In this document: one piece after another, positions 1 to 64,000 of the stretch | Layout of the letters: the number at the start of each line of letters is the position of its first letter | Numbering within the stretch: position 1 is the first letter of the stretch | Assembly: GCA_010015585.1 (NCBI GenBank) | Contig: ML975152.1 | DNA from: Eremomyces bilateralis CBS 781.70 | Taxonomy: Eukaryota | DNA: 64,000 nucleotides | Reading direction: 5' to 3' (one strand) | Program-made: the position numbers and the translations under genes | The notes under the pieces: model-generated | Seen by the model: the letters and a program-made list of their open reading frames with translations, nothing else | What the model was told of the DNA's origin: nothing | Database searches by the model: none

Positions 1-324
1 ACGTAGTCTAGATGTATCGGCTCACGATTCGGGCAACAGACGAGGGTGTTCCGCCGGTTCTGATGAAGATACTGGAGCAACGCTTGTCGCAGGGGTCATG
101 ATAGGATGGAAACTGTCATATCATATTTGGGCAGCATTGCCTACATATCAAGAACGTTGTTTACTAGCCTTTTTGGTGCGACATAATTGCGAGGGGTCGT
201 ACCCCGGGACTGGTGGAAAATGACTTGAGCGACGTGATAGGTACTCAGGAAACATTGTGGTGATTAATCTCCTTCTTTGTTCATAGTTTTCATATTCATC
301 TCACTCATGAGAAGAGCTATGCGG

Positions 325-1232
325 TCATGACGGCTGGGATTCCGAAGCATCCTCTCGAACCTTGGCCTCCTTTCTCGGTGGCCTTTCCCCGAATATCGTA
401 CTCCCTACCCTCACTTCGCTACTGCCCATTGCAATTGCACCTTCATAATCGGAGCTCATTCCCATGGACAAATCTAGGTCCTCGGGCTTCAGCCCTAGCT
501 TGGAAGCAACTTCGTCCCGCGTGCTCCGCAATGTGATGAAATCTTCGTTTTCATTCTCCAGCGTGGTAGCAACTGACCGTGCAATCGAGCCGATCGTCAT
601 TAGCCCGGATAGACGCAGATGCGGACATGAAGAGATGATATGTTGGCATAGAGCCGGTGTCTCGCTCGGCTCGCAGCCACTCTTATTCCTCTCCCCAGAT
701 GTGTTGACCTGGACAAGCACGCGTAGCTTTTCATCCAATTCCTCCGGCTTGCTCTCATTCTCCGTTTTCTGAGCATTAGGTGAGTTGGCCAACGCGGCCC
801 GTCCCTTCTCGAGAGCATCCGCCTTCTTTACCTCATCTACGCTAGAGACACACCATAGGTTCGGGATGCGCTCGGCAAGCGGCTTGCACTTGTTCGTCTG
901 TAGTCCTCCGATGAAGTGCCATTTTATCGATCGGGGAAGGATCGCCGCCTTCTCCTGCAACTCCTGCACATAGTTCTCGCCGAAATGCGATTGCGGGTTG
1001 GACGATGCAGTATGTAATGCGAGGATGTCATTTGCTGGCTTGAGTTTTGAAACAGCCACGAGGCGCACCTGAATTTACACATGTCAGCCAATTTCCATGT
1101 GTTGAAGAATGCTATTCGTGATTCAAATACCTGCTTACCCTTGCTGGCACGGTTTATGCTCTTGAGCACTTGGGCTATGTTCTCGCTCAACTGAGCGGTT
1201 CGTTGCGGATTGATCTGCATGTCGGATGCCAT
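325..1232 (-). CDS. Pyridoxal phosphate homeostasis protein (YggS/PROSC family), 2 exons
   Basis: Motifs VRLVAVSKLKP, FGENYVQEL, WHFIGGLQTNK, VQVNTSGE, LSMGMSSD, VRVGSTIFG. ATG at 1232; GT..AG intron 1130-1069 joins the two ORFs. Confidence 0.93.
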
Positions 1233-1649
1233 TGTTCTGGGGAAATCTCACATCAGGGTAGCCCTGCAACAGATCCTTTGAGCGCTAAGATAATTGTCGC
1301 ATGAGACTGTTTAATGCATGGGCTGTAGTAGATGTAGATACTTCAATTGTTGATCCGCTGATGAACTCCACTGTCTATGATATGGTACTTGGACGCACGT
1401 GACTAGATCTTTCCTCATTCCGGTTTTGATATTGCTTTGAAATTCAACTTTTATAAAAGGTTTTTTTCGTAAATAGGCTTTGGTGTAAACACTAGACACC
1501 CACTCGTCTATCGTCGACAGTTATCTGACTCCTGATGCGCCTTATTCCAGAAAGCTGGTGGAGTCGTGATCCGTACCACAAGCATTTACCTGGAGCATAT
1601 CATTAACTATTATTACCATATGGTTAACTACCCCTATTTGCCTTGAACA

Positions 1650-2590
1650 GTTCAACTTTAGACAACGACAAACGTCATCAAGCTGTGCGCTATCTATCCA
1701 AGCCGGCGAACCTATCATCCCCATCCCCACTCTCCTAAACTTCTTTGAACCCTGCTCCGCAGGTTCCAATATGGATAGCAATATCCAATGCATCGTAGCG
1801 CCCCGTCCATTATACTCAGGCGTGAAGCCTCCTTTCTCCTTCTTGCATAAGATTTAGGATAAACTATCTCTGACGACCATGACTCTACTCCTAAGTCTCT
1901 AGGGTCTCTTAGTCCTCTCACTTCCCGGCCCTTTATCTCTGATTCCGAAGGATGAATTCGATACCTGTCTGGCTCGTCACGAAGTGATGCGTTGACGCAA
2001 AGATAATCAAGCCTGCTGCGCTGCTCTTCTGGTTGCAAGTCTATTACCCAAATATGCACATCATCGCTTGTATCCATGCTGGGTTTTCCAGTGACATTCT
2101 GTTTGGGACCCAGAGTGGATCGAATTCCAGGCGTGGTATTGCCAGCAGAGCTAAGCCATACAGATTGGTTGGTAGATTTCGGTTCTCTCATCATCGAAGA
2201 GCACAAAGCCAATCGCCTCATCGAATGCTTCACTTCCGACCAGATGTACGTGGTGAAGCGATCAATTTTTCATATAGCATTCCCACAGAAGCCTCGACTC
2301 AGGCGAAAATCTCGCATCTTGACGCAGCCATTTTCACCGCCATCGCTTCCCTCCCTTCCCCTATGGAATAGCAGAGGCCTTTACACGCCGGAGTGGTGCT
2401 CGGCAGCTCAACTCGCCACACTCGGATATCTCGACATCTCCTTCTACGACGCTCACCCCTCTGAAAGAAGAGATATTGCGTCTTCCAGAAAAACTTGCCC
2501 ACTGCCCGGGAGGCGTCCTCCTCAGGGGCTTGCTTTCCGGCAAACCCCTGAACTCCTCCGCAGCCGAATGACGCCTTTCAGTATGTGATG
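1650..2590 (-). pseudogene. Possible degenerate C-terminal part of a HET-domain-type protein
   Basis: Fragmented frames. RTPPGQWAS resembles the APSWSWAS motif and LILEP..KFRRVGMG-like text resembles HET C-termini. No intact ORF; the 5' side abuts the transposase remnant. Confidence 0.3.
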
Positions 2591-2599
2591 GGCATGGTT

Positions 2600-3441
2600 C
2601 TTATGCCACAATGGAGGTTATGAAGTTGGAGACGGAAAATCGTGTTTTTGTCTTGTTTTTTCCTACTCACGCTTCCTACCTCCTCCAGCCCTTTGATGTT
2701 GCATGTTTTTCACCCCTGAAGTCAAGATATTATAAGGAACCCAGCCAACTAATCTTTCTTGATGGTTTAGCACCTGTTAAAAAGTATAAATTTATATCTA
2801 TATATCACGAATCATGAACCTAAGCTCTTAATATATATAATATCCGTGCAGAATTCCGTAGAACCGGAATGGTCCCATATAACCCTTAAAAAGTTATTGA
2901 ATAGCACCCAATTGAATCAGAATCATAAAATACTACGTCCTGTAATCCCCGAACCCAGTTTCTCTATACCATTCAACACACCGAAGGGGCCGAGAGACGT
3001 ATATCGTCAAAAATTCTATGGGATGAGACCGAGAGATTTCAGGCAGTTTCAGGGGAAAGTCGCGAAGGCGATTTCGGACAAGAACACGGAAATCGCACAG
3101 CTCAAAGCGGAGGTTCTAAGACTACAGAACACAGTGACAGCTCTAGGCGGGCCTACGGGTTAAAAACGGAAAAGGGTAATACCCAATCCGAATGAAAGAT
3201 TTGTCCAACTTGAACAAATTTTTGCGGCAGAGGAGGCGGCCAGGGAGGCGGAGGAAAAGGCGACAAAACGTGCAGAACAGGTCACGGCAACTACAAGATT
3301 CTACGTTCGAGCCCATGTATTTAGAATTTCAAGTATATTAATAGAAAATTATATGGTGGCTGTTGAATTACGCAGATTCTATATTACTGCTCCGTGCCAT
3401 TAGACTTTTGAGGGGGTGCACGGAAACCGAAGGTGTTGACT
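2600..3441 (+). mobile_element. Fot1/pogo (Tc1-mariner) DDE transposase remnant with one terminal inverted repeat
   Basis: FFPTHASYLLQPFDVACFSPLK matches the fungal DDE_1 motif, with stops and frameshifts. The right end reads AGTCAACACC... on the minus strand (Fot1-like TIR start) and is followed by TA at 3442-3443. Confidence 0.8.
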
Positions 3442-5250
3442 TAACGCTGAGAATGGTGACGGGAGCAGTTGCTGCTTAAGAGTAACGTCTTCCAAACGAA
3501 CGATATTATCACAAGGCAAACAATGGCAATATTGTGGCCACGATTTCACCGCGGACTTTTGAGCTCTAGTGAGATCCTAACTAGGTAAGAAGATATAAAG
3601 TTGCTATCATGTCGGGTGCCGATATCGCTGGAATTGGCGGATTGCCTAGTTTACCCACACTTCTCCAGGTATTAATACCATATCTCCAGGTGTACTGAGT
3701 ACTCAACCGAAGGTTCCTAAGTTACCATACGTCCATACCATATGGAAGTGGGACATGGGGGACCATTTTTATTTCTCCCCATGGGCCGACCGAAGTTGAC
3801 CCGAACGGGCGCAGGAATCAATCAATCAATCATTTTTATTTTGGAGAACATCGTCACTTTGCAATGCTGAATGGTGCTGGAACCTCGTATCGTGAGTTGA
3901 TTTCTGCTGAATTGTTTATCCCAACAATACCACCCCAGAAACTGACCCTATAGCCCCCCAGCACGCTTGAATGGGACAGACTCTGCTCTGTGCTAATTAG
4001 GAAATACAGGATTGCGCGTGCTAGAGCGGAGTATCGTACTCTAGCGTAGATACCGTGATACGTACCGTTAGCGGATTACCAACGAGAATTTCCCCTCACC
4101 ACTCATCAGGATCCAATCGTTCCGATTTAGCTTGAGGTTTAAGTGAGCTATTGCTAGGATGTGAACGCCGGGCGAAGACGTCGCAGCTGTCAACGGAGCA
4201 AGCGACCAATTACCTCCCCCCATCATTACTAGTACACTGTGTATATGGATTGACTGTAGTACAGAATGCAGAGGCAAGGTCTCAAGAGGGAATGATTCGG
4301 CATACCGATCATGACTCGTTCATGCCTTGGATCTCGTGGTCCTAGCCTTTTGGTCGTTCCTCGTTTTGCTCGGCATGTGTTTTCGTCTTACTCCCATTTC
4401 TGGAATGTCTATAGAATAAGGTACCTTATGGAAACCTCTGAAGCACTCTGGGCATCACGACTTACATGCCCCAAAGCTTAGGCGAACGCCAGCAGATCTC
4501 AGCTAGCAGAAAATATCGCGAAGAGCATGGGATACTTCAGGAATCGGGATGTCGCCACTTACCAGACAGCACATCTTCGTTTTCAACAAGCTGCTGATGA
4601 TATTACATACCTCATCGAAAATAATCGGTCTGAGCAGTGAGCAGCACTTTTCATCGGCTGGGGCTACTGGAACAGACCCAGACCACGAGGTCTCAAAAAT
4701 TACCTAGCGAATCCGGGCTGCAGGTTGTTCCCTTATTTCCGGGTTTAAATCTTCCAGTTCAAGCCCACTATTTGAGCTTCAATTCGCTAGCCCTACAACA
4801 GGGAGCATGAATCGTTCCCGGCCAACATCGTGGGCCCCCCAGCAGTTCGCGGGGAATTGGGGATACGCTACCACCCGCTTTCCCTCTTTCACCTAGTCAC
4901 TCTCTACATCATGAATCACTATCCTGCCTGATGGAACTGAATATGTGCTTCATAAATGCACGCAATTCGTTGCCGACTTCGTGATGCTCAGGGGAGCTCC
5001 CCGCACAATCTAGACTTGGCATATCTGTAGACCTCCATACCCTCGGGTTTAAGATAGGTATCCAGACTTGCCTGGTGTCTGAGAAGCCATTCCCCGCTTA
5101 TGCTTATCGTATAAGTAACGACTTGACCTTTCCGGTGCCGCATTGAAGTCATTTTGGTTAACGCTTCATTCTTCCGTCCTTTCTAGTCAGTCCCAGTAAC
5201 TCTCTCTTGGTTTGACTTGGGATATTTTATTTGCTTCGTCGATCGCCATC

Positions 5251-7078
5251 ATGTCACAGGAGAACAAAGTCGACACTGATGTTAAGGATGATAAGGAAGC
5301 TCCACGGGTGATCGTGGAGGACCACGTGAAGGCGGCGACTGTGGACACGATCCATGGTGATGAGGCCATGAAGGTCCTGGCGAACTACCGCGGTGAGGAG
5401 ACTTGGACCGAAGAGGAGGAAAAGAAACTCAGGCGCAGAATCGATTTTAAGCTGATGCCCATCCTATGTATAACCTATGGCCTTCAGTTCTATGATAAAG
5501 CTATGCTATCTCAAGCCGTAAGACAATCGCGCTTTGGGTCCTTGTTAACCCACGAACCATCATGGCTGACAGATCCTTTAGGCGCTCTTTGGATTGCGAT
5601 CCGATTTGGATCTCAATGTTGGGGATCGATACTCCTTTTCCTCCGCCATCTTCTACTTGGGATTCATTGCCGGCTCCTATCCAGCCATTGTTATGGCGCA
5701 ACGATGGCCGATTGAGCGAGTTGCTGCTGCCATTGTCATCATCTGGGGCGGTTGTTTGCTGGCAACAATTGGCTGCACGACATGGAAACATCTCTACGTA
5801 CAGCGCTTCTTCCTAGGATTTCTCGAGTCAGGCATTTCTCCAATGTTCATGATGGTAGTTGGCGGTTCGTGAAATACCTAGAACTGATAAAAATCTCGGC
5901 AAAAGCTAACGGTAAGGATAGGATGGTATAAGAAGGATGAACAGGCATTGCGAATGGGTAAGTGCAGTCTATATAAAAGAAATATCTCCGTCTGATTGAC
6001 GGGCAAAGGTATGTGGTACTGCTGTACCGGTTACATCTCTATGGTGTCCCCTCTGATTAACTACGGACTGGGCCATATTAAGGGGGGTCGTTTGAGCTCA
6101 TGGCAGTACATGTACCTCGTTGCTGGTCTACTGACGGTGCAAGTTCAATCTTATTCCTTTAACATACATTGGGATGCCTGGCTAATGAGAATACTAGTAT
6201 CTGGGGAGTCTGCATCTTTTTCTTCCTGCCTCCGGATCCAGTTCGTGCTAAGGGCTTTAATGATCGCGAGCGATATATTGCCGTTGCGCGCATACGATCC
6301 AACAATACCGGCGTCCGAAACACCCATTATAAGTTCGACCAGGTCGTTGATGCGCTCACAGACATTAAATTTTGGATCATGTTCGCCATGGCTTTCTTGA
6401 TTATGATCGCGAACGGACCTGTGGCCACCTTCAGTCCTATCATAATCGCTGGTTTTGGCTATAGCACCCTTAACTCGTTACTCCTTACCATGCCAGCGGG
6501 AGCCATTATCGGTACGATCGAGTGGGTGGCTCCGTATATTGCTTATAAGGTCCCTAATACTCGAAGCTACATTGTTGTTGTATGCCAGGTCGGTACCATT
6601 ATTGCCAGCTTGTTGCTTTGGCTCCTGCCGCGCTCTCAAAAGGGCGGCCTCCTTTTCGGCGTTTTCATCCTGGCATCATTTGGAGGTGGCTATGCCGTCC
6701 AGATGGGTCAACAGATTGCCAACACCGCTGGGTATACCAAGCGAAGTGTCACTAGCTCAGGAATCTTCATAGGATATTGCTTAGGTAAGTTGGCTTCAAG
6801 ATACAGCTTCCGAGAACTTTGAATGTGCTAACAATGCCATTGCAGGCAACATTGTCGGACCTCTAGTTTTCAAGCCAAAGGATGCCCCAGCCTATGCCCC
6901 CGGATTCGTCGTTGTGCTGGTCACTTCCATCATCGCAGCAGTTCTGGCGATTCTCTATCGGTTTCTCTGCGTGTGGGAGAACAAGCGCCGGGACGCGGAA
7001 GGTGCCGAAGGATTTGAGCATGCTTATGACGATGACCTCACAGACCGGAAGAATCCGCAATTCCGGTACCAATTGTAG
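5251..7078 (+). CDS. MFS transporter, allantoate permease (DAL5-like, ACS family), multi-exon
   Basis: Motifs KLRRRIDFKLMPIL, QFYDKAMLSQA, RFFLGFLES, NTAGYTKR and C-terminal DDLTDRKNPQFRYQL*. Several GT-AG introns. Confidence 0.9.
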
Positions 7079-8132
7079 AAGATATGGGAAGAGAATTCGA
7101 TTGTCCGACTATATATTCTATGATAAATCGTTTTCTAGTGTTAGTAACTTGAAAGGTTTCACTCATGGGATCGTGGTTCAAGGATCCTCATACCTACCTC
7201 AACGAGTCTCTATTACATGATATCATTTAGTGAATCCTGGTATGTAAAATTTGCCAGGTCCAATACAATCAGGAAAAAGAGATCCGCCATTTTTATGGAT
7301 TGACGGATCGAGGGTAAGGAAAGAAACAGAGAGCGGTCCGCCATTGCGGACTGGGAATAAGTATCAGCACCAGATATACAACTGAACGGATAATGTTAGG
7401 AATAGAGAAACTGAGGAACGCCTCTCTTGGGACTTCTAGACTTCACCAGAGTACCAGTACGTAGTGCGATCGTGGTGTGCTCCAGACCTGCGAGCTTGTA
7501 GCTTCTCCTTCAGTGAGTATTCCTGTCTGGCGCTTAGAAGTGGTATTTATTGAAACTTATGCTGTACGTTTCCACTGCCTGTCTGCATTACATAGTTTGT
7601 TACTTTATCGGGCACAGCGATATATCGATTTGGTAAAGGAGAACCAATAGCCGCCACAACACCACAATAAGGATTAAGGACCCTTGAGCCTCTACCCCTG
7701 ACAGCTGAGCACAAAGTTCAAAGCTTCGCATTGGCTTTGCAGGCCAGGCAACTTGAAAGTCTAGAACATCTGCCACGAGATCTTTGCAATTCGCATATTC
7801 AGGAGATTGACAGAGATCTTGCTTAAGAAGACGTGGTTTGCGTCATAAGACAGGATAGACGACTTCAAAGACATCCGCGCTCATATAGTATCAATTGCTA
7901 AAAACATCTGAGCCATTGCCCTCGATATATCTACAGCTAGTATGCCTTTCCTGCAAATATTTGAAATCGGCGACCATTTAGTCCCCATGACTTCGAACGC
8001 TGACCGAACGCCACCCACGGTCGAGACGCATGAGTATATTAACGAACAGTACCGTCGACATTTGCGCCGCTCATTTTCAAGTTCTGTAGCACAACCCGTC
8101 AGTCATTTCTTGTCTCGATTTTTTCCAACATC

Positions 8133-9542
8133 ATGGTCAGCAAGATGATGGCGACTGCTCTGGCAGTCAGCACTCTCTTGTCTACAACATCTGCTCGTTG
8201 AAGAAGCGAAATCAAGACCTCTCCCCCCCATGTGCATACCCTTATACTGCATTTGTCTACTCAGGGTGCTATGTCGACAGCGTTGATAGCAGATCCCTTC
8301 CGTTGATCGCTCCACTGGAATTCGACAATATGACCGTCGAAGCATGCACCTCTTTCTGCAAGGTAACTTAGCACTCTTCAACCATAGCCCACGGAAGTTC
8401 ATCAGATGTAGGGCAATAACTATCGATATGCTGGCCTCAAGTACTTCGGGCAATGCTTCTGCGGCGGCACTGTCCACAGTGCTGCTACACCAGAGTCAGA
8501 TTGCAATTTTCCTTGCAGAGGGGACGAGACTCAAGTATGCGGTGATACCGATCGTCTGTCCATCTACCAAGATCCAACTTTCCCTGATGCAGACGGGGTC
8601 GCTGAATCTACGGACTATATGTCCCTTGGGTGCTATACGGAAGGATCGCCGGGCCGTGCTCTTGCTGTATTCTAAGATCAGTTGGACAGTAGCCAAATGA
8701 CCACTGATCTCTGTTTATCCACCTGCGGCTATAAAGGATATCCGTTCGCCGGCACCGAGTGGTCTGGGGAGAGTTACTGCGGGACCGCGTTGGGGAATGG
8801 AACGAACCCAGTCGATGCGTCCCAATGTAACATGCCCTGCAATGGCAATCCTTCCGAAACGTGCGGAGGCAGTCGTCTGCTGAACGTATTGTGGCAAAGG
8901 GTATAGAATCAACTGACCCTTGCGAGGCTCCAGAGCCATCATCATCTACATCATCTACTACTATGAGAGTAAATAATCCAGCATTTTGAGTCGTCTTACT
9001 GACAGCTTTTGTTGGATGTCAACCACCGACATCCCCTCTGCTACTTATACTCCACCCCCTCCGCCGAGTAGCACGAAGACTACTACTCACATCCCAGCTC
9101 CTACGCCCTCGTGTCTTTGCGCCACTCCAGCCCCTTACGCTGGTACCAATGCCGTTGGCGGCTATCAGCTTCCTTGTGTCGGCTGCAATGACATGGGACC
9201 TAACCGCCACCAAAAGCCATTCAAGCTTTCAACGATAAGGACTTCGGAAGGTGTCCAAGTTATAAGAAAGATCGGCTCGAGGATGCATGCCAAGATGCCT
9301 GTACAACTCAGTACAAGTGGTGTATGAGCTACGCTTTCAGCTGCCTCGACCGCCGCAACCGGGACGCTCCTGAGAGCTTCACTATCGCCCAGAAGAGGTG
9401 TGGTGATCAGTACAAGGCATGCTGGTCGGCGAACAAAAATGTGAAATATGATGGTCGCTGTGATACGGACAAAGATGACAAGCCCTACACCAGGAGGGAG
9501 TGGTATGACTGGTGTAGGAATTGGTTGAATCTGTGGTTTTGA
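8133..9542 (+). pseudogene. Secreted tandem-WSC-domain protein, disrupted
   Basis: Signal-peptide-like start at 8133 and two WSC repeats (YSGCYVD..MTVEACTSFC..CFCG..CNFPC..CG; LGCYTEG..LCLSTC..FAGTEW..CNMPCNGNPSETCGG). Frameshift near 8195 and in-frame TAA at 8673-8675. Confidence 0.8.
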
Positions 9543-9756
9543 ACGGATGCCTGTATAACCCGATGCCAATACCACAAATACTTCTTACCTTAATCGTATT
9601 ACCATCTAATGCTTCAACACTAGAATTACGTGACTACTACTCATGCTGATGAGTGACTGTCTGGTGAACCGCTTGGAGAGGTGTTGGTGCCTATATTGAG
9701 CTCCCTTCAATTCGCTTTCTCTGACACCTTCCATTACTGTTTTTCTGCCACGTTGA

Positions 9757-11637
9757 TAGAGCTCGGCACGGATATACGGATACCGCGGATCATCCGCGAA
9801 TATGGCCTATCCGGATAGAAGAGGCTATCGAATCTCGTTAGAACTTTTTGCAAGTCCCTAAGCCAGGTCCATTCGTTTGAGGCTATTTCTAGGGATTGGA
9901 TCTCTGGGTGACCTTGACAAACTCTATTAGCTGCTTTTGAGAGCGAATAGCGTCGTCGATCATTCGGAATGTCGAGTTCCATCGAGTTGCAACATCATAT
10001 CGAATAAGGTTACTCGGGAGCTCGCATAGAGAGCAGAAGCGCTTCCAGTTCTGAATACGTTGTGGAGATCCTTGGATCCACAACGATAGGATCCGGATCT
10101 TCTCGATTGCTGAGTGTTCTACCGGCGGTCCAAGTCCGAATCGCAGTCGGTCGACATACTCTGCAGCCGCTTGGCGAGATCCACTGCGGAGATCCCCCAG
10201 TATATCCTTGACAATCAGATTCAGAATATGAGCAAGGCAGCGAACGAAGCTCTGAGAGCCGCGAAACCGAAAGGGGAGGTTGTCGCCGAGTGAAGGATCA
10301 GTTAGATCGGTAGAGGATGAACTGGGGCCGTATTCCGCAAGCAAGTGGCCATACAACTCGCTCACCATCACGTCGTTGCTTGAAGCGTTGTCCGCTGTTA
10401 CCGCTAGGAGCTTGCTGCTAATCTAAAGTTCTTGGAGAATCTCATATAGGATCTTTGCAAGATTCCCCCCGCTGTGCGTTCCTACAACGAACTTAGCACT
10501 AAATAAACTGATAACTATCAGTAAATAGACTTACCTTCAATCTCTGTAAACTTTAATACTCTCTCTTTAAACTCAAAGGTAGGGGTTAACCATGAACCGA
10601 TGATCGCCACTATCGAGATGCTGTTCGTGTTCGTCCAAGCGTCCGTAGACAGCGAGACAGTACTGCATGTGCTGGCCAACTCTGCAATAAGGGCTTCCCG
10701 GGATTCTAGGAACTACCTCTCAAGACTTCGCTTTACGCTTCTCGCGGAGCTCGTAGGATCTCGTGATGTTGCTGCTGCTCTTAGCATATTTCGGAAGGCC
10801 GGACTCTCTACGGAAGAGAATGCAATCTTATCAACAACGACCCATTTAAGGAGAGCTTCTTCGAAGGAATCCGCTACCGGATCTAAAGCCGAAGTCGAAG
10901 AGACCCAGCTAGCGAGGGAATTTGGTGGAACGAGCGAGGGTGTTGTTGAGCGCGAGTGATTGCGTGCGTTGTCGATAAATGGCGGGTAAGATTGCTCGTA
11001 GAACCCTACAAGAGGCCTTCGTTCGATGACCAGCGACATCCTGGCTTTATACAACAAACCAGTTTTGATCTGTTATCGGTTGAAAAGAAGGCCAGACCCA
11101 GCACTTATGCTTCTTCCTATTCCTGCCACCACGATTGATAGGCAACACGCTCCCTAGTGGTTGTTCTAGAGAATTATGAGAAATAGAATCTGCAGAATAC
11201 ATTAAACTATCCTGTGACACCGATGACGCCGTGATACTAAGATCTACCGGTTCTAGAACACTACCGTTGTACTCTGAGTTCTCCTCGTCTGTTCCGTCGT
11301 TTAGGTCATGATAGTTGAGTCGTAGGGCCCGAGGCTCTCGCTGGGAGAAGCTTAGAAAGGAACCTGGCGAAGACATTGGCGATATGTCCCTATATGTTGA
11401 TGCTTAAAGAGGCTGCAGGGCAATTAAAGAGATTTTTTACGGATAGCCTCAAGGGTTTCACGGAAATATTGGCGGATATATTTGCGGGTACGGATAATTA
11501 TCCGGATAGGAATTCTCTATCCGTGACCGGTGTATTTCACGGATCGAATACGGATACAAAGTTTCGCGGATCGGATATTATCCTAGTATGGCTGGTTGGG
11601 CTGGTGTATCCGTGAACTCGATCCGTGCCGAGCTCTA
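9757..11637 (-). mobile_element. hAT DNA transposon, internally deleted and inactivated
   Basis: Perfect 17-bp TIRs TAGAGCTCGGCACGGAT (9757-9773 and 11621-11637). Transposase motifs VTADNASSND, VRCLAHILNLIVKDIL and DVATRWNST. In-frame stops; subterminal CGGATA repeats. Confidence 0.92.
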
Positions 11638-12293
11638 ACTGTCTGTGACGTTGAGTTATATTGTAGTATCTACTTGCGCCCCACGCTCATTAGGAACAAT
11701 GGTAGCTAATGGGTGCAAATAATTCCTTTATTGGTTGCAGTTAGCAAGGGTGTGCGTCTGCTGTTACGAATTGATTAATAAGGTAATTCTGAGTGGAGAC
11801 CTTGACTAAATTTAATTAGCGCATTATATAATACAAATAATATTCAAGTAGGTCAGTGATGAGTGATAACTGATGACGAAATATTCCCAAAGAAGCGAAA
11901 TTGTGTAGTTACCAGTACCGTATGGTATCCATCCCAGTTTCGGTCACACTGCATCCAAATGCAATAATGCAGGCGGTTGGAAAACGTCCTGTATACCGTT
12001 CCTAGCCGACCTCATCTTCAGTCTGGGGTTGAAATTGGCATATCACCGTAATTAAGTCGGACAAAGGTAACGTTATTGATAGTCTGATAGGCTTTGGTTC
12101 AACCCCTCATGTTGAATTCTTCCACTCGACCCAATGACGCGGGTGGTACGACAGCAAAGTCCGGAGCCTCGACGTTAGGTATGATGAGATGATTTCCCAT
12201 TTCCCCCACGAACTGGCTTAAAATCCAGCTTCCACTCCTCAATCCTAAAGAATGTGAGTAATTGTTTGATGTTTGGAGAGAACATACAGCGAT

Positions 12294-13800
12294 ATGGCTT
12301 CTCAACCAATTCCGCAACCACCCGGTGTGCCCATTCTTGGGAACATCTTTGACATAGACCCGAATAACACTTGGGTCTCGCTCAAGACTCTGGCGGACAA
12401 GTATGGTGAGTTGATTTCCAAGATCAATCAACCATCTGCTGACACATCTAAGGCGAGATATTCAAGATCAAAGCTCTTGGACATCAGATCGTCTTCATCT
12501 GCTCCGCTTCTCTCCTCGAAGAGGTCTGCGATGAGACACGTTTTCGGAAATGCGTCACCGGTCCTATTGTGGAAATTCGATATTCCGTCAATGATTCCCT
12601 CTTCACCGCGTACGACCATGAACCCAGCTGGGGTATCGCGCATAGAATCATGGCGCCGGGGCTTTCCACATCGGCGATCCGAGGACAGGTTCCAATCATG
12701 CAAGAGGTTGCGGAACAGCTAACGGCGAAATGGGCGGGCTCTGAGGAAATGCCGGAAGGCGGTCGTCAGTTCAGCGTCGTGGATGGCCTCCGGCGATTGA
12801 ATATTCAGTCCACCGTCAAGTGCCTCTTCAGTCAAGATATCTCCTGCTTAGAGGGAGTAGAGCCTCCCGTCATCGGCGCGATGGAAGGGTAAGTGGCTAA
12901 ATCCGCCAACCAAAGGGAGATACCTTACTAGCATATTATAGTGCGACTCAAGAGGCGGTAAAGCGTCCCACAAGGCCGAAACTACTAAACTCTTTGCTGT
13001 ATCAGCGAAAGTTCGAGGCGTACACGAAAACAATGCGAGATTTTGCGGCCGAGATTGTGCTTAAGCGGCAGTCCCAACATACCACTGGGGACATGCTCGA
13101 CGCTTTGCTGCATAGAAAGGACCCAGAAACGGGCAAAGGCCTTACTGAACGGGAGATCATTGACGAGATTGTGTCCTTACTAATCGGCAGCGTCACCGCT
13201 CCTAACTTTCTCGCATTCGCCCTCTACTACCTCCTAAGGAACCCGCGAGAGCTCAAAATTGCACAGGAGGAAATCGACTCGGTCTTTCCCAACGGCGAGC
13301 GGATGACCCATGAGCATTTCGCACGGTTGCCGTACTGCGAAGCCATCCTTCGAGAATCGATGCGTCTGTCGACGCCAGCTCCGGGGTTCAACATCGAGCC
13401 TCTGCCGTCCGAACACAACAGAGGCCCAATCCAGCTGGCAGGCGGAAAGTACGAGATCCCGGCGAACCAGCCGATGATCTCGGTTCTCGCCGCTGTCAAC
13501 CGGGATCCAGTCGTGTTTGCTGACCCCGAGGTATTCCGACCCGAGCGAATGCTCGGGGTCGCGTACGGAAGGATCCCTGAAGGGGTGAAGAAAGGATTCG
13601 GGAACGGGAAGCGGCAATGCATCGGGAAGTCGTACGCTTGGCAGTGGTCGGTCGTGACGTTGGTCACCATTCTGAGAGACGTCGATCTGAATATCGCGGA
13701 TCCTGGCTACCAACTGAAGATGGATGGTGCGTTTAGTTTGAAACCAGTGGGCTTCTTTGCAGTGGCTTCCCACAGAGCGAGGGCGCCTCGATTGACCTAA
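12294..13800 (+). CDS. Cytochrome P450, CYP505/CYP102-like heme domain without fused reductase, 3 exons
   Basis: PIPQPPGVPILGNIFDID N-terminus, SLFTA..EPSWGIAHRIMAP, ExxR (ESMR), FRPER, heme motif GFGNGKRQCIG. Introns at ~12406-12452 and ~12889-12941. Confidence 0.9.
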
Positions 13801-14191
13801 CTGCGCTGTACCTGGTTTCAAAAGGTAATCACTGGTGGCTGAATCAGTGCGATCAAATGCTTGGAAGTCTAAATTGTATCGATGACCCCTGCTTTCAGCA
13901 ATACCTAGGCAAGCGAATTTCTTCGGTTCATAATGCAAAGGCTGAAGGGAACTTAATCTAAGGACAGTTGATGGGAACGACACAAAATACGCCGTGCTTA
14001 TGAGAACTGTACACGCAACAGAAGATATCATTGGAAACAACTTCCCAAGGCCGAAAGCGCCACGTTTCCACTCGCTGCAACTGTCTATAAAGGCAGTGGA
14101 CTAGACAGTTTTGATGTGATGCTCGACTTCATTAGAAAAGATGAACAAGAACTGGATAGACAGAACGAGCGAGGAGTGAGTGTATTATTTA

Positions 14192-14821
14192 TTAAACAAG
14201 AGTGCTCTTTTCAGGTTCGTCGGCAAACTATTTCATCCATGTCAGAGACGACCGTCTTTGTTTGCAGGGGAGGGAAAAGAACGCATCTCAATCACTTACA
14301 TGCCAGGTATCAATCCTCAGTGTGGATCCTTCCGCAGTGATGGCGACTGGTGTCAAAACTCCAATGGCAATGATATTGTTCAACCAGTAATATTTCTTCG
14401 ACCCGGTCTCGAGTTGGACCCGCAAGTGCAATTTGCCCGATATTTGAGGCCCGCTGGTCCGGAGGAAAATGACCGCACCGTCGTCCGTGATAACATTGTA
14501 TCTTGTGTCTGCGCTGAAGACGCCGGTCTGAGGATCCGTCGTGCCCCAGTCCGCGCCCACGTCTGCGATCTTTCCTTTGATGAGGGGTCCGGTTACATTG
14601 CCGCCGACGATGGGGATGGTCGACCGAACGCCAGCGGGGCCCTTTTCCCCGGCGATATTGGCGGTACACTCGACGAAAGCCGTATATAGGAACTTCAATC
14701 TTGGTGCTGGAGGTGTCGCTCCCGGACGTGAAGCAAGAGCAGCAGGATCGGCATCCTGTGCGGATACGAGCTGGTTGGAAAGGAGTGAAAGCGCCGAAAC
14801 GACGAGAGTGAGTGGGCGCAT
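14192..14821 (-). CDS. DUF3237 (UPF0311) protein with N-terminal signal-like peptide, 2 exons
   Basis: Motifs IPIVGGNVTGP, GADWG, DTRYNVITDDGAVI, ETGSKKYYWLN. Intron 14299-14228 gives the last exon FADEPEKSTLV*. Confidence 0.85.
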
Positions 14822-17414
14822 GGTGAGTGATCAACGGCCTGGAAAAGACTCGAATTTGAGAACGGTAGCGGTTGCTGACTTTGAAGATTGGGAGAGAGTG
14901 AAGCGTGAGCGGCTTATACTTATACAGAGACGACTCATCGTTGCCCTCAAATTTCCTGGTTAGACCCTGCCGAAAGCTTTCCCGGAACCGGGAATTCGGA
15001 TCCATATAGTGCCATCATTTCACTGTCATCTATCTCCAATATCGCCTTGGGCCCTTGGCAGACTCAAGTTGGACGCATACTTGGGCTCGAGTCTCGACCA
15101 TTGACCTCGCTTTGGGCGGTTGGCTGCTCTATGGGTCGGATTTAGTAGCAGTTCAGCGAATCGGAAGAGAAGCGAGAATGATCCACGCTCTCTGTAGGCT
15201 GCCAGCTCACGCGTCTGATGGGTATCGACTATCGACTATCGAGATGTGGCTCGTGCCGAGAATGGAAAAGAAATAGAACATTCTCTAGCATCCAGCGAGG
15301 CAGTAGCACTACTATTGGCCAAGCAGTCCGCAGATAATTGCACTGTTCGAGTGGAGATCGGAGTCGGTGACTACCGTTAGCGAGGGTGAGTACTTACCTA
15401 CTTTCGTGGATCACAAGGATGTGCCTGTTGACTGTTGAGACTTGAGATGGTTTAGAGCCGAATTATTGCAGGCCGTCCCGGAAACAGCCCTTTGGACACT
15501 CTTCCCTGCTATTTCAAAGCAATCATCGGTTTATGCCAATTGCCATTGGTGCTGTTCTTCTCGGAGAAGATTGATTCTGTGACGTCTATATCCTATTGAC
15601 GGTTAGAACTGAAGCATAAGGCCGAAGAGGAATGACCTTCGCCAGTCGTGATCGAAACAGATCCGTCGTTGGCTTCCTAAAAAGGAAGCCATGGGGGAAG
15701 CTGGGGTTGAAAAGAAAAGCATGAGCCCATGATAATGGGGTCAGAGCTAATAATATACTATCCACTAAGTACTATCTATGGTGTGATGAGCAGATGAGGC
15801 CATGAGGCCTGAGGGTATTGCAAGTCTGGATTGCCGATTGCGAATCGCGAATCAGTGGGGCTAACCTTCATCCTCGAGATATTCAGCAGTTCAGCACAAT
15901 AGAGATTCCAGCTTCACTCTTCCTTTAGATCTTCAAGCATCTCTCCCTTTTCAATTTAGTGCGCCCACCAGACCTACAAAAAATGCAGTGGTCTAGAATC
16001 CGGGATGTCGAAGACTCGATTTTGTGAGTTGCGGAGTTCAAGCCTGAAGGAGACCATCCAGTCGGTCCTTCACGATTCAGGGGCAATAACGCCACAGTGG
16101 AAATGAAACACGCTTCGAGCAGGGACGGCACCGGGCGTCTGGGCCAAAATGGCTCGCTTATGAGATCCATGAACATTGGCCATCAAGACTGGAGACATTA
16201 TTGATCATTAATCGATCACGCCAGCGAAGAATTCATTTGAGGTCCAAGCAGTCGATTAGGGAATTCACTCTTTCTCAATCGTTGAGATACACGTGAATGC
16301 TCAGTGAAGCGGAATTACGTGCCGATGAGCGTTGTATTAAATAGCAAGAAAAAAAACTTATTGCGTTAGTATCGGGTATTGGCAATGCTATTTACACTAC
16401 TAACACCTCTCCAAAGCAGCAGCTTGTCTACCTCTTGGGTTTTGAGTTTTCGACTTAACTTGTCTATATTCGTCCTCCCTTGGTACGTTCGTATCATCCA
16501 TGCACCCAGACTCCTCCCCCGTCTTCCAGTTTTCTCAATCTTCTCGCTAAAAGTACAGTAGATCAATACTTGTCAATCGAACACCACTTATTATTGTCCG
16601 TTTGGATTTTGGAGCCAGATGACTGGTAAGTTGTTACTGCTATCCAAAAATTCAAATATCCAGAATAATTGCAGGAGCTCTCTGACCTCTGTGCTTCTTT
16701 GATTATCAATCCGGTCTGGGATACGCTCCTCCGTTCCTAATCTAGCATCGGCTATGAAACTATTCCCTCATCCCTGAGACCCTGACTCGATCTTCACAAC
16801 AGTTGGGACTTCCCACTCTCCGAGAGAGCTCTTTTCCATCAATCTCTTCATTCAGAGTGCTGGGTCGTTCGTTGAATCGTTGATGTCGGGCTGTCAGTAG
16901 GCTTCGTCGTCGGAACAGCCACCTCCACATTTCAACCTGGTTCAAATCTTAATACGATATACTAATGGTGTCGGCGTACTCCGTAGACACTAGCGGCTAA
17001 CAAACTTGCCATCTTCACTCTTCAGAGTTCAAACTTCAAGAGCCTGGAACCATGAACCCTGGAATCCTGGAGGCATCATGCAGACCTCAAGCACATTCTC
17101 CCGTTCTCCAACTCCTCACGAACCTGAGATCGGTAGGTAAAGATGGGATGGCCTGACAAATGTTAACTTCCGCCAACCTTGTTGTCCATAAATTCCCATC
17201 GAACTCGTCTATGATTGGTCTCGCTAAAGCGGGACAGAAAGAAGCACTGGGATTGACAAAATACACCTCCAGTTCGTTTACAGTCATTCTGCAAGCTCAG
17301 CTCAGTATGAATGGTGTTTCGCCCATTCGTAACGCCATTTGCATCCACAATGCAGCCAGCATTCGAACTTTACCATAGTAAGGTTACGTTGTGTAGGGGG
17401 CCGGAGATCAGGCC

Positions 17415-17453
17415 AACTTTAGGACTAACTTTAGGATTAACTTTAGGACTAAC
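17415..17453. repeat. 12-bp tandem repeat (AACTTTAGGAYT x3)
   Basis: Read directly; encodes SPKVNPKVSPKV in a short minus-strand ORF. Confidence 0.8.
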
Positions 17454-17932
17454 GTTCCGTCTCCTCTTCTTTCGTTGGATCCGCTCCTGATGGGGTTCGG
17501 TTCTGGACTTCTGGTGAGGGATGAGTCGCCACTGCGATTGCTGTTTCTTCACCCTTGAGTTCTTGATCATACCTCCTCCGTACATCAAGCCGTCAGCGAA
17601 ACCGTTGTGCGCTTCATCTCGACTATCTCATGGGCCAGACTTCGTAATTTGCGTAGGGCAGACTGTTGCAGGCTTACATCTTTCCCGTCTTTTGTGGGGT
17701 TTGGATGGCTCTTGATCATTGTGACCCGGAACAGACATGTGGTGCTCAGCATTCAGGAAATGATCGGAGAGTTAGTTCGAACTATTGATAGTTATAGACC
17801 CTCTTTCCAAACTCTAAGCGGTCCGATCTTCCAACCTTCGTGCGTTTTTCTCTAATATGTTGCATGGTCAATTGATCATTGACCGTCCACTATCAAGAGT
17901 CCGAGACTCCCAAGTCACCGTCAAATGTCAAT

Positions 17933-19116
17933 ATGTCAGATGACTTCTTTAACTCTTTTGATCCGCGAGCGACGAATCGAAAAGACGAGACAAAGGTTCC
18001 CCTGCTATTAGGAGTCCAGACGACCCTACTGGTTATCGCTCTTATTTTGTATATTTGCCGCATGGTCTCCAGGTTGCGACCAACTTTCAACCTCCACTGG
18101 GATGATTATCTGATCACCATCGCGGTGGTAAGCTTCAGTTTAGACACAACATTTTGCAGAAATGGGACTAACGATGCCTGAAGGCCCTGGTTATATCAAG
18201 CTATGGAATTACCGTCCACAACATCACCCTTGGATATGGACGACATATCGAAATCCTCAAGCCCACTGATGCGTCCCTATACACCAAGATGGTGTTCGTC
18301 AATCAGATCCTTTGGCAATGGGGAGTGACGTTCATCAAGCTCTCCGTTGCAGCAATGCTGCTTAGGATCCAAAGGGATACTCTATGGAGAGTCGGCATGG
18401 GTGCGTGCATTGTGTACCTCCTCGTCTCTGCCGTCGTCACGATGACCTTACAGGTGACTGAGTGCAAACCAATTGAGTTCTATTGGAACAAAAAGACCAT
18501 CCAAGGAACTTGCCGGCCTCAACACGTCGTCTGGAACTCGGTCTTGGCGACGTCGATTACCTTTATATTCTCTGACGTCCTATTTGCGCTTCTCCCTCTC
18601 ACCTTCATCTTCTCACTTACCCGCCCTCTACGAGAAAAGTTAGTCCTCGCCTTTCTCATGGGACTAGGGCTACTCTGCACGGTTGCTGGTATCCGGAAGC
18701 TGTTCTACGTCTCGCAGGTCCACAAACAGAATGATGCGACATGGGATACGGTCGAGATGGGACTGTGGGGTTTTACCGAATCATATATCGGCATCATGGC
18801 CGCGTGTATCCCCTGCCTTCGTGCGATGTTCGAGAAGGGACTCAAGAGGATGGGCGTATCCCTGACATCAAACCGAACGACCCCGCGAAGCAACATCCGT
18901 GGAACAGGACCGTCGGGACGGTTCACACATGGAGATTTCGAGATGATCTCGAGCACGGCGCATGCGGCGAGGGACAATGGCGGGCATTCTATCGATAAGC
19001 CTGGAAAGGACTGGGACAGGGCATCGGTCCCCGAGAGCGAGGAGGCGATTGTGCCGCAGTATGGTATTATCAGGAAGACTAGTTTCATAGTCAAGACAGA
19101 GGATCGGGGGCAGTAG
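17933..19116 (+). CDS. PTH11-like / fungal rhodopsin-domain integral membrane protein (no CFEM)
   Basis: Motifs LHWDDYLI, GYGRH, FIKLSVAAMLLRI, ECKPIEFYW, SDVLFALLP, ESYIGIMAACIPCLR. Intron ~18127-18183. Confidence 0.88.
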
Positions 19117-19670
19117 TAAATGGTAATGAAATATTGCTCGGGTCCCTATGTATTAACGTTTGATGAACCCTCAGGTGCTTGTTCATCCTGTTCCCTGATA
19201 GTTTATATAGACCACCGTATCTACTCCGTATGATTATTATCCCTCGCCACCTGAAAATGCACCAAGCCGCTGTGATAATGAGATGACCATGTGGGAATTC
19301 TATATTGTTAAATGTAATTATTCTTTGTTGAACTCTTGCCCTCGAAAGGATGGGACAATGTGACAAGGACCCAGGCGATAACGGTAAAAGACACTAAGAC
19401 CCTTTCGTCAGGTGGTACGGAATCCCCGTGTTTGATGGAAATCAGCTGCTTAACATCGCCAGCCAATCTCCGCAATCCGTATCCTACAACGTCATCCGTC
19501 TCCGTGATCACGCTCCGGACTATGTCTTTAACTTTGCATTTTTCTTCGAGGAGCTGACCGTCGTTGTGTCCCGGCGAAGCTCTCATATAGCCCAACGAGC
19601 GGAGACAGGGTGAAAGACACGAAAGACACGGTGAAAGACACGCGATTCCCCGTCGCGTTTAGGGATTAGT

Positions 19671-22600
19671 ATGGCGGACAGGAGCCAGCCCGATGATTCG
19701 GCCTCGAAGGCTACAGCGTCTCATCCATCGACCAGGCGGTCTTCCAATGCCTCCGGTGCGGATCTGGCTGCTTCGCAGCAGTTTGGAACCGACAGCCAAA
19801 GTTCCGGTGAACTGTCCCGGAAGAAGCCTCCGCGCTCGCAGCCTAGGATGGAGGGATACGGTGAGTGACTGTGTACCGTATGTTTATAAAGTTTGTGCCA
19901 TGCAAGAATCTAATTGATGTCGTGCCTAGGGTCGATTACATCCCCAGCGAGTGGAGGACCTTCACGCTATGCCGCAGGCTCACCCGACACGAAGGGCCTG
20001 AAGCCTTCTTTGAAACGCCGATCAACATCGCATGGCCCACACCGAGGGCAAGAGTTCTCGGTAGATGATACGCTGGAAGAAGCGGATAAGGATCAGGCCT
20101 TACATAGACATCAACCAAAGGCCGGTACCCATCCGAAGAGCAAAACGTCCACCATTCGAAAACGCCCAACCCCCCAAATGCCCGCTCTGGCAAAAGTTGA
20201 TTCGCAGTTGGAAGACGTTTACATCGAACAAGAATCTGCAAGCGCACAGACAAACCAAGAGCCAGAATCGGCCACTCCAGAAGACACGGCAGTGCTGACG
20301 GAGGACGAAGAGGACGAACCCCCAGCTGAAGACGAGGGAGATGTAAGTGACGCCGAGAGCTTCACTTTGAAGGACCGTCAGCAGGCAATAAACGAGACTC
20401 ATCCCTTCGGTATTCGTATATGGAAGCCGGCACTCTACAAGAAGAACCGCTCGGTCCAGAAGACAGCAGAACAGGATGTTCATTCAATCCCAGGAGGCTT
20501 CGTGAGCAAATGGCTGCTTCTCTTCAACCTGCTATGGACTCTCCTTTTTGGCTGGTGGCTGGCTCTCATTGCATTCACTGGAGCTTTAACCTGCATGTTT
20601 CTTGGGATCTTCAACGGCTGCGCTGATTATGGCCGGGTTCTGCTTGGTCTTTCATCCTACCTCTTCTACCCGTTTGGAAAGTATATCAAGCTGGTCCAGG
20701 ACGACGCATACATAGACGAAGATGAGGGCGAAGGCCGAAGCATTAGCGAGTACGAGCGATGGCAAAGTGGCGATCTGGAAGAAGGACGTCTATTCTTCGG
20801 TCCCATCATGAACCGATCGCTCATCGGACGAAGAAGACCTAGCGCAGATTCCACTGCTGAAACCGAGAGTCTCCTTGGAAGGGCAGCTAGGGGCACAATG
20901 TCGGACCGTTCTAATAGCCAGCCGAAGAGAAGACTCTTCGGCAGAGGCAAATGGACGGTCGGTCGGGTGGTCTTCTTCATTTTCTTCTATGGCCTACTAA
21001 CTCCTTGTTTGTTTTTGGTTTCAGGGATTTGCTGGTTCCTTGTCTTCACGATACCCATGGGAAAAGTTACTATGCTTCTCCTAAGCCATTTGCGTCGCCA
21101 TCCTCTAGCGCTCTCGTTCCATTCGGATACCTCGGACACCCGCCAACCGGGCACGATCCTAGTCTGCACTTATCGTGCTATTGGCCCCAAGTATTGGAAA
21201 TATACGATAGATGGGACCAACATTTTTCTCTTCAACTTCCTTGCGCTCGTTGCATTCGTCATTATCGATTTCTTCCTTCTTCGGGAGGCTCTTGGCCTAG
21301 ATATCCTCATTACGAACCCGTTCATAATTTTTGCAATTTCCTTACTTTCCACGATTCCCCTGGCCTATTTCATCGGTCAAGCAGTTGCATCCATATCCGC
21401 ACAGTCTTCCATGGGTGTTGGCGCTACTATCAATGCGTTCTTTTCTACCGTTGTGGAAGTCTACCTCTATTGCGTTGCACTCCAAGAAGGAAAATCACAG
21501 CTCGTAGAAGGCAGCATCATCGGTAGCATTTTTGCAGGCGTTTTGTTTTTACCCGGCCTGTCCATGTGTTTCGGAGCGCTGAAGAGAAAGACGCAACGGT
21601 TCAATGTCCAGTCGGCTGGTGTAACCTCGACCATGCTTCTTTTCGCCGTCATTGGGGCATTTGCGCCGACATTGTTCTACCAGATCTATGGAAGCGTAAG
21701 TTATCCTACCTTTTCCAGTCGACAATTCTAACATGTGGTCTAGCATGAGCTACAATGCCACCAGTGCGTGGACCAACTGCCGGGCGACCGTGACTGTCGT
21801 CGATGTTTCTTCTCTCAAGTACCCGCTGTGGGAGACCACTTTTACCGAGAGGCTATACAACCTTACACATGGTTCTCAGCTGTCATGTTGTTCTTGTCAT
21901 ATGTTACCGGGCTGCTATTCACCCTTCGCACCCATGCAGCGGTTATTTGGAGCAATGAACCGGACGAAAAGCGTGCCCACCTAGAAAGTAGCATGATCCA
22001 CCAGGGTGTCGACCATGCGGGGTTCTCTACTGGGAATACGTTGAATACACGGACCAATACCGGATTTGCGACGGGAACTGTCTCAAAGTCAGACGTCCGC
22101 GACTCACAGTTGTATAAACGGATCTTCGGCCAGACAGAACGACAGCTCCTAGGTCCGGGCGAGTCAGAGCACCAGCAGAGACCAGCCAGTCCTGTGGAAT
22201 CTCCAACGCCTCATATTGTTCCTCCCCCAGGCCGTGACAATGCTCGGTTCCGGATCGAGAGCCTCTCTGAAGAAGATAACCGGAACCTAGTACGACAAGT
22301 CACCGAGATTGCCACCACTGCTGCCACGATTGCAACTCGAGATGCGGTTCGAAAGCCTTCTGCCAACACCACACCCGCAGCAAAAATGCAGCAACAGGAA
22401 CGAGAACGTCTGGCGTTGACTCGCTTACCTACGACAACGACAGAGCCGGAAGGCCACCCTGCCACCGACGAACATGGGGGCGGCGGACATGATGCGCCGA
22501 ACTGGAGCAGGACCAAGAGCGCTATGATCCTTCTGAGCGCGACTGTTGCGTACGCCTTAGTTGCGGAGATATTGGTCAACACGGTTGACTCTGTGCTCAA

Positions 22601-23204
22601 CAACTTTGAGGTTGATGAGAAGTTCTTGGGAATAACCTTGTTCGCACTAGTGCCAAATGCGACGGAATTCTTGGTAGGTTGAACAGGCTGCACTTGGCTG
22701 ATACCTCCGCTGACTGCTCTCCTAGAACGCCATATCATTCGCCATGAACGGTAACATTGCCCTGTCCATGGAAATTGGTTCGGCGTATGCCCTGCAAGTC
22801 TGCCTCCTACAAATACCATGCCTCGTACTCTTTTCTGCGATTTACGCCGCTCAATACCTTGACCCTGAAAGCATCCCCGGTCATACCTTCTGTAAGTAGT
22901 ACACCGATCGCTGAGTCATAGAATACGGACAACTAACGTGTCCCAAGCCCTCATCTTCCCGCAGTGGGACATGGTTACCGTCATCCTCTGCGTCTTCCTC
23001 CTATCCTATATGTACGGCGAAGGCAAGAGCAACTATTTCAAGGGCAGCATCCTCGTGTTTTCGTACTTTGTCGTTATTTTCGGGTTCTACTTGAGCGGCT
23101 TTAATAGCGACGCGTTGCTGGAGATCAATCCCACTGATACACTCGCAATCAACGGGCGTCTAAAACCTTTTACAGTCTACCGAGACAAGCCAACGGAGTT
23201 GTGA
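19671..23204 (+). CDS. VNX1: Vacuolar cation/H+ antiporter, CAX family with YccF-like N-region (Vnx1-like), multi-exon
   Basis: Motifs FTLKDRQQAINETHPFGIRIWKPALYKK, YWKYTIDGTNIF, ASISAQSSMG, HDAPNWSR, GITLFALVPN, EGKSNYFKG. Confidence 0.88.
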
Positions 23205-24370
23205 GTGGCATTCAGGCCACGTGGGAGAGTTTGCATCGGCATCACCTGACTTGAGCGTCTTCGATACTTATTTCTGTTGCATAGCGGGCGTCCTGAAAGT
23301 TGTTTATTATTCACTTCTACCTTGCGCGTACAGGCACTACGTAGTAGTACCGCTCTAATGTTAAATCAAAGAATGTCATCAGATTAGTGGCTTCGAGATT
23401 GAAATGGAGCCTGAGGCACCAAGGCAATTTTGCTACTTGACCCCTGGCCTCACTCTCCGGTTCGCAAAGTTTCCATATGTTCCGTGTCGCACGGCGATCT
23501 TTGAGTCGATGCCATTTATATCTTCCGGTCTCTTCTTTGGGATTATTCCTCGGCATTCCCGACTGATCAATTGATCCAATTTCGTAGGATCATACAATGA
23601 CAATCCGCCACTCCGCAATTGCGGTCATTTTGTGGGGTAATCTATCCCTGACAGCTACAGCTTTGGGTGAGACCTTTAATTCGGTTCAACACAATATCAA
23701 TTCAATTATAGCTGATATTGATCTGTCGCGACGGCCGAAGAATTTCCAGAAACAGAAAAATGACATGCAATAGCTTCAATAGGTTCCACAATGATGGTTC
23801 GTCTCCACACCTCGTGCCAGACGTCTAGTCGAGGGACTGAAAGATTCGTTTATTCTCCGAACCTGCAACCTTGCGTTCCGCAATATATATTTCGGTTTTG
23901 GCTTACTTGGTCTTCTCCAACACTCTATCTGGCAACGACTTCATATTGTTTTACGTCCAACCATCCCTAGTCAACGAGGGCTACCGCGTTTGGATGCAGG
24001 CGTATTACTGAATCCCCTCTTCGTATCGGTTTATACCTTCAAACATTGTTAATGAATCTCCACTCAAGCTTTCTATTACCCTGAGCTTCTCCGCAATCCA
24101 TGCTATCCGGCTTGCCGTTCCATTATTGCCAATGAAAAAGCTTTCTACGTTTCTTTACAGAACCATGCTGCCGGTTGTAAGAGGTTGCCGTCCATGTAAT
24201 TGGAAGGGTCATCCACGAGACCGAACCGTCTGGGGCTGCGGTCCAAGAGCCAAGGGTTTCCGATCCATTGTTTTTTCTGGAATATGTAATAGGGTTGAAC
24301 CGCTCAGCGACAGTAAATAAACGAACTTCAAGCACTTCGTCTTTAAGTTACTCCACTGCTTGCCGACAGC

Positions 24371-25820
24371 ATGGCGTTTGCGCCGCTCATTCAGCGATAT
24401 GGACTTGGTATCCTCGCGATCCTAAGTGTCATTAATCTATCAACGGCAGCGCCGTTTAACGCGGCATTAAACGTTGCCGATGCGCCATGTACGGAACCAA
24501 GAGTACGGCGAGAATGGTACGTGTGAGACGTTGTCATGAAGCGACGGACAAAGGGATGACACCGTGCAGTACCTCGTAGCTTACACAGATCTATAGGAGA
24601 AGTTTGAACGACGCGGAAAAGGGAGAGTACATCGGTGCAATAAAATGCCTGATGGCAGCGGCACCTACGGGAAAGCAATACTTCGAGCCCATCACAAGTC
24701 GATATGAGGATTTCGTTGCTATGCACGTCAATGCCACTGGTGGCGGTAGGGACTTATCAGCTGACTCAAACACCTCGTACTGACCTCACTGCAGGCGTCC
24801 TTAACACCGAAAGGGGTTTCCCAATGGGAGGTACAACAGGCATTCACGGTGTTGGGATCTTCTACCCCTGGCATCGATACACGGTCTGGCAGTTTGAAGA
24901 GACATTGCGCAACGAATGCAATTATACCGGGGCGCAACCATACTGGGATTGGCACTTGGACACTCCGGAGGCAGGAGGCTCATTTGTCACATCACCTCTA
25001 TTCGATCCAGTCACTGGGTTTGGAGGAAATGGAGCGGAGGATGAGGAGGATGATGATGAAGGGAGTAGGGGATGGGGAAGTGCGTTTGGTGGGTTCTTTG
25101 GAGGGGGGTCCGGAGGCGGGTGCATCCAAGATGGGCCGTTCAAGGACATCAAGCTGCATCTAGGTCCTATGTCGACTGTAAAAGTCGGCAATGAACGGTG
25201 TCTAACGAGGGATTTCCAAGGGGCATCGGTGAGCGCGCATGCCAATTATAGATTTCAGTGATAAGAACGAGGACTGATCTGATGTGTTTTAGGCTGAGCG
25301 TTCCGCAACCAAAGCAAATATCGCAAAAACGCTGGCAATCGACACATATGCATCCTTCCGATCATCCACTGAAGGGTCAAGCGGATTGCACAATGCTGGA
25401 CACGGCGGCGTGAGTGGAGAGGTACACAACCACACTCCCTTCTTTTTAACCACTATCCTCATCCCATCCACCACGTTTTTTTATACCCACCAACTGTTAC
25501 CAAAGTAACATTCACCCATGTGGCTCTTACTGACTGGTCTGTAGATGATGGATGTATTCTCTTCGCCCAACGACCCTCTTTTCTGGATGCATCACACCCA
25601 GATAGACCGTATTTGGGCCATCTGGCAGTCTCAAAGTGAGTCAAGGCTTGCAGAAATGGCCGGGACTACCCGGGCACCGGTGACACTGGACTCAATGTTG
25701 TGGATGGGGTTCAATGCTCCAGACCAACCTGTTCGAACGGTGATGGATACCCTCAATAGGAACGGCGAGGGCTTTTTGTGCTACAAATACGATGTTGGCA
25801 TAGAGGAGTTTGTAGATTGA
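24371..25820 (+). CDS. Secreted tyrosinase-like di-copper centre protein, multi-exon
   Basis: Signal peptide, VRREW, CuA (H..IHGVGIFYPWHR), QPYWDW, CuB (HNAGHGGV..SPNDPLFWMHHTQIDRIW), and CYKY near the C-terminus. Confidence 0.9.
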
Positions 25821-26400
25821 TGGAAGGTGTATGTGGACATCTCTATAAACTTGTGCCTTTGCACTGCGAATCAGCAAACTATGGACAGATCCTAGGATAC
25901 CAAAGGGCAGCGAATTTTTCTCATGTTAAATTCGCTAAATATGGATCGTTTCACCGGAGCTGTGACGATACGAAAATTGACTGCCATAAACTATCCATAC
26001 ACATGAGAAAGGTAAAACACAGTTGCATTGTAGTCCGATGTATCGAAGCGTCTTATTACACATTAAAAGCGGTAGAAACCATAGTCACTATTGTGGTAAT
26101 CTGTGACACAATGTTTACCTATGAATTCTTGGAGGAGGCGATGGCATGCCGGTTCATATCCAGCTGTTTTTGACAGACAGACTGCCTGCACTGATTTCAA
26201 GATTTGATTCCAACATCCAGGAACATGGCTGCATAGGCTGGGCAGTAGAGCGGAGCCAATCAGAATATAACGAGGCCTGCATCACGTTCCCACGACAGGT
26301 GATCTAGTTTGGTATAAACCAGTAACGCAGTCAATTCCATGCAGCATCTCTTATGTTGAGACACATTCAGGCCCCTGTTCAGCAACACAACCCTAGCGAC

Positions 26401-29212
26401 CTACACACAAATCGGACCACTAGAAGAAGACGTGATGGCGAAGATAGCGGGGCCCACGTCTGATGGCGCTTTTTTCCAGAACTGCTGCTCCTGAAACTTT
26501 AGCACAGCCGAGTAGATATTCGTTGGCGGCATTGTCACTTCTTCTGCCTGTTCCGTGATTAGTAGAGCATCTGACAGGGTTGTCGGAAGTGATGACTCTG
26601 GAGTGAAGCTCCGCTTATGAATCAGTACTATTGAGTCATTCAATAGGGAATGGTAGAAGGGAACAACGGCATCGCGTTCGGCGAGGACTTCGAGGGCGCG
26701 CAAGTAGACGGCAAGTTTGTGGATTGGCGTGCCTGATAGTCGAAGAGAGCATCGGAGGAAGATATAGTTGATCGTCATAGGAACAAAGACACAGACAATT
26801 CTAGCCAGAGCATGTTAGCATCGCTCACGGAAGGGTATTTTCTTGGGTTGTACGCAGATTGGTATAAGGAAAACGCGGGGACGTACACTGAGACAGGGAG
26901 GTACTGCAGAGCATCCTTATCGAGCAGATCGGAGAGAATCGCCACTGTCAAAGTAGAGGACCCTTGGAGGGCTAGGTGAGAAGCGTCTCGCATTCTCGCA
27001 GCCCATATCGTAGAGCTAAGGCCTCTCTGAGCAGAGGCTGATTTGGTGAAGGGTGGAAGTGAGGTATCTGCAAGGATTTGTTAGAGTCGGATGGACGGAA
27101 GGGGTAGATGCGAAGGACATACTCGTAGGTCAGTCTCAAGTTGGCGAAGATGGCAAGGAGAGAATAGTAACTAGGGTCAGACTTTGGCGGATCGCTGCTG
27201 GTAAGCAATAATTGCGTATGGTTGGTCTGCCACTGTGCCAACAGCCCCTCACATTCCTCCAATTCACCCATGATTGATAACTTGCGGGGTTCGCCAAGCC
27301 ATCCAAGATACAATTTGGGCCCCATTAGAATGTGGCACAACGGATATGTAATGAGGGACAGATCAACCAGGGCCAGAAATATTTCGGAAAGCCTGCGTTT
27401 GACTTCAACGCTCAGGAACCATGGAAAGCGAGTATCTTCCTCGAGGTCCGAAGGTTGAAACGGCACCATTTTCACCAGCATTGCGGGATACAAATGCGCC
27501 CTGCGCAGACCCAGAATTTCCCACCGGACGCGCATGGAATAGCACGCTCGTAGGATATTCCATTGAGAGACCATACTTTTAGACTCGGCTGGTGATGAAT
27601 CGACGGGTGGCAGTCTGGCTTGCTGAAGCTGGTTGTGGGCTTCGAGCAGCCATTTCTCATCGTCAAACTCAGCTCGCGGATATATGCGCCCCTTGCTAAG
27701 TAAGAGGCAGATTCGAGCTTTATTCATAGGGTCTCGCTCGCATCCAGCCTCCAAAAGGGCCTATGAAGCGTCGGGGATCAGTACTTGGGTTTACACAGTG
27801 CGATCAGTGGCAAGAATCGGGAGCGTCCAAGGGTGCGGGGGGAAGATTGAACTGGGCGGCTTACAATAGTGTGGGTGTGAGGAGTTCTACGCATTACTAC
27901 AATGCTTGGGAATCCGGCGGCTTTCACGAGATCTTTTCTGCAACCTGCGTATACGATGATTAGCATATTGATATCGACTGCCAGTATTTTCCCGACATAC
28001 CGCACTAGCGGAAAACATAATAGCGTTGACCATGGCTAGACTCATTAGGCTAGTCGTTTCGCCGCCATTAGAGAGCAAAGGTTTTAACAGACTGTAAGTG
28101 TTCCATTCACTTATGACAGGGAAAATGGGATGAACATAGACAAAGTATAGGTTGATCAGTTCGCGCATGACGTCCTCCGTAGGAACTGAAAGGGCCTGTG
28201 AATTTACAACATCATGGTATGTAGGGCCACAGAGTGATGCCTTGCAGCAGAGAGCAATCCAGGAAACGGTGAAGGTAGTACAGGGATGTGTACAGGAGCA
28301 ATGATTATCCACCATGGCCACCGAGGGGTCTAGCTCAGTGGGTAATATGTTGACTAGAGAGCTCGAGTCAACTAGAGGGTTGGCTATAGGATTGGTGTCC
28401 ATCAAATCAAAATAGTTGTGGAAGTTGTAATCTGTGAATCCAGGAAAGTCATTAAAGAGTGTGGAATGATCTCCGAGATCAAGAAGAGGGGTATTTGGGT
28501 TCCTCCCCGGATCAGGCTTGCTTTGATCGTGCTGGAGCATGGTTGCGCCTGTGAGAGTGGTCATAGCTGTCCTACCCGACATACGTGCAGAGTAAGATGA
28601 GGCTGAAGGTGAGCATGGTGACGACTCTTCATCTGGCAATTCCTGGGAGGAGTTGAGACTTGGGTTGGACGGCGCAACCAGGTTCGGATAAGATGCAAAA
28701 AAGGCTTCCGCTAACCCAGACGAGGCGACTGGAGGCGGTAATCTAGTTGGTGAAGTACTATCGGCAAGCGAAACGTCAGGTAATAATGGAAACCTGTCCT
28801 GTCCGTTTGTGGGAGAGTTTTCATCTGCTATGGCCGAAGTGCGGCGGTTGTGATCCCTAGTCTTATTTCGTCTATGTGGATGGCTTAATATCGCTACGTG
28901 GACTGAGGAAGATGTACAAGGAACGGAATGAACCGACCTGCTGTAGGGAACACTACACTCAAACATCGTCCATTTGGCAGTTGGTGCAACTATCCGGATG
29001 TCGCAAGAGGACGTCGCAGCGCACCTTGCGGTTTCGGCACGACAGGCATGCTACACTATTAAGTCAGTCAAGTCCAAGTAGAATTTAGATTGCACGCTAG
29101 GAAATTCGCAGAATGATGCACTTTTGGCAGCGCGCCTTGAGCGACCTGGTTTTCGAGAGGAAATAGTTGATAACGCCATAACGGGGTGTTTGGGTGCACG
29201 CGCCCCCGACAT
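26401..29212 (-). pseudogene. Zn2Cys6 transcription factor (CTF1/FarB-like) with a frameshift in the zinc cluster
   Basis: After splicing: RRAAKTCLSCRNRKVRCDV..SCTNC. The sixth Cys (ECSVP) is in another frame. Fungal TF middle-region motif YFVYVHPIFPVISE is present. The 3' end is uncertain. Confidence 0.75.
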
Positions 29213-29277
29213 CGAAAGTTGAATCTATATTGTCCAGTCTTGAGGCGTCTTTGGTGAGTTGTCCCAGAGATTGTAAA

Positions 29278-29768
29278 TAGGGCTGGACACGAATAAGGAT
29301 TTTGGCTATTCGTATTCGACTTTTCCTCTTGAACGATTATTCGTATTCGACTAAGTTTTGAGACGTTTTATTCGTATTATTCGCGAATATTCGTAAATAA
29401 TGCCAAGACTTATTCGGCAAAAGCTGAGCCAATGAATGAATGCCCAGCAGTCGCGACTTTTGTTTACCCGAACACGATCTGGAGGATTTGAGCTCTAAGA
29501 GATACAAAGTATATCAATAGCGTCGAATTGATCACTCCTGACGATTCAGCAAGCCAAGTGACCCCAGCTCAAAGCTCTTTGTCGACCATCTCTCCGATGC
29601 GAGATACATGGAAATAGCTTCAGAGATAGACGAATAATTACGAATAATTACGAATAATGCGAATATTATTCGTACGAATATTAGTAAGCGGAAATTCTAA
29701 ATTTTATTCGTATTCGACTACGAATATTCGTACGAATACGAATAGTCGAATATTCGTGTCCAGCCCTA
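29278..29768. mobile_element. Non-autonomous hAT-type MITE (491 bp)
   Basis: 18-bp perfect TIRs TAGGGCTGGACACGAATA (29278-29295 and 29751-29768) and a perfect 8-bp TSD ATTGTAAA (29270-29277 and 29769-29776). Many internal TATTCG/CGAATA repeats. Confidence 0.95.
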
Positions 29769-30869
29769 ATTGTAAAGTCCTAGTTGTTGGGATTCAAATT
29801 GCGGATTATTTTAGATGTAGATTTTATAGTTAGATACAGAGACTTGTTCTTGAGGTTGGTTGGCATGGTTCTGTGTGGCTAACAAACGATATAACTATCG
29901 CTCGGATATACCATATCCCCTTGATGGCCGTCGCTGCAGGGCTCAACTTCCTCATCAAAACCTGTTTTCACCACCAAATTCGACTAACTTGCCCACACAA
30001 CCACTTAATTGCCTGGAATTTTTGGTCGGAAATGAAAGAAATTCATAAATAAAATGTAAAAGATCGTATTAAAAAAATAGTATGCTAGGGCGACGTTCTC
30101 CCGGCGGTCGAAGTATCGGCCACGGGGGTTAAAGCCCCTGGTAAGACACCCTGGTCTTTGAGCACTGCAGCCATCAAGGGGCTCGGGCGCGGAGCCCCGC
30201 AACATAACCCCCTCGCTATCACTTCCTAGCGACTCCGGGAAATGGTACACTGTAAATACCCCACGGCGGCCTGGGCATGCGACATACCTGTTCCTCGAGC
30301 AGTCAAGCGGAAGCCTTTCCCATTCCACAGCTCCAAGGTTATATAAATCCTCATTGGCATAGATATGGATTGTGCAAGTAGATCTGAAAGATTGTTCAGT
30401 AGCTACGTGCTAACTAGTGTTAGTTAGGAATAGTTTAGGAATAGTTACAACTTTTCAACAGGCGATTTGGACTTCCGAACAGGCGGATGGTGAACATAAC
30501 TAATATCCCGAAGCCGCTGCAAAGGTTCTGACTGCAGTGGAGGGTTTCTGCCAGGAATTATGGGCACCTGGAAATTGCGTTTTGTGTAATATTCGACAGC
30601 GTAGCGCGTTTTATTTGCCCATACCCAGTTAGCCAACCTAACCGCTAGATATTAGTTCATAAGCCGGCTAAATGCAGAGAGTTGACCTGAAAATCGTTTT
30701 CAGGTCAGGTTCGCCCGATTTCCAGCTCGTTAATTGGCTGATCTGTTAGCGTACCGTATAATTACAGAAACAAAATCACGTGTGCTTATCACGTGCCTTA
30801 AATTTGAAAATAAAAGAGGTATAGCGGCACCGCTTAATCAGCGGATTACAGCTGTCGAGCCTGATTTTC

Positions 30870-31130
30870 AGGTGTTCCACATATTCCTGGCAGAAACCCT
30901 CCAGTTCTCCTCGAAGCAGCCCATATACATCTGCTGCCGCCTTCTGCTTCCACTTCTCTGCCCACTCCCGTGCGACGTCACGCATCTTATCTGGTGGCGC
31001 AATCGCATCGACAATCCCATCTTTAAGTGCCTCTTTCCCAGTATAACGATGCCCCTCGAGCAGGACCTTGCGCGCCACTTGTGGAGCCAGCTTTGATTTC
31101 ATAAGCGACCCAATGCCCGCTGGCGGTTGC
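30870..31130 (-). pseudogene. C-terminal fragment of an enoyl-CoA hydratase/isomerase (crotonase)
   Basis: KLAPQVARKVLLEGHRYTGKEALKDGIVDAIA..VYGLLRGEL; the N-terminal part is absent. Confidence 0.7.
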
Positions 31131-31159
31131 AAAATGTGAGAGAACGCTTGGCGTTTTTT

Positions 31160-31414
31160 TGAGTGTGTGTGTCGCCGTCCAGGCTTTCGAGCAGATTGTT
31201 CCGGCATGTCAAGATGTCGCTTAAAAACTGCTGGTGGTTGACCTCATGTCCGGATTTTTTGTCACGGATGACAGACGTATTCTGGCGGACAGCAAGATTG
31301 TAAAGGGTTTGAGAAATGAGATCGAATGCCAGCACATTCGGGCCTTCCACTGGTGCAAAGAAATCGGAACAATCAAAATGCTCCTCGAAAGGGACTCTTA
31401 AACAAAGAGTCCAT
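31160..31414 (-). pseudogene. N-terminal fragment of an AMP-binding acyl-CoA ligase
   Basis: EGPNVL..VIRD..GHEVNHQQFLSDILTCRNNLLESLD resembles fungal acyl-CoA synthetase N-termini. Early stop; the rest is missing. Confidence 0.5.
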
Positions 31415-31894
31415 GGTGAAATATTTTGGAAATCGTCAATTCGCGAAACTGGTTGTTATTGACTTACTCAAATACAGTAACTATCCGGATTCCAGAAGCT
31501 TCAGAGTCGTTTGTCCGAGGGTCAGTGACTGGTGTCGCAACCGTTGGGCAGAGTGGTCAAAAATAACTCTATCATGTTTTGGTATGGCAATACGTATGCC
31601 TCGGGTAGAGTATAGAAATAGTATTGGTAATGTACAATTTCGCCGCAATGAGGGAATAGTACGAAGATAACGCGCTGTGACGCTTTAAGGGCATATTTTT
31701 ATATCGTTAAGGTGCTCTTGCTGTAAAGATGGCTAGCGCCTATTAATACTAACTATAATGGGCGTGGGATGTGAGTACTGCTAGTAGTATTGAATATACA
31801 CCACATTCAGACCATATCATTGATGACTTACTCATCCAGCTTTCGACAGCAAGACTTTGTTCAAGAGGTCAACGTGCTTCATTTGTTATCATAA

Positions 31895-32677
31895 CTATAG
31901 GCTGCCCCTAGCAGGTTCGATGTTGGCTAGGAAGTTCAAAAGACCTACGTTGAACGCTTGAGGTTGGTCAATGTTTGCCGCATGACCAGCGTCAGCTATA
32001 ACCAGCGTTTTGCACCCAGGAATTGTCCTACTCATATAGTCTGACCCCGCCAGAAATGGGGTATCATTGGCACCAACAACAACCAGTGACGGTACCTTGA
32101 TGTTGGGCAGGGACTTGATAACCGCAGGACTCTTTTGTATCAACATCCCTCTCCCCGCCAATGCCAATCCCTTTGCGTCTCGGTGCGTCGAAGTTTTCAT
32201 TTCTACGCTCATTTTCTCGAGACGGCGCAGCCCATGCTGTTCAAACCGCTCCGCCGTTTGAAGAGCATACTTATTCCATCCATCACGCGCTGCGTCATTC
32301 TTGAAGCCCGGGCCGGTGTCGATGATCAACAACGCCTTAACACGCTCAGGGTGAGCAAGGTAGAAAGCAAGCGACATGTATCCACCTAGTGACAAACCCC
32401 CGACGATGGCTCTCTTCGTTCCGCAGACTTCGGCCAGGATGGCTTCCATATCAGCCACCGTGTGCTGTTCGCTGTACATCGCCGGATCTTCCGGGTAGTC
32501 AGACTTGCCATGGCCGCGCATATCCCATAGGATAAGCTTGAATCTTGCCGAAAGCAGAGCTATCTGGCCAGACCACATTTCGGAGGTCGCGGAAAAGCCA
32601 TGGGAGAGGAGGAGCGGGGTTCCGCTACCGTACGTTGCGTAGTAAAGCGATACACCTGAACGGTTGATATATGGCAT
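31895..32677 (-). CDS. Alpha/beta hydrolase, intronless, bacterial-type (enol-lactonase/MenH-like fold)
   Basis: Motifs HGF, WDMRGHG, nucleophile GLSLGG, acid GANDTPF, and AGHAANIDQP. Intact 260-aa ORF. Confidence 0.92.
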   Translation of the reverse strand: MPYINRSGVSLYYATYGSGTPLLLSHGFSATSEMWSGQIALLSARFKLILWDMRGHGKSDYPEDPAMYSEQHTVADMEAILAEVCGTKRAIVGGLSLGGYMSLAFYLAHPERVKALLIIDTGPGFKNDAARDGWNKYALQTAERFEQHGLRRLEKMSVEMKTSTHRDAKGLALAGRGMLIQKSPAVIKSLPNIKVPSLVVVGANDTPFLAGSDYMSRTIPGCKTLVIADAGHAANIDQPQAFNVGLLNFLANIEPARGSL

Positions 32678-33544
32678 ATTTGATGCATCAAATGGCTGGA
32701 TATTTCAAATCGTGGAGTGAGAAGTGGAGTTGGACAGTTTCTTGCGTTTGGTAGTCAAAAGTGGTATCCATAAGGCACTGGGTGAGCGATGCGTGCCAGG
32801 ATTTGATGGGATAACTAACGTATACAAATCACGGGGTTGTTCAATTGCCCCCGAGGCAATGCACCAATTGATAGGGAAGAATATTTGCAAGGCCAGAAGT
32901 CCTCGGGACAACTGGCTATCGGCTCAAGGACGACACGGACAGGCAGAGGCTTCCCAGCGCCTGTTGTGTCCAGAGTTCTGTCTCAAGACGTCATGGCGCT
33001 TCAAAGGGCGCTTGGATGATTACCTCTTTCACTCATATTTATGCACGGTTCCTCTGTAGAATTACTCGGATTCAGGCACAATGACTGATTTTGTTGGAAA
33101 TCTCAAGCCCGCGCCAGCGCGCCCATGCTGACGGAGTGAAAGCCGTGGCCCGGGAGCGCCAACAAAAGTTCCAATGTCCCATTTTGGCAGATGAGCTAGC
33201 GGAGCGCTTTCGTGCGATATCCACATTGTAAAATATGCACGTTGTTCTCTCCCATCTTCTATGCAATATTTAAATCTCCTAAATCCCGATCATGAGCAAT
33301 TGAGCTATTATATGAATTGTGAATCGACTACTCTTCTCCTAGTAATTATGGAATGATGGTCTGCATTATCACAAGTCTGTTTGCGCTACCGTACTGGATG
33401 GAAATTTTAACATTTTAACCCATATGTTCACTATGGATACAATACACAACACGAACAAATATGAATTAAAAGTTCATGCTACTGTCTCCGACTACGCCTT
33501 GCCTCTGTAAACTTCCTGTTCTGGAATTTGACCACCATTGCGAC

Positions 33545-35345
33545 CTACATTTTGCTTGAAACCTACGGGCTTTCCGGGTAGTTTTTCCAGAGCTGACGAA
33601 CTCCGCGAAGAGTAGGTAGAATGAAGTTTATATCATTCATATCATTCTTGTAAACACGTTCCATGATTGCCTCGTATGGTATCTTGTCCTTTTTCGTGAA
33701 TGTGCTGTCAAGTTCGAATTCGGTGAATGAGTATGCATCCAGGATAGTATCGAGATAGCTATCAAAACCATAAATGACGTTTTCGAGTTCAAGGTGTAGG
33801 GCATCCACATCCCTTTTTGTGAGAAAGTTGGTACCGGCAAATGTGGAAAGGCCTTCTCGAATTGTACTCAGTGCGAACTAAATGGGAGAAATACCAACTA
33901 TCCGAGTAGTATAAGCATGAAGTCACTGATGCTTACCACTTGGAAAAGGGCTACGAGTGCCTCTTTCCCCTGTTCCGGTGCAAGTGAAAGCTGTGATTTG
34001 AATCTTCTCCAATAGCTGAGATCACTGTGAGCCATCGTAAACTCAAGACACTCGTAACTGGTATCTTTGCCTCTTGCAGCCTCTTCAAGGTGCCTTTCTG
34101 CAAGAAATGCAGCACGAAACTGGAGAACGACCTCTTGAACTTCGGGCTGAAGCCAGGATACAAACGATATTTCATACTTGCATACTCGATTACTCTCGTC
34201 TCTGGGCCATTTGGGGTGGTGTTTCCGAATTGGCGTCTGAACTGTACGCACTTGGCCGCGGCATATAGCGGCTTCATTACGTCAAGGTCTAGTTCATCAG
34301 CGAGCGTGCCCCGAATGATCACCATGGAAGCGGACGAATGCTTGTTTGACTTGGCTGCAGTGTAAGTTCCGTCATTTGACACAGAACTGGAGCCGGCAAA
34401 CATGTGAGACCTTGGAATCCTGGAGGTGTAAAACCCCATGATACCATTGTCAATGCCGCCCAGTGCTCCCAGTGCTCCCAGTGTCTTCTCGTCTTGGTCA
34501 TAGATTGTGATATTGGGCATGATCTCGTGAGTGTCGAGATCGTGAACTTGGACCATGATGAGATGGTTGCCATGCTCCTCCCCGTTAATGATGAGCCGTG
34601 CCACGACAATGGCGTGTGTTGACCAACACCGGAGAGCTCCAATCCAGAATTTGCTGCTCGAAATTGTAGGCGAGCGGAGGACAAATTCATCAGTGGTGGG
34701 GTGAAAGGTGGCGGTTGTTTCTATCCGGTGCAAGTTACTTCCATGGCCATCTCCGTTTGAGCGTAGGCTCCGATGATTTCAAAGCGATTGGCCTTAGGAA
34801 TCTAGTATGCTTGCTGTTGCGGACTTATCTGGGCTTCGAGATTCTTGATGAAAACTGTCATCTCCATCAATATAGACTCACAACCACGAAAGAATGGAAA
34901 CTGTATACTTCTAAACTGGCCATAGCAAGGAACATCACCAACCATGCGTCCTGCTTCCAAAAAATTCTCCCTGCTCCACCTCTTTTGAAACCATACATTG
35001 ATCAACTCTTTTGCTTGTTGGGCTCTATAGCCGAAGTAATCTTTCCTTGCCAGGGCATGGAGATTGACGTTCTTGCGGAAAGTTGGGTGGTCGGCCAAAC
35101 TCTCCAAGATTTCGCATCGCCGCTTAAGCCGGTCTTCGCCCCAAATAAACTTGGCCAAAGGTCCAGTATTTGGCATATCAACGTTGGCCATGTCGAGTTG
35201 ATGGAGATAAAGACCTCCAGAATAGATTCAAGGACGCCCCTGGAGAGGATTCCAATTCCAATGCAGCGGCGATTGTTATCCTGTGTTGAGGTCTTAGGTC
35301 ATCTTGACTTAAATGACTAGTGCCATTTCGTGGATCCTCTTCCAT
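33545..35345 (-). pseudogene. Peroxisomal acyl-CoA oxidase pseudogene
   Basis: YAQTE(M/G)HGSN..IETTATF is split by a frameshift near 34747. Also SKFWIG, HAIVVARLII, IDNG, RRQFG. Multiple frame breaks; terminal SKM* at 33545-33556. Start codon uncertain. Confidence 0.85.
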
Positions 35346-37077
35346 CCTAATTATGCTATTATTAATAATCCGCAACATGGTGATTGCGGTAGCAGAATTG
35401 TAGCCGATAACCAGGCCCGTGGAAGTGTCGGTTCGGTGCGGACGACCGAACAATTGTCCCGGGGCTACCATGGGCACCCCACTCGGGCACTCTTCGGGTG
35501 GTCGTAGCGCTGTGGTGCCCTAAACGTTACCCCATGGGGATCGTCTTCTCCGATGACGATCGAAAACAAATCAGCCTTTGTCCGGAAAGCCCGCCGTGAA
35601 TTCAGTGACAGCGGCGATGATAACGTCGGACTATCCTACTATTAATACCGCTGCCGGCCACGTGTTCCCATTGTCCTTATCGCTGTAAGGGTATGGAGAG
35701 TGGAGGACCTCGCCGCCAAGGCACTGTTCCAGCGAAGAGAGTAATGTTCAAGGAAAATAGAACGTCTGGCGCGATCTTGACGCAACAGTGATAAAACCCA
35801 AAAATTGGGTAGTATGGATCGACTAGCCGCTCCCCCCTTTCCCTTTCCACAGGAAGGGAGGCTCCGTTCCACCAAATTCTCCAAGCCCAAATATCAAAAA
35901 TCCCTGCAACTGGCTGTCGCAGAGCTCGGCTATCATCCAGTCCCCGCCAGGGTGAATAAAAGCAGACTTGCACTGGACTCCTCCAATAAGTGAGGGCTCC
36001 CAAGAACTTATAGACCTGTACATAAGACTAACCTCGAATCCTGACTAGCATCTGTCGAATAGGACAATGCCGTCGAAGATCTAGAACTCTATCCAGTAAC
36101 CGACACGTTCGGCGACGCCTTCTGGATACGTTTCGTCATATTTATACTCGCCGTACGAGAAGGCTGTCGGGGGCAGAACTTCCGAGAGAACTATATCAGC
36201 AGGGAGATCTGAAGCGAGAGGCATTAGAGTAAGTTCAAGTGGTCGAAGGCCGCCCTTGGCCACCTTGATTAGGAAGATATCAAATCATGGCATGCGATCA
36301 TGACCAGTTCGAGAAAGCGGAGGACGAACTCCGGGCTCTTGAACGTCGCGTTTTGATAAGCTTGGATGACCTAACAAAATAAGCTGCTGCCGAGATAACG
36401 AGAGTCCCCTTTTCATGTACCATTGAATTAAAGCTCAATATCTCCAAAGAGAACTGGCCGTGAAATGTATCCCAGGCGCGGAATGCATCATCACAAAGTC
36501 TCTTCGTGAACACTCTGCCACCCAACAGTGTAGTGAGAGGTGCTAGAGTTTGAGGCTCCGTCCATGATTAGTGCATAAGCTTGCCTAGCTTTGTTTGTAT
36601 TGACCACCCGAGTTACGCAATCTTCGAGTGTCTAGAAACGTTTGGGAGATAGTACATGCGCAGGAATCTTTGTGGCGCTCATTGTTGGTCTTCTGCTACA
36701 AACATTTCTCTCTGTTGGAAGTACAACGAAGAATGAAAATTCTAAGTGGTACTATCGTAAGTAGATACAAATTCAAATGGCAGAAGTGAAGTGGGGGTGG
36801 GAAGAAACAATGAAGGGGGGGTATGGAGACACTAGAACGGGGCTGAGGAAGGGGACGGAGACACTAAAAGGGGGAAGCAGGGTCCGAAGTATAGCTGCAA
36901 AGGGCACATCCGCAACATTTAACATAAAGCCTAGGACATCCTATGTATACTCGTTTCTTCTTCTTAATCACCTGCATTTGACTGCGCGGATGGTTGGCAG
37001 TTTACGAGTCCTACATCCCGTCCAAGCTTTTCGTAACTACAAGACCCGAGGATGCATTTTTATGCTATACCTCGCCG

Positions 37078-38399
37078 TTAGAACGCGCCGTTAGCCCCAA
37101 GACCTTCCGACTTGCCATTCTCATGCCCGTTCGCAGTACCGATAGCATGGCCATTCGCCCCCAGTCGTTCCAGTCTCTGGCTCAAACTCTCACTCCTTTC
37201 TGGGTCCCAGAACGGACGCTCTCCATAGACCGCAGTTCGCTTCCCTTCCCGTAGCGTGACGTCGTAGCCACCAGGAATGGCGCGATGGACCACCGAGCGG
37301 TTGTCCCAGAACGCGACGGATCCTGGAGTCCACTTCCATCGCACCGTGAGATCATTAGCTTGAAGGAGGTGTTCGCGGAGGAAGGCGAGAATGTGGTGTG
37401 ACTCTTGGCCGTTTAGCTCCTCAATCCGCTCGATAAAGGTAGGGTTATAGTTTAACACTTTGAGTAGAGTTACTGGGTGCGTTCGGACCTATCATCATCA
37501 TTAATCTGGTCCTAAACGAAAGTTGAAGTTCGTACCAGGGGATGTGCAGTTGCAATTGGAGCTCTGTGAGGTGAGCCACCACCATTGATAGATGCAACAT
37601 ATGCCCGCTGCACACAGTCAACGCTGTAATGCCACTGCTAGGGTCGACTCAAGTCAAATGCTTACATCCGAAGAATGAATACCATGTAGGCCCTCGAACG
37701 CCTTTTGAAATGTTGGGCTGAGTTTGTCAAACAGAGCAGTTTGGCTAGTAAAAATGGTGTCGCCTCCATATGGCGGAGTCTTAACCAAGCGCAATAACGT
37801 GTAGGATGGCGGATTGACCTCAAAAGAATGGTCCGCATGATACTCGCCCCCGGAGTGGCCATGGGCGCGGATATTTCTAGATAGAGTCAGTCGAGGCATT
37901 TCGCTGGCCTTGAAATTGGACGTACCCTCCGCGTCCAATAATGGTCACATGGTTTGGATCTTGCTGATTTGGGTCTCTATCTTGCTATAAGATATCAGCC
38001 ATGGCACTCGGCATGGAAAGGCACGTATCCTACAATGCCATAATGGGCCGCCAGCGCATGTTGCTGCTCCAGAGTAATATCTTGATCCCGGAGTAAGACC
38101 ACACCCCGCTGTTCACTATTAGCATGATATCCGGATACCAAAAGGGATACAAAGAATACCTCAGCAACGAGTAGAGCTAGCTCATCCTTCTGCTGGTCGG
38201 TCAACTGGCTCAATTGGATTCCTTTCAGCTCTGTTCCGATGTATGGAGTAAGGTCCTCGGCTGCTGATGCTGCAGAGAGAAGCGACCTCTTCTCCGTGTC
38301 AGCGAAAAAGGCCCTATCCTTGGCAGGAGTGAACTCTTTGAGAGGAGGGTCAGGTGGCGAATACGCCAATAGAGCTGGAGTGATGGTGTTCTGAACCAT
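37078..38399 (-). CDS. TauD/TfdA family alpha-ketoglutarate-dependent sulfonate dioxygenase (Jlp1-like), multi-exon
   Basis: Motifs DLTPYIGTELKGIQL, DELALLVA, HxD (YHADHSFE), GGDTIF, HP.VR.HPVT, FWDNRSVVHRA. Confidence 0.92.
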
Positions 38400-39221
38400 G
38401 GTAGCAGTGGAATGTGCTCAAACAGTGGGTGTATAGTGTATACTGAACAGTTTTGGATTTTTGACGGGAAATGGAACACCTTTGACAAAGAAAATAGATG
38501 CCGAGACTCCTCGGGAGTGCTATAGATCATAGATAGTAACCTCGTATTTGTCATTTCTGCGTTGTCAATTCATCAAGGGCGGCCAAATCGTAGAGGAGCT
38601 ATCAGTCATCCAGGAAATATTTCCCTTAAGGCCTCCTAACGCCTTGGTTTGATTCGCCATTACAGAGTCATATCATGTCATCACTTGATATGTACGATGA
38701 TCACGACATCACGTCGTAAAACAAGTAAAACAAGGCACTTATCCCATCTGAAGAAGCTAAAATTGTTGCTTAGAATTGAAAGCAATGAATCGTGAGTAAC
38801 GAGTGAGGTGAGAGGCAAGAATCTACTACGTAAACCCCTGTTGGAGTATTGAACTATTCCTATTCCGGATGCCCACATCTCGGGCCGACACATGTCTGAT
38901 TACTACTCTAGATAAGGAATCCATCTCTACTCTTTAGCTGAGCATCTTGCGACATATCACGCCTAAGCTCCCATGACTAATTGAACAGTCAAGAGTGCCA
39001 TGTGGTTGCATATCGGATAGCTAATAGGATTATGGATTGGATGAGGGATCAGAGGAGTTACCCCACCTCGTAAACACCCTGGCAGTGGTCGGCCGTCCGA
39101 ACTCTGGCCATATTTGAATTACTCACTCACGAGAAACAATAACAATGTCCCCTTAGGAGTGAACATCAAGAATCAAACGAAGCGTATCAAACAAGAACCG
39201 TCCAAATTCGAATCCTTCACA

Positions 39222-40123
39222 ATGTCTCCGCCAGATGTAGTAGCGGTCACCGAGCTTCTCAACCAGACACCCTTCCGGATCCTAACGGGTGGAAAGCAGT
39301 TAACATTAGCATTTGGAGGACTTTATATCGCATCAACAACCTTGGCGGCAAAGCCGTTATTAATCTGGGAGACTGAGAAAGGCTACCCTCGCTATTATAT
39401 TCCAATCGAGTCTTTGCATGCCGATATCCAGTCTCACCTCGCAAGCTCATCGCCTGGAACATCCGTTTCGCTTGCAACTGTGGACACAGTGAATTGCAAT
39501 GGATCACAAGCAGTTATTGAACGTCTTACTGTGGGATCAAAGACGACGCCCTGGGTACGATTTCTTGAGGGGCCTCTGAAAGGACACATCAGGTTTGAAC
39601 GCAGTGAAATTGGTCAGTTTGCACTTTCGACGCTCAATCTATCCACTAACATTGGTTTTGCATAGACGATTGGTTTGAGAATGGCTCTATATTTGCAGGC
39701 ATCAAGAACCCGTACAAAAGGATTGACACTGACGCTGTTGCTCATCACATTGTTGTCAAAGTCGATGGCGAAGTGGTTGCGGAGACCAATGTGGCTGTCT
39801 TACTCACTGAAACCAACGCAGGAGAGACATACTACCTCCCAGCCACAAGCATCAAGAATTGGGGAGCTATTGAAAAGAGTGACCTGAAAACCGCATGTCC
39901 TTACAAAGGAGAATCGTGGTAAGTACGGGGCGGAGTTCTTCGCCGTATACGGCTCAGTCTGACATACCCCAGGTATTTCTCTCTCACAGTCAAAGGCCAG
40001 AAGCACGAGAACCTGATCTGGTATTATCAATACCCAACTCATGAGAGTTCTGCAATTCAGGGTCTGATCAGCTTTTACAAGAAGGATTTCGTCGAGTTAT
40101 TGGTCGACGGAGTAAGAACTTGA
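39222..40123 (+). CDS. DUF427 domain protein, 3 exons
   Basis: Motifs LIWET..YPRYYIP, KNPYKRID, ETxxxxRYYLP-like and TACPYKG. Introns ~39613-39665 and ~39919-39972. Confidence 0.85.
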
Positions 40124-40486
40124 AATCCACAGCATAAACAGCTCAGAATCTAAATCCTCAATATCAATGCAATTGTCAGCCATAAGCGAGAATGCCTTGA
40201 ATACGAACGATCTTCGGATCACTAATTGCTGCGAGTTAACCCCATCCACTTTGAGGTTGGCATTTCTAACCAGCATGGCAGAGATAAGGCGTTAAACGTG
40301 CTTTTGGGGCTGTTTTGCGTCTTCCTAGCCACCATGCTAGCCGTTGTTGCAACATTCTAGGTCTATGACGTGACTGCACCAAAATTGGCAATATGATTGT
40401 TATTATCGGGAAGTCATACAGACTATTGTAATGGAGCATTAAATCATTGTTTTCATATGGCTTCTCCATCCTAATCTACGACTGCC

Positions 40487-42335
40487 ATGGCTCATATTTC
40501 GGATGCCAGCTGGTCGGGGTACGACCTTAAAACCGACAATAAACATCACGACGATCGGGAGACTGACAGTAAAAGATTGGAGACACAGCTAGAAAGCAAG
40601 AAAGCAGCTCAAGCGCAGGATCGGGCACTTGACGATAGCTCCTCGGACTCTGTCCAGGAAGTTTTCGATGTCAAAGCATTTGACCCTGTACTTGGTCGGA
40701 AGATGGCACTTGCCAACAAAGCCATCGATGACATCGGGATGACCAGATTTCAGTGGAAGTTGTTCTTCCTCAATGGATTTGGATATGCTGTCGACTCGGT
40801 AAGTCATCAACTACTGCCCTCCTCATGGAAGCAAGTTAACTAACCCCATTCCACTGTAACAGCTCCTGGTCGTGAATCAATCAATTGCGAACCCAGCCGT
40901 TAAGCGCGAATATGGGCAGCCCGACAAACATATTTCGGGCATTCCACTTGCATCACAGGTTGGTCTTCTTGTCGGTGCTGGTCTTTGGGGGTTTACCGCA
41001 GATATCATCGGAAGAAAGCTCGCGTTCAATACCAGTCTTTACTCTTGCGCCATCTTCGTCCTGATTGCCGGAGCCATGCCCAACTACATCTCATTCGCGA
41101 CGCTGTAAGTGCTCCATCCAAAGATAGGAGAGCTCATACTCAAGCCGTGTCCAGTGTGGCCCTCTACTCAGCAGGTGCCGGTGGGAACTATATCCTTGAT
41201 GCCACCAATTTCCTGGAATTCCTGCCGACCTCACATCACTGGCTGGTCACCTTCATGGCTGTCTGGTGGGCAGTTGGCTACATGATCACAGGTTTCTTCG
41301 CCTGGGGCTTCATGAGCAACTTCTCCTGCTCCCCGAAGGCAACGTCTGAAAGCTGCCACCGCGCGGACAATATGGGGTGGCGATACCTCCATTTCACCAG
41401 TGGTGCACTGGTCATCGTTCTGGCATTTATCCGAGTCTTCGCCATTAAGATGGTGCAAACCCCACGTTGGTTGGTCAGCCAGAACCGAGATGAAGAGCTG
41501 ATCCAGATCCTCGACGATTTGGCAAGGAAGCACGGTCGATCACATTCTCTGACGCTGGAGGAGCTTTCAGGCCAAGGCACAGTTGCGCATACCGAGAAGT
41601 CGGTCTGGTCTTCATTTCGACTGAAGAAGCATGTCACGGGTTTGTTCCAGACAAAAAAGCTGGCGTGGTCGACGACACTGATCCTGTCCAATTGGTTTGT
41701 CATTGGAATGGTCAGCCCGCTCTACTCAGTGTTCTTGCCATTCTATCTTCAATCTCGCGGTGCCGAGTTTGGTGACGGTTCGAATTATCAGACTTGGAGA
41801 GGTGAGTTCTTCCGATACAGTCTGATTCTGTTCGCCCTAACTCTTCGTCAGACTATGCTATTAATCATGTGGTGGGTATCCTGGGTCCAATCATTGCCGC
41901 AGTGTTGGTTGAAACGCAGTACATCGGTCGTCGGGGCACATTAGCCATTGGCGCAGCTACGACCATGGCGCTACAGTTCGGCTACACCCAGATCACGAAC
42001 GAAGCCGGGAATGTGGGATTGTCTTCTGCGATCAGCGCTGCGTCGTAAGTTCTCATTTCTTCAAACCGAACTAGTACTAACTAATATGCAGCAACATCTA
42101 TTACGGCACAATCTATGCCTATACTCCGGAGATTCTTCCATCCGCTCATCGTGCTACCGGATATGGCCTTTGTGTTGTGGTTAATCGCATTGGTGGTATT
42201 CTGGGGGTTCTTGTCGGAAGCTATGCTAATGTCGAGACTACGGCGCCGCTGTTTGTCTGCGCAGCTTTGTTTGGCTTGCTCATTATTCTCAGCTTGCTGT
42301 TACCGTTTGAATCCAGGGGCAAGAGAGCGCAGTAG
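40487..42335 (+). CDS. MFS transporter (SV2/sugar-transporter-like fungal family), multi-exon
   Basis: Motifs IGMTRFQWKLFFLNGFGYAVDS, ADIIGRKLAFN, GGNYILD, NMGWRY, YAYTPE, LPFESRG. Confidence 0.9.
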
Positions 42336-45300
42336 ATAGCAATAATATAGTTACTGTAGTCAGTCCCAATCCATAGGTTGAATGTCCACCATATTCCTCT
42401 TCTACTGGCGTGCTTTGTATGGTAACTACCTATACTTACCATAACTAATTAGGTAGGATCTGAGCGAAACTCGTATGCCAGAGAGGCGCAATGCTCAGCT
42501 GTAAACACTAAAATGGCTGTGTACAATATGGTAATATTGTCCTCGAATCTACTATGGGCCTGCAAGAAGTGATACTACTCGACGATTATCACTGCTGACT
42601 CGAAATAAAGTGCATCCTCCTAATCCCACGCGGAAAGATCTGCGATATGAAAGCACTATCCAAGATAAGCACCGGTAGATACTTAAGGTGTCTGTTTCAT
42701 TCTAGACTCGAGAGGATGAAGCTGATATTACCTGCGGCCTGGAGATTAGCGCCTGGGAGCATCCCTGTTCGTGTTCGGGACGATAACTGAAAGTGATACC
42801 AACTTTCAGCTCTGGTTCCGGGTGCTATGTTTGCATAACCTGCTAATCCAGAGGAATGGGTTGTTGAGACGGAATTTCTGGGCAAGGCGGCTAGCAATCT
42901 CGCGAAATGCGAAGGGACGATTGTGACGTCCGAGAATCTCAATTGCTGCAGACGCGAATACGCGATGCTGCCCACGAGTTGATGCCACGAGGCACTGCGT
43001 CGAGTTTGATGCTACGAGTGCTGTCGATCATTGTGCGCAAGTATTCTCAATTCTCATAGATTGCTAGAATGCTCGGCAAGCCGCTGTCGTCGGCTAAGAG
43101 ATCTCATTGCTTCGGTCGAACGGATACCAAGCCTGGTAACGAGAGGATGCTCAGCTATTCGGCGCCTTCAAAGCCTCACGAGATATTAAGACGATCAGCA
43201 AGCTTTTTCGTGGCGTTTCAATGCAAGCCATGACGGGTCCAGGGGGAAATAATACTCAGGATTTGGGCTGCCTTGCATCGTTACATTATAACACCTGATC
43301 CTTGCCTGAGAAGCAGGCAATATGCCGACATGCGAGGAAGATGGGAAATGGAGGTCATCAAGGGGAGGGTTGGTTCTAGACTTCTAGATGACCGCCTAGA
43401 ACTGCCAAGTCCGCCGGCTTGTAGCGGGGCAGGCTACCCCAGGAATTGCAGCTCGGCGGTCCTAGTGAGATTTGTTCCATGGCCATTTCAATTCTCATCA
43501 GTCGATCGTGGGGTCTCAGGCAGTCGATCGTGGGCATTGCTCCGCAGCTCCGCTGGTCCGCTCAATTTCTATCTGACCTGCCGCTAGCTAGTTACGGGGT
43601 AGAAACCTTGGAATTGGAAAGTGGAAGCTAAGTGCCGCTGTAAATTAGATCTGAGTCCTTCATAGATTCCCCGTGTCCACCGCCGAATTTAGATTCCACC
43701 TAGTACCATGACCGGACGGCGCAAAAAACGGGACAGGCGATATATCAAGGGTCTGAGAATGACGCCGTGACAGGCTCGGATGCTAAAACTACGACAAAAC
43801 ATCGGGATTGCCTCATCTTTCGACTAGTAGTCGACTTGCACAATGTGAAACTAGATATCACATGCGCAGCAAGGACGACGGCGAATCCTGCATGTCCAAA
43901 GCAGGGGGGCATTGGGGGCTGGGGGAGACCCAAATAAGGCCAAGACCCTCAAGAAGCGTAGAAGGATGCGTGGAACTGCATAACTGCAGGTCAGAGTCGG
44001 ATCATAGACTGCCAAAGTGCCAACCCGTCATAGGGCCACTACTCACCACTCAGTAGGCGGTGGACGGAGGCGGTATCCACCCTTCACGGGTTCAAGCCTT
44101 CAACAAATATTGTCTTCCGAATGCCCTGGACCAACGCCATCCGTAGCACCGAATCCAAGCGAGCAAAAAAGTAATGTCTACAATAAGCAATAGTTATCAG
44201 ATGTCCGAGCGTAGAATCTTGGTGTTGGATGTAACGGCCCGAACATAGTTCGGCTCTTGGGGAGTTGGCGTCGAATTAGGCTTGTAGAAAGGTGGATTGC
44301 CAAGGCGCATATCATGGCCTTCATGGGCTCATCGCTCATGATTGATGATACGTATGGAATAATACAGTAGATAGCTTCGCAGTCTGACATGGGATACGTA
44401 CTGGCCTACTGGGAAGTGAGAAGGGTCCCATGGAATCGATGATGTCCTTGCCCTTTCGTGTGCGGAGGAGAAAGTCCGTCAACATGAGATCCCGTCTCGG
44501 TGCAGCGTCGTCTGGACTCTTGCAGATGTACAATTCCCAGCTTCCTGACCATTGGATAGCTGTCAATTGGTATGTGATTCCGAACCGAGGTGTGGACTAT
44601 GGAACATGGACGTGTGAGATGTTCCAAGCCTACTATCTTTGATCATCCTTTGATCACCCTGTTGGAATCTGTTCCGCAGGTTTGGTAAGGGACAGCCTAG
44701 AGAGATGAGCCAGATACATTCACCTGAAGCGGTTAGCGTGGAAGATTACCTTTCATTGCCCTGTGTGACCCCTGCCTCCTTTTTCCTCCCGCGCCATCCC
44801 AACCTCAGACGTCTATGTTTTGTTTGCCATCATGCCATATCAATGATGCAGATCCTCAACCCGCGGTCCGCCATAGTCACACGCGGGTTCGATAATCATT
44901 CCCTTGGGCCGGCGTGGCGTTCGCTCCTGTTTACTCTGTACCACTCATCCGAGTCCACTCACCATGTCTTGCTTCAGTCGCTTGAAAGGAGATTTGTTGA
45001 AACCACACTTGTGCGGCTACTCGGTCTCGGTCCGTCTGTGTTTTTCTCACATCACGATGGATCGGCCAGCGTCAGATGTGCCAAATACGGCATGAACCCC
45101 GAACGAGATACACGCGAAGACAGTCCGGGGAACACGCCAAGTAGTGCTACCGGGTAGCCTCCATATTGTGAGTCCCATTATTGCGGCCTTATCCACGTAT
45201 CAACAATCGACATGCAAGGGCACCCAGTGCTCGTGCTTTGGGGCCTTGCATCATGCTATGTCGTTCGAAGCGGTTGAATTTGGGACCTCGCACAGCCGGG

Positions 45301-45674
45301 TAGTAAGTGGGTTCATCCGAAATACCGAGTGGTAGTCTTCAGCTTGTAAGCGAGGAGGATGGGGAGAAGGGTCAAGACAATTTAGTATCATCTGGGTCAT
45401 ATTCCGGTCTTTCCCCGGATCGCCAAGTTTGTATTTCTATAAAACGGACATCTGTCCCATAGGAGGATCGACCGGGAAGACTCCTATCGCACAGAACTGC
45501 TAACTTCAGCACCTGGTCTAAGATTCGATCTCTTGCTGATTGAACCTTCTATCAGATACTTATTTGCGCCTGCTCCTTCATCATAGTTGTTCTCTCTATT
45601 CAGTCATCTTATTTCAAGACCCGTCCCTAGGCGACTTGTGCGAACTCCCCTGCGAGAGTCGCTGCTTGCCCACT

Positions 45675-47522
45675 ATGACAATTTCGAAGCATGAGTCTGG
45701 GGTTTCTACTCCTGTAGAACATGGTCACGACGAGAAAGTTATTCAAGAGGACAAAGTTCTCGAGCTTCAAGTCGAATCCGTCGCTTTTGGAGATGTGGAG
45801 TCGGCCGGCTTTGACAAACAGCAGACGAAGAAACTGCTCAGAAAGATTGACTGGGCGCTCATACCCTTCCTTGCGCTCCTCTACTTGTAAGTGCGAAGGC
45901 TCTGGAAAGTCGCCTCCACATCTACTGACTGAGCTTTGTAGACTAAGTTTCCTCGATCGCACCAATATTGGTAATGCGCGTCTCGCCAATCTCGAGGCGG
46001 ACCTTGGAATGAAAGGACTGGACTACAATGTACGCATCCATCACCGGTTACGGATGAGGAGCCAATGCTGATGCTCTATGACAGGTTGCTCTAGCCATCT
46101 TCTTTCCCTTTTATGTTGCAGCAGGTATCTCAAGATCAACATCCGACGCGAGGACTCGACACTAATGGTGCGCAACAGAGATTCCATCAAATATGATGCT
46201 CAAGAAAACGAAACCGAGCATCTGGATTCCCTCCATTATGGTTTTTTGGGGCTTCCTCTGCTGTATGATGGGCCTCGTCACGAACAAAGCAGGCCTCCTG
46301 GCCACTCGAGCACTTCTGGGTATTTCAGAAGGTGGACTGTTCCCTGGCGTTACTTTCCTGTACGAGCTACGATTGACGCTGAAATGACAAGCACTAACTT
46401 ATCGGCAGCATCACTATGTGGTATAAGCGCAATGAGTGTGGTCTTCGAATGGCCATCTTCTTCTCGGCAGCTACCGCAGCGGGTGCTTTCGGAGGTCTCC
46501 TGGCACGCGGCATTGTGGAGATGGATGGAATTGGAGGAAGGGCCGGTTGGGCCTGGGTACTTCTCTCTTGGTTAGGACAAAAAAGCGTTGACTGACAACT
46601 CTCTCCAGATATTCATCATCGAAGGTATCGCGACGCTTATCATTGCCATCGCCGCGTACTTCGTCATGCAGGACTATCCCGATACCGCCAAATTCCTCAG
46701 TGTTGCCGAAAAGAAAGAAGTTGTCCGTCGTCTGCAAGAGGATCGATCCTCCCTCGCCGATGAATTCAACATGAAATTCTTCTGGGATGGTCTGAAGGAC
46801 TGGAAGATCTGGGTGCACATGTTCATCACCATCGGAATTTACACTCCGCTATACTCATTCAGTCTCTTCCTTCCTACCATCGTGAAGACTCTGAACTACA
46901 CCAATAATACGGCGCAGCTCATGACCGTTCCACCATACATCGTCGCCTGCTTCTGCTGCATCGCTGGCGGTCACTTTGCTGATCGCCACGGACAACGTGG
47001 AATATACATGATCGGCTTCTGCATCGTTGCGTAAGAGATTTCCTTCCTTCCAAAATATGCACCAGTTCTGTCACTAACTTCCACTTCAGCATGATCGGCT
47101 TCGTCATGCAGATCGCAACGCAAAACCCCAGTGTCAAATACGCAGGCACCTTCTTCGTCGCCTCAGGCATCTACCCCAATGTCCCTCAGGGTGTCGCATG
47201 GAACGGCAACAACATCGGCGGTTCCCTCAAGCGCGGCGTCGGCATTGCGATGCACGTCGGCTTCGGCAACCTCGGCGGCGCCATTGCCGGCTTCATCTAC
47301 CTGACCGTCGACTCTCCCAAGTTCTACAAGGGACACGGAATCCTGCTGGCCACCACGACGATGAGCATGATTCTCTCCGTCTTCATGACGATCCATCTCC
47401 GGAGAGAGAACGCACGGAGGGATCGGGAGTATAGTAAGAAGCCCGAGGAGTACACGGAAGCGGAGAAGGAAGCCGAGCGGGAGATGGGTGATAATGCGAG
47501 TTTCTTCAGGTACACGGTATAA
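45675..47522 (+). CDS. MFS transporter, ACS family (Tna1-like), multi-exon
   Basis: Motifs LLRKIDWALIP, FLDRTNIGNA, EGGLFPG, FIIEG, AQLMTVPPY, NNIGGSLKRG, FRYTV*. Confidence 0.92.
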
Positions 47523-48371
47523 GGCATATCAGCATACTAGCACGCCGGATACCTGGCGTTTCGGGTCGTATCGCTATACCTTGGGAAATGCTTGTATATC
47601 TTGGCAGTGTTTCGGTTACTATAGCGTATATTATTGGACATGTGTCGCTACCAGAAGAGCGATGCTTAAAGAGACGCAGCGCTTAGACATTACTAATTTC
47701 ATAGTTGATACTTTAATCATGTCCTTAAGATTCAAGTGTTTCGACCTGTCATTAGCCCTTTCTATTAGAGCAAGTCCTCTTCACATGACCAAGCTCGCCT
47801 CGTTCCTCTTCCAACCGTCAGCCATCACCTGAGCCCATACTCGGATATTAAGTACAAGGGATCAGTGGTTTTAGTGCCATATAATGTGTGGTGGTCACCC
47901 TACTGACAACTATAGTTGTCTCCCTGCCCATAATGAGCTGTGTACTAACTAGTTAAATTTATTAGACTAACATCTAAAGGTATGCAGTACAGCCGTTGTG
48001 GGCATCGAATCTGGCAGGGGTTTTGTGGTTAGGAAGTACTTAAACAACCTTGTGTGGTTTCTTCGCATTTCAGTCAGTTCGCATATCTTATATGTGGCAG
48101 GTAGGAACACACCTATCTCCAAAGGGTTCAGCGTGGAAACAGCGCTCTTAAATATACCTCCTAGACATGTTAACATTAACACGCAAGATTTCCACAATAT
48201 CAGATGGGGCTCCTGTTGGCCAATCTTGTTATGGCTGCCACAACTCATAGGAGTGCTGCGGTTTTGATGGATATTCAATCTCGCCTGAATTTGCCGTCAC
48301 ACTATGCTATCGTACACCCGTGAATCCACACTGTTTCTATGCCGGCTTTTGCTTGCATTAAAAAAACCCCT

Positions 48372-49457
48372 TTACAGCCCAGAAGCAAGGGTATAGCCAC
48401 CATCCACGACGATGTTCTGCCCATTCAGATACTGATTGCACGCAGCGAACAGAACCGCACCGGCCATGTCTCGGTCGTTCCCCGGCCGGGCGGCGGGTAC
48501 TTTCGATTCATACTTCTCCTTCGGTATTGCGCTCTTCTGGTTCTCCCCGCTGCTGCCCGCTGTCATCTCGCTTGGAAACACACCAGGTGCAATGGCATTG
48601 ACCCGGATCTTTAGGCCGTTCCTAGCGACCTCATTGGCGATCATGCGGGTCAGGTGGACGGCAGCGGCCTTGGATGCGTTGTAAGAGAAGTGGTGCTGTG
48701 CCGTCTTGACGATTCCGGAGATACTGGTGATGTTGACGACTGTGGCGGAGTAGCCGTGCTCCATCTGCGAGGCGTTTTGGAGTAGAGGAAGAAGGGCAAA
48801 CGTGGTGAAATAGAGCGGCGGGACGTTGGTCTGATAGACGGACATCCAGTCATCGACAGTGGCAGAATCGTGGTCAAAAAGATTCTTCTTCATCTCCTCG
48901 GCAGAGGTTGCTTCGGTCTGGAAAGTTGCTCCATCGATTCCAGCATTATTCACTAGAATGTCAAGGCGCTTCTCACGGGAAGCCAGCTCCTTTGCCATGG
49001 CCGCAATAGCCTCCTTTTTCGATACATCGGCGTTGAAAGGGATGATCTGCCCCGAAATATTCTTTCCATATATCTCTGCAACGCGCTCGAGTTTCTCTTC
49101 GGTCCGGCCGACAATATAGACTTTCGCACCATTGACAGCTAGGGCTTGAGTGACCATTAAACCAATGCCGGAGCCACCGCCAGTGACAAGGGCGATCTTG
49201 CCTCTGACGTTGAAGACGTTTTGAAGGGTAAAGTCCTCATTGTTGAGTTTGGGTGGATCGTTTGAGGCCATGTTGAATTGATGACTTGCTGTACGAGTAG
49301 ACTTTGCGTATGTTTGTGTAGTTGGCTTGACGGGGCGAGTGTAGGTAGTTTGGAGTGGTATGGAGAGGGCTGAAGTTGAAAATGTTCGCGGGACAGGATG
49401 ACGATGAAACAAGTTAACAGAGGCGAACTTATAAACTGAACTCGCTTTTGATCTCAT
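48372..49457 (-). CDS. Short-chain dehydrogenase/reductase; second in-frame ATG at 49271
   Basis: Motifs TGGGSGIG, LVNNAG, YNASK, VNAIAPG, VDGG. Intronless. Confidence 0.92.
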   Translation of the reverse strand: MRSKASSVYKFASVNLFHRHPVPRTFSTSALSIPLQTTYTRPVKPTTQTYAKSTRTASHQFNMASNDPPKLNNEDFTLQNVFNVRGKIALVTGGGSGIGLMVTQALAVNGAKVYIVGRTEEKLERVAEIYGKNISGQIIPFNADVSKKEAIAAMAKELASREKRLDILVNNAGIDGATFQTEATSAEEMKKNLFDHDSATVDDWMSVYQTNVPPLYFTTFALLPLLQNASQMEHGYSATVVNITSISGIVKTAQHHFSYNASKAAAVHLTRMIANEVARNGLKIRVNAIAPGVFPSEMTAGSSGENQKSAIPKEKYESKVPAARPGNDRDMAGAVLFAACNQYLNGQNIVVDGGYTLASGL

Positions 49458-50218
49458 ATTGACACAGAAATTTCACAGTCGGAGTGATGTTAGCGTATTG
49501 AAAGAATGTTTTCTATTGGATTCTGGCTTGGATATAAGAATGTCCAACATTTATGTCGTCATCATGTTGTAACGCTCATCAATCCATCGAATAGGACCGT
49601 CGTTGAAGATCTAGAGGTGATGCCATGGTTTGAGAAATAGTCATTTTTTAGACAACCATGCCCGCTTTGAAAAAGAGTCGGTTGGTAGAGAAAGTGATAG
49701 TAGGAGCCAGTAATGACCCTGCTTTCGCATATAATATGGCGTCAGCTGCCATTTCAGGAGGTGTAATAGTAGCACCTTAGCTGTAGCGTGGCTCGCAGCA
49801 AAATAACGGTAATTATAACCTTTGGGACAATAAGGACTACTCTAAATGATTCGTAACTCCATCAGACGGCTCCTTTATCTTCATACTGTGGGTCGTTCTG
49901 ATTAGGTACTACAGAAAAACTGGACGCGATGTTGAATGTTGAATGTTGGAACTTGGACTGGAATCTGGGTCGTGTTGAGATTGTAGTGAAAGCACGAAGC
50001 AGACGTGTGCCTAAGGCTCCAAGGCCGCCAATTAGCCAAATATGACCCACAATTTGTGATCGTCAACCTCCGTTGCCTCAGACTGGAACGTGAACATTCC
50101 CAAGCAGCAACATCTCTCAAAGCCTCAACCAACCATTTCCGACCATCAAACCCTCTCAAATCCTATCAAACCTTTCTTCCCATTATCCACCCACCTTTCC
50201 TGTCGCCGCGTCGTCACC

Positions 50219-51441
50219 ATGGCGCTTGACACGTTCTTCCACAACAAGATCGAGAGCATGAAGCTCGAGATCATCCAAGGCCAATCCAAGCTGCGGCGAT
50301 TAGAAGCACAACGGAACGACTACAACTCAAGAGTGCGGTTATTGCGGGAAGAACTTGGCCTCCTTCAGCAGCCGGGTTCGTATGTCGGAGAGGTTGTCAA
50401 GGTCATGGGGACGAAGAAGGTGCTCGTCAAAGTGCATCCAGAAGGCAAATATGGTATGAAGCGTCGGGGAACCCTATCGCCATTGCAAATGCTAAGTTCA
50501 GCCTAGTCGTCGATATTGCTGATTCGGTCGACATCTCGAAGTTAACCGCGGGCAAACGAGTCACGCTGTTGAGCGACTCCTACAAGCTCGAGAAGATGCT
50601 GCCTTCGTCGGTCGATCCTCTTGTTTCCCTCATGATGGTCGAAAAGGTCCCTGACAGCACATACGACATGATCGGAGGATTGGATCAACAGATCAAGGAG
50701 ATCAAGGAGGTGATTGAGCTGGGTCTGAAACATCCCGAACTGTTCGAATCCCTGGGTATCGCTCAACCGAAGGGTGTGCTGTTGTACGGACCTCCCGGAA
50801 CCGGCAAAACCCTCCTCGCTCGTGCCGTTGCGCATCACACCGACTGCAAGTTCATCCGAGTGAGTGGCTCAGAGTTGGTTCAGAAGTACATCGGTGAAGG
50901 AAGCCGTATGGTTCGAGAGCTATTTATCATGGCACGAGAGCATGCACCTAGCATCATCTTCATGGACGAAATCGACTCAATAGGATCCTCACGAGTAGAA
51001 GGATCATCGGGTGGCGACTCGGAAGTTCAACGGACGATGTTGGAGCTACTGAACCAACTGGATGGATTCGAGCCGACCAAAAACATCAAGATCATCATGG
51101 CGACGAATCGTCTCGACATCCTTGACCCAGCATTGTTGCGTCCGGGACGGATAGACCGCAAGATTGAATTCCCTCCACCAAGCGTCGAAGCGCGAGCAGA
51201 CATCCTTCGAATCCACTCGCGGAAGATGAACCTGACCCGTGGCATCGATCTCAAGAAGATCGCGGACAAGATGAACGGCTGCTCGGGGGCGGAGCTGAAG
51301 GGCGTGTGCACGGAAGCAGGCATGTATGCACTGAGGGAACGGAGGGTGCACGTTACGCAGGAAGATTTCGATTTGGCTACCGCGAAGATTCTCAACAAGC
51401 ACGACGACAAGGATACCTCGCTCAAGAAGCTCTGGAAGTAG
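50219..51441 (+). CDS. RPT6: 26S proteasome regulatory ATPase subunit Rpt6
   Basis: Motifs [51 protein letters not shown]. Intron ~50454-50506. Confidence 0.97.
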
Positions 51442-52148
51442 TCTCCTGCCGGACATATTTGGGTGCGGTCAACGTTATGAGCGTTGTGGCAGCCAGTCTC
51501 TGTATGTGTAGTTACCGGTTCATTGCATGGCGAATGGGCGCTTGGTCAATTCTGATAGAGCACTGCTTCTGGGTATAATGGCACGGTAAAACTAAGTAGT
51601 AATTACCATATCTTATATGCTCATAACGTCGTAATCTATGACTCTACGCTAGTAATAAATCTATAGGTATCATTATATCTGCCATTTCTCTTGTTTATGT
51701 GGTAGGATATTCTTCCTGATGAAAACACCACAGTCAAAGTGTCATTCGATCCGAAGTGGCGAAGCTCACGAAACCACCACAGTTTGATATCAACCTAACC
51801 CGTCACACATCAGCTTTGATATCGATCAAGATTTAATGGGGTACATTTTCTTATTAGGGACGTGCTTTTAACCATTTATACAGACAGGCAGTCGCTCCGC
51901 AAGGACATTTGCACTCGCCCTCGGGGTTTTCCACACTTCCGTGCGCAGTAGAGAAATCGAATATTTAAAGAGCTGGGAATCAGGAATACATCTTGCAAAC
52001 TTGTATCAACGAACTTCCCAAATTTGTCAAGGCCACCGTACGTCCTAGGAATCTGAGAAGCCATAATCTTTTCATCCTCTTTTAAAATTTCCTCCGCTCC
52101 CCACTTCTGGTCTAACACGAAGACATTTCCCTGCGGGTTTCACCCGAA

Positions 52149-53447
52149 ATGGACGACATAGGGGGCGGATCAATCCTCCTCATCCTCAACGTGCCCGAAG
52201 GCTCCCTAATCGGTATCAACCTCCTCTCCTTCACCACCACCCCCCGCTTCCACGGCATCAAGCACCTCCCCCCCGGTTTCCACTTCGTCTTCACCAGCGT
52301 CTCCAACACGCAGTCGATCCGCCAGGGCGTGTGGGTCGAAGTCCCCCGATCCGGATCCCGCGCCATCTCGCAATACGGCCCGCACATAATCTTGAAAAAA
52401 TGGGACCCTACCACCGAAAGCCTTGTGGACGAAACCTCCGACTCTGAACGCCTTCGCCACCGCGCGAACCTCGGCGCCATCTGGCGCGAGGGGCTGGTGC
52501 CGTATCTGCAGAGCGCGGACACCGCGGACGAGGAGGCGCAGGAGCAGGGGAAGGAGGAGTGGGCACAGATGACAACGCATGTGTCCGCGAGGCTGCTGGA
52601 CCGGGTGTTGGGGGAAAGGACGTGGGCGCTCAACTCGGCGAGCACGGCGCCGACGGACGCGGAGAAAATTCCCGGGATATCAGCGGAAGAGCATCAGGAG
52701 AAGGAGTTGGGGTTTTTGGTCGTTGATTTGCGGAGGACGTGGAAGGAGGATGCGACGGGGCGGGAGAGGACGGAGGCGGCGAGGGATCGGAGTTGGGCGT
52801 TGGGGGAGGCGGTGGAGAAGCATTGTTGGGGGAGTTGGGACGAGGTGGTGGGGGAGATGGAGGTGGCGTTTCTTATGGTGATGACGCTGAATAACTACTC
52901 GTGCTTGGAACAGTGGAAGAGACTCTTGGAGCTGGCGATGACGAGCAAGGCGGCGGTGAAGGATCACCCGGGGTTCTTTGTGGATGTGATGGAGATGCTT
53001 AGGTTGCAACTCGAGAAGAGCAGGAATGTTGAAGGCGGTGGGCTGTTCGATTTGTCGGATGATGGAGCGCCATTCCTTAAAGATTTGCTAAAGAAGTTCA
53101 GGAGGGGGTTGGATGATCTGGATGGGAAGGCGAAGGCGGACGTCTTGGATGAGCTGGATGAGCTGGAGCACTACCTCAAGGAAGTCCACAAATGGGAGAT
53201 CGATGCACCGTTTCTCCGGACGGGCATTTTGGAGCTCGAAGACGGCGAGACGGTCGAGATGGATGCAATGGGCAGGGATGACGAGGACGAAGAAGGCGAA
53301 TATGCCCCTCAAATAGTCGAGCTTACAGCAGAGCAAGCCAATGCTCTCGGTCACGATCACCAAGCCAAGAAATCGGAGGACGAGCTAGCACTCGCCGAGG
53401 AAGAAGAGGAAGAGCAAGACCTTGAAGAAATGGATGCGAGGTTTTGA
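52149..53447 (+). CDS. AAR2: U5 snRNP assembly factor Aar2
   Basis: Motifs LIGINLLSF..FHGIKHLPPGFHFV, RTEAARDRSWAL, GEMEVAFL, LEQWKRLL, acidic tail. Confidence 0.88.
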   Translation: MDDIGGGSILLILNVPEGSLIGINLLSFTTTPRFHGIKHLPPGFHFVFTSVSNTQSIRQGVWVEVPRSGSRAISQYGPHIILKKWDPTTESLVDETSDSERLRHRANLGAIWREGLVPYLQSADTADEEAQEQGKEEWAQMTTHVSARLLDRVLGERTWALNSASTAPTDAEKIPGISAEEHQEKELGFLVVDLRRTWKEDATGRERTEAARDRSWALGEAVEKHCWGSWDEVVGEMEVAFLMVMTLNNYSCLEQWKRLLELAMTSKAAVKDHPGFFVDVMEMLRLQLEKSRNVEGGGLFDLSDDGAPFLKDLLKKFRRGLDDLDGKAKADVLDELDELEHYLKEVHKWEIDAPFLRTGILELEDGETVEMDAMGRDDEDEEGEYAPQIVELTAEQANALGHDHQAKKSEDELALAEEEEEEQDLEEMDARF

Positions 53448-53593
53448 TGAACAGCTTTTACACCTGCTTAAAATGCTATTCTACTGTGACAGGATGTAGA
53501 GGACCAGGCAAAACGGCCGTTCCTCGCGTATTTGGGCGGTTACAAAAGCCACCAGTGCACCACAACCATCGCAAAATCCACCACGATCTCCAT

Positions 53594-54226
53594 CTAGAGA
53601 CGACGACCACGGCGACCTCCCTTCCTGCGCGTGGAATCGGAGGGAGTGGGGGTGACGTCCTCGATACGGCCGATCTTCATGCCTGAGCGAGCAAGAGCTC
53701 GGAGGGCAGATTGAGCACCTGGGCCAGGGGTCTTGGTGCCGTTACCTAGATTGATGTGAGTGAACTATTCGGATTGCTCGAGTGTTATGCGCCACATACC
53801 TCCAGTAGCCCGGATCTTGACGTGCAGAGCGGTGATACCCAGCTCCTTGCAGCGGATGGCGACATCCTGAGCAGCCAACATGGCAGCGTAGGGAGAAGAC
53901 TCGTCACGATCGGCCTTGACCTTCATGCCGCCGGTGACACGAGCGATGGTTTCGCGACCACTGAAATCCGATGTTAGTCTGGTCTCCTGATCCCTGGGAA
54001 TGTCATGTTGTATTCGTCCTACGAACCTGAGATCGGTGACATGGACGAAGGTGTCGTTGAAGGAAGCGAAGATTCGGGCAATACCGAAAACGAGTTCGCC
54101 TGGAGGTGGTATGTTAGCAGTCGATCCCTATACACAGGGAGCGTGATGGAATCGCATACCCTCGCGGACTTGAGGTCCAAGCTGGACATTCTCTTGGGGC
54201 TGAGCGACCCTCTTCTTAGGAGCCAT
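53594..54226 (-). CDS. RPS14: 40S ribosomal protein S14 (uS11), 4 exons; absent from the ORF track
   Basis: Spliced translation [66 protein letters not shown]. Introns 54159-54100, 54026-53961 and 53799-53746. Confidence 0.97.
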
Positions 54227-54664
54227 CTTTATTCGAGATTCTGGTAATGAACTCCTCGTGTGATGGGATGGATGGATGTGTATCAGAATTTCGTGAAGTT
54301 GTGGTCGCGAAAAGTTCGGGGAGGTTTTGGTGGTGGGCGAGGAAGCGAACCGAATGTGGCTAGTGTCTTAATCACGTGCTGTTGGCGCTTGAGCCTCAAC
54401 ACATCTACATTTTCTCGCGTTCACAGAAATTCCGGATTTCTTTAACTTCACATTCCATTCAAGCTTGTTTTCGTTTGTGTTGCGAGGCACCCTTTACTTC
54501 TACCTTTGGTTCTCTGGGTCAATCATCTTCTTGCTTGCGTTCATGTCATCTCAGACATAAACTTTGCCAGTATAGGCGCCTGGAAGTTCGATTTCATGCC
54601 TGTAATGGTGAAGATGACTCGCTCGTAAATTTTCCACCAAGACCCAACCGCATGACCAGTCAAC

Positions 54665-56605
54665 ATGTCAGACATCGCGGTGGGGATCATCGGGATGGGG
54701 GATATGGGGAAGATGTACGCTCGAAGGATAGGCGAAGCCGGATGGACGTAAGTTACTATTGACGAAGAATTCAGGACTGTGTGTCCCGAGCGAAGGTATG
54801 TTTCACTTCTCCTTCTATCTTTCGTCCATTGTATGATGACTTGAGCGCATTTGGCTCGAGTATGGCATTGTCTTTCGACCCGTGTCCGTTTTGGCCATGG
54901 GTTTGATCGACTTCGCTGTCTTTGATGAAAATTCTCAGCTACCTTAACAATTATTTTGTCTGACCCTTCACTTCACCCTACATCGTATCATCGCTAGTCA
55001 GGTCGAAACGATCGCTAACGGTCATGTATAGGCTCTCCAAGTAGTTGTGATCAGTGAAGCTGATTCGAAGGCTACCTTAGTGTCTATGCTTGTGATGTCC
55101 CAGAGAAGTACGAGGAATTACGCGAGGAATTCCAGACACATGTATGATTATCTAGTAGCCCGCCAAGGAAGAAATCAATTTATTCACATATCCTGTAGAA
55201 AAATGTCCATATCATGGAGAGCGGTCATCTCGTCTCGCGGTGTAGCGATTGGATCATGTACAGCGTCGAAGCCAAGAGCATCGGCGCGGTTGTTGCGCAA
55301 TTTGGTCCTTGTAAGGAGCGCCATCTATCACGACGTGTGATACAGGCTGACGTTGATGAAGCTACCAAAGTCGGAGCGATTGTTGGCGGGCAAACGTCAT
55401 GCAAAGCTCCCGAAATCGAAGCGTTCGAGACGTATCTGCCCAAAGATGTCGATATTGTCTCCTGCCACTCGCTCCATGGGCCCGCTGTTGACCCAAAGGG
55501 CCAGCCTCTGGTAAGTGTCCGTGGTATTCCATGATGGCAGCAATTGATTAGCATTTCCTAGGTCATAATCAAACACCGGGCGTCAGAAAAGAGCGCCCAG
55601 CTGGTCGAGAACATCCTATCCTGCTTCGAGTCGAAGACGGTCCATCTGACCGCCGAACAACACGACCGCATCACAGCGGATACGCAAGCCGTGACCCACG
55701 CTGCATTCCTCAGGTACGTCCTCGACTTGATAGTTCAATTCTATATGAAGCACTGACGTATGGGGTCACAGCATGGGCGCCGCCTGGCAAGCCAACCAAC
55801 AATTCCCCTGGGAGATCGCCCGCTACATCGGCGGGATCGAAAACGTCAAGATCAACGTCGCCCTGCGGATCTACTCCAACAAATGGCACGTATACGCCGG
55901 GCTCGCAATGCTCAACCCGTCCGCGAAGATCCAGATCCAGCAATACGCGACGTCGGTGACGGAGCTGTTCAAGCTAATGCTCAGCGGAAGACGAGCGGAA
56001 CTGACCGACCGGATCAAGGCGGCGGGGGCGGCAGTGTTCAAGGAGAGAGGGAACGACCCGGACTTGTTGCTGAAGGACGAGGTGCTGGATCGGTTCTCGT
56101 TGGGGGAGCTGCCGCCGGAGAAGGTGCCGAATAACCATCTGTCGCTGTTGGCGATGGTGGATTGTTGGTGGAAGTTGGGGATCGTGCCGTATGATCATAT
56201 GATTTGCTCGACGCCGGTGAGTTGGAGATGAGATCGTTAAATTCGTTCAATAACTAATTAGCGCGCAGCTCTTTCGCCTCTGGTTGGGGATCACCGAATA
56301 TGTGTTCCGAAATCCAGAGCTGCTTCAGGAGTGCATTGACACCTCCATTGAGGACAACACGTTCCGTATGGACGACCTTGAGTTCACATTTGCTGCCCGC
56401 GTAAGTTTCTCAGCACCGAATCTGTGTCAAGTCGCTCACCGCTTTTCAGGACTGGAGCCAACGAGTGCTCCTCGGAAACATGGATGTGTATCGGGAGAAG
56501 TTCGAGACGATACAGGCGTACTTCTCCCCACGATTCCCCGAAGCGACGAAGTTGGGAAATGAAATGATCAAGACAATACTTGAGAAGACGAAGGAGAAGG
56601 AGTGA
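54665..56605 (+). CDS. TYR1: Prephenate dehydrogenase (NADP+), multi-exon
   Basis: Motifs VGIIGMGDMGKMYA, GGQTSCKAPEI, SCHSLHGP, HDRITADTQAVTH, GGIENVKIN, NNHLSLLAMVDCW. First intron 54748-55080. Confidence 0.95.
54828..54966 (+). ncRNA. snR13: Intronic box C/D snoRNA, snR13-like
   Basis: Box C ATGATGA at 54833-54839, C' TGATGA at 54923-54928 and box D CTGA at 54960-54963. GCATTTGGCT (54847-54856) and GCTACCTTAA (54938-54947) are complementary to LSU rRNA UUAAGGUAGCCAAAUGC. The layout matches yeast snR13 as recalled; ends approximate. Confidence 0.85.
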
Positions 56606-57412
56606 TACTTATAGCTATGCTTACCGTACGACCGTAACTTGTCATGAGTTCAACACCGATGAATAAGATAGATCAATGATATGATATGCTTTGAAGCATA
56701 TCGTCTTCGCTATCAACAATAGCAATTGCATTGATTTTAACATGGCAAATTGATAGTGTTCGGGCGTCGGAGTTGGCTGAATACGGCAACCTAAACGATT
56801 AATATGACCATTTGAAATCAAATCGTCACATCTGATTCGCTATAGCACATGGAATTTTTGGATTGTCATGCAGCCCCACTGCCATGCTGCAACAACCATC
56901 AGATCTCATGTGGCCTGAACATCCTTCATGTCCTGCCCATTGTAGGCTGTAGTTGTATGCGGCACGGCCTGTTTCGGCAAAACGGCACATTTTTGCAGGA
57001 AAATCCGGGGATGTCGCCTCGATACCCTGCCCAGTGCCCAACACTGCACGTACCGTACTACCGTGCCAGTATGGGGTCGCAACCCTCCTGCTGCAACGAT
57101 TTCGGCAAACATACGCGGGGTTAATGAGGCAGGATGGGATATCATCTGGCGTCGGTCCACTCCTTACTTATGGTTGCATAAACGAAATTCGATTCTCTAC
57201 TGTCTTTACCGTCTACCTGTGGCAGCACACGCTTAGTTTTGCCAAGCACAGTTGGGTGAGCGAGACGAGATTTGTTCCAGACAAGTGACTGAACGGTCAA
57301 CATTTCCCCACATTCTTGCCAAGCGCGCTATCTCCGTCTTCCGTCCGAAGTCTTCCAAATTCCAATCCATTTCCCCTTCAGGGCATTCGAGAATTTCGAA
57401 CTGGCGGTGGCG

Positions 57413-58919
57413 ATGAGTGAAAAGTCGCAGTACGCTGCAAAATCGAGCTCGGCGGATGTGACGCTCAATGGGAACGGCCTCCCCGTGGGGCGGGCCATCG
57501 ACGAAGAAAAGCAATTGGGCCGGTCGAAAGAGCAAGGGAAGCAGGAGGACTATGAACAGGTGGTGCATGCCGAATATGAGGAGTCCACCGGACCGGAAGA
57601 CGTGACGGGTGAGCCGGCGGTGCGGATTGACTCCGTCAACAACCTCGATACGATCCCGAACGGGGGACTTCGCGCGTGGTGCCAGGTTGCGGGGAGCTTC
57701 TTCCTGTTTTTTAATACCTGGGGCATCATCAATTCGTTCGGCGTCTTCCAGGCGTTCTACACCACCGATTTCCTAAAGAGTATGACGCCGTCGACCATCG
57801 CGTGGATCGGGTCGATACAGGCGTTCCTGCTGCTGATGGTGGGGGCGCTGACGGGGCCGCTGTACGATGCCGGCTACTTTAGGTGGCTGCTCCGGATTGG
57901 GAGCGTGTTGATCGTGTTCGGGATGATGATGCTGAGCTTGGCCACGACGTATTGGCAGGCGTTGCTCGCTCAGGCGATTTGCGTGGGGCTGGGGATGGGG
58001 TGTCTGTTCGTTCCGTCCGTGGCGATATTGTCCACATACTTCACCACCAAGCTGGCATTTGCCATGGGGCTTGCTGCGTCAGGGAGTAGTTTCGGTACGT
58101 TCATCTTCCCTCTCTTTATGCCGGTCGACAGAGTCAATGTGGTTCGGCAAGAACTAACAATCATCAGGTGGCATCATTTATCCGATCCTCTTGAACAAGC
58201 TCATTCCCAAGTTGGGATTCGGATGGTCAGTACGAATATTCGCATTCATCGCCATGGCGACATTAATCGTGCCGAATACCTTTATGAGAGTTCGCGTGCT
58301 TCCAGACGAAAAGAGAAAGCTGTACGACATGACTGCGTGGAGGGAGCGGCCCTTCGTCTATTATGTGATCGGAGGCTTTTTCGGTTTCATGGGTCTCTAC
58401 TGCCCATTCTATTACATGCAGTCCTTCTCTCTCTACCACGGCATTGCGGACAAGGAACTGGCCTTCTATTTCCTGGCCATTATCAACGCCGCGTCGACCT
58501 TCGGCCGGATTCTTCCGAACTTCGTCGCGGACAAAGCCGGGCCGCTGAACATTCTCATGCCGTGTGCGGTTCTCACGGGCGTAGTGGAGCTCGGCCTGAT
58601 CGGTTGCCGAGATCTGGCCAGCCTCATTGTCATCTGCGTGCTCTTCGGGTTCTTCTCGGGGACGTTTGTGTCGTTGTCCCCCGCGGCTCTGGTCCAAATT
58701 ACACGGAATCGTGGAATGATAGGTACGAGAATGGGCATGTGCTTCACTGTTACCTCCTTCGGAACGCTCGTCGGCATGCCCATTGCCGGTGCGATCCTGA
58801 CCGCGTCCTCGTATACTTACATCTGGGTATTCGGCGGTGTCCTTACCATTGTTGGCGCTTCCTTTATGGCTACGGCCCGAGTAGCCCACGTTGGGTGGGG
58901 CCTCACCACCAAAGCATGA
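57413..58919 (+). CDS. MFS monocarboxylate-transporter-like protein (Mch family), 2 exons
   Basis: Motifs PNGGLRAWCQVAGSF, NTWGIINSFGVFQ, GPLYDAG, NAASTFGRILP, GTRMGM. Intron ~58095-58167. Confidence 0.92.
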
Positions 58920-59971
58920 GAACCAAATCCAGAATCCAAGAAGGATGTGAAGCTCGGATATTGGTCAACGATGAAGCTCCTCCGCTGCAACCGGATGTGT
59001 CGGTCACCGAGTCGACACGGTTGAAGGGCATGGCCTGCTCAAGAGGGAGTTCGGCATTCGCGACGGTCGCCGAGGATGGCGATTCCAGCGCGCTGCAGGA
59101 ATGGAAGAAGAAGTGGGAGGAATAGAAAAGCGCGGTTATATGCTACTGTCAGCTGACGAGACGAGCTCTTCAAGTGAGTGAGCATCGGTAATCGTTGTGT
59201 GTGTAATCATGGAGCGTGGATGCGCCCTTGTCAGACCAGGGATATACCGATCTGTAGGTGTTTGAAATGAAATGACGACGAAGGTTTGATGCGACAATGA
59301 CTTGGACATAGACATACAATACAGGTAAATAATTACGGTTACATACTGGTATGAGGGTGACTTGATTTCCGAGTATATAGATGGAACCAGTGATTTTGTA
59401 TCCGACCATCGTGTGCCGTGAAGATGGGATGGGATGTGGTTACAGGCAAGATAGCCGAAAATATGCGACTCCTGAAATCTGGATAGTTGATACGTGTACC
59501 TCTATCCATCCTGCATCATGCAAGGTGATTTCTTGAGGAGTTGGGGCCAGAATGTCGAGCTGAAAGGGCTGAGGTAGATGGAAGGGTGGAAGTTGGGAAC
59601 AGAATCAATGGAACGCGGGGCGATGGACGGATCGGGCGAAGTTGGTCTTCTACGTCTTCCACTCATGTCTCATTCCCACTCTTCGACCAGCGCTCCAACG
59701 TGAGCAAACACATGAAGTACCAGCTACGGTACGTATCAAAGTATGATCCCTACCAATTACTTCGTTGAATGAACAGCATACCGTACACTGGATTCCGTGC
59801 TCCCTCTGTCACCCTGTCCCCTCATCCATACCTCCCTTACCACCTTCATCTAATACCGCAAATACATCATCATCAAACCCATTTCCGACCCCGGATTCCT
59901 CGCATGCGATTTACTACTCCTCAATCCCGTCCACCGACACTCGCTACTAAAGATTCCACTCTTCCATCCTA

Positions 59972-60022
59972 GTCACCGTCACCGTCACCGTATCAGCGGT
60001 ATCAGCGGTATCAGCGGTATCA
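59972..60022. repeat. Adjacent short tandem repeats (GTCACC x3, GTATCAGCG x3) upstream of SIP5
   Basis: Read directly from the sequence. Confidence 0.8.
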
Positions 60023-60307
60023 CTCCTCGTCATACCTGTCGCAAAACCTGCCCAACCGCCGTCTCCGTTGCTCCTACATGAGCCTATCCCTGTGACACCC
60101 TCTCACACGACACCCCATTTCAACATATTCTTCTGATATCTACCATCTTATCATCCACCTGGTTTTCCTATCTGCCGATCACGCTCCGCCTGGGGCTCAT
60201 CCTGGACCTCACGAGATAGATTACATCCTTCTCCTCCGCACTCTGGTCCTCGCGCCATCCACCCTGTTCCCACGGTCGCTGATCGAAGCTAACCCATCCA
60301 CATCACA

Positions 60308-62705
60308 ATGGGTAATAGCAACACGAAAGAAGCACGGCCGCCGGGATCAAGTAGACACAATCCTTCCGGTCATTCTCACTCTCCGACCGCATCCGGCGCA
60401 CCGGCGAGCTCATCCCAAGTATCCTCCTCGGGCGGGGTCTACACACATACATCGAGCGGCGGGCGACGGAGTCGGCATGATTTGTTCCTAGGACTACGCG
60501 GCAATGCCGATGTGGACCCGTCGGCGCCGGAGGCTCGACGGGAGACGAAGGCGGAGAGAGAGGCACGGAAGTTGGAGAAGGAGCGGGCCGCGAGGTTGAA
60601 GGAGCGTGAACGGAGCATGAGGGAAGAAGGGGTTGACGGTGGGTATTTGGTAACGGTGGGCGTGTATACAGGTCCCGAGGATTTCAGTAAACCGATTGTG
60701 CGGCAGTTGATGGTGAGTATGGGCTATGCGTGGTGACGAGACACAAACTGACAGGATGTTGTAGATCGAACGACGGATTGCACCTTTCTGGCGAGGGCTC
60801 AACAATCATGAAGACTCATGGACCGAACATCAACTGGTCGCTGCAGCAAAGGGACTACCCATACCTGCTGCCGATGAGATTCCTGAGGAAGATGGTTCGC
60901 GACGGACGTCAGTACATGACACTAGCCCACGACAATCCGACACCAACATCAATAGCCTCACCATTCCCATCACCGGACGATCCCCATCCCACAGCTCAGA
61001 GACAAACCTTGCTCCCTCACATCCCGCCTTCTCCTTGCCCTCCCCTCCCTCACCCTTCGGATCGCCACCAGCGTCAACAAACTCACCATTCTTTAGGGGC
61101 AGAGCCAAGACTCTCGCGGTTCTAACCACCTCCCGAAATAGCTCGCAGTCCGAGATGGTGCAACAGGAGATCCAATTACCGAAAGAACCTTACGTGAACG
61201 GGCAACGGGTCGAGGCCTTCCTCTACAAGGATGCTGCCGAATGCCCCATCTGCTTCCTATACTATCCTCCATGGCTGAACAAGACCCGATGTTGCGACCA
61301 ACCGATCTGCTCCGAGTGTTTTGTCCAGATCAAACGGCCTGACCCTCACCCTCCCGAACACCACGATGACGACCCGAGCAATACGACCCAGCAAGCGGAA
61401 AGCAGCGCCGCCGCCGCCGCAAACGAAGACTATCAGCTCGTTTCCGAACCGTCAACCTGCCCGTTCTGCAAAATGCCGGAATTCGGTGTAACCTTCGACC
61501 CGCCACCTTTCCGACGAGGCCTAGCGTATGCCAATCCTGGTGCCCCTGGGAACCCGCTCGCCTCCGCCGCCTCTGCCATGTCTTCGTCCAGTTCCTTGAA
61601 CTCGCAAGGTCTGACGTCACCGGGAGGATCCAGTTCACAGAACCGGCGACGAACCACTTCGCTTTCTGCGTCGGCGCCTCAGGTCATCACGACGGACCGC
61701 GTGCGACCCGACTGGGCGAAAAAGCTGTCCGATGCCCGTGCGCAAGCGTTACGACGCGCTGCTGCGGCTACTGCTCTTCACAATGCTGCTTACGTTCTGG
61801 GAAATGTTGGTGGCAGTGATGGTCGGGGCACATTTGGCCGGCGTAGTAGAAGGCCCTTGTTCGGTGGCAATGGACAGGGACTTGGCGATCAAAGTCCTGG
61901 GAGTGGAACTGGGGGAAGCGGCTCTGGGACACCGAGACATGGTGATGGTAAGTCTTCACGCTGTCACACCGCTTCTATTCTGACCGTACCTAACGTACCA
62001 ATGGCCCAATCAAACACCCCAGGCGGCGCGTCTGATCTCCCCCCGCCGCGAAACACCTCCCGCCGCGCTCGCATCGAAGACATTGAAGAGCTCATGATGA
62101 TGGAAGCCATCCGCCTCTCACTTCAAGCCGAAGAAGAGCGCAAGAAGAAAGAAGAGAAAGAGCGCGAGAAAGACGCCAAGAAAGAAGAGAAGCGACGCAA
62201 GAAGGAGGAGAAGAAATCCCGCAAATCCTCCGGCGGTTCCTCCTCCTCTGTGAACCTATATGCCACCCCCGTCCACAACGCCAGCACCGCCTCCGACCTC
62301 GCCTCGGCCCCCTCCGCCCCCTCCGCCTCGGGAACCACCATCCCCAGCGCCACGCTTCCCGGCAAGGGAAAGGCGCCCGTCGGAGGCGATCCATCGCGAA
62401 GCATCAGCGTCGAGAGCGCCACGTCCTCTTCGGCCCACGACCTCGCCGCGTTGTCCAGCGGCCCGCAAGCGCATCTAGAGCAGTCGCGCGCGACGCTTGC
62501 TGCGCACAACCACCTCGGCGACGTCCATATCCCGCAGCCGAGCTTGCTAGCGTCGCATCAGGGGATGTTAGAGGGTGCAGAGGCGGATGCGCGTGGTGAG
62601 GAGGTGGGAGATGAGGCGGAGGGAAGGGTGGAAGGGGAGGGGAGGGGAGAAGATGGTGCTGTGGGAGAGGGGAATGGGGAGGAGGTGAAGACATCGATGG
62701 TGTAG
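60308..62705 (+). CDS. SIP5: Sip5-like protein (Snf1/Reg1-interacting, RING-like)
   Basis: MGNxxTK start, VDGGYLV..YTGPEDF, RRIAPFWRGL, ECPICFLYYP..TRCCDQPICSECFVQIKRPDPH, IEELMMMEAIRLSL. Intron 60713-60765. Confidence 0.9.
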
Positions 62706-63104
62706 GGTTTGGATGCAAGGCGATCCTTCGTAGTCGCCAAGGGACATGTCAGGCCGACTTTCCAATTAGGCTGCATTGCTGGGTGGGTTCGTTTTTAGAT
62801 GTGTTATATGATCGGAGTCGGGCATTCTCATTGCCGCGAAGGAGGCTTCATTATGTGTTACGGAGCATACGAAATCAACGGTATAGACCAGGTGTCTCAT
62901 CACTAAATCAGATATAGACAAGGCGTTTATTTCCCATGGGCGAAAACCCGGTCGCCGATCTTGTCGTCCCCGAGTGATCGATGGATCTATACCGTCCAAA
63001 TCCACAATGATACTAACTAGACTCCCATTCTCAGACTCCGAAACCCGCCAAATCCCTCAACGCCCGGCTTTCCAAGACATAGGATACTTGCATTCAGAAG
63101 GCCA

Positions 63105-64000
63105 TTACCGCTCCCCCATCCTCCCACTCCCCATCCTCTCCAACTGACTCATCATCCGACTCTTCCCGCCACTCACACTCCTCACCAACCCAGGCGCCGC
63201 CGTCGCCACCGGCGCTGCGGGCACCCCAATCCTCCCAATCCTCGATTTTTCCCCTCCCTGCCCCTTGGCCCCAAATCCAGGTCCCCTCAACCCACTCGGC
63301 CGCGCAATACTCTTCCGAAAATCCTCCACGGCCTCGACGGGCCCGACCTCGGTCTGCAGCGCCAACAACTCGTCGACGGCGGCAACCAGCTCGCCTTTCT
63401 CAATGCGTTCCTGCTCGAGGTCCGCATGCAGCGCGTCCTGCGCGGTGCGCAAGGTGCGCAGCTCCTGGGTGAGGCCTGCGAGGCTGGCGCGGGTGGCTTC
63501 GAGTTCAGTTTGCTGGGACTCGAGACGGGAGAGGTCGGCAGCGCGGAGGGAGGCGAGCTCGGAGGCGGGGATGGCGCCGGAGGGTAGGGCGATGGGGCCG
63601 GAGAGGGTGGCGTCTTTGGAGGATTGGAGGTCTTCGACTTGGTGGGTGAGGTGGGCGACTTGCTGGTGGAGGTCGTCGGTGAGCTTCTTGGATTTTTCCT
63701 CGAAGCCTTTCTTAAGGCCAGCGACTTTGGTAATGTGTTTCTTTTTGTAAATCGCGTGTAGCTCGGCGGAGAGCGCGTGGACCTTCTCGTCGATCTGCCG
63801 CTGCACCTGCTCTGCGGTAAACAGGCCTTTTTCTCCTCCCTCCTTATTCCCTTCTACCGGCGCCACGACCGTCACTTTCTTCGCCGCCTCCACCGCACGC
63901 TGCTCTGCCTCCGTTGCTCGTGTCTCTGCTTCCTCCACTCGCTTCTCTATCTCTTCCCGCTCCTTCTCCGCTTTCATCACCTCATCCCGCACGCTCCGCA
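63105..64000 (-). CDS. Coiled-coil protein with fungal TACC/Slk19-like domain (5' end outside window)
   Basis: ELHAIYKKKHITKVAGLKKGFE and ERIEKGELVAAVDELL. The ORF runs off the window edge. Confidence 0.7.
   Translation of the reverse strand, partial: RSVRDEVMKAEKEREEIEKRVEEAETRATEAEQRAVEAAKKVTVVAPVEGNKEGGEKGLFTAEQVQRQIDEKVHALSAELHAIYKKKHITKVAGLKKGFEEKSKKLTDDLHQQVAHLTHQVEDLQSSKDATLSGPIALPSGAIPASELASLRAADLSRLESQQTELEATRASLAGLTQELRTLRTAQDALHADLEQERIEKGELVAAVDELLALQTEVGPVEAVEDFRKSIARPSGLRGPGFGAKGQGGEKSRIGRIGVPAAPVATAAPGLVRSVSGGKSRMMSQLERMGSGRMGER

Follow-up and report, generated by a model that had tools for sequence, protein, structure and literature searches.

A fungal member of the hydrolase family considered here has already been reported to be of foreign descent. 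The protein CLAIMM_05933 of Cladophialophora immunda was labelled a beta-ketoadipate enol-lactone hydrolase (ELH) and described as 'of bacterial origin' (PMC5595782, 2017); as set out in the text of that paper, the claim was based on HGTfinder and on a distance tree built from BLAST, concerned one species and carried an ELH label given on the grounds of homology alone. The word stem 'peroxisom' has no occurrence in its main text. A second system with features in common is the peroxisomal AKT cluster of Alternaria alternata, described in the text of PMC9104257 as comprising the acyl-CoA ligase AKT1 (C-terminus SKI), the hydrolase AKT2 (SKL) and the enoyl-CoA hydratase AKT3 (PKL). The sequence analysed here, referred to as the window, is a stretch of 64,000 nucleotides from contig ML975152.1 of Eremomyces bilateralis CBS 781.70 (assembly GCA_010015585.1). 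It carries a hydrolase gene whose product falls in the same orthologous clade as CLAIMM_05933 (P0074 in our trees), with which it shares 65% identity, and for both proteins the ancestry is probably bacterial. The bacterial origin of this fungal gene has therefore been reported before, through its ortholog CLAIMM_05933.

The hydrolase gene, its product and its chromosomal setting

The alpha/beta-hydrolase coding sequence lies at 31895..32677 on the minus strand and specifies 260 amino acids from an ATG start to a stop codon with no intron, as supported by the ORF, Pfam, an RNA-derived contig and an AF2 model. The initial annotation had proposed a compact, intact, intronless ORF of this length, and the four runs of residues that it quoted were all found in the translation. 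Run X3 is recorded merely as a guess at RNA, runs X1 and X2 being DNA, but it was treated as RNA-derived because its contigs are spliced; its contig depths were left out of any expression ranking. An 882-nt contig of this run is colinear with 31906-32761 and crosses that interval without a joint, and the gene is therefore unspliced. A 5' untranslated leader of at least 84 nt (32678..32761, minus strand) is given by the extension of X3 record 18 to 32761. The ORF is thus real, intact, unspliced and transcribed.

The protein matched Pfam Abhydrolase_1 (PF00561) at 93 bits (E 3e-26), exceeding the gathering cut-off of 25.8, and its AF2 model (pLDDT 91.1, pTM 0.91) showed the canonical order of strands and helices with a cap at residues 128-188. 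The best folds retrieved with Foldseek were the TtEst esterase (4uhh) and PcaD (2xua), each at a TM score of 0.83, together with the Est816 lactonase. A small serine hydrolase of esterase/lactonase type, with an alpha/beta-hydrolase fold and a helical cap, is the best explanation of these results. In the model, the pattern expected of alpha/beta-hydrolases appears to be present, with a G-x-S-x-G elbow and with an acid and a histidine in the loops that follow strands 7 and 8. The predicted nucleophile is Ser96 in GLSLG (codon 32390..32392), placed between strand 90-95 and helix 97-108; the predicted base is His232 (codon 31982..31984), in the loop after strand 223-227; and the predicted acid is Asp205 (codon 32063..32065), in the loop after strand 197-202, an assignment made from canonical alpha/beta-hydrolase topology. 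All three codons are on the minus strand, and each of the three residues was invariant in 33/33 clade members. The oxyanion hole is predicted to be formed by the HG motif (His26-Gly27) and Leu97, and the substrate would be a small ester, lactone or thioester.

The ELH label borne by the C. immunda ortholog raises the case of PcaD (TIGR02427; 2xua, Burkholderia xenovorans), which resembles the window protein in fold and length but shares only 25% identity with it. The pcaD model was the best-scoring NCBIfam model at 107.3 bits, far below its cut-off of 255.85, and no curated enzyme family of that collection was reached, menH (104.6 versus 208.55 bits), bioH (64.9 versus 206.95) and RutD (64.6 versus 238.5) all scoring under their cut-offs. 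When 17 ORF pieces from the 21.7-41.9 kb interval were scanned with Pfam, none was identified as a pca or cat gene. Together, the score below cut-off and the absence of such neighbours rule out the window protein as an equivalog of the 3-oxoadipate enol-lactonase PcaD. Among the bacterial homologs the neighbourhoods were variable, and 2/12 loci included a dienelactone hydrolase. The best matches in both sequence and fold among solved structures were TtEst (4uhc/4uhh) and Est816 (5egn, an N-acyl-homoserine-lactone-degrading esterase), at 26-29% identity; these enzymes come from unrelated bacteria or metagenomes and point to no substrate.

A bacterial contaminant or a chimeric assembly was considered as an alternative, for which nothing speaks apart from the bacterial-like protein sequence. 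A 34.7-kb DNA contig (X1 record 8) was found to run from 31143 to beyond 40000 at a single depth (161.5), through the hydrolase and into intron-bearing genes, and the hydrolase-bearing contig of the assembly measures 1.59 Mb. Thirteen GT..AG joints in the neighbouring genes were seen in X3 only and were absent from the DNA runs X1 and X2. The window also encodes AAR2, for which the nearest clusters are Ascomycota, and a proteasome-type AAA ATPase. The hydrolase has a GC content of 0.53 and a GC3 of 0.579, within the range of host exons (GC3 0.47-0.75), as opposed to the 0.79-0.94 of bacterial homologs; correlation of RSCU values did not discriminate, the coefficient being 0.34 against host exons and 0.31 against Bradyrhizobium orthologs, and host exons themselves ranging from -0.16 to 0.61. 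The composition of the gene is thus fully ameliorated and indistinguishable from that of host exons. With a fungal-type C-terminal tail on the protein as well, the gene is physically part of a fungal chromosome; contamination retains next to no probability and is excluded as far as contig data permit, in agreement with the initial annotation, which had cited the fungal flanks against it.

Phylogenetic placement and origin of the gene

The family is present in hundreds of bacterial species, and 438/498 pattern matches in prokaryote contigs sampled at one genome per species encode relatives. For a comparison of synteny, a separate metagenome scan returned 598 matches, 569 of them relatives, and the best 80 of these 569 were kept. 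The window protein showed 63-70% similarity over its full length to alphaproteobacterial hydrolases (64-66% for Bradyrhizobium), which bears out the closeness to Bradyrhizobium-like proteins that had been put forward in the initial annotation. Homologs were also found in at least 15 named ascomycete species among the best 120 matches listed, all of them Eurotiomycetes or Dothideomycetes. Fungal proteins of different orders were 59-69% identical to one another, with 75% to the nearest relative. Cluster look-ups supplied the names Aulographum, Rokubacteria, Coniosporium and Alexandrium for further homologs.

In a careful IQ-TREE analysis of 89 rows, the window protein fell within a clade of 33 fungal, PTS1-like rows (100/99), which was joined in turn with 14 Nitrobacteraceae rows (Bradyrhizobium/Nitrobacter) and the Gemmatimonas MAG row L007 (98/95), the rest of the family being bacterial. 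The bootstrap of this tree was not fully settled (correlation 0.978), and the tree omits P0169, another E. xenobiotica model, whose N-terminus is aberrant, and, in order to keep it small, 32/80 bacterial loci. A FastTree of 392 rows, from sets restricted to proteins of 240-310/320 amino acids, likewise recovered a fungal clade, here of 44 tips (support 94), into which no named bacterium fell, and nesting of the fungi in bacteria was found at an SH-aLRT of 99 in a tree of 96 rows, from which REP_P0246 (branch length 4.23) was omitted. The fungal clade consists mostly of metagenome or Logan proteins, and it is anchored by the 15 species names. Two placements that would have disturbed it were rejected. 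In the quick maximum-likelihood tree of 96 rows, the fungal clade also took in three rows of odd composition from marine alphaproteobacteria (L030, L042 and L070); this was judged a search artefact, because a tree in which the 37 eukaryote-like rows were kept together was better than the free quick tree by 29.3 lnL units (p-AU 0.906) and because these three rows fall elsewhere in the careful tree. Similarly, a separate basal fungal lineage for the Aulographum protein P0243, as given by FastTree, was ruled out under a site-heterogeneous model, which places it inside the fungal clade.

The gene was probably acquired once, from a bacterium, by an early filamentous ascomycete, and has since been inherited in fungi as a functional gene. 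The donor would most likely have been an alphaproteobacterium related to Nitrobacteraceae (Bradyrhizobium/Nitrobacter), and after its arrival in fungi the gene may have been inherited, and possibly also passed between fungi, in Eurotiomycetes and Dothideomycetes. Vertical descent of an ancient eukaryotic or mitochondrial-ancestor gene, lost almost everywhere and kept in some ascomycetes, was weighed against this. An AU test leaves room for it, since a tree that unites all 48 bacterial rows of the ingroup, together with 2 representatives, in one clade and leaves the fungi outside it was not rejected (delta lnL 11.8, p-AU 0.144); the fungal clade is moreover old, spanning two classes, and eukaryotic copies do not form one tight group, given a divergent Aulographum member (45% identity) and a distant homolog from a dinoflagellate, which ends in -SKL. 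Fungal and alphaproteobacterial proteins are, however, 63-68% identical, as high as between fungal orders, and the free maximum-likelihood tree joins the fungi to one derived alphaproteobacterial family. With the site-heterogeneous model the Aulographum member lies among the other fungi, those outgroups that carry any information look bacterial (Rokubacteria by name; contigs of 3.5-4 Mb), and bacteria make up 91-100% of each of the 10 nearest atlas clusters listed. Descent from an ancient eukaryotic gene is therefore improbable. Because the non-nested tree is kept by the AU test, the donor group and strict nesting are to be read from branch support.

We also considered a recent transfer restricted to this genome or to close relatives of it, as the window protein retains bacterial-like stretches, for example GANDTPFLA and GHAANIDQP, and its best bacterial matches (68-70%) outscore fungal orthologs of other orders. 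In the careful tree, however, the protein sits well inside the single fungal clade, grouping with P0002 (100/93), then with Aspergillus nanangensis FE257_004915 (99/85) and then with P0003 (100/99); it also has the fungal C-terminal extension, which is missing from most bacterial homologs, and its composition is that of host exons. Such an event is highly improbable, and the transfer is old and not genome-specific, because the clade covers 15 named species in two classes and the composition is fully ameliorated. Of the horizontal transfer put forward in the initial annotation, the bacterial origin thus stands, while specificity to this genome does not, nor is the case new, given CLAIMM_05933. 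Broadly distributed fungal orthologs that follow the species tree and lie outside any bacterial clade had been named there as evidence against transfer; orthologs do occur in many fungi, yet they are placed within bacterial diversity.

A related question is whether one bacterial transfer was followed by fungus-to-fungus transfers, rather than by vertical descent with many losses, to give the scattered distribution. Each of the two main fungal subclades contains Eurotiomycetes as well as Dothideomycetes, with Cercospora and Septoria near Exophiala and Verruconis near the window/Aspergillus group, and a single Aspergillus species occurs among the named matches listed. The backbone within the fungal clade is, however, weakly supported or collapsed, with no clear match to the species tree; the distribution is that among the best 120 matches listed, so that absences are not scorable; and early duplication with differential loss yields the same picture. 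Later spread between fungi is possible, though less likely than not. Because the backbone is poorly supported, a single transfer with vertical descent gives a pattern indistinguishable from it.

C-terminal tails and neighbouring genes

The canonical PTS1 consensus is [SAC][KRH][LM]. This form was found at the C-terminus of 26/44 clade members versus 1/307 proteins outside the clade, and a relaxed PTS1 pattern in 43/44 versus 13/307. The clade tripeptides included AKL (13), ARL (7), ASL (6), ALL (4), SRL (4) and SKL (2), among others, with GSL occurring in the window only. By comparison with the clade, this -GSL (31898..31906, minus strand) is a degenerate form of the PTS1-like tail and fails the canonical form; among its relatives, P0003 and P0036 end in -SRL and P0002 in -GRL. 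The fungal copies appear to have been extended, after the transfer, by a few C-terminal residues, the last three of PTS1 type, which would direct the fungal enzyme to peroxisomes. In this genome, where the tail has become -GSL and the neighbouring genes of beta-oxidation type look degenerate, the enzyme may be poorly imported or cytosolic.

Two beta-oxidation-type genes flank the hydrolase. Downstream lies an enoyl-CoA hydratase/isomerase (ECH) remnant on the minus strand (30776..31243, with homology at about 30928-31129), for which Pfam ECH_1 (E 1.4e-9) covers only profile positions 131-197 of 251, in the C-terminal half; no N-terminal half was recognised by reading the neighbouring ORFs of at least 30 amino acids, of which 31099-31455 alone was Pfam-scanned. 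The ECH homology ends about 25 nt from a 366-bp MITE-like element (30538..30903) with perfect 21-nt terminal inverted repeats (inverted pair I2), over which the DNA contig depth is 747-1287 versus about 160-240 for single copy and at whose two ends, 30538 and 30903, loose contigs end. A further MITE-like element of about 497 bp and very high copy number (29275..29771; inverted pair I3, 21 nt, 95%) reaches a summed word depth of up to 13,424 in X1 and 48,515 in X2, and the DNA contigs break there. Upstream of the hydrolase, an acyl-CoA oxidase (ACOX)-like gene on the minus strand (33566..35227) has at least one intron (34855-34908), shown by the X3 joint 34854->34909 with CT..AC ends. Its Pfam matches, incomplete towards the C-terminus, cover Acyl-CoA_ox_N 4-109/120, ACOX_C_alpha1 3-88/169 and ACOX 84-164/181; about 164 profile positions are missing, in a stretch where about 64 codons would fit. 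Contigs of X3 are absent from 33510-33943 and scant across 33076-33509, which is neutral for the 3' part, and the ACOX-like gene may be broken.

The initial annotation had placed the hydrolase among broken genes, as one retained while its neighbours decayed. This holds for the ECH remnant and possibly for the ACOX-like gene, but not for a putative transcription-factor gene with three introns (27067-27999) or a TauD gene with five (37486-38160), which are not broken because these introns are spliced out in X3 contigs; the neighbours apart from ECH and ACOX are intron-bearing and spliced. Between 21.7 and 41.9 kb, Pfam recognised a Na/Ca exchanger, a tyrosinase and a sugar transporter in addition to the ECH remnant, the ACOX-like gene and TauD, and none of the remaining ORF pieces in that scan, the putative transcription factor among them, had a match to a Pfam family. 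Intron-split fungal genes may thus appear 'broken' when read from sequence only, a trap that is corrected here.

A comparison was afforded by L127, the sole eukaryote-like locus among the best 80 of 569 metagenome relatives, which carries a single ORF of 264 amino acids ending in -AKI near a HET-domain gene, with neither ACOX nor ECH beside the hydrolase. Because -GSL is non-canonical and L127 has no adjacent ACOX or ECH, the link to peroxisomes and beta-oxidation is weak for this genome. Co-transfer of an SDR neighbour was ruled out, the SDR of L127 being 23-28% identical to SDRs adjoining bacterial homologs.

Taken together, the tails and neighbours suggest a tentative reading, which we consider possible rather than probable: gain of a PTS1 would have made a bacterial cytosolic hydrolase peroxisomal, some lineages would have placed it beside ACOX and ECH genes, and the window would represent a late, decaying stage. 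In those lineages the hydrolase would then have stood next to beta-oxidation-type genes, much like the AKT2/AKT3 pair of Alternaria; the tail may have eroded from -SRL (P0003, P0036) through -GRL (P0002) to -GSL while the catalytic core remained intact and expressed; and the partner genes would now be decaying, with a MITE in ECH. If true, this would be a clean, datable example of the organelle retargeting of a transferred gene.

Comparison with described systems

Transfers of metabolic enzymes from bacteria to fungi are common. One survey of 750 fungal genomes reports 20,093 genes of this kind (PMC11708051); none of six locus tags from the present analysis occurs in three of its supplement files, where identifiers may differ, so that this result is neutral either way. 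Because such transfers are common and the family had already been flagged in a black yeast, the present transfer is a solid but ordinary example. What is added is that it is old and common to two ascomycete classes, that a donor group is likely, within the statistical limit set by the AU test, and that a peroxisomal-type tail distinguishes the fungal copies from their bacterial counterparts. Through this tail, the way in which an enzyme of foreign descent is adapted to a compartment of the eukaryotic cell can be tested simply. Compared with the CLAIMM_05933 report, which concerned one species, the clade described here spans 15 named species, adjoins Nitrobacteraceae and carries PTS1-like tails.

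The likeness to the AKT cluster is one of arrangement, in that a filamentous ascomycete would have a hydrolase gene of a PTS1-tagged family adjoining genes for acyl-CoA enzymes, an enoyl-CoA hydratase among them. It is drawn as an architectural analogy only; a distant -SKL representative (P0292) that had seemed a lead to AKT2 was ruled out, being a dinoflagellate transcript (Alexandrium) and not an Alternaria protein. Unlike the AKT cluster, the window holds an ECH that is a remnant and a hydrolase whose tail is degenerate.

A transcribed, intron-free hydrolase gene on a fungal chromosome

The hydrolase is encoded on the minus strand at 31895-32677 by an uninterrupted frame of 260 codons from ATG to stop, and all four sequence runs quoted in the initial annotation were found in its translation. 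Pfam matches were obtained to Abhydrolase_1 (93 bits, E 3e-26), Abhydrolase_6 and Hydrolase_4, and the cut-off of no curated NCBIfam enzyme model was reached, the top models being pcaD (3-oxoadipate enol-lactonase; 107.3 bits versus a cut-off of 255.85) and menH (104.6 versus 208.55). The region is covered by three public sequencing runs: two DNA runs of one sample (X1 and X2) and a third (X3) labelled only tentatively as RNA. X3 has 13 joints that are absent from X1 and X2, spanning 47-104 nt and bounded by GT..AG, indicating that X3 contains spliced transcripts; a putative transcription-factor gene (27067-27999) accounts for three, the acyl-CoA oxidase (ACOX)-like gene for one (34854-34909), a TauD/TfdA-family dioxygenase gene for five (37486-38160), and four lie elsewhere. 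An 882-nt X3 contig is colinear with 31906-32761 without any joint, and spans the hydrolase ORF except for its last 11 nt, together with at least 84 nt of leader. The gene is therefore transcribed and intron-free, in agreement with its first description as an intact, intronless ORF.

Bacterial contamination, which had been argued against from the fungal flanks, was ruled out. The window contains eukaryote-only genes, namely a proteasome-type AAA ATPase (50230-51441) and AAR2 (52116-53447), the nearest atlas clusters of the latter being Ascomycota. A 34.7-kb DNA contig of X1/X2 runs at a single depth of 161.5 from 31143 to beyond 40000, through the hydrolase and into the adjoining intron-bearing genes. 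Furthermore, the composition of the hydrolase (GC 0.53, GC3 0.579) falls inside the range of 11 measured host coding pieces (GC3 0.47-0.75) and far from that of the seven bacterial homologs measured (GC 0.64-0.70, GC3 0.79-0.94). By these data the gene is also no recent arrival.

Relatives, phylogeny and probable donor

A search of 5.8 billion proteins with the hydrolase returned 7954 matches among 8000 scored candidates, the best after self being P0002 (75% identity) and the others listed lying at 63-70%. Ten of the 12 organism-named matches listed were Alphaproteobacteria/Proteobacteria (Caulobacteraceae, Rhizomicrobium, Phenylobacterium) and two were fungi, Cladophialophora immunda (65%) and Aspergillus nanangensis (68%). 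Profile searches with fungal members recovered many Bradyrhizobium proteins together with C. psammophila, C. chaetospira, Fonsecaea monophora, F. erecta, F. multimorphosa, Exophiala xenobiotica, E. sideris, E. mesophila, Cercospora beticola, Septoria linicola and Verruconis gallopava, and cluster look-ups of homologs added Aulographum hederae and Coniosporium uncinatum. A homolog is thus carried by at least 15 named fungal species, Eurotiomycetes or Dothideomycetes throughout, class placement having been checked for 4 of 15. On prokaryote contigs, taken at one genome per species, relatives were encoded at 438 of 498 pattern matches; the best 80 of these 438 showed 55-68% identity and were mostly from Alphaproteobacteria, with Gemmatimonadota, Binatota, Actinomycetota, Acidobacteriota and Myxococcota also present. 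Clustering at 50% reduced the whole subfamily to very few representatives (176 representatives at E 1e-30), and the 10 nearest atlas clusters listed had a bacterial share of 91-100%. Two public records look like gene-model errors: the A. nanangensis protein P0095 ends early (249 aa, ...EEC), without the tail present in all other clade members, and the E. xenobiotica model P0169 (303 aa) has an aberrant N-terminus.

FastTree analyses of 348 and later 392 rows united the window protein with every named fungus in a single clade (30 tips, rising to 44; support 94) that contained no named bacterium. A more careful IQ-TREE analysis (LG+C20+F+G4 by PMSF) comprised 89 rows, with 33 eukaryote-like sequences, 8 distant representatives and 48 of the 80 bacterial loci, picked to cover a wide taxonomic range; its bootstrap was not fully settled (correlation 0.978). 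The 33-row eukaryote-like clade was recovered at 100/99, and a wider group uniting it with one Gemmatimonas MAG and 14 rows of Nitrobacteraceae (Bradyrhizobium and Nitrobacter) at 98/95. Caulobacterales, Rhizomicrobium, Acidobacteriota, Binatota and others fell outside, with the root far off among the distant representatives. Within the fungal clade, the successive partners of the window protein were P0002 (100/93), A. nanangensis (99/85) and P0003 (100/99), and each named member of a 17-row subclade (99/85) was a Chaetothyriales species; the backbone of the fungal clade is only weakly supported. A constraint placing all ingroup bacteria in one group with the fungi outside cost 11.8 lnL units and was not rejected (p-AU 0.144), so that a Nitrobacteraceae-like donor would be the best supported, but not a statistically exclusive, source. 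The proposed Bradyrhizobium-like bacterial origin is upheld at this level.

Three compositionally deviant marine alphaproteobacterial rows entered the fungal clade in a quick 96-row tree. This was judged a search artefact, given that a tree keeping the 37 eukaryote-like rows together scored 29.3 lnL units above the free one (p-AU 0.906). A separate basal position for Aulographum (45% identity to the window protein), as placed by FastTree, was likewise dropped, as it lies on a long branch inside the fungal clade in the 96-row tree. Among individual placements, the Gemmatimonas MAG (L007) grouped with Nitrobacteraceae and the fungal clade and not with other phyla, and an 'uncultured Rhizobium' MAG (L009) was nearly identical to Rhizomicrobium sequences (branch length 0.013); both placements may arise from transfer between bacteria or from mis-binned contigs. 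A distant homolog on a very long branch (P0292, 38% identity) is an Alexandrium catenella (dinoflagellate) transcript ending in -SKL, and may stem from a separate eukaryotic gain, peroxisomally tagged in its own right, or else from transcriptome contamination.

Predicted function and genomic neighbourhood

The AlphaFold model is confident (pLDDT 91.1, pTM 0.91), with a canonical alpha/beta-hydrolase core and a helical cap (residues 128-188). Ser96 occupies the elbow joining strand 90-95 to helix 97-108, Asp205 comes after strand 197-202 and His232 after strand 223-227, and each of these residues is conserved in 33/33 clade members. The top structural matches were the Thermogutta esterase 4uhh and the PcaD enol-lactonase 2xua (both TM 0.83) and the lactone-degrading esterase Est816, at 25-29% identity. 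The protein is therefore predicted to hydrolyse a small substrate, as an esterase, lactonase or thioesterase of the Ser-His-Asp type.

The hydrolase was initially described as retained among broken genes whose decay it had escaped, and this holds in part. The transcription-factor and TauD genes are merely intron-split, as shown by the X3 joints. The TauD/TfdA gene (37078-38417, minus strand), with five introns of 47-58 nt each confirmed by X3 joints, is a good example of how introns give a broken appearance in raw sequence. Downstream of the hydrolase, a 155-codon frame at 30776-31243 is a genuine enoyl-CoA hydratase (ECH) remnant: it matches only positions 131-197 of the 251 in the ECH profile, and no N-terminal half was recognised on reading neighbouring frames of at least 30 aa. 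Its homology ends about 25 nt from an abutting 366-bp MITE-like element (30538-30903), which is bounded by perfect 21-nt terminal inverted repeats and has a DNA depth several-fold single copy. A second such element of about 497 bp (29275-29771), also with 21-nt terminal inverted repeats, is far more abundant (summed DNA word depth 13,000-48,000 versus about 160-240 for single copy). DNA contigs of both X1 and X2 break at the ends of both elements. Upstream, the ACOX-like gene (33566-35227, minus strand) has a spliced 54-nt intron (34855-34908), and its first (5') kilobase is transcribed and spliced in X3. Its Pfam coverage is weak and incomplete (Acyl-CoA_ox_N 4-109/120, ACOX_C_alpha1 3-88/169, ACOX 84-164/181), with about 164 C-terminal-domain profile positions missing and room for about 64 codons; it may be partly degenerate, as a transcribed pseudogene or shortened variant.

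Together with the bacterial loci, the location of the hydrolase, with the ACOX-like gene on one side and the ECH remnant on the other, hints weakly at acyl-CoA chemistry: of the 12 bacterial loci inspected, 5 had an ECH, acyl-CoA dehydrogenase or acyl-CoA ligase within 3 kb, 3 had an SDR and 2 a dienelactone hydrolase. The sole eukaryote-like locus recovered from metagenomes, among the best 80 matches kept, was the fungal contig L127 (1-11431; GC 0.48). Here a single uninterrupted hydrolase ORF (9488-10279; 61% identity to the window protein, ending -AKI) lies downstream of an SDR gene; the HET-domain gene nearby spans 5119-6870, and the contig further encodes a Vps4-like AAA ATPase. The locus is independent evidence for residence of the family in filamentous ascomycete genomes. 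Neither ACOX nor ECH was found beside its hydrolase, so the acyl-CoA gene association is not conserved in the single available comparison, and its SDR, at 23-28% identity, is unrelated to those of the bacterial loci.

A peroxisomal-type tail and known systems

A short extension at the C terminus of the fungal proteins closes with a tripeptide of peroxisomal type (AKL 13, ARL 7, ASL 6, ALL 4, SRL 4, SKL 2 and a few variants in the 44-tip clade). The canonical PTS1 pattern, [SAC][KRH][LM], terminates 26/44 clade members versus 1/307 proteins outside, and a relaxed pattern 43/44 versus 13/307. The window protein ends in -GSL, found nowhere else in the set, and its closest relatives in -GRL (P0002) and -SRL (P0003, P0036). 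These termini suggest that a PTS1-like tail was gained systematically in the fungal clade, with apparent erosion in this genome; this is the new, if modest, element of the present analysis.

The initial observation was largely correct, and its core inference of a bacterial origin without contamination holds. The transfer is, however, ancient, common to numerous ascomycetes and previously published for an ortholog: CLAIMM_05933 (P0074), a member of the same fungal clade, is listed in PMC5595782 as a beta-ketoadipate enol-lactone hydrolase and stated there, by HGTfinder, to be 'of bacterial origin (qT = 1.47e-10)', with a BLAST distance tree also shown. The stem 'peroxisom' has no occurrence in the main text of that article, and within the library searched nothing on this hydrolase family was found in the literature on PTS1 with horizontal transfer in fungi. 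A known analog, by architecture alone, is the Alternaria AK-toxin cluster, whose hydrolase (AKT2, SKL>), ECH (AKT3, PKL>) and acyl-CoA ligase (AKT1, SKI>) are each described as peroxisomal in PMC9104257.

Follow-up and report, generated by a model that had tools for sequence, protein, structure and literature searches.

Intron 1 of a TYR1-like gene of Eremomyces is an intron within an intron: an inner and an outer spliceosomal intron, the one lying inside the other, each have a complete set of donor, branch element and acceptor. Both the inner and the outer junction are present in assembled RNA, and the double set of signals recurs in most orthologous introns that we collected from metagenomes. 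Within the inner intron lies a box C/D snoRNA whose sequence identifies it as orthologous to Nc CD1 of Neurospora crassa and snR13 of yeast. Probably, the inner intron is removed first and serves as a snoRNA-processing unit. Below, we describe the locus, its cargo and its conservation, and weigh the routes by which it may be spliced.

Anatomy and transcripts of the nested intron

We analysed a window of 64,000 nt, meaning the whole stretch of DNA to which all coordinates refer. The features of intron 1 and its borders are as follows.

54665..54747, + strand: TYR1-like exon 1, with its ATG at 54665 and a 3' end that supplies 2 nt of a split codon; translation MSDIAVGIIGMGDMG..GW
54748..55080, + strand: outer (external) intron, 333 nt; from the sequence and the GT..AG joint 54747->55081 in run X3
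54748-54753, + strand: outer donor GTAAGT, from the sequence
54748..54795, + strand: 5' flank of the outer intron, 48 nt, retained in inner-spliced RNA (contig 54718-54796)
54796..55031, + strand: inner (internal) intron, 236 nt; from the sequence, the joint 54795->55032 and equivalent signals in 58/66 orthologous introns among the matches listed
54796-54801, + strand: inner donor GTATGT, from the sequence
55014-55019, + strand: inner branch GCTAAC, from the sequence
55029-55031, + strand: inner acceptor TAG, from the sequence
55032..55080, + strand: 3' flank of the outer intron, 49 nt, retained in inner-spliced RNA and containing the outer branch and acceptor (contig 55030-55110)
55059-55064, + strand: outer branch GCTGAT, from the sequence
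55078-55080, + strand: outer acceptor TAG, from the sequence
55081..55141, + strand: TYR1-like exon 2, bounded by joints 54747/55081 and 55141/55199; translation VYACDVPEKYEE.., conserved in metagenome loci

A preliminary description of this DNA had proposed these splice motifs, intron sizes of 333, 236 and 97 nt, and a reading frame restored by the outer junction only; the sequence bears out each of these. The inner intron starts 42 nt past the outer donor hexamer and ends 27 nt ahead of the outer branch element, and its removal leaves a residual outer intron of 97 nt (333 - 236). The frame is preserved by the outer junction alone (..GW T|VYACD..); a transcript unspliced at the outer donor continues ACG TAA and meets an in-frame stop. 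The inner intron folds with no unusual stability (z -0.99), being equalled or surpassed by 34 of 200 shuffles, and from this comparison we make no claim of an intron-closing helix.

The RNA evidence comes from one public run, X3, whose type was guessed as RNA and which consists of contigs rather than reads, with neither strand nor lariat information; its sample and study differ from those of the DNA runs X1 and X2. X3 contigs skip all five GT..AG intervals examined, and DNA run X1 is colinear with the locus and free of joints. Two further runs, X4 and X5, contributed nothing. The two junctions anticipated by the preliminary description, 54795/55032 and 54747/55081, are both found in X3. The mature joint 54747/55081 lies in one contig of depth 608, and an RNA contig stops at 54747, the end of exon 1. 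The inner joint also lies in one contig, of depth 513, which was mapped as 54793->55030 and is read as 54795->55032, a GT..AG interval, with the cut shifted by 2. Two contigs read across the outer sites, 54718-54796 over the donor and 55030-55110 over the acceptor, at depths of 633 and 712, contig depth being a crude measure that is unsuitable for ranking parts of one gene. Contig 54767-55059 indicates that the snoRNA region is transcribed, and the other introns of the gene have almost no retained depth in X3.

Two points concern the relation between these products. The mature junction is also obtainable by one-step removal of the whole 333 nt. The similar depths of the inner-spliced and mature contigs, crude as they are, fit either a second step that is slow or an inner-spliced RNA that is a side product; the available text of PMC8469720 describes stwintron intermediates as, in general, much less abundant than the spliced product.

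On sequence grounds, the host is a putative TYR1-like prephenate dehydrogenase gene. This family assignment rests on an orthologue, L001, because exon 6 of the Eremomyces gene, its largest exon, gave no match in Pfam, NCBIfam or PDB when scanned alone. L001 shares 71% identity with the window protein (residues 29-341), scores 27.1 bits against Pfam PDH_C (cutoff 22), and matches eight prephenate dehydrogenase models of NCBIfam, with a best E of 2.6e-21 and each match under the curated cutoff. Three of the remaining introns of the gene, with RNA joints, measure 57, 51 and 51 nt, and a loose contig end at 55713 is compatible with a further intron of 58 nt. For another host gene, the downstream open reading frame had no Pfam match.

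The snoRNA of the inner intron

The preliminary description had also placed a snoRNA within the inner intron, and its boxes and guide identity make it a box C/D RNA of the Nc CD1 / snR13 type. Its predicted elements are listed here.

54829..54965, ends approximate, + strand: box C/D snoRNA, orthologue of Nc CD1 / snR13; from Rfam and comparison with Nc CD1
54833-54839, + strand: C box ATGATGA
54847-54856, + strand: D' guide GCATTTGGCT
54856-54860, + strand: degenerate D' (TCGA/CGAG), adjoining the guide
54923-54928, + strand: C' box TGATGA
54934-54946, + strand: conserved accessory element CTCAGCTACCTTA
54960-54963, + strand: D box CTGA

The candidate has the features that define the class: a C box (RUGAUGA) near the 5' end, a D box (CUGA) near the 3' end, and internal C' and D' elements. 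Its sole Rfam match is snR13 (RF01223), at 14.9 bits and E 3.2, below the family's gathering score of 47 bits; the alignment is good only in the 5' half, which is near-identical. At gathering scores, an Rfam scan of the whole window returned no families, and at E<=1 a scan of 52000-58000 gave no match within intron 1. A weak match to archaeal sR14 at 55323-55377 in the E<=1 scan was taken as chance.

Comparison by eye with the Nc CD1 sequence in the supplement of PMC2780460 is more informative on the orthologue assignment: 28 of 30 positions are identical from the C box onward, 23 of 24 agree in the stretch that starts with C' and includes the accessory element, and the guide is identical. The TYR1 snoRNA thus shares with Nc CD1 and snR13 an identical C box, the 10-nt D' guide GCAUUUGGCU, the C' box, the accessory element CUCAGCUACCUUA and a length of ~125-137 nt, and it is intronic, as the Neurospora copy is. 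It differs from them in its central variable region and in missing the Rfam gathering score. In the available text of PMC2780460, the Nc CD1 guide pairs with rRNA 5'-AGCCAAAUGC-3' and its target is 26S-Am2242. By homology with Nc CD1, the snoRNA described here would direct 2'-O-methylation of one A within this stretch of large-subunit rRNA. The main text of that paper, with its Table 1, and two supplementary files (Additional files 1 and 4) neither name the Neurospora host gene nor mention nesting.

In the window, the inner donor lies ~40 nt 5' of box C, the inner branch ~50 nt 3' of box D, and the acceptor ~13 nt beyond the branch.

Conservation across fungi

A metagenome scan with the snoRNA guide pattern found at least 113 loci. 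Among the matches listed, the snoRNA of 93 loci is flanked by a TYR1 exon on one side or both, and 78 loci have both borders; exon 1 was detected by tblastn 5' of the snoRNA in most of the loci listed. The 78 bordered loci and the window gave 66 distinct TYR1 intron-1 sequences among these matches, in which we searched for an inner donor (GTRNGY) and an inner branch with acceptor (CTRAY..AG).

Both inner elements are present in 58 of the 66 distinct introns among the matches listed, as the preliminary description had anticipated in naming their conservation in orthologues as a check, and in most of the orthologues listed a second CTRAY branch precedes the outer acceptor. Shuffling yields the double set in a mean of 3.4 introns of 66 (maximum 10 in 500 shuffles). 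With the elements held at fixed distances from the snoRNA, the count among the matches listed is 54/66, against a shuffle mean of 0.25 and a maximum of 4. The antisense strand contains one double set without positional limits and none with them. Positions outside the search pattern also fit splice-site consensus among the listed matches: the inner donor is preceded by G in 48/58 (flank G content 0.17), CTRAY is preceded by G in 49/58, and position -3 of the inner acceptor is C or T in 51/58. The RNA junctions and this conservation establish that the double set of signals is more than chance.

Spacing is likewise constrained in the nested orthologues among the matches listed. The median distance is 43 nt from inner donor to box C and 53 nt from box D to branch (range 47-70), and the median inner intron measures 242 nt. 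The residual outer intron has a median of 108 nt and, across the 58 nested orthologues listed, a minimum of 74 nt; it is therefore always larger than the small introns seen in the TYR1-like gene.

The 66 introns form 43 clusters without detectable flank similarity, and in 38 of these 43, among the matches listed, every member is nested. A TYR1 tree, midpoint-rooted for drawing only, has nested introns on both sides of its deepest split. Exceptions among the listed introns are of two kinds. Five of the 66 lack one consensus element: L028, L052 and L081 have GTTCGT and L075 has GTAAGA at the place of the donor, and L045 is without CTRAY. Three (L054, L085 and L001) lack both inner elements and have a single simple intron, and because of these three, nesting is dispensable for mRNA and snoRNA alike.

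Splicing route, precedents and significance

Intron 1 is best read as a nested spliceosomal intron of the class called stwintron sensu lato and, with somewhat better than even confidence, as one spliced from the inside out through a productive intermediate. The inner intron (54796-55031) would be a self-contained snoRNA-processing unit, excised first; its lariat would then be debranched and trimmed to the snoRNA. There would remain a 97-nt intron built of the two flanks, of ordinary fungal size and with an in-frame stop at its start, which a second reaction would splice out to give the in-frame mRNA. The arrangement likely arose when a snoRNA-bearing intron was inserted into a pre-existing TYR1 intron.

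The class, a canonical U2 intron nested in a canonical U2 intron, is described for a Lipomyces reticulon-like gene in the available text of PMC7138796 and also appears in that of PMC8469720; both document inside-out excision of nested canonical introns in fungi. The TYR1 locus has the corresponding features. Firstly, both of its nested introns are of the canonical U2 type and possess separate donors, branch elements and acceptors. Secondly, the inner intron interrupts no signal of the outer one, and because the genomic DNA already contains GTAAGT, GCTGAT and TAG of the outer intron unbroken, a classical [D], [L] or [A] stwintron is excluded. Finally, RNA that lacks the inner intron and keeps the outer one is represented, in contigs of one run, by the 54795/55032 joint and the read-through contigs. 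As in Lipomyces, the host is an ascomycete protein-coding gene and inner-spliced, outer-retaining RNA is detectable. Unlike the Lipomyces case, the TYR1 inner intron has a functional cargo, a box C/D snoRNA placed at fixed distances from the inner splice sites, the nesting is deep, with flanks of 48 and 49 nt instead of abutting donors, and it is kept in 38/43 flank-unrelated lineages among the matches listed; inside-out order is here an inference.

Two other systems offer partial parallels. Polycistronic snoRNA hosts of Candida and other fungi (PMC5033589; PMC3596301) share complex stepwise removal and snoRNA introns that behave as movable units. Those hosts are non-coding RNAs with adjacent or overlapping introns and a snoRNA in each, whereas TYR1 has a single snoRNA intron wholly within a cargo-free intron of a protein-coding gene, where the second step must restore the frame. 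Nested splicing seen by spliceosome profiling in Cryptococcus neoformans (bioRxiv 10.1101/224170) likewise places an inner intron in an unusually long one (391 nt, against 333 nt here). The available text of that report mentions no snoRNA cargo, and its inner event is invisible in polyA RNA-seq, whereas the TYR1 inner-spliced RNA was assembled at high depth.

Nesting itself therefore has precedent in the available texts of PMC7138796 and PMC8469720, and the snoRNA cargo is the new element relative to this published class. Our literature search found no description of a stwintron with snoRNA cargo, no stwintron in a prephenate dehydrogenase and no snoRNA in a prephenate dehydrogenase intron, although the per-family tables of PMC5824354 may bear on host-gene context. 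Stwintron and snoRNA occurred together only in PMC8469720, in whose available text snoRNA figures merely in a remark on Rfam. The terms prephenate, snoRNA, nucleolar and sensu lato are absent from the available part of the PMC9024468 supplement.

The main competitor to inside-out splicing, possible but clearly less probable, holds that the two pairs of sites are alternatives: one-step removal of the 333 nt would give the mRNA, and inner splicing would give the snoRNA together with a stop-bearing, non-productive RNA that is degraded or accumulates. Near-equal depths of the inner-junction and mature contigs and the deep read-through of the outer sites, set against the almost unretained other introns, would suit it, except that contig depth is an unreliable measure. 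It also gains from the stop that directly follows the split codon in 61/66 orthologous introns, and from stop-forming triplets at donor positions +2 to +4 in 61/66 outer as against 36/58 inner donors, all among the matches listed; moreover, fungal snoRNA host transcripts are known to be alternatively spliced (PMC5033589 and the available text of PMC2780460). Nevertheless, the outer sites are intact after inner splicing and delimit a 97-nt intron of normal size, with nothing visible that prevents its excision, and a pure one-step route has no need of the residual outer intron of at least 74 nt kept in the 58 nested orthologues listed. Skipping the stronger and nearer inner donor and branch should, in addition, yield cross-junctions between outer and inner sites; none is among the joints listed for X3, a weak argument in that contigs drop rare forms. 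Nor is 54747/55032 listed, subject to the same loss of rare variants, and the control point that the preliminary description had seen in use of the outer donor with the 55031 acceptor has so far gained no support. Were the two pairs alternatives, snoRNA output would be uncoupled from TYR1 protein, as in the non-coding or NMD-targeted isoforms of snoRNA host genes.

An extended form of the inside-out reading is improbable. It supposes that an autonomous snoRNA intron landed as a cassette in a pre-existing TYR1 intron before the sampled Pezizomycotina diverged, and was kept because obligatory inside-out splicing holds back maturation of the TYR1 mRNA until the snoRNP has assembled and the cassette is gone; through the stop-bearing inner-spliced RNA, acting as a regulated checkpoint, ribosome biogenesis would then be tied to the synthesis of aromatic amino acids. 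The related proposal in the preliminary description, that rRNA modification is coupled to tyrosine synthesis, is so far supported only in the trivial sense that the snoRNA is intronic.

Recursive splicing through a zero-length exon, or two tandem introns with 54748-54795 as a mini-intron whose AG precedes a regenerated donor GTATGT, is very improbable and we reject it. An AG does adjoin the inner donor in the window (..gcgaag|GTATGT), resembling a ratchet point, and recursive splicing is known in fungi (bioRxiv 10.1101/224170, available text); however, no 54747/54796 joint is among those listed for X3 contigs, contig 54718-54796 is continuous, the observed inner junction retains the 5' flank, and a separate branch and acceptor lie in the downstream flank. 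Nor is AG|GT conserved, position -2 of the inner donor being T in 42/58 and A in 13/58 among the matches listed. Equally remote, and close to refuted, is an origin of the inner signals by chance, with the inner junction a product of splicing noise or of faulty assembly in one data set: the junction is backed by one RNA run, as contigs, and GTRNGY and CTRAY are short enough for shuffled flanks to give both in ~5% of introns, but the orthologue counts with and without fixed distances, the antisense control, the context positions and a junction contig whose depth is of the same order as that of exon junctions all stand against it.

Until now, nested spliceosomal introns of fungi have mostly been regarded as oddities of intron evolution. 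The inner intron of TYR1 has a clear function: it carries a conserved rRNA-methylation guide at a spacing apparently required by snoRNA processing, and in dozens of lineages the double architecture has outlasted complete replacement of the intron sequence around it. In gene predictions and in snoRNA catalogues, the locus probably figures as one long intron, and the inner-spliced, stop-bearing RNA may be misread as intron retention. The locus offers a functional reason for retaining an intron inside an intron. It is also a concrete case in which to ask whether the snoRNA and protein outputs of a host gene come at each other's expense and, in organisms that define introns, not exons, a natural setting for tests of how the order of splice sites is imposed.

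A box C/D snoRNA in a nested TYR1 intron

Intron 1 of the TYR1-like gene is a stwintron sensu lato, a canonical intron within a canonical intron, and the inner of the two is a conserved snoRNA cassette. The two sets of splice signals lie exactly where the preliminary description had placed them, and the snoRNA boxes were located by eye.

Features of TYR1 intron 1 (window coordinates)
54665–54747: exon 1, from the ATG
54748–55080: outer intron, 333 nt; donor GTAAGT, branch GCTGAT at 55059, acceptor TAG ending at 55080
54796–55031: inner intron, 236 nt; donor GTATGT at 54796, branch GCTAAC at 55014, acceptor TAG ending at 55031
54833–54839: box C, ATGATGA
54923–54928: box C′, TGATGA
54960–54963: box D, CTGA

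Without the inner intron, flanks of 48 + 49 = 97 nt remain. Translation (..EAGW-T-VYACD..) upholds the earlier claim that the outer junction alone keeps the reading frame; reading on past the outer donor meets a stop at once (ACG TAA). The spliced protein begins with a dinucleotide-binding-type motif, GIIGMGDMG, and its largest exon alone has no match in Pfam, NCBIfam or PDB. At the sequence level, a TYR1-like prephenate dehydrogenase is supported through a metagenome orthologue, L001 (71% identical to the window protein over residues 29–341), because L001 matches Pfam PDH_C above cutoff (27.1 vs 22 bits) and eight NCBIfam prephenate dehydrogenase models (bacteria/archaea; best E 2.6e-21, all under the curated cutoffs). 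Further along the gene, 55323–55377, a stretch that takes in intron 3 (51 nt) and the beginning of exon 4, gives a weak Rfam match to the archaeal snoRNA sR14 (22.9 bits, gathering 38, E 0.0058), which is probably a chance match.

Rfam gave no match within intron 1 at E ≤ 1 in a search across 6 kb, and a scan of the window at gathering scores yielded no family. With the search limited to 54810–54985, the sole match was snR13 (RF01223; 14.9 bits, E 3.2, gathering 47), weak as a whole yet almost letter-perfect in its 5′ half. In yeast, snR13 guides Am2280/Am2281. The Neurospora crassa snR13 homologue, Nc CD1, is a 125-nt RNA from chromosome III with its location given as "Intron", and it targets 26S-Am2242 via its D′ guide (PMC2780460). 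By eye, the window agrees with the Nc CD1 sequence (PMC2780460, Additional file 1) at 28/30 positions from the C box (54834–54863) and at 23/24 from C′ to the end of a conserved element, CTCAGCTACCTTA (54923–54946). The guide GCAUUUGGCU, paired in Nc CD1 with rRNA 5′-AGCCAAAUGC-3′ (PMC2780460, Additional file 4), is identical in the window at 54847–54856. Given these matching stretches and the identical guide, the snoRNA is, as judged from its sequence, an orthologue of Nc CD1/snR13, and we infer by homology that its rRNA target is that of Nc CD1. The element CTCAGCTACCTTA (54934–54946) lies between C′ and D, 13 nt from box D. It is conserved in Nc CD1 and, among the matches listed, in almost every locus, while the bases adjoining box D vary. 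It may be an accessory element that pairs with rRNA beside the methylation target.

Conservation and geometry of the inner intron

The C box and guide pattern picked out at least 113 loci in metagenome contigs (flanks of up to 2.5 kb for 80, 300 nt for the remainder), which were sorted by tblastn with the window protein and by an exon border search. A snoRNA of the same type is present in 113/113 loci listed. Among these matches, 93/113 have a TYR1 exon on one or both sides, 78/113 have both TYR1 exon borders, and 19/113 lack a TYR1 exon on both sides; L009, which the D-box parser did not resolve, is by eye of TYR1 type and nested. Together with the window, the 78 loci among the matches listed make 79 introns with 66 distinct sequences, and since all have the snoRNA inside TYR1 intron 1, this arrangement is widespread.

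Inner signals were scored as GTRNGY (donor) and as CTRAY with an AG downstream (branch and acceptor). Among the matches listed, the donor is found in 59/66 distinct introns, branch plus acceptor in 62/66, both together in 58/66 and neither in 3/66. Conservation in orthologues, a check named in the preliminary description, is borne out: 58/66 compares with a mean of 3.4 and a maximum of 10 in 500 flank shuffles, and with 1 in antisense. A positional test (donor 30–60 nt before box C, branch 45–72 nt after box D, AG within 20 nt) was passed by 54/66 introns among the matches listed, vs a mean of 0.25 and a maximum of 4 in 500 flank shuffles, and 0 in antisense. Positions outside the search pattern agree with splice consensus as well: G is found at −1 of the inner donor in 48/58 (flank G content 0.17), G precedes the inner CTRAY in 49/58, and C or T stands at −3 of the inner acceptor in 51/58. 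The remaining five introns lack one consensus element each: four have an off-consensus donor at the expected place (GTTCGT in L028, L052 and L081; GTAAGA in L075), and L045 lacks CTRAY. Because kinship inflates such counts, flanks were grouped by blastn, which gave 43 clusters without detectable similarity to one another; 38 are wholly nested, 2 are simple and 3 contain off-consensus cases.

In L054 (243 nt), L085 (247 nt) and L001, the three with neither inner signal, the snoRNA sits in a simple TYR1 intron that has a single donor and a single branch plus acceptor. The 40 rows that cover 60% or more of residues 86–335 went into a TYR1 tree, from which L054 and L085 were left out for low coverage. 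In this tree, with midpoint rooting only, the deepest, well-supported split has nested introns on both sides, and L001 falls inside one of the two groups, amid nested lineages. The simple introns of L054 and L085 have inner-intron geometry (48–52 nt before box C, 68–69 nt after box D), and L054 also lacks the next introns, residues 22–186 being matched in one piece.

Spacing in 58 nested introns
Inner intron length: median 242 nt, range 225–298
Donor to box C: median 43 nt
Box D to branch: median 53 nt, range 47–70
Box D to inner AG: median 69 nt
5′ flank: median 52 nt
3′ flank: median 52 nt
Residual outer intron: median 108 nt, range 74–227

The spacing around the snoRNA is tight whereas the flanks vary freely, which points to the inner intron as the constrained unit and recalls the position-dependent processing of intronic box C/D snoRNAs in mammals. 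In N. crassa, 41–60 nt separate the 5′ splice site from intronic snoRNAs (PMC2780460), a distance that the inner donor of the window fits and the outer donor does not.

Across the orthologous introns, outer branches are CTGAT (16), CTAAC (14), CTGAC (14) and CTAAT (8), and inner branches CTAAC (29), CTGAC (23) and CTAAT (10). Outer donors lack G at +5 in 29/66 (GTAAAT and similar), and all 29 follow an exonic GAG that may make up for it. In 61/66 outer donors, a TAA, TAG or TGA stands in frame right behind the split codon. Selection favouring early termination in RNA that is unspliced or half-spliced could account for this, as could mere common ancestry; such triplets also occupy +2 to +4 of 36/58 inner donors.

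Splice junctions and the order of excision

Five public sequencing runs were listed. X1 and X2 are DNA, probably of the source sample; X3, from another sample and study, contains 0.76 of sampled words, and its RNA type is guessed. Over 54450–55750, X1 is colinear with zero joints, and X3 is cDNA-like, with a GT..AG interval skipped by its contigs in five places. The small introns 55142–55198, 55311–55361 and 55510–55560 account for three of them. The others are the mature (54747/55081) and intermediate (54795/55032) junctions that the preliminary description had named as a test: the joint 54747→55081 skips 333 nt (contig depth 608), and the joint 54793→55030, which skips 236 nt (depth 513), equals GT..AG 54795→55032 with the cut set two places to the right. 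Further X3 contigs are unspliced at the outer donor (54718–54796, depth 633), at both inner sites (54767–55059, depth 278) and at the outer acceptor (55030–55110, depth 712). No joint of an outer with an inner site is among the X3 joints listed for 54450–55750, where rare variants drop out of contigs. This RNA support comes from one run, as contigs, with a single depth figure each that is unfit for ranking parts of the gene. The exon-1 contig (54493–54747) has a depth of 1929 vs 561 for the contig across exons 2–5 (55081–55648). Early termination, 5′ bias or the decay of half-spliced RNA may explain the excess, contig depth being too crude a measure to choose among them.

The distance between the outer sites, 312 nt with the inner intron in place, falls to 76 nt once it is removed, and strong inner sites lie near the snoRNA. 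In fungi, splice sites pair with their nearest partners across the intron, which underlies the excision of stwintrons from the inside out (PMC7138796, in excerpt). The inner intron would therefore be expected to leave first and the 97-nt remainder next, with the snoRNA maturing from the inner lariat. The X3 data, with intermediate-like RNA present and cross-junctions not assembled, fit this inner-first course and do not prove it. We consider two-step splicing the probable main productive route, if by no wide measure. The inner-spliced RNA might instead be mainly a non-productive alternative, which we regard as rather unlikely. In favour of this alternative, the inner-spliced contig is of much the same depth as the mature one (513 vs 608, a crude comparison), whereas stwintron intermediates are as a rule considerably less abundant than the product (PMC8469720, in excerpt). 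Against it, the residual outer intron is at least 74 nt in all 58 introns and so never shorter than the ordinary small introns of the TYR1 gene, a length that a second splicing step would need and a one-step route would not. Mixtures and artefacts take the small share of probability that is left. The key prediction of the preliminary description is borne out by both junctions in RNA and by the comparative data. Its nested-splicing reading is plausible and in part supported; a single step could also yield the mature junction. The regulatory reading attached to it is unsupported.

Nested introns and the proposed mobility of snoRNA introns

Nested canonical introns are a published class, stwintrons sensu lato (PMC7138796, PMC8469720), nested splicing has been seen in C. 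neoformans (bioRxiv 10.1101/224170), and snoRNA introns of non-coding polycistronic hosts are known to be spliced in stepwise, nested and recursive fashion (PMC3596301, PMC5033589; all in excerpt). Snippets of PMC3596301 also propose that snoRNA-bearing introns move as units, and such movement would account for an intron lying within another. In line with that proposal, 19/113 loci among the matches listed carry the same snR13-type snoRNA in an apparently simple intron of another conserved host gene (L008, L011, L024, L026, L034, L037, L038, L046, L056, L057, L068, L093, L094, L097, L101, L102, L104, L107 and L110). In these introns the donor lies ~40–47 nt before box C, and the snoRNA is 77–119 nt long with a shorter central region. 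Several share exon ends (..PYY upstream of the intron, DEAGF.. downstream), and a Pfam search with the L008 ORF downstream of the intron found nothing. The literature consulted, mostly outside subscription journals, described neither a snoRNA-carrying inner intron within an intron of a protein-coding gene nor a mention of the TYR1 snoRNA intron. Nested canonical introns as such were already known; what is new relative to that literature is a conserved snoRNA cassette as the inner intron.
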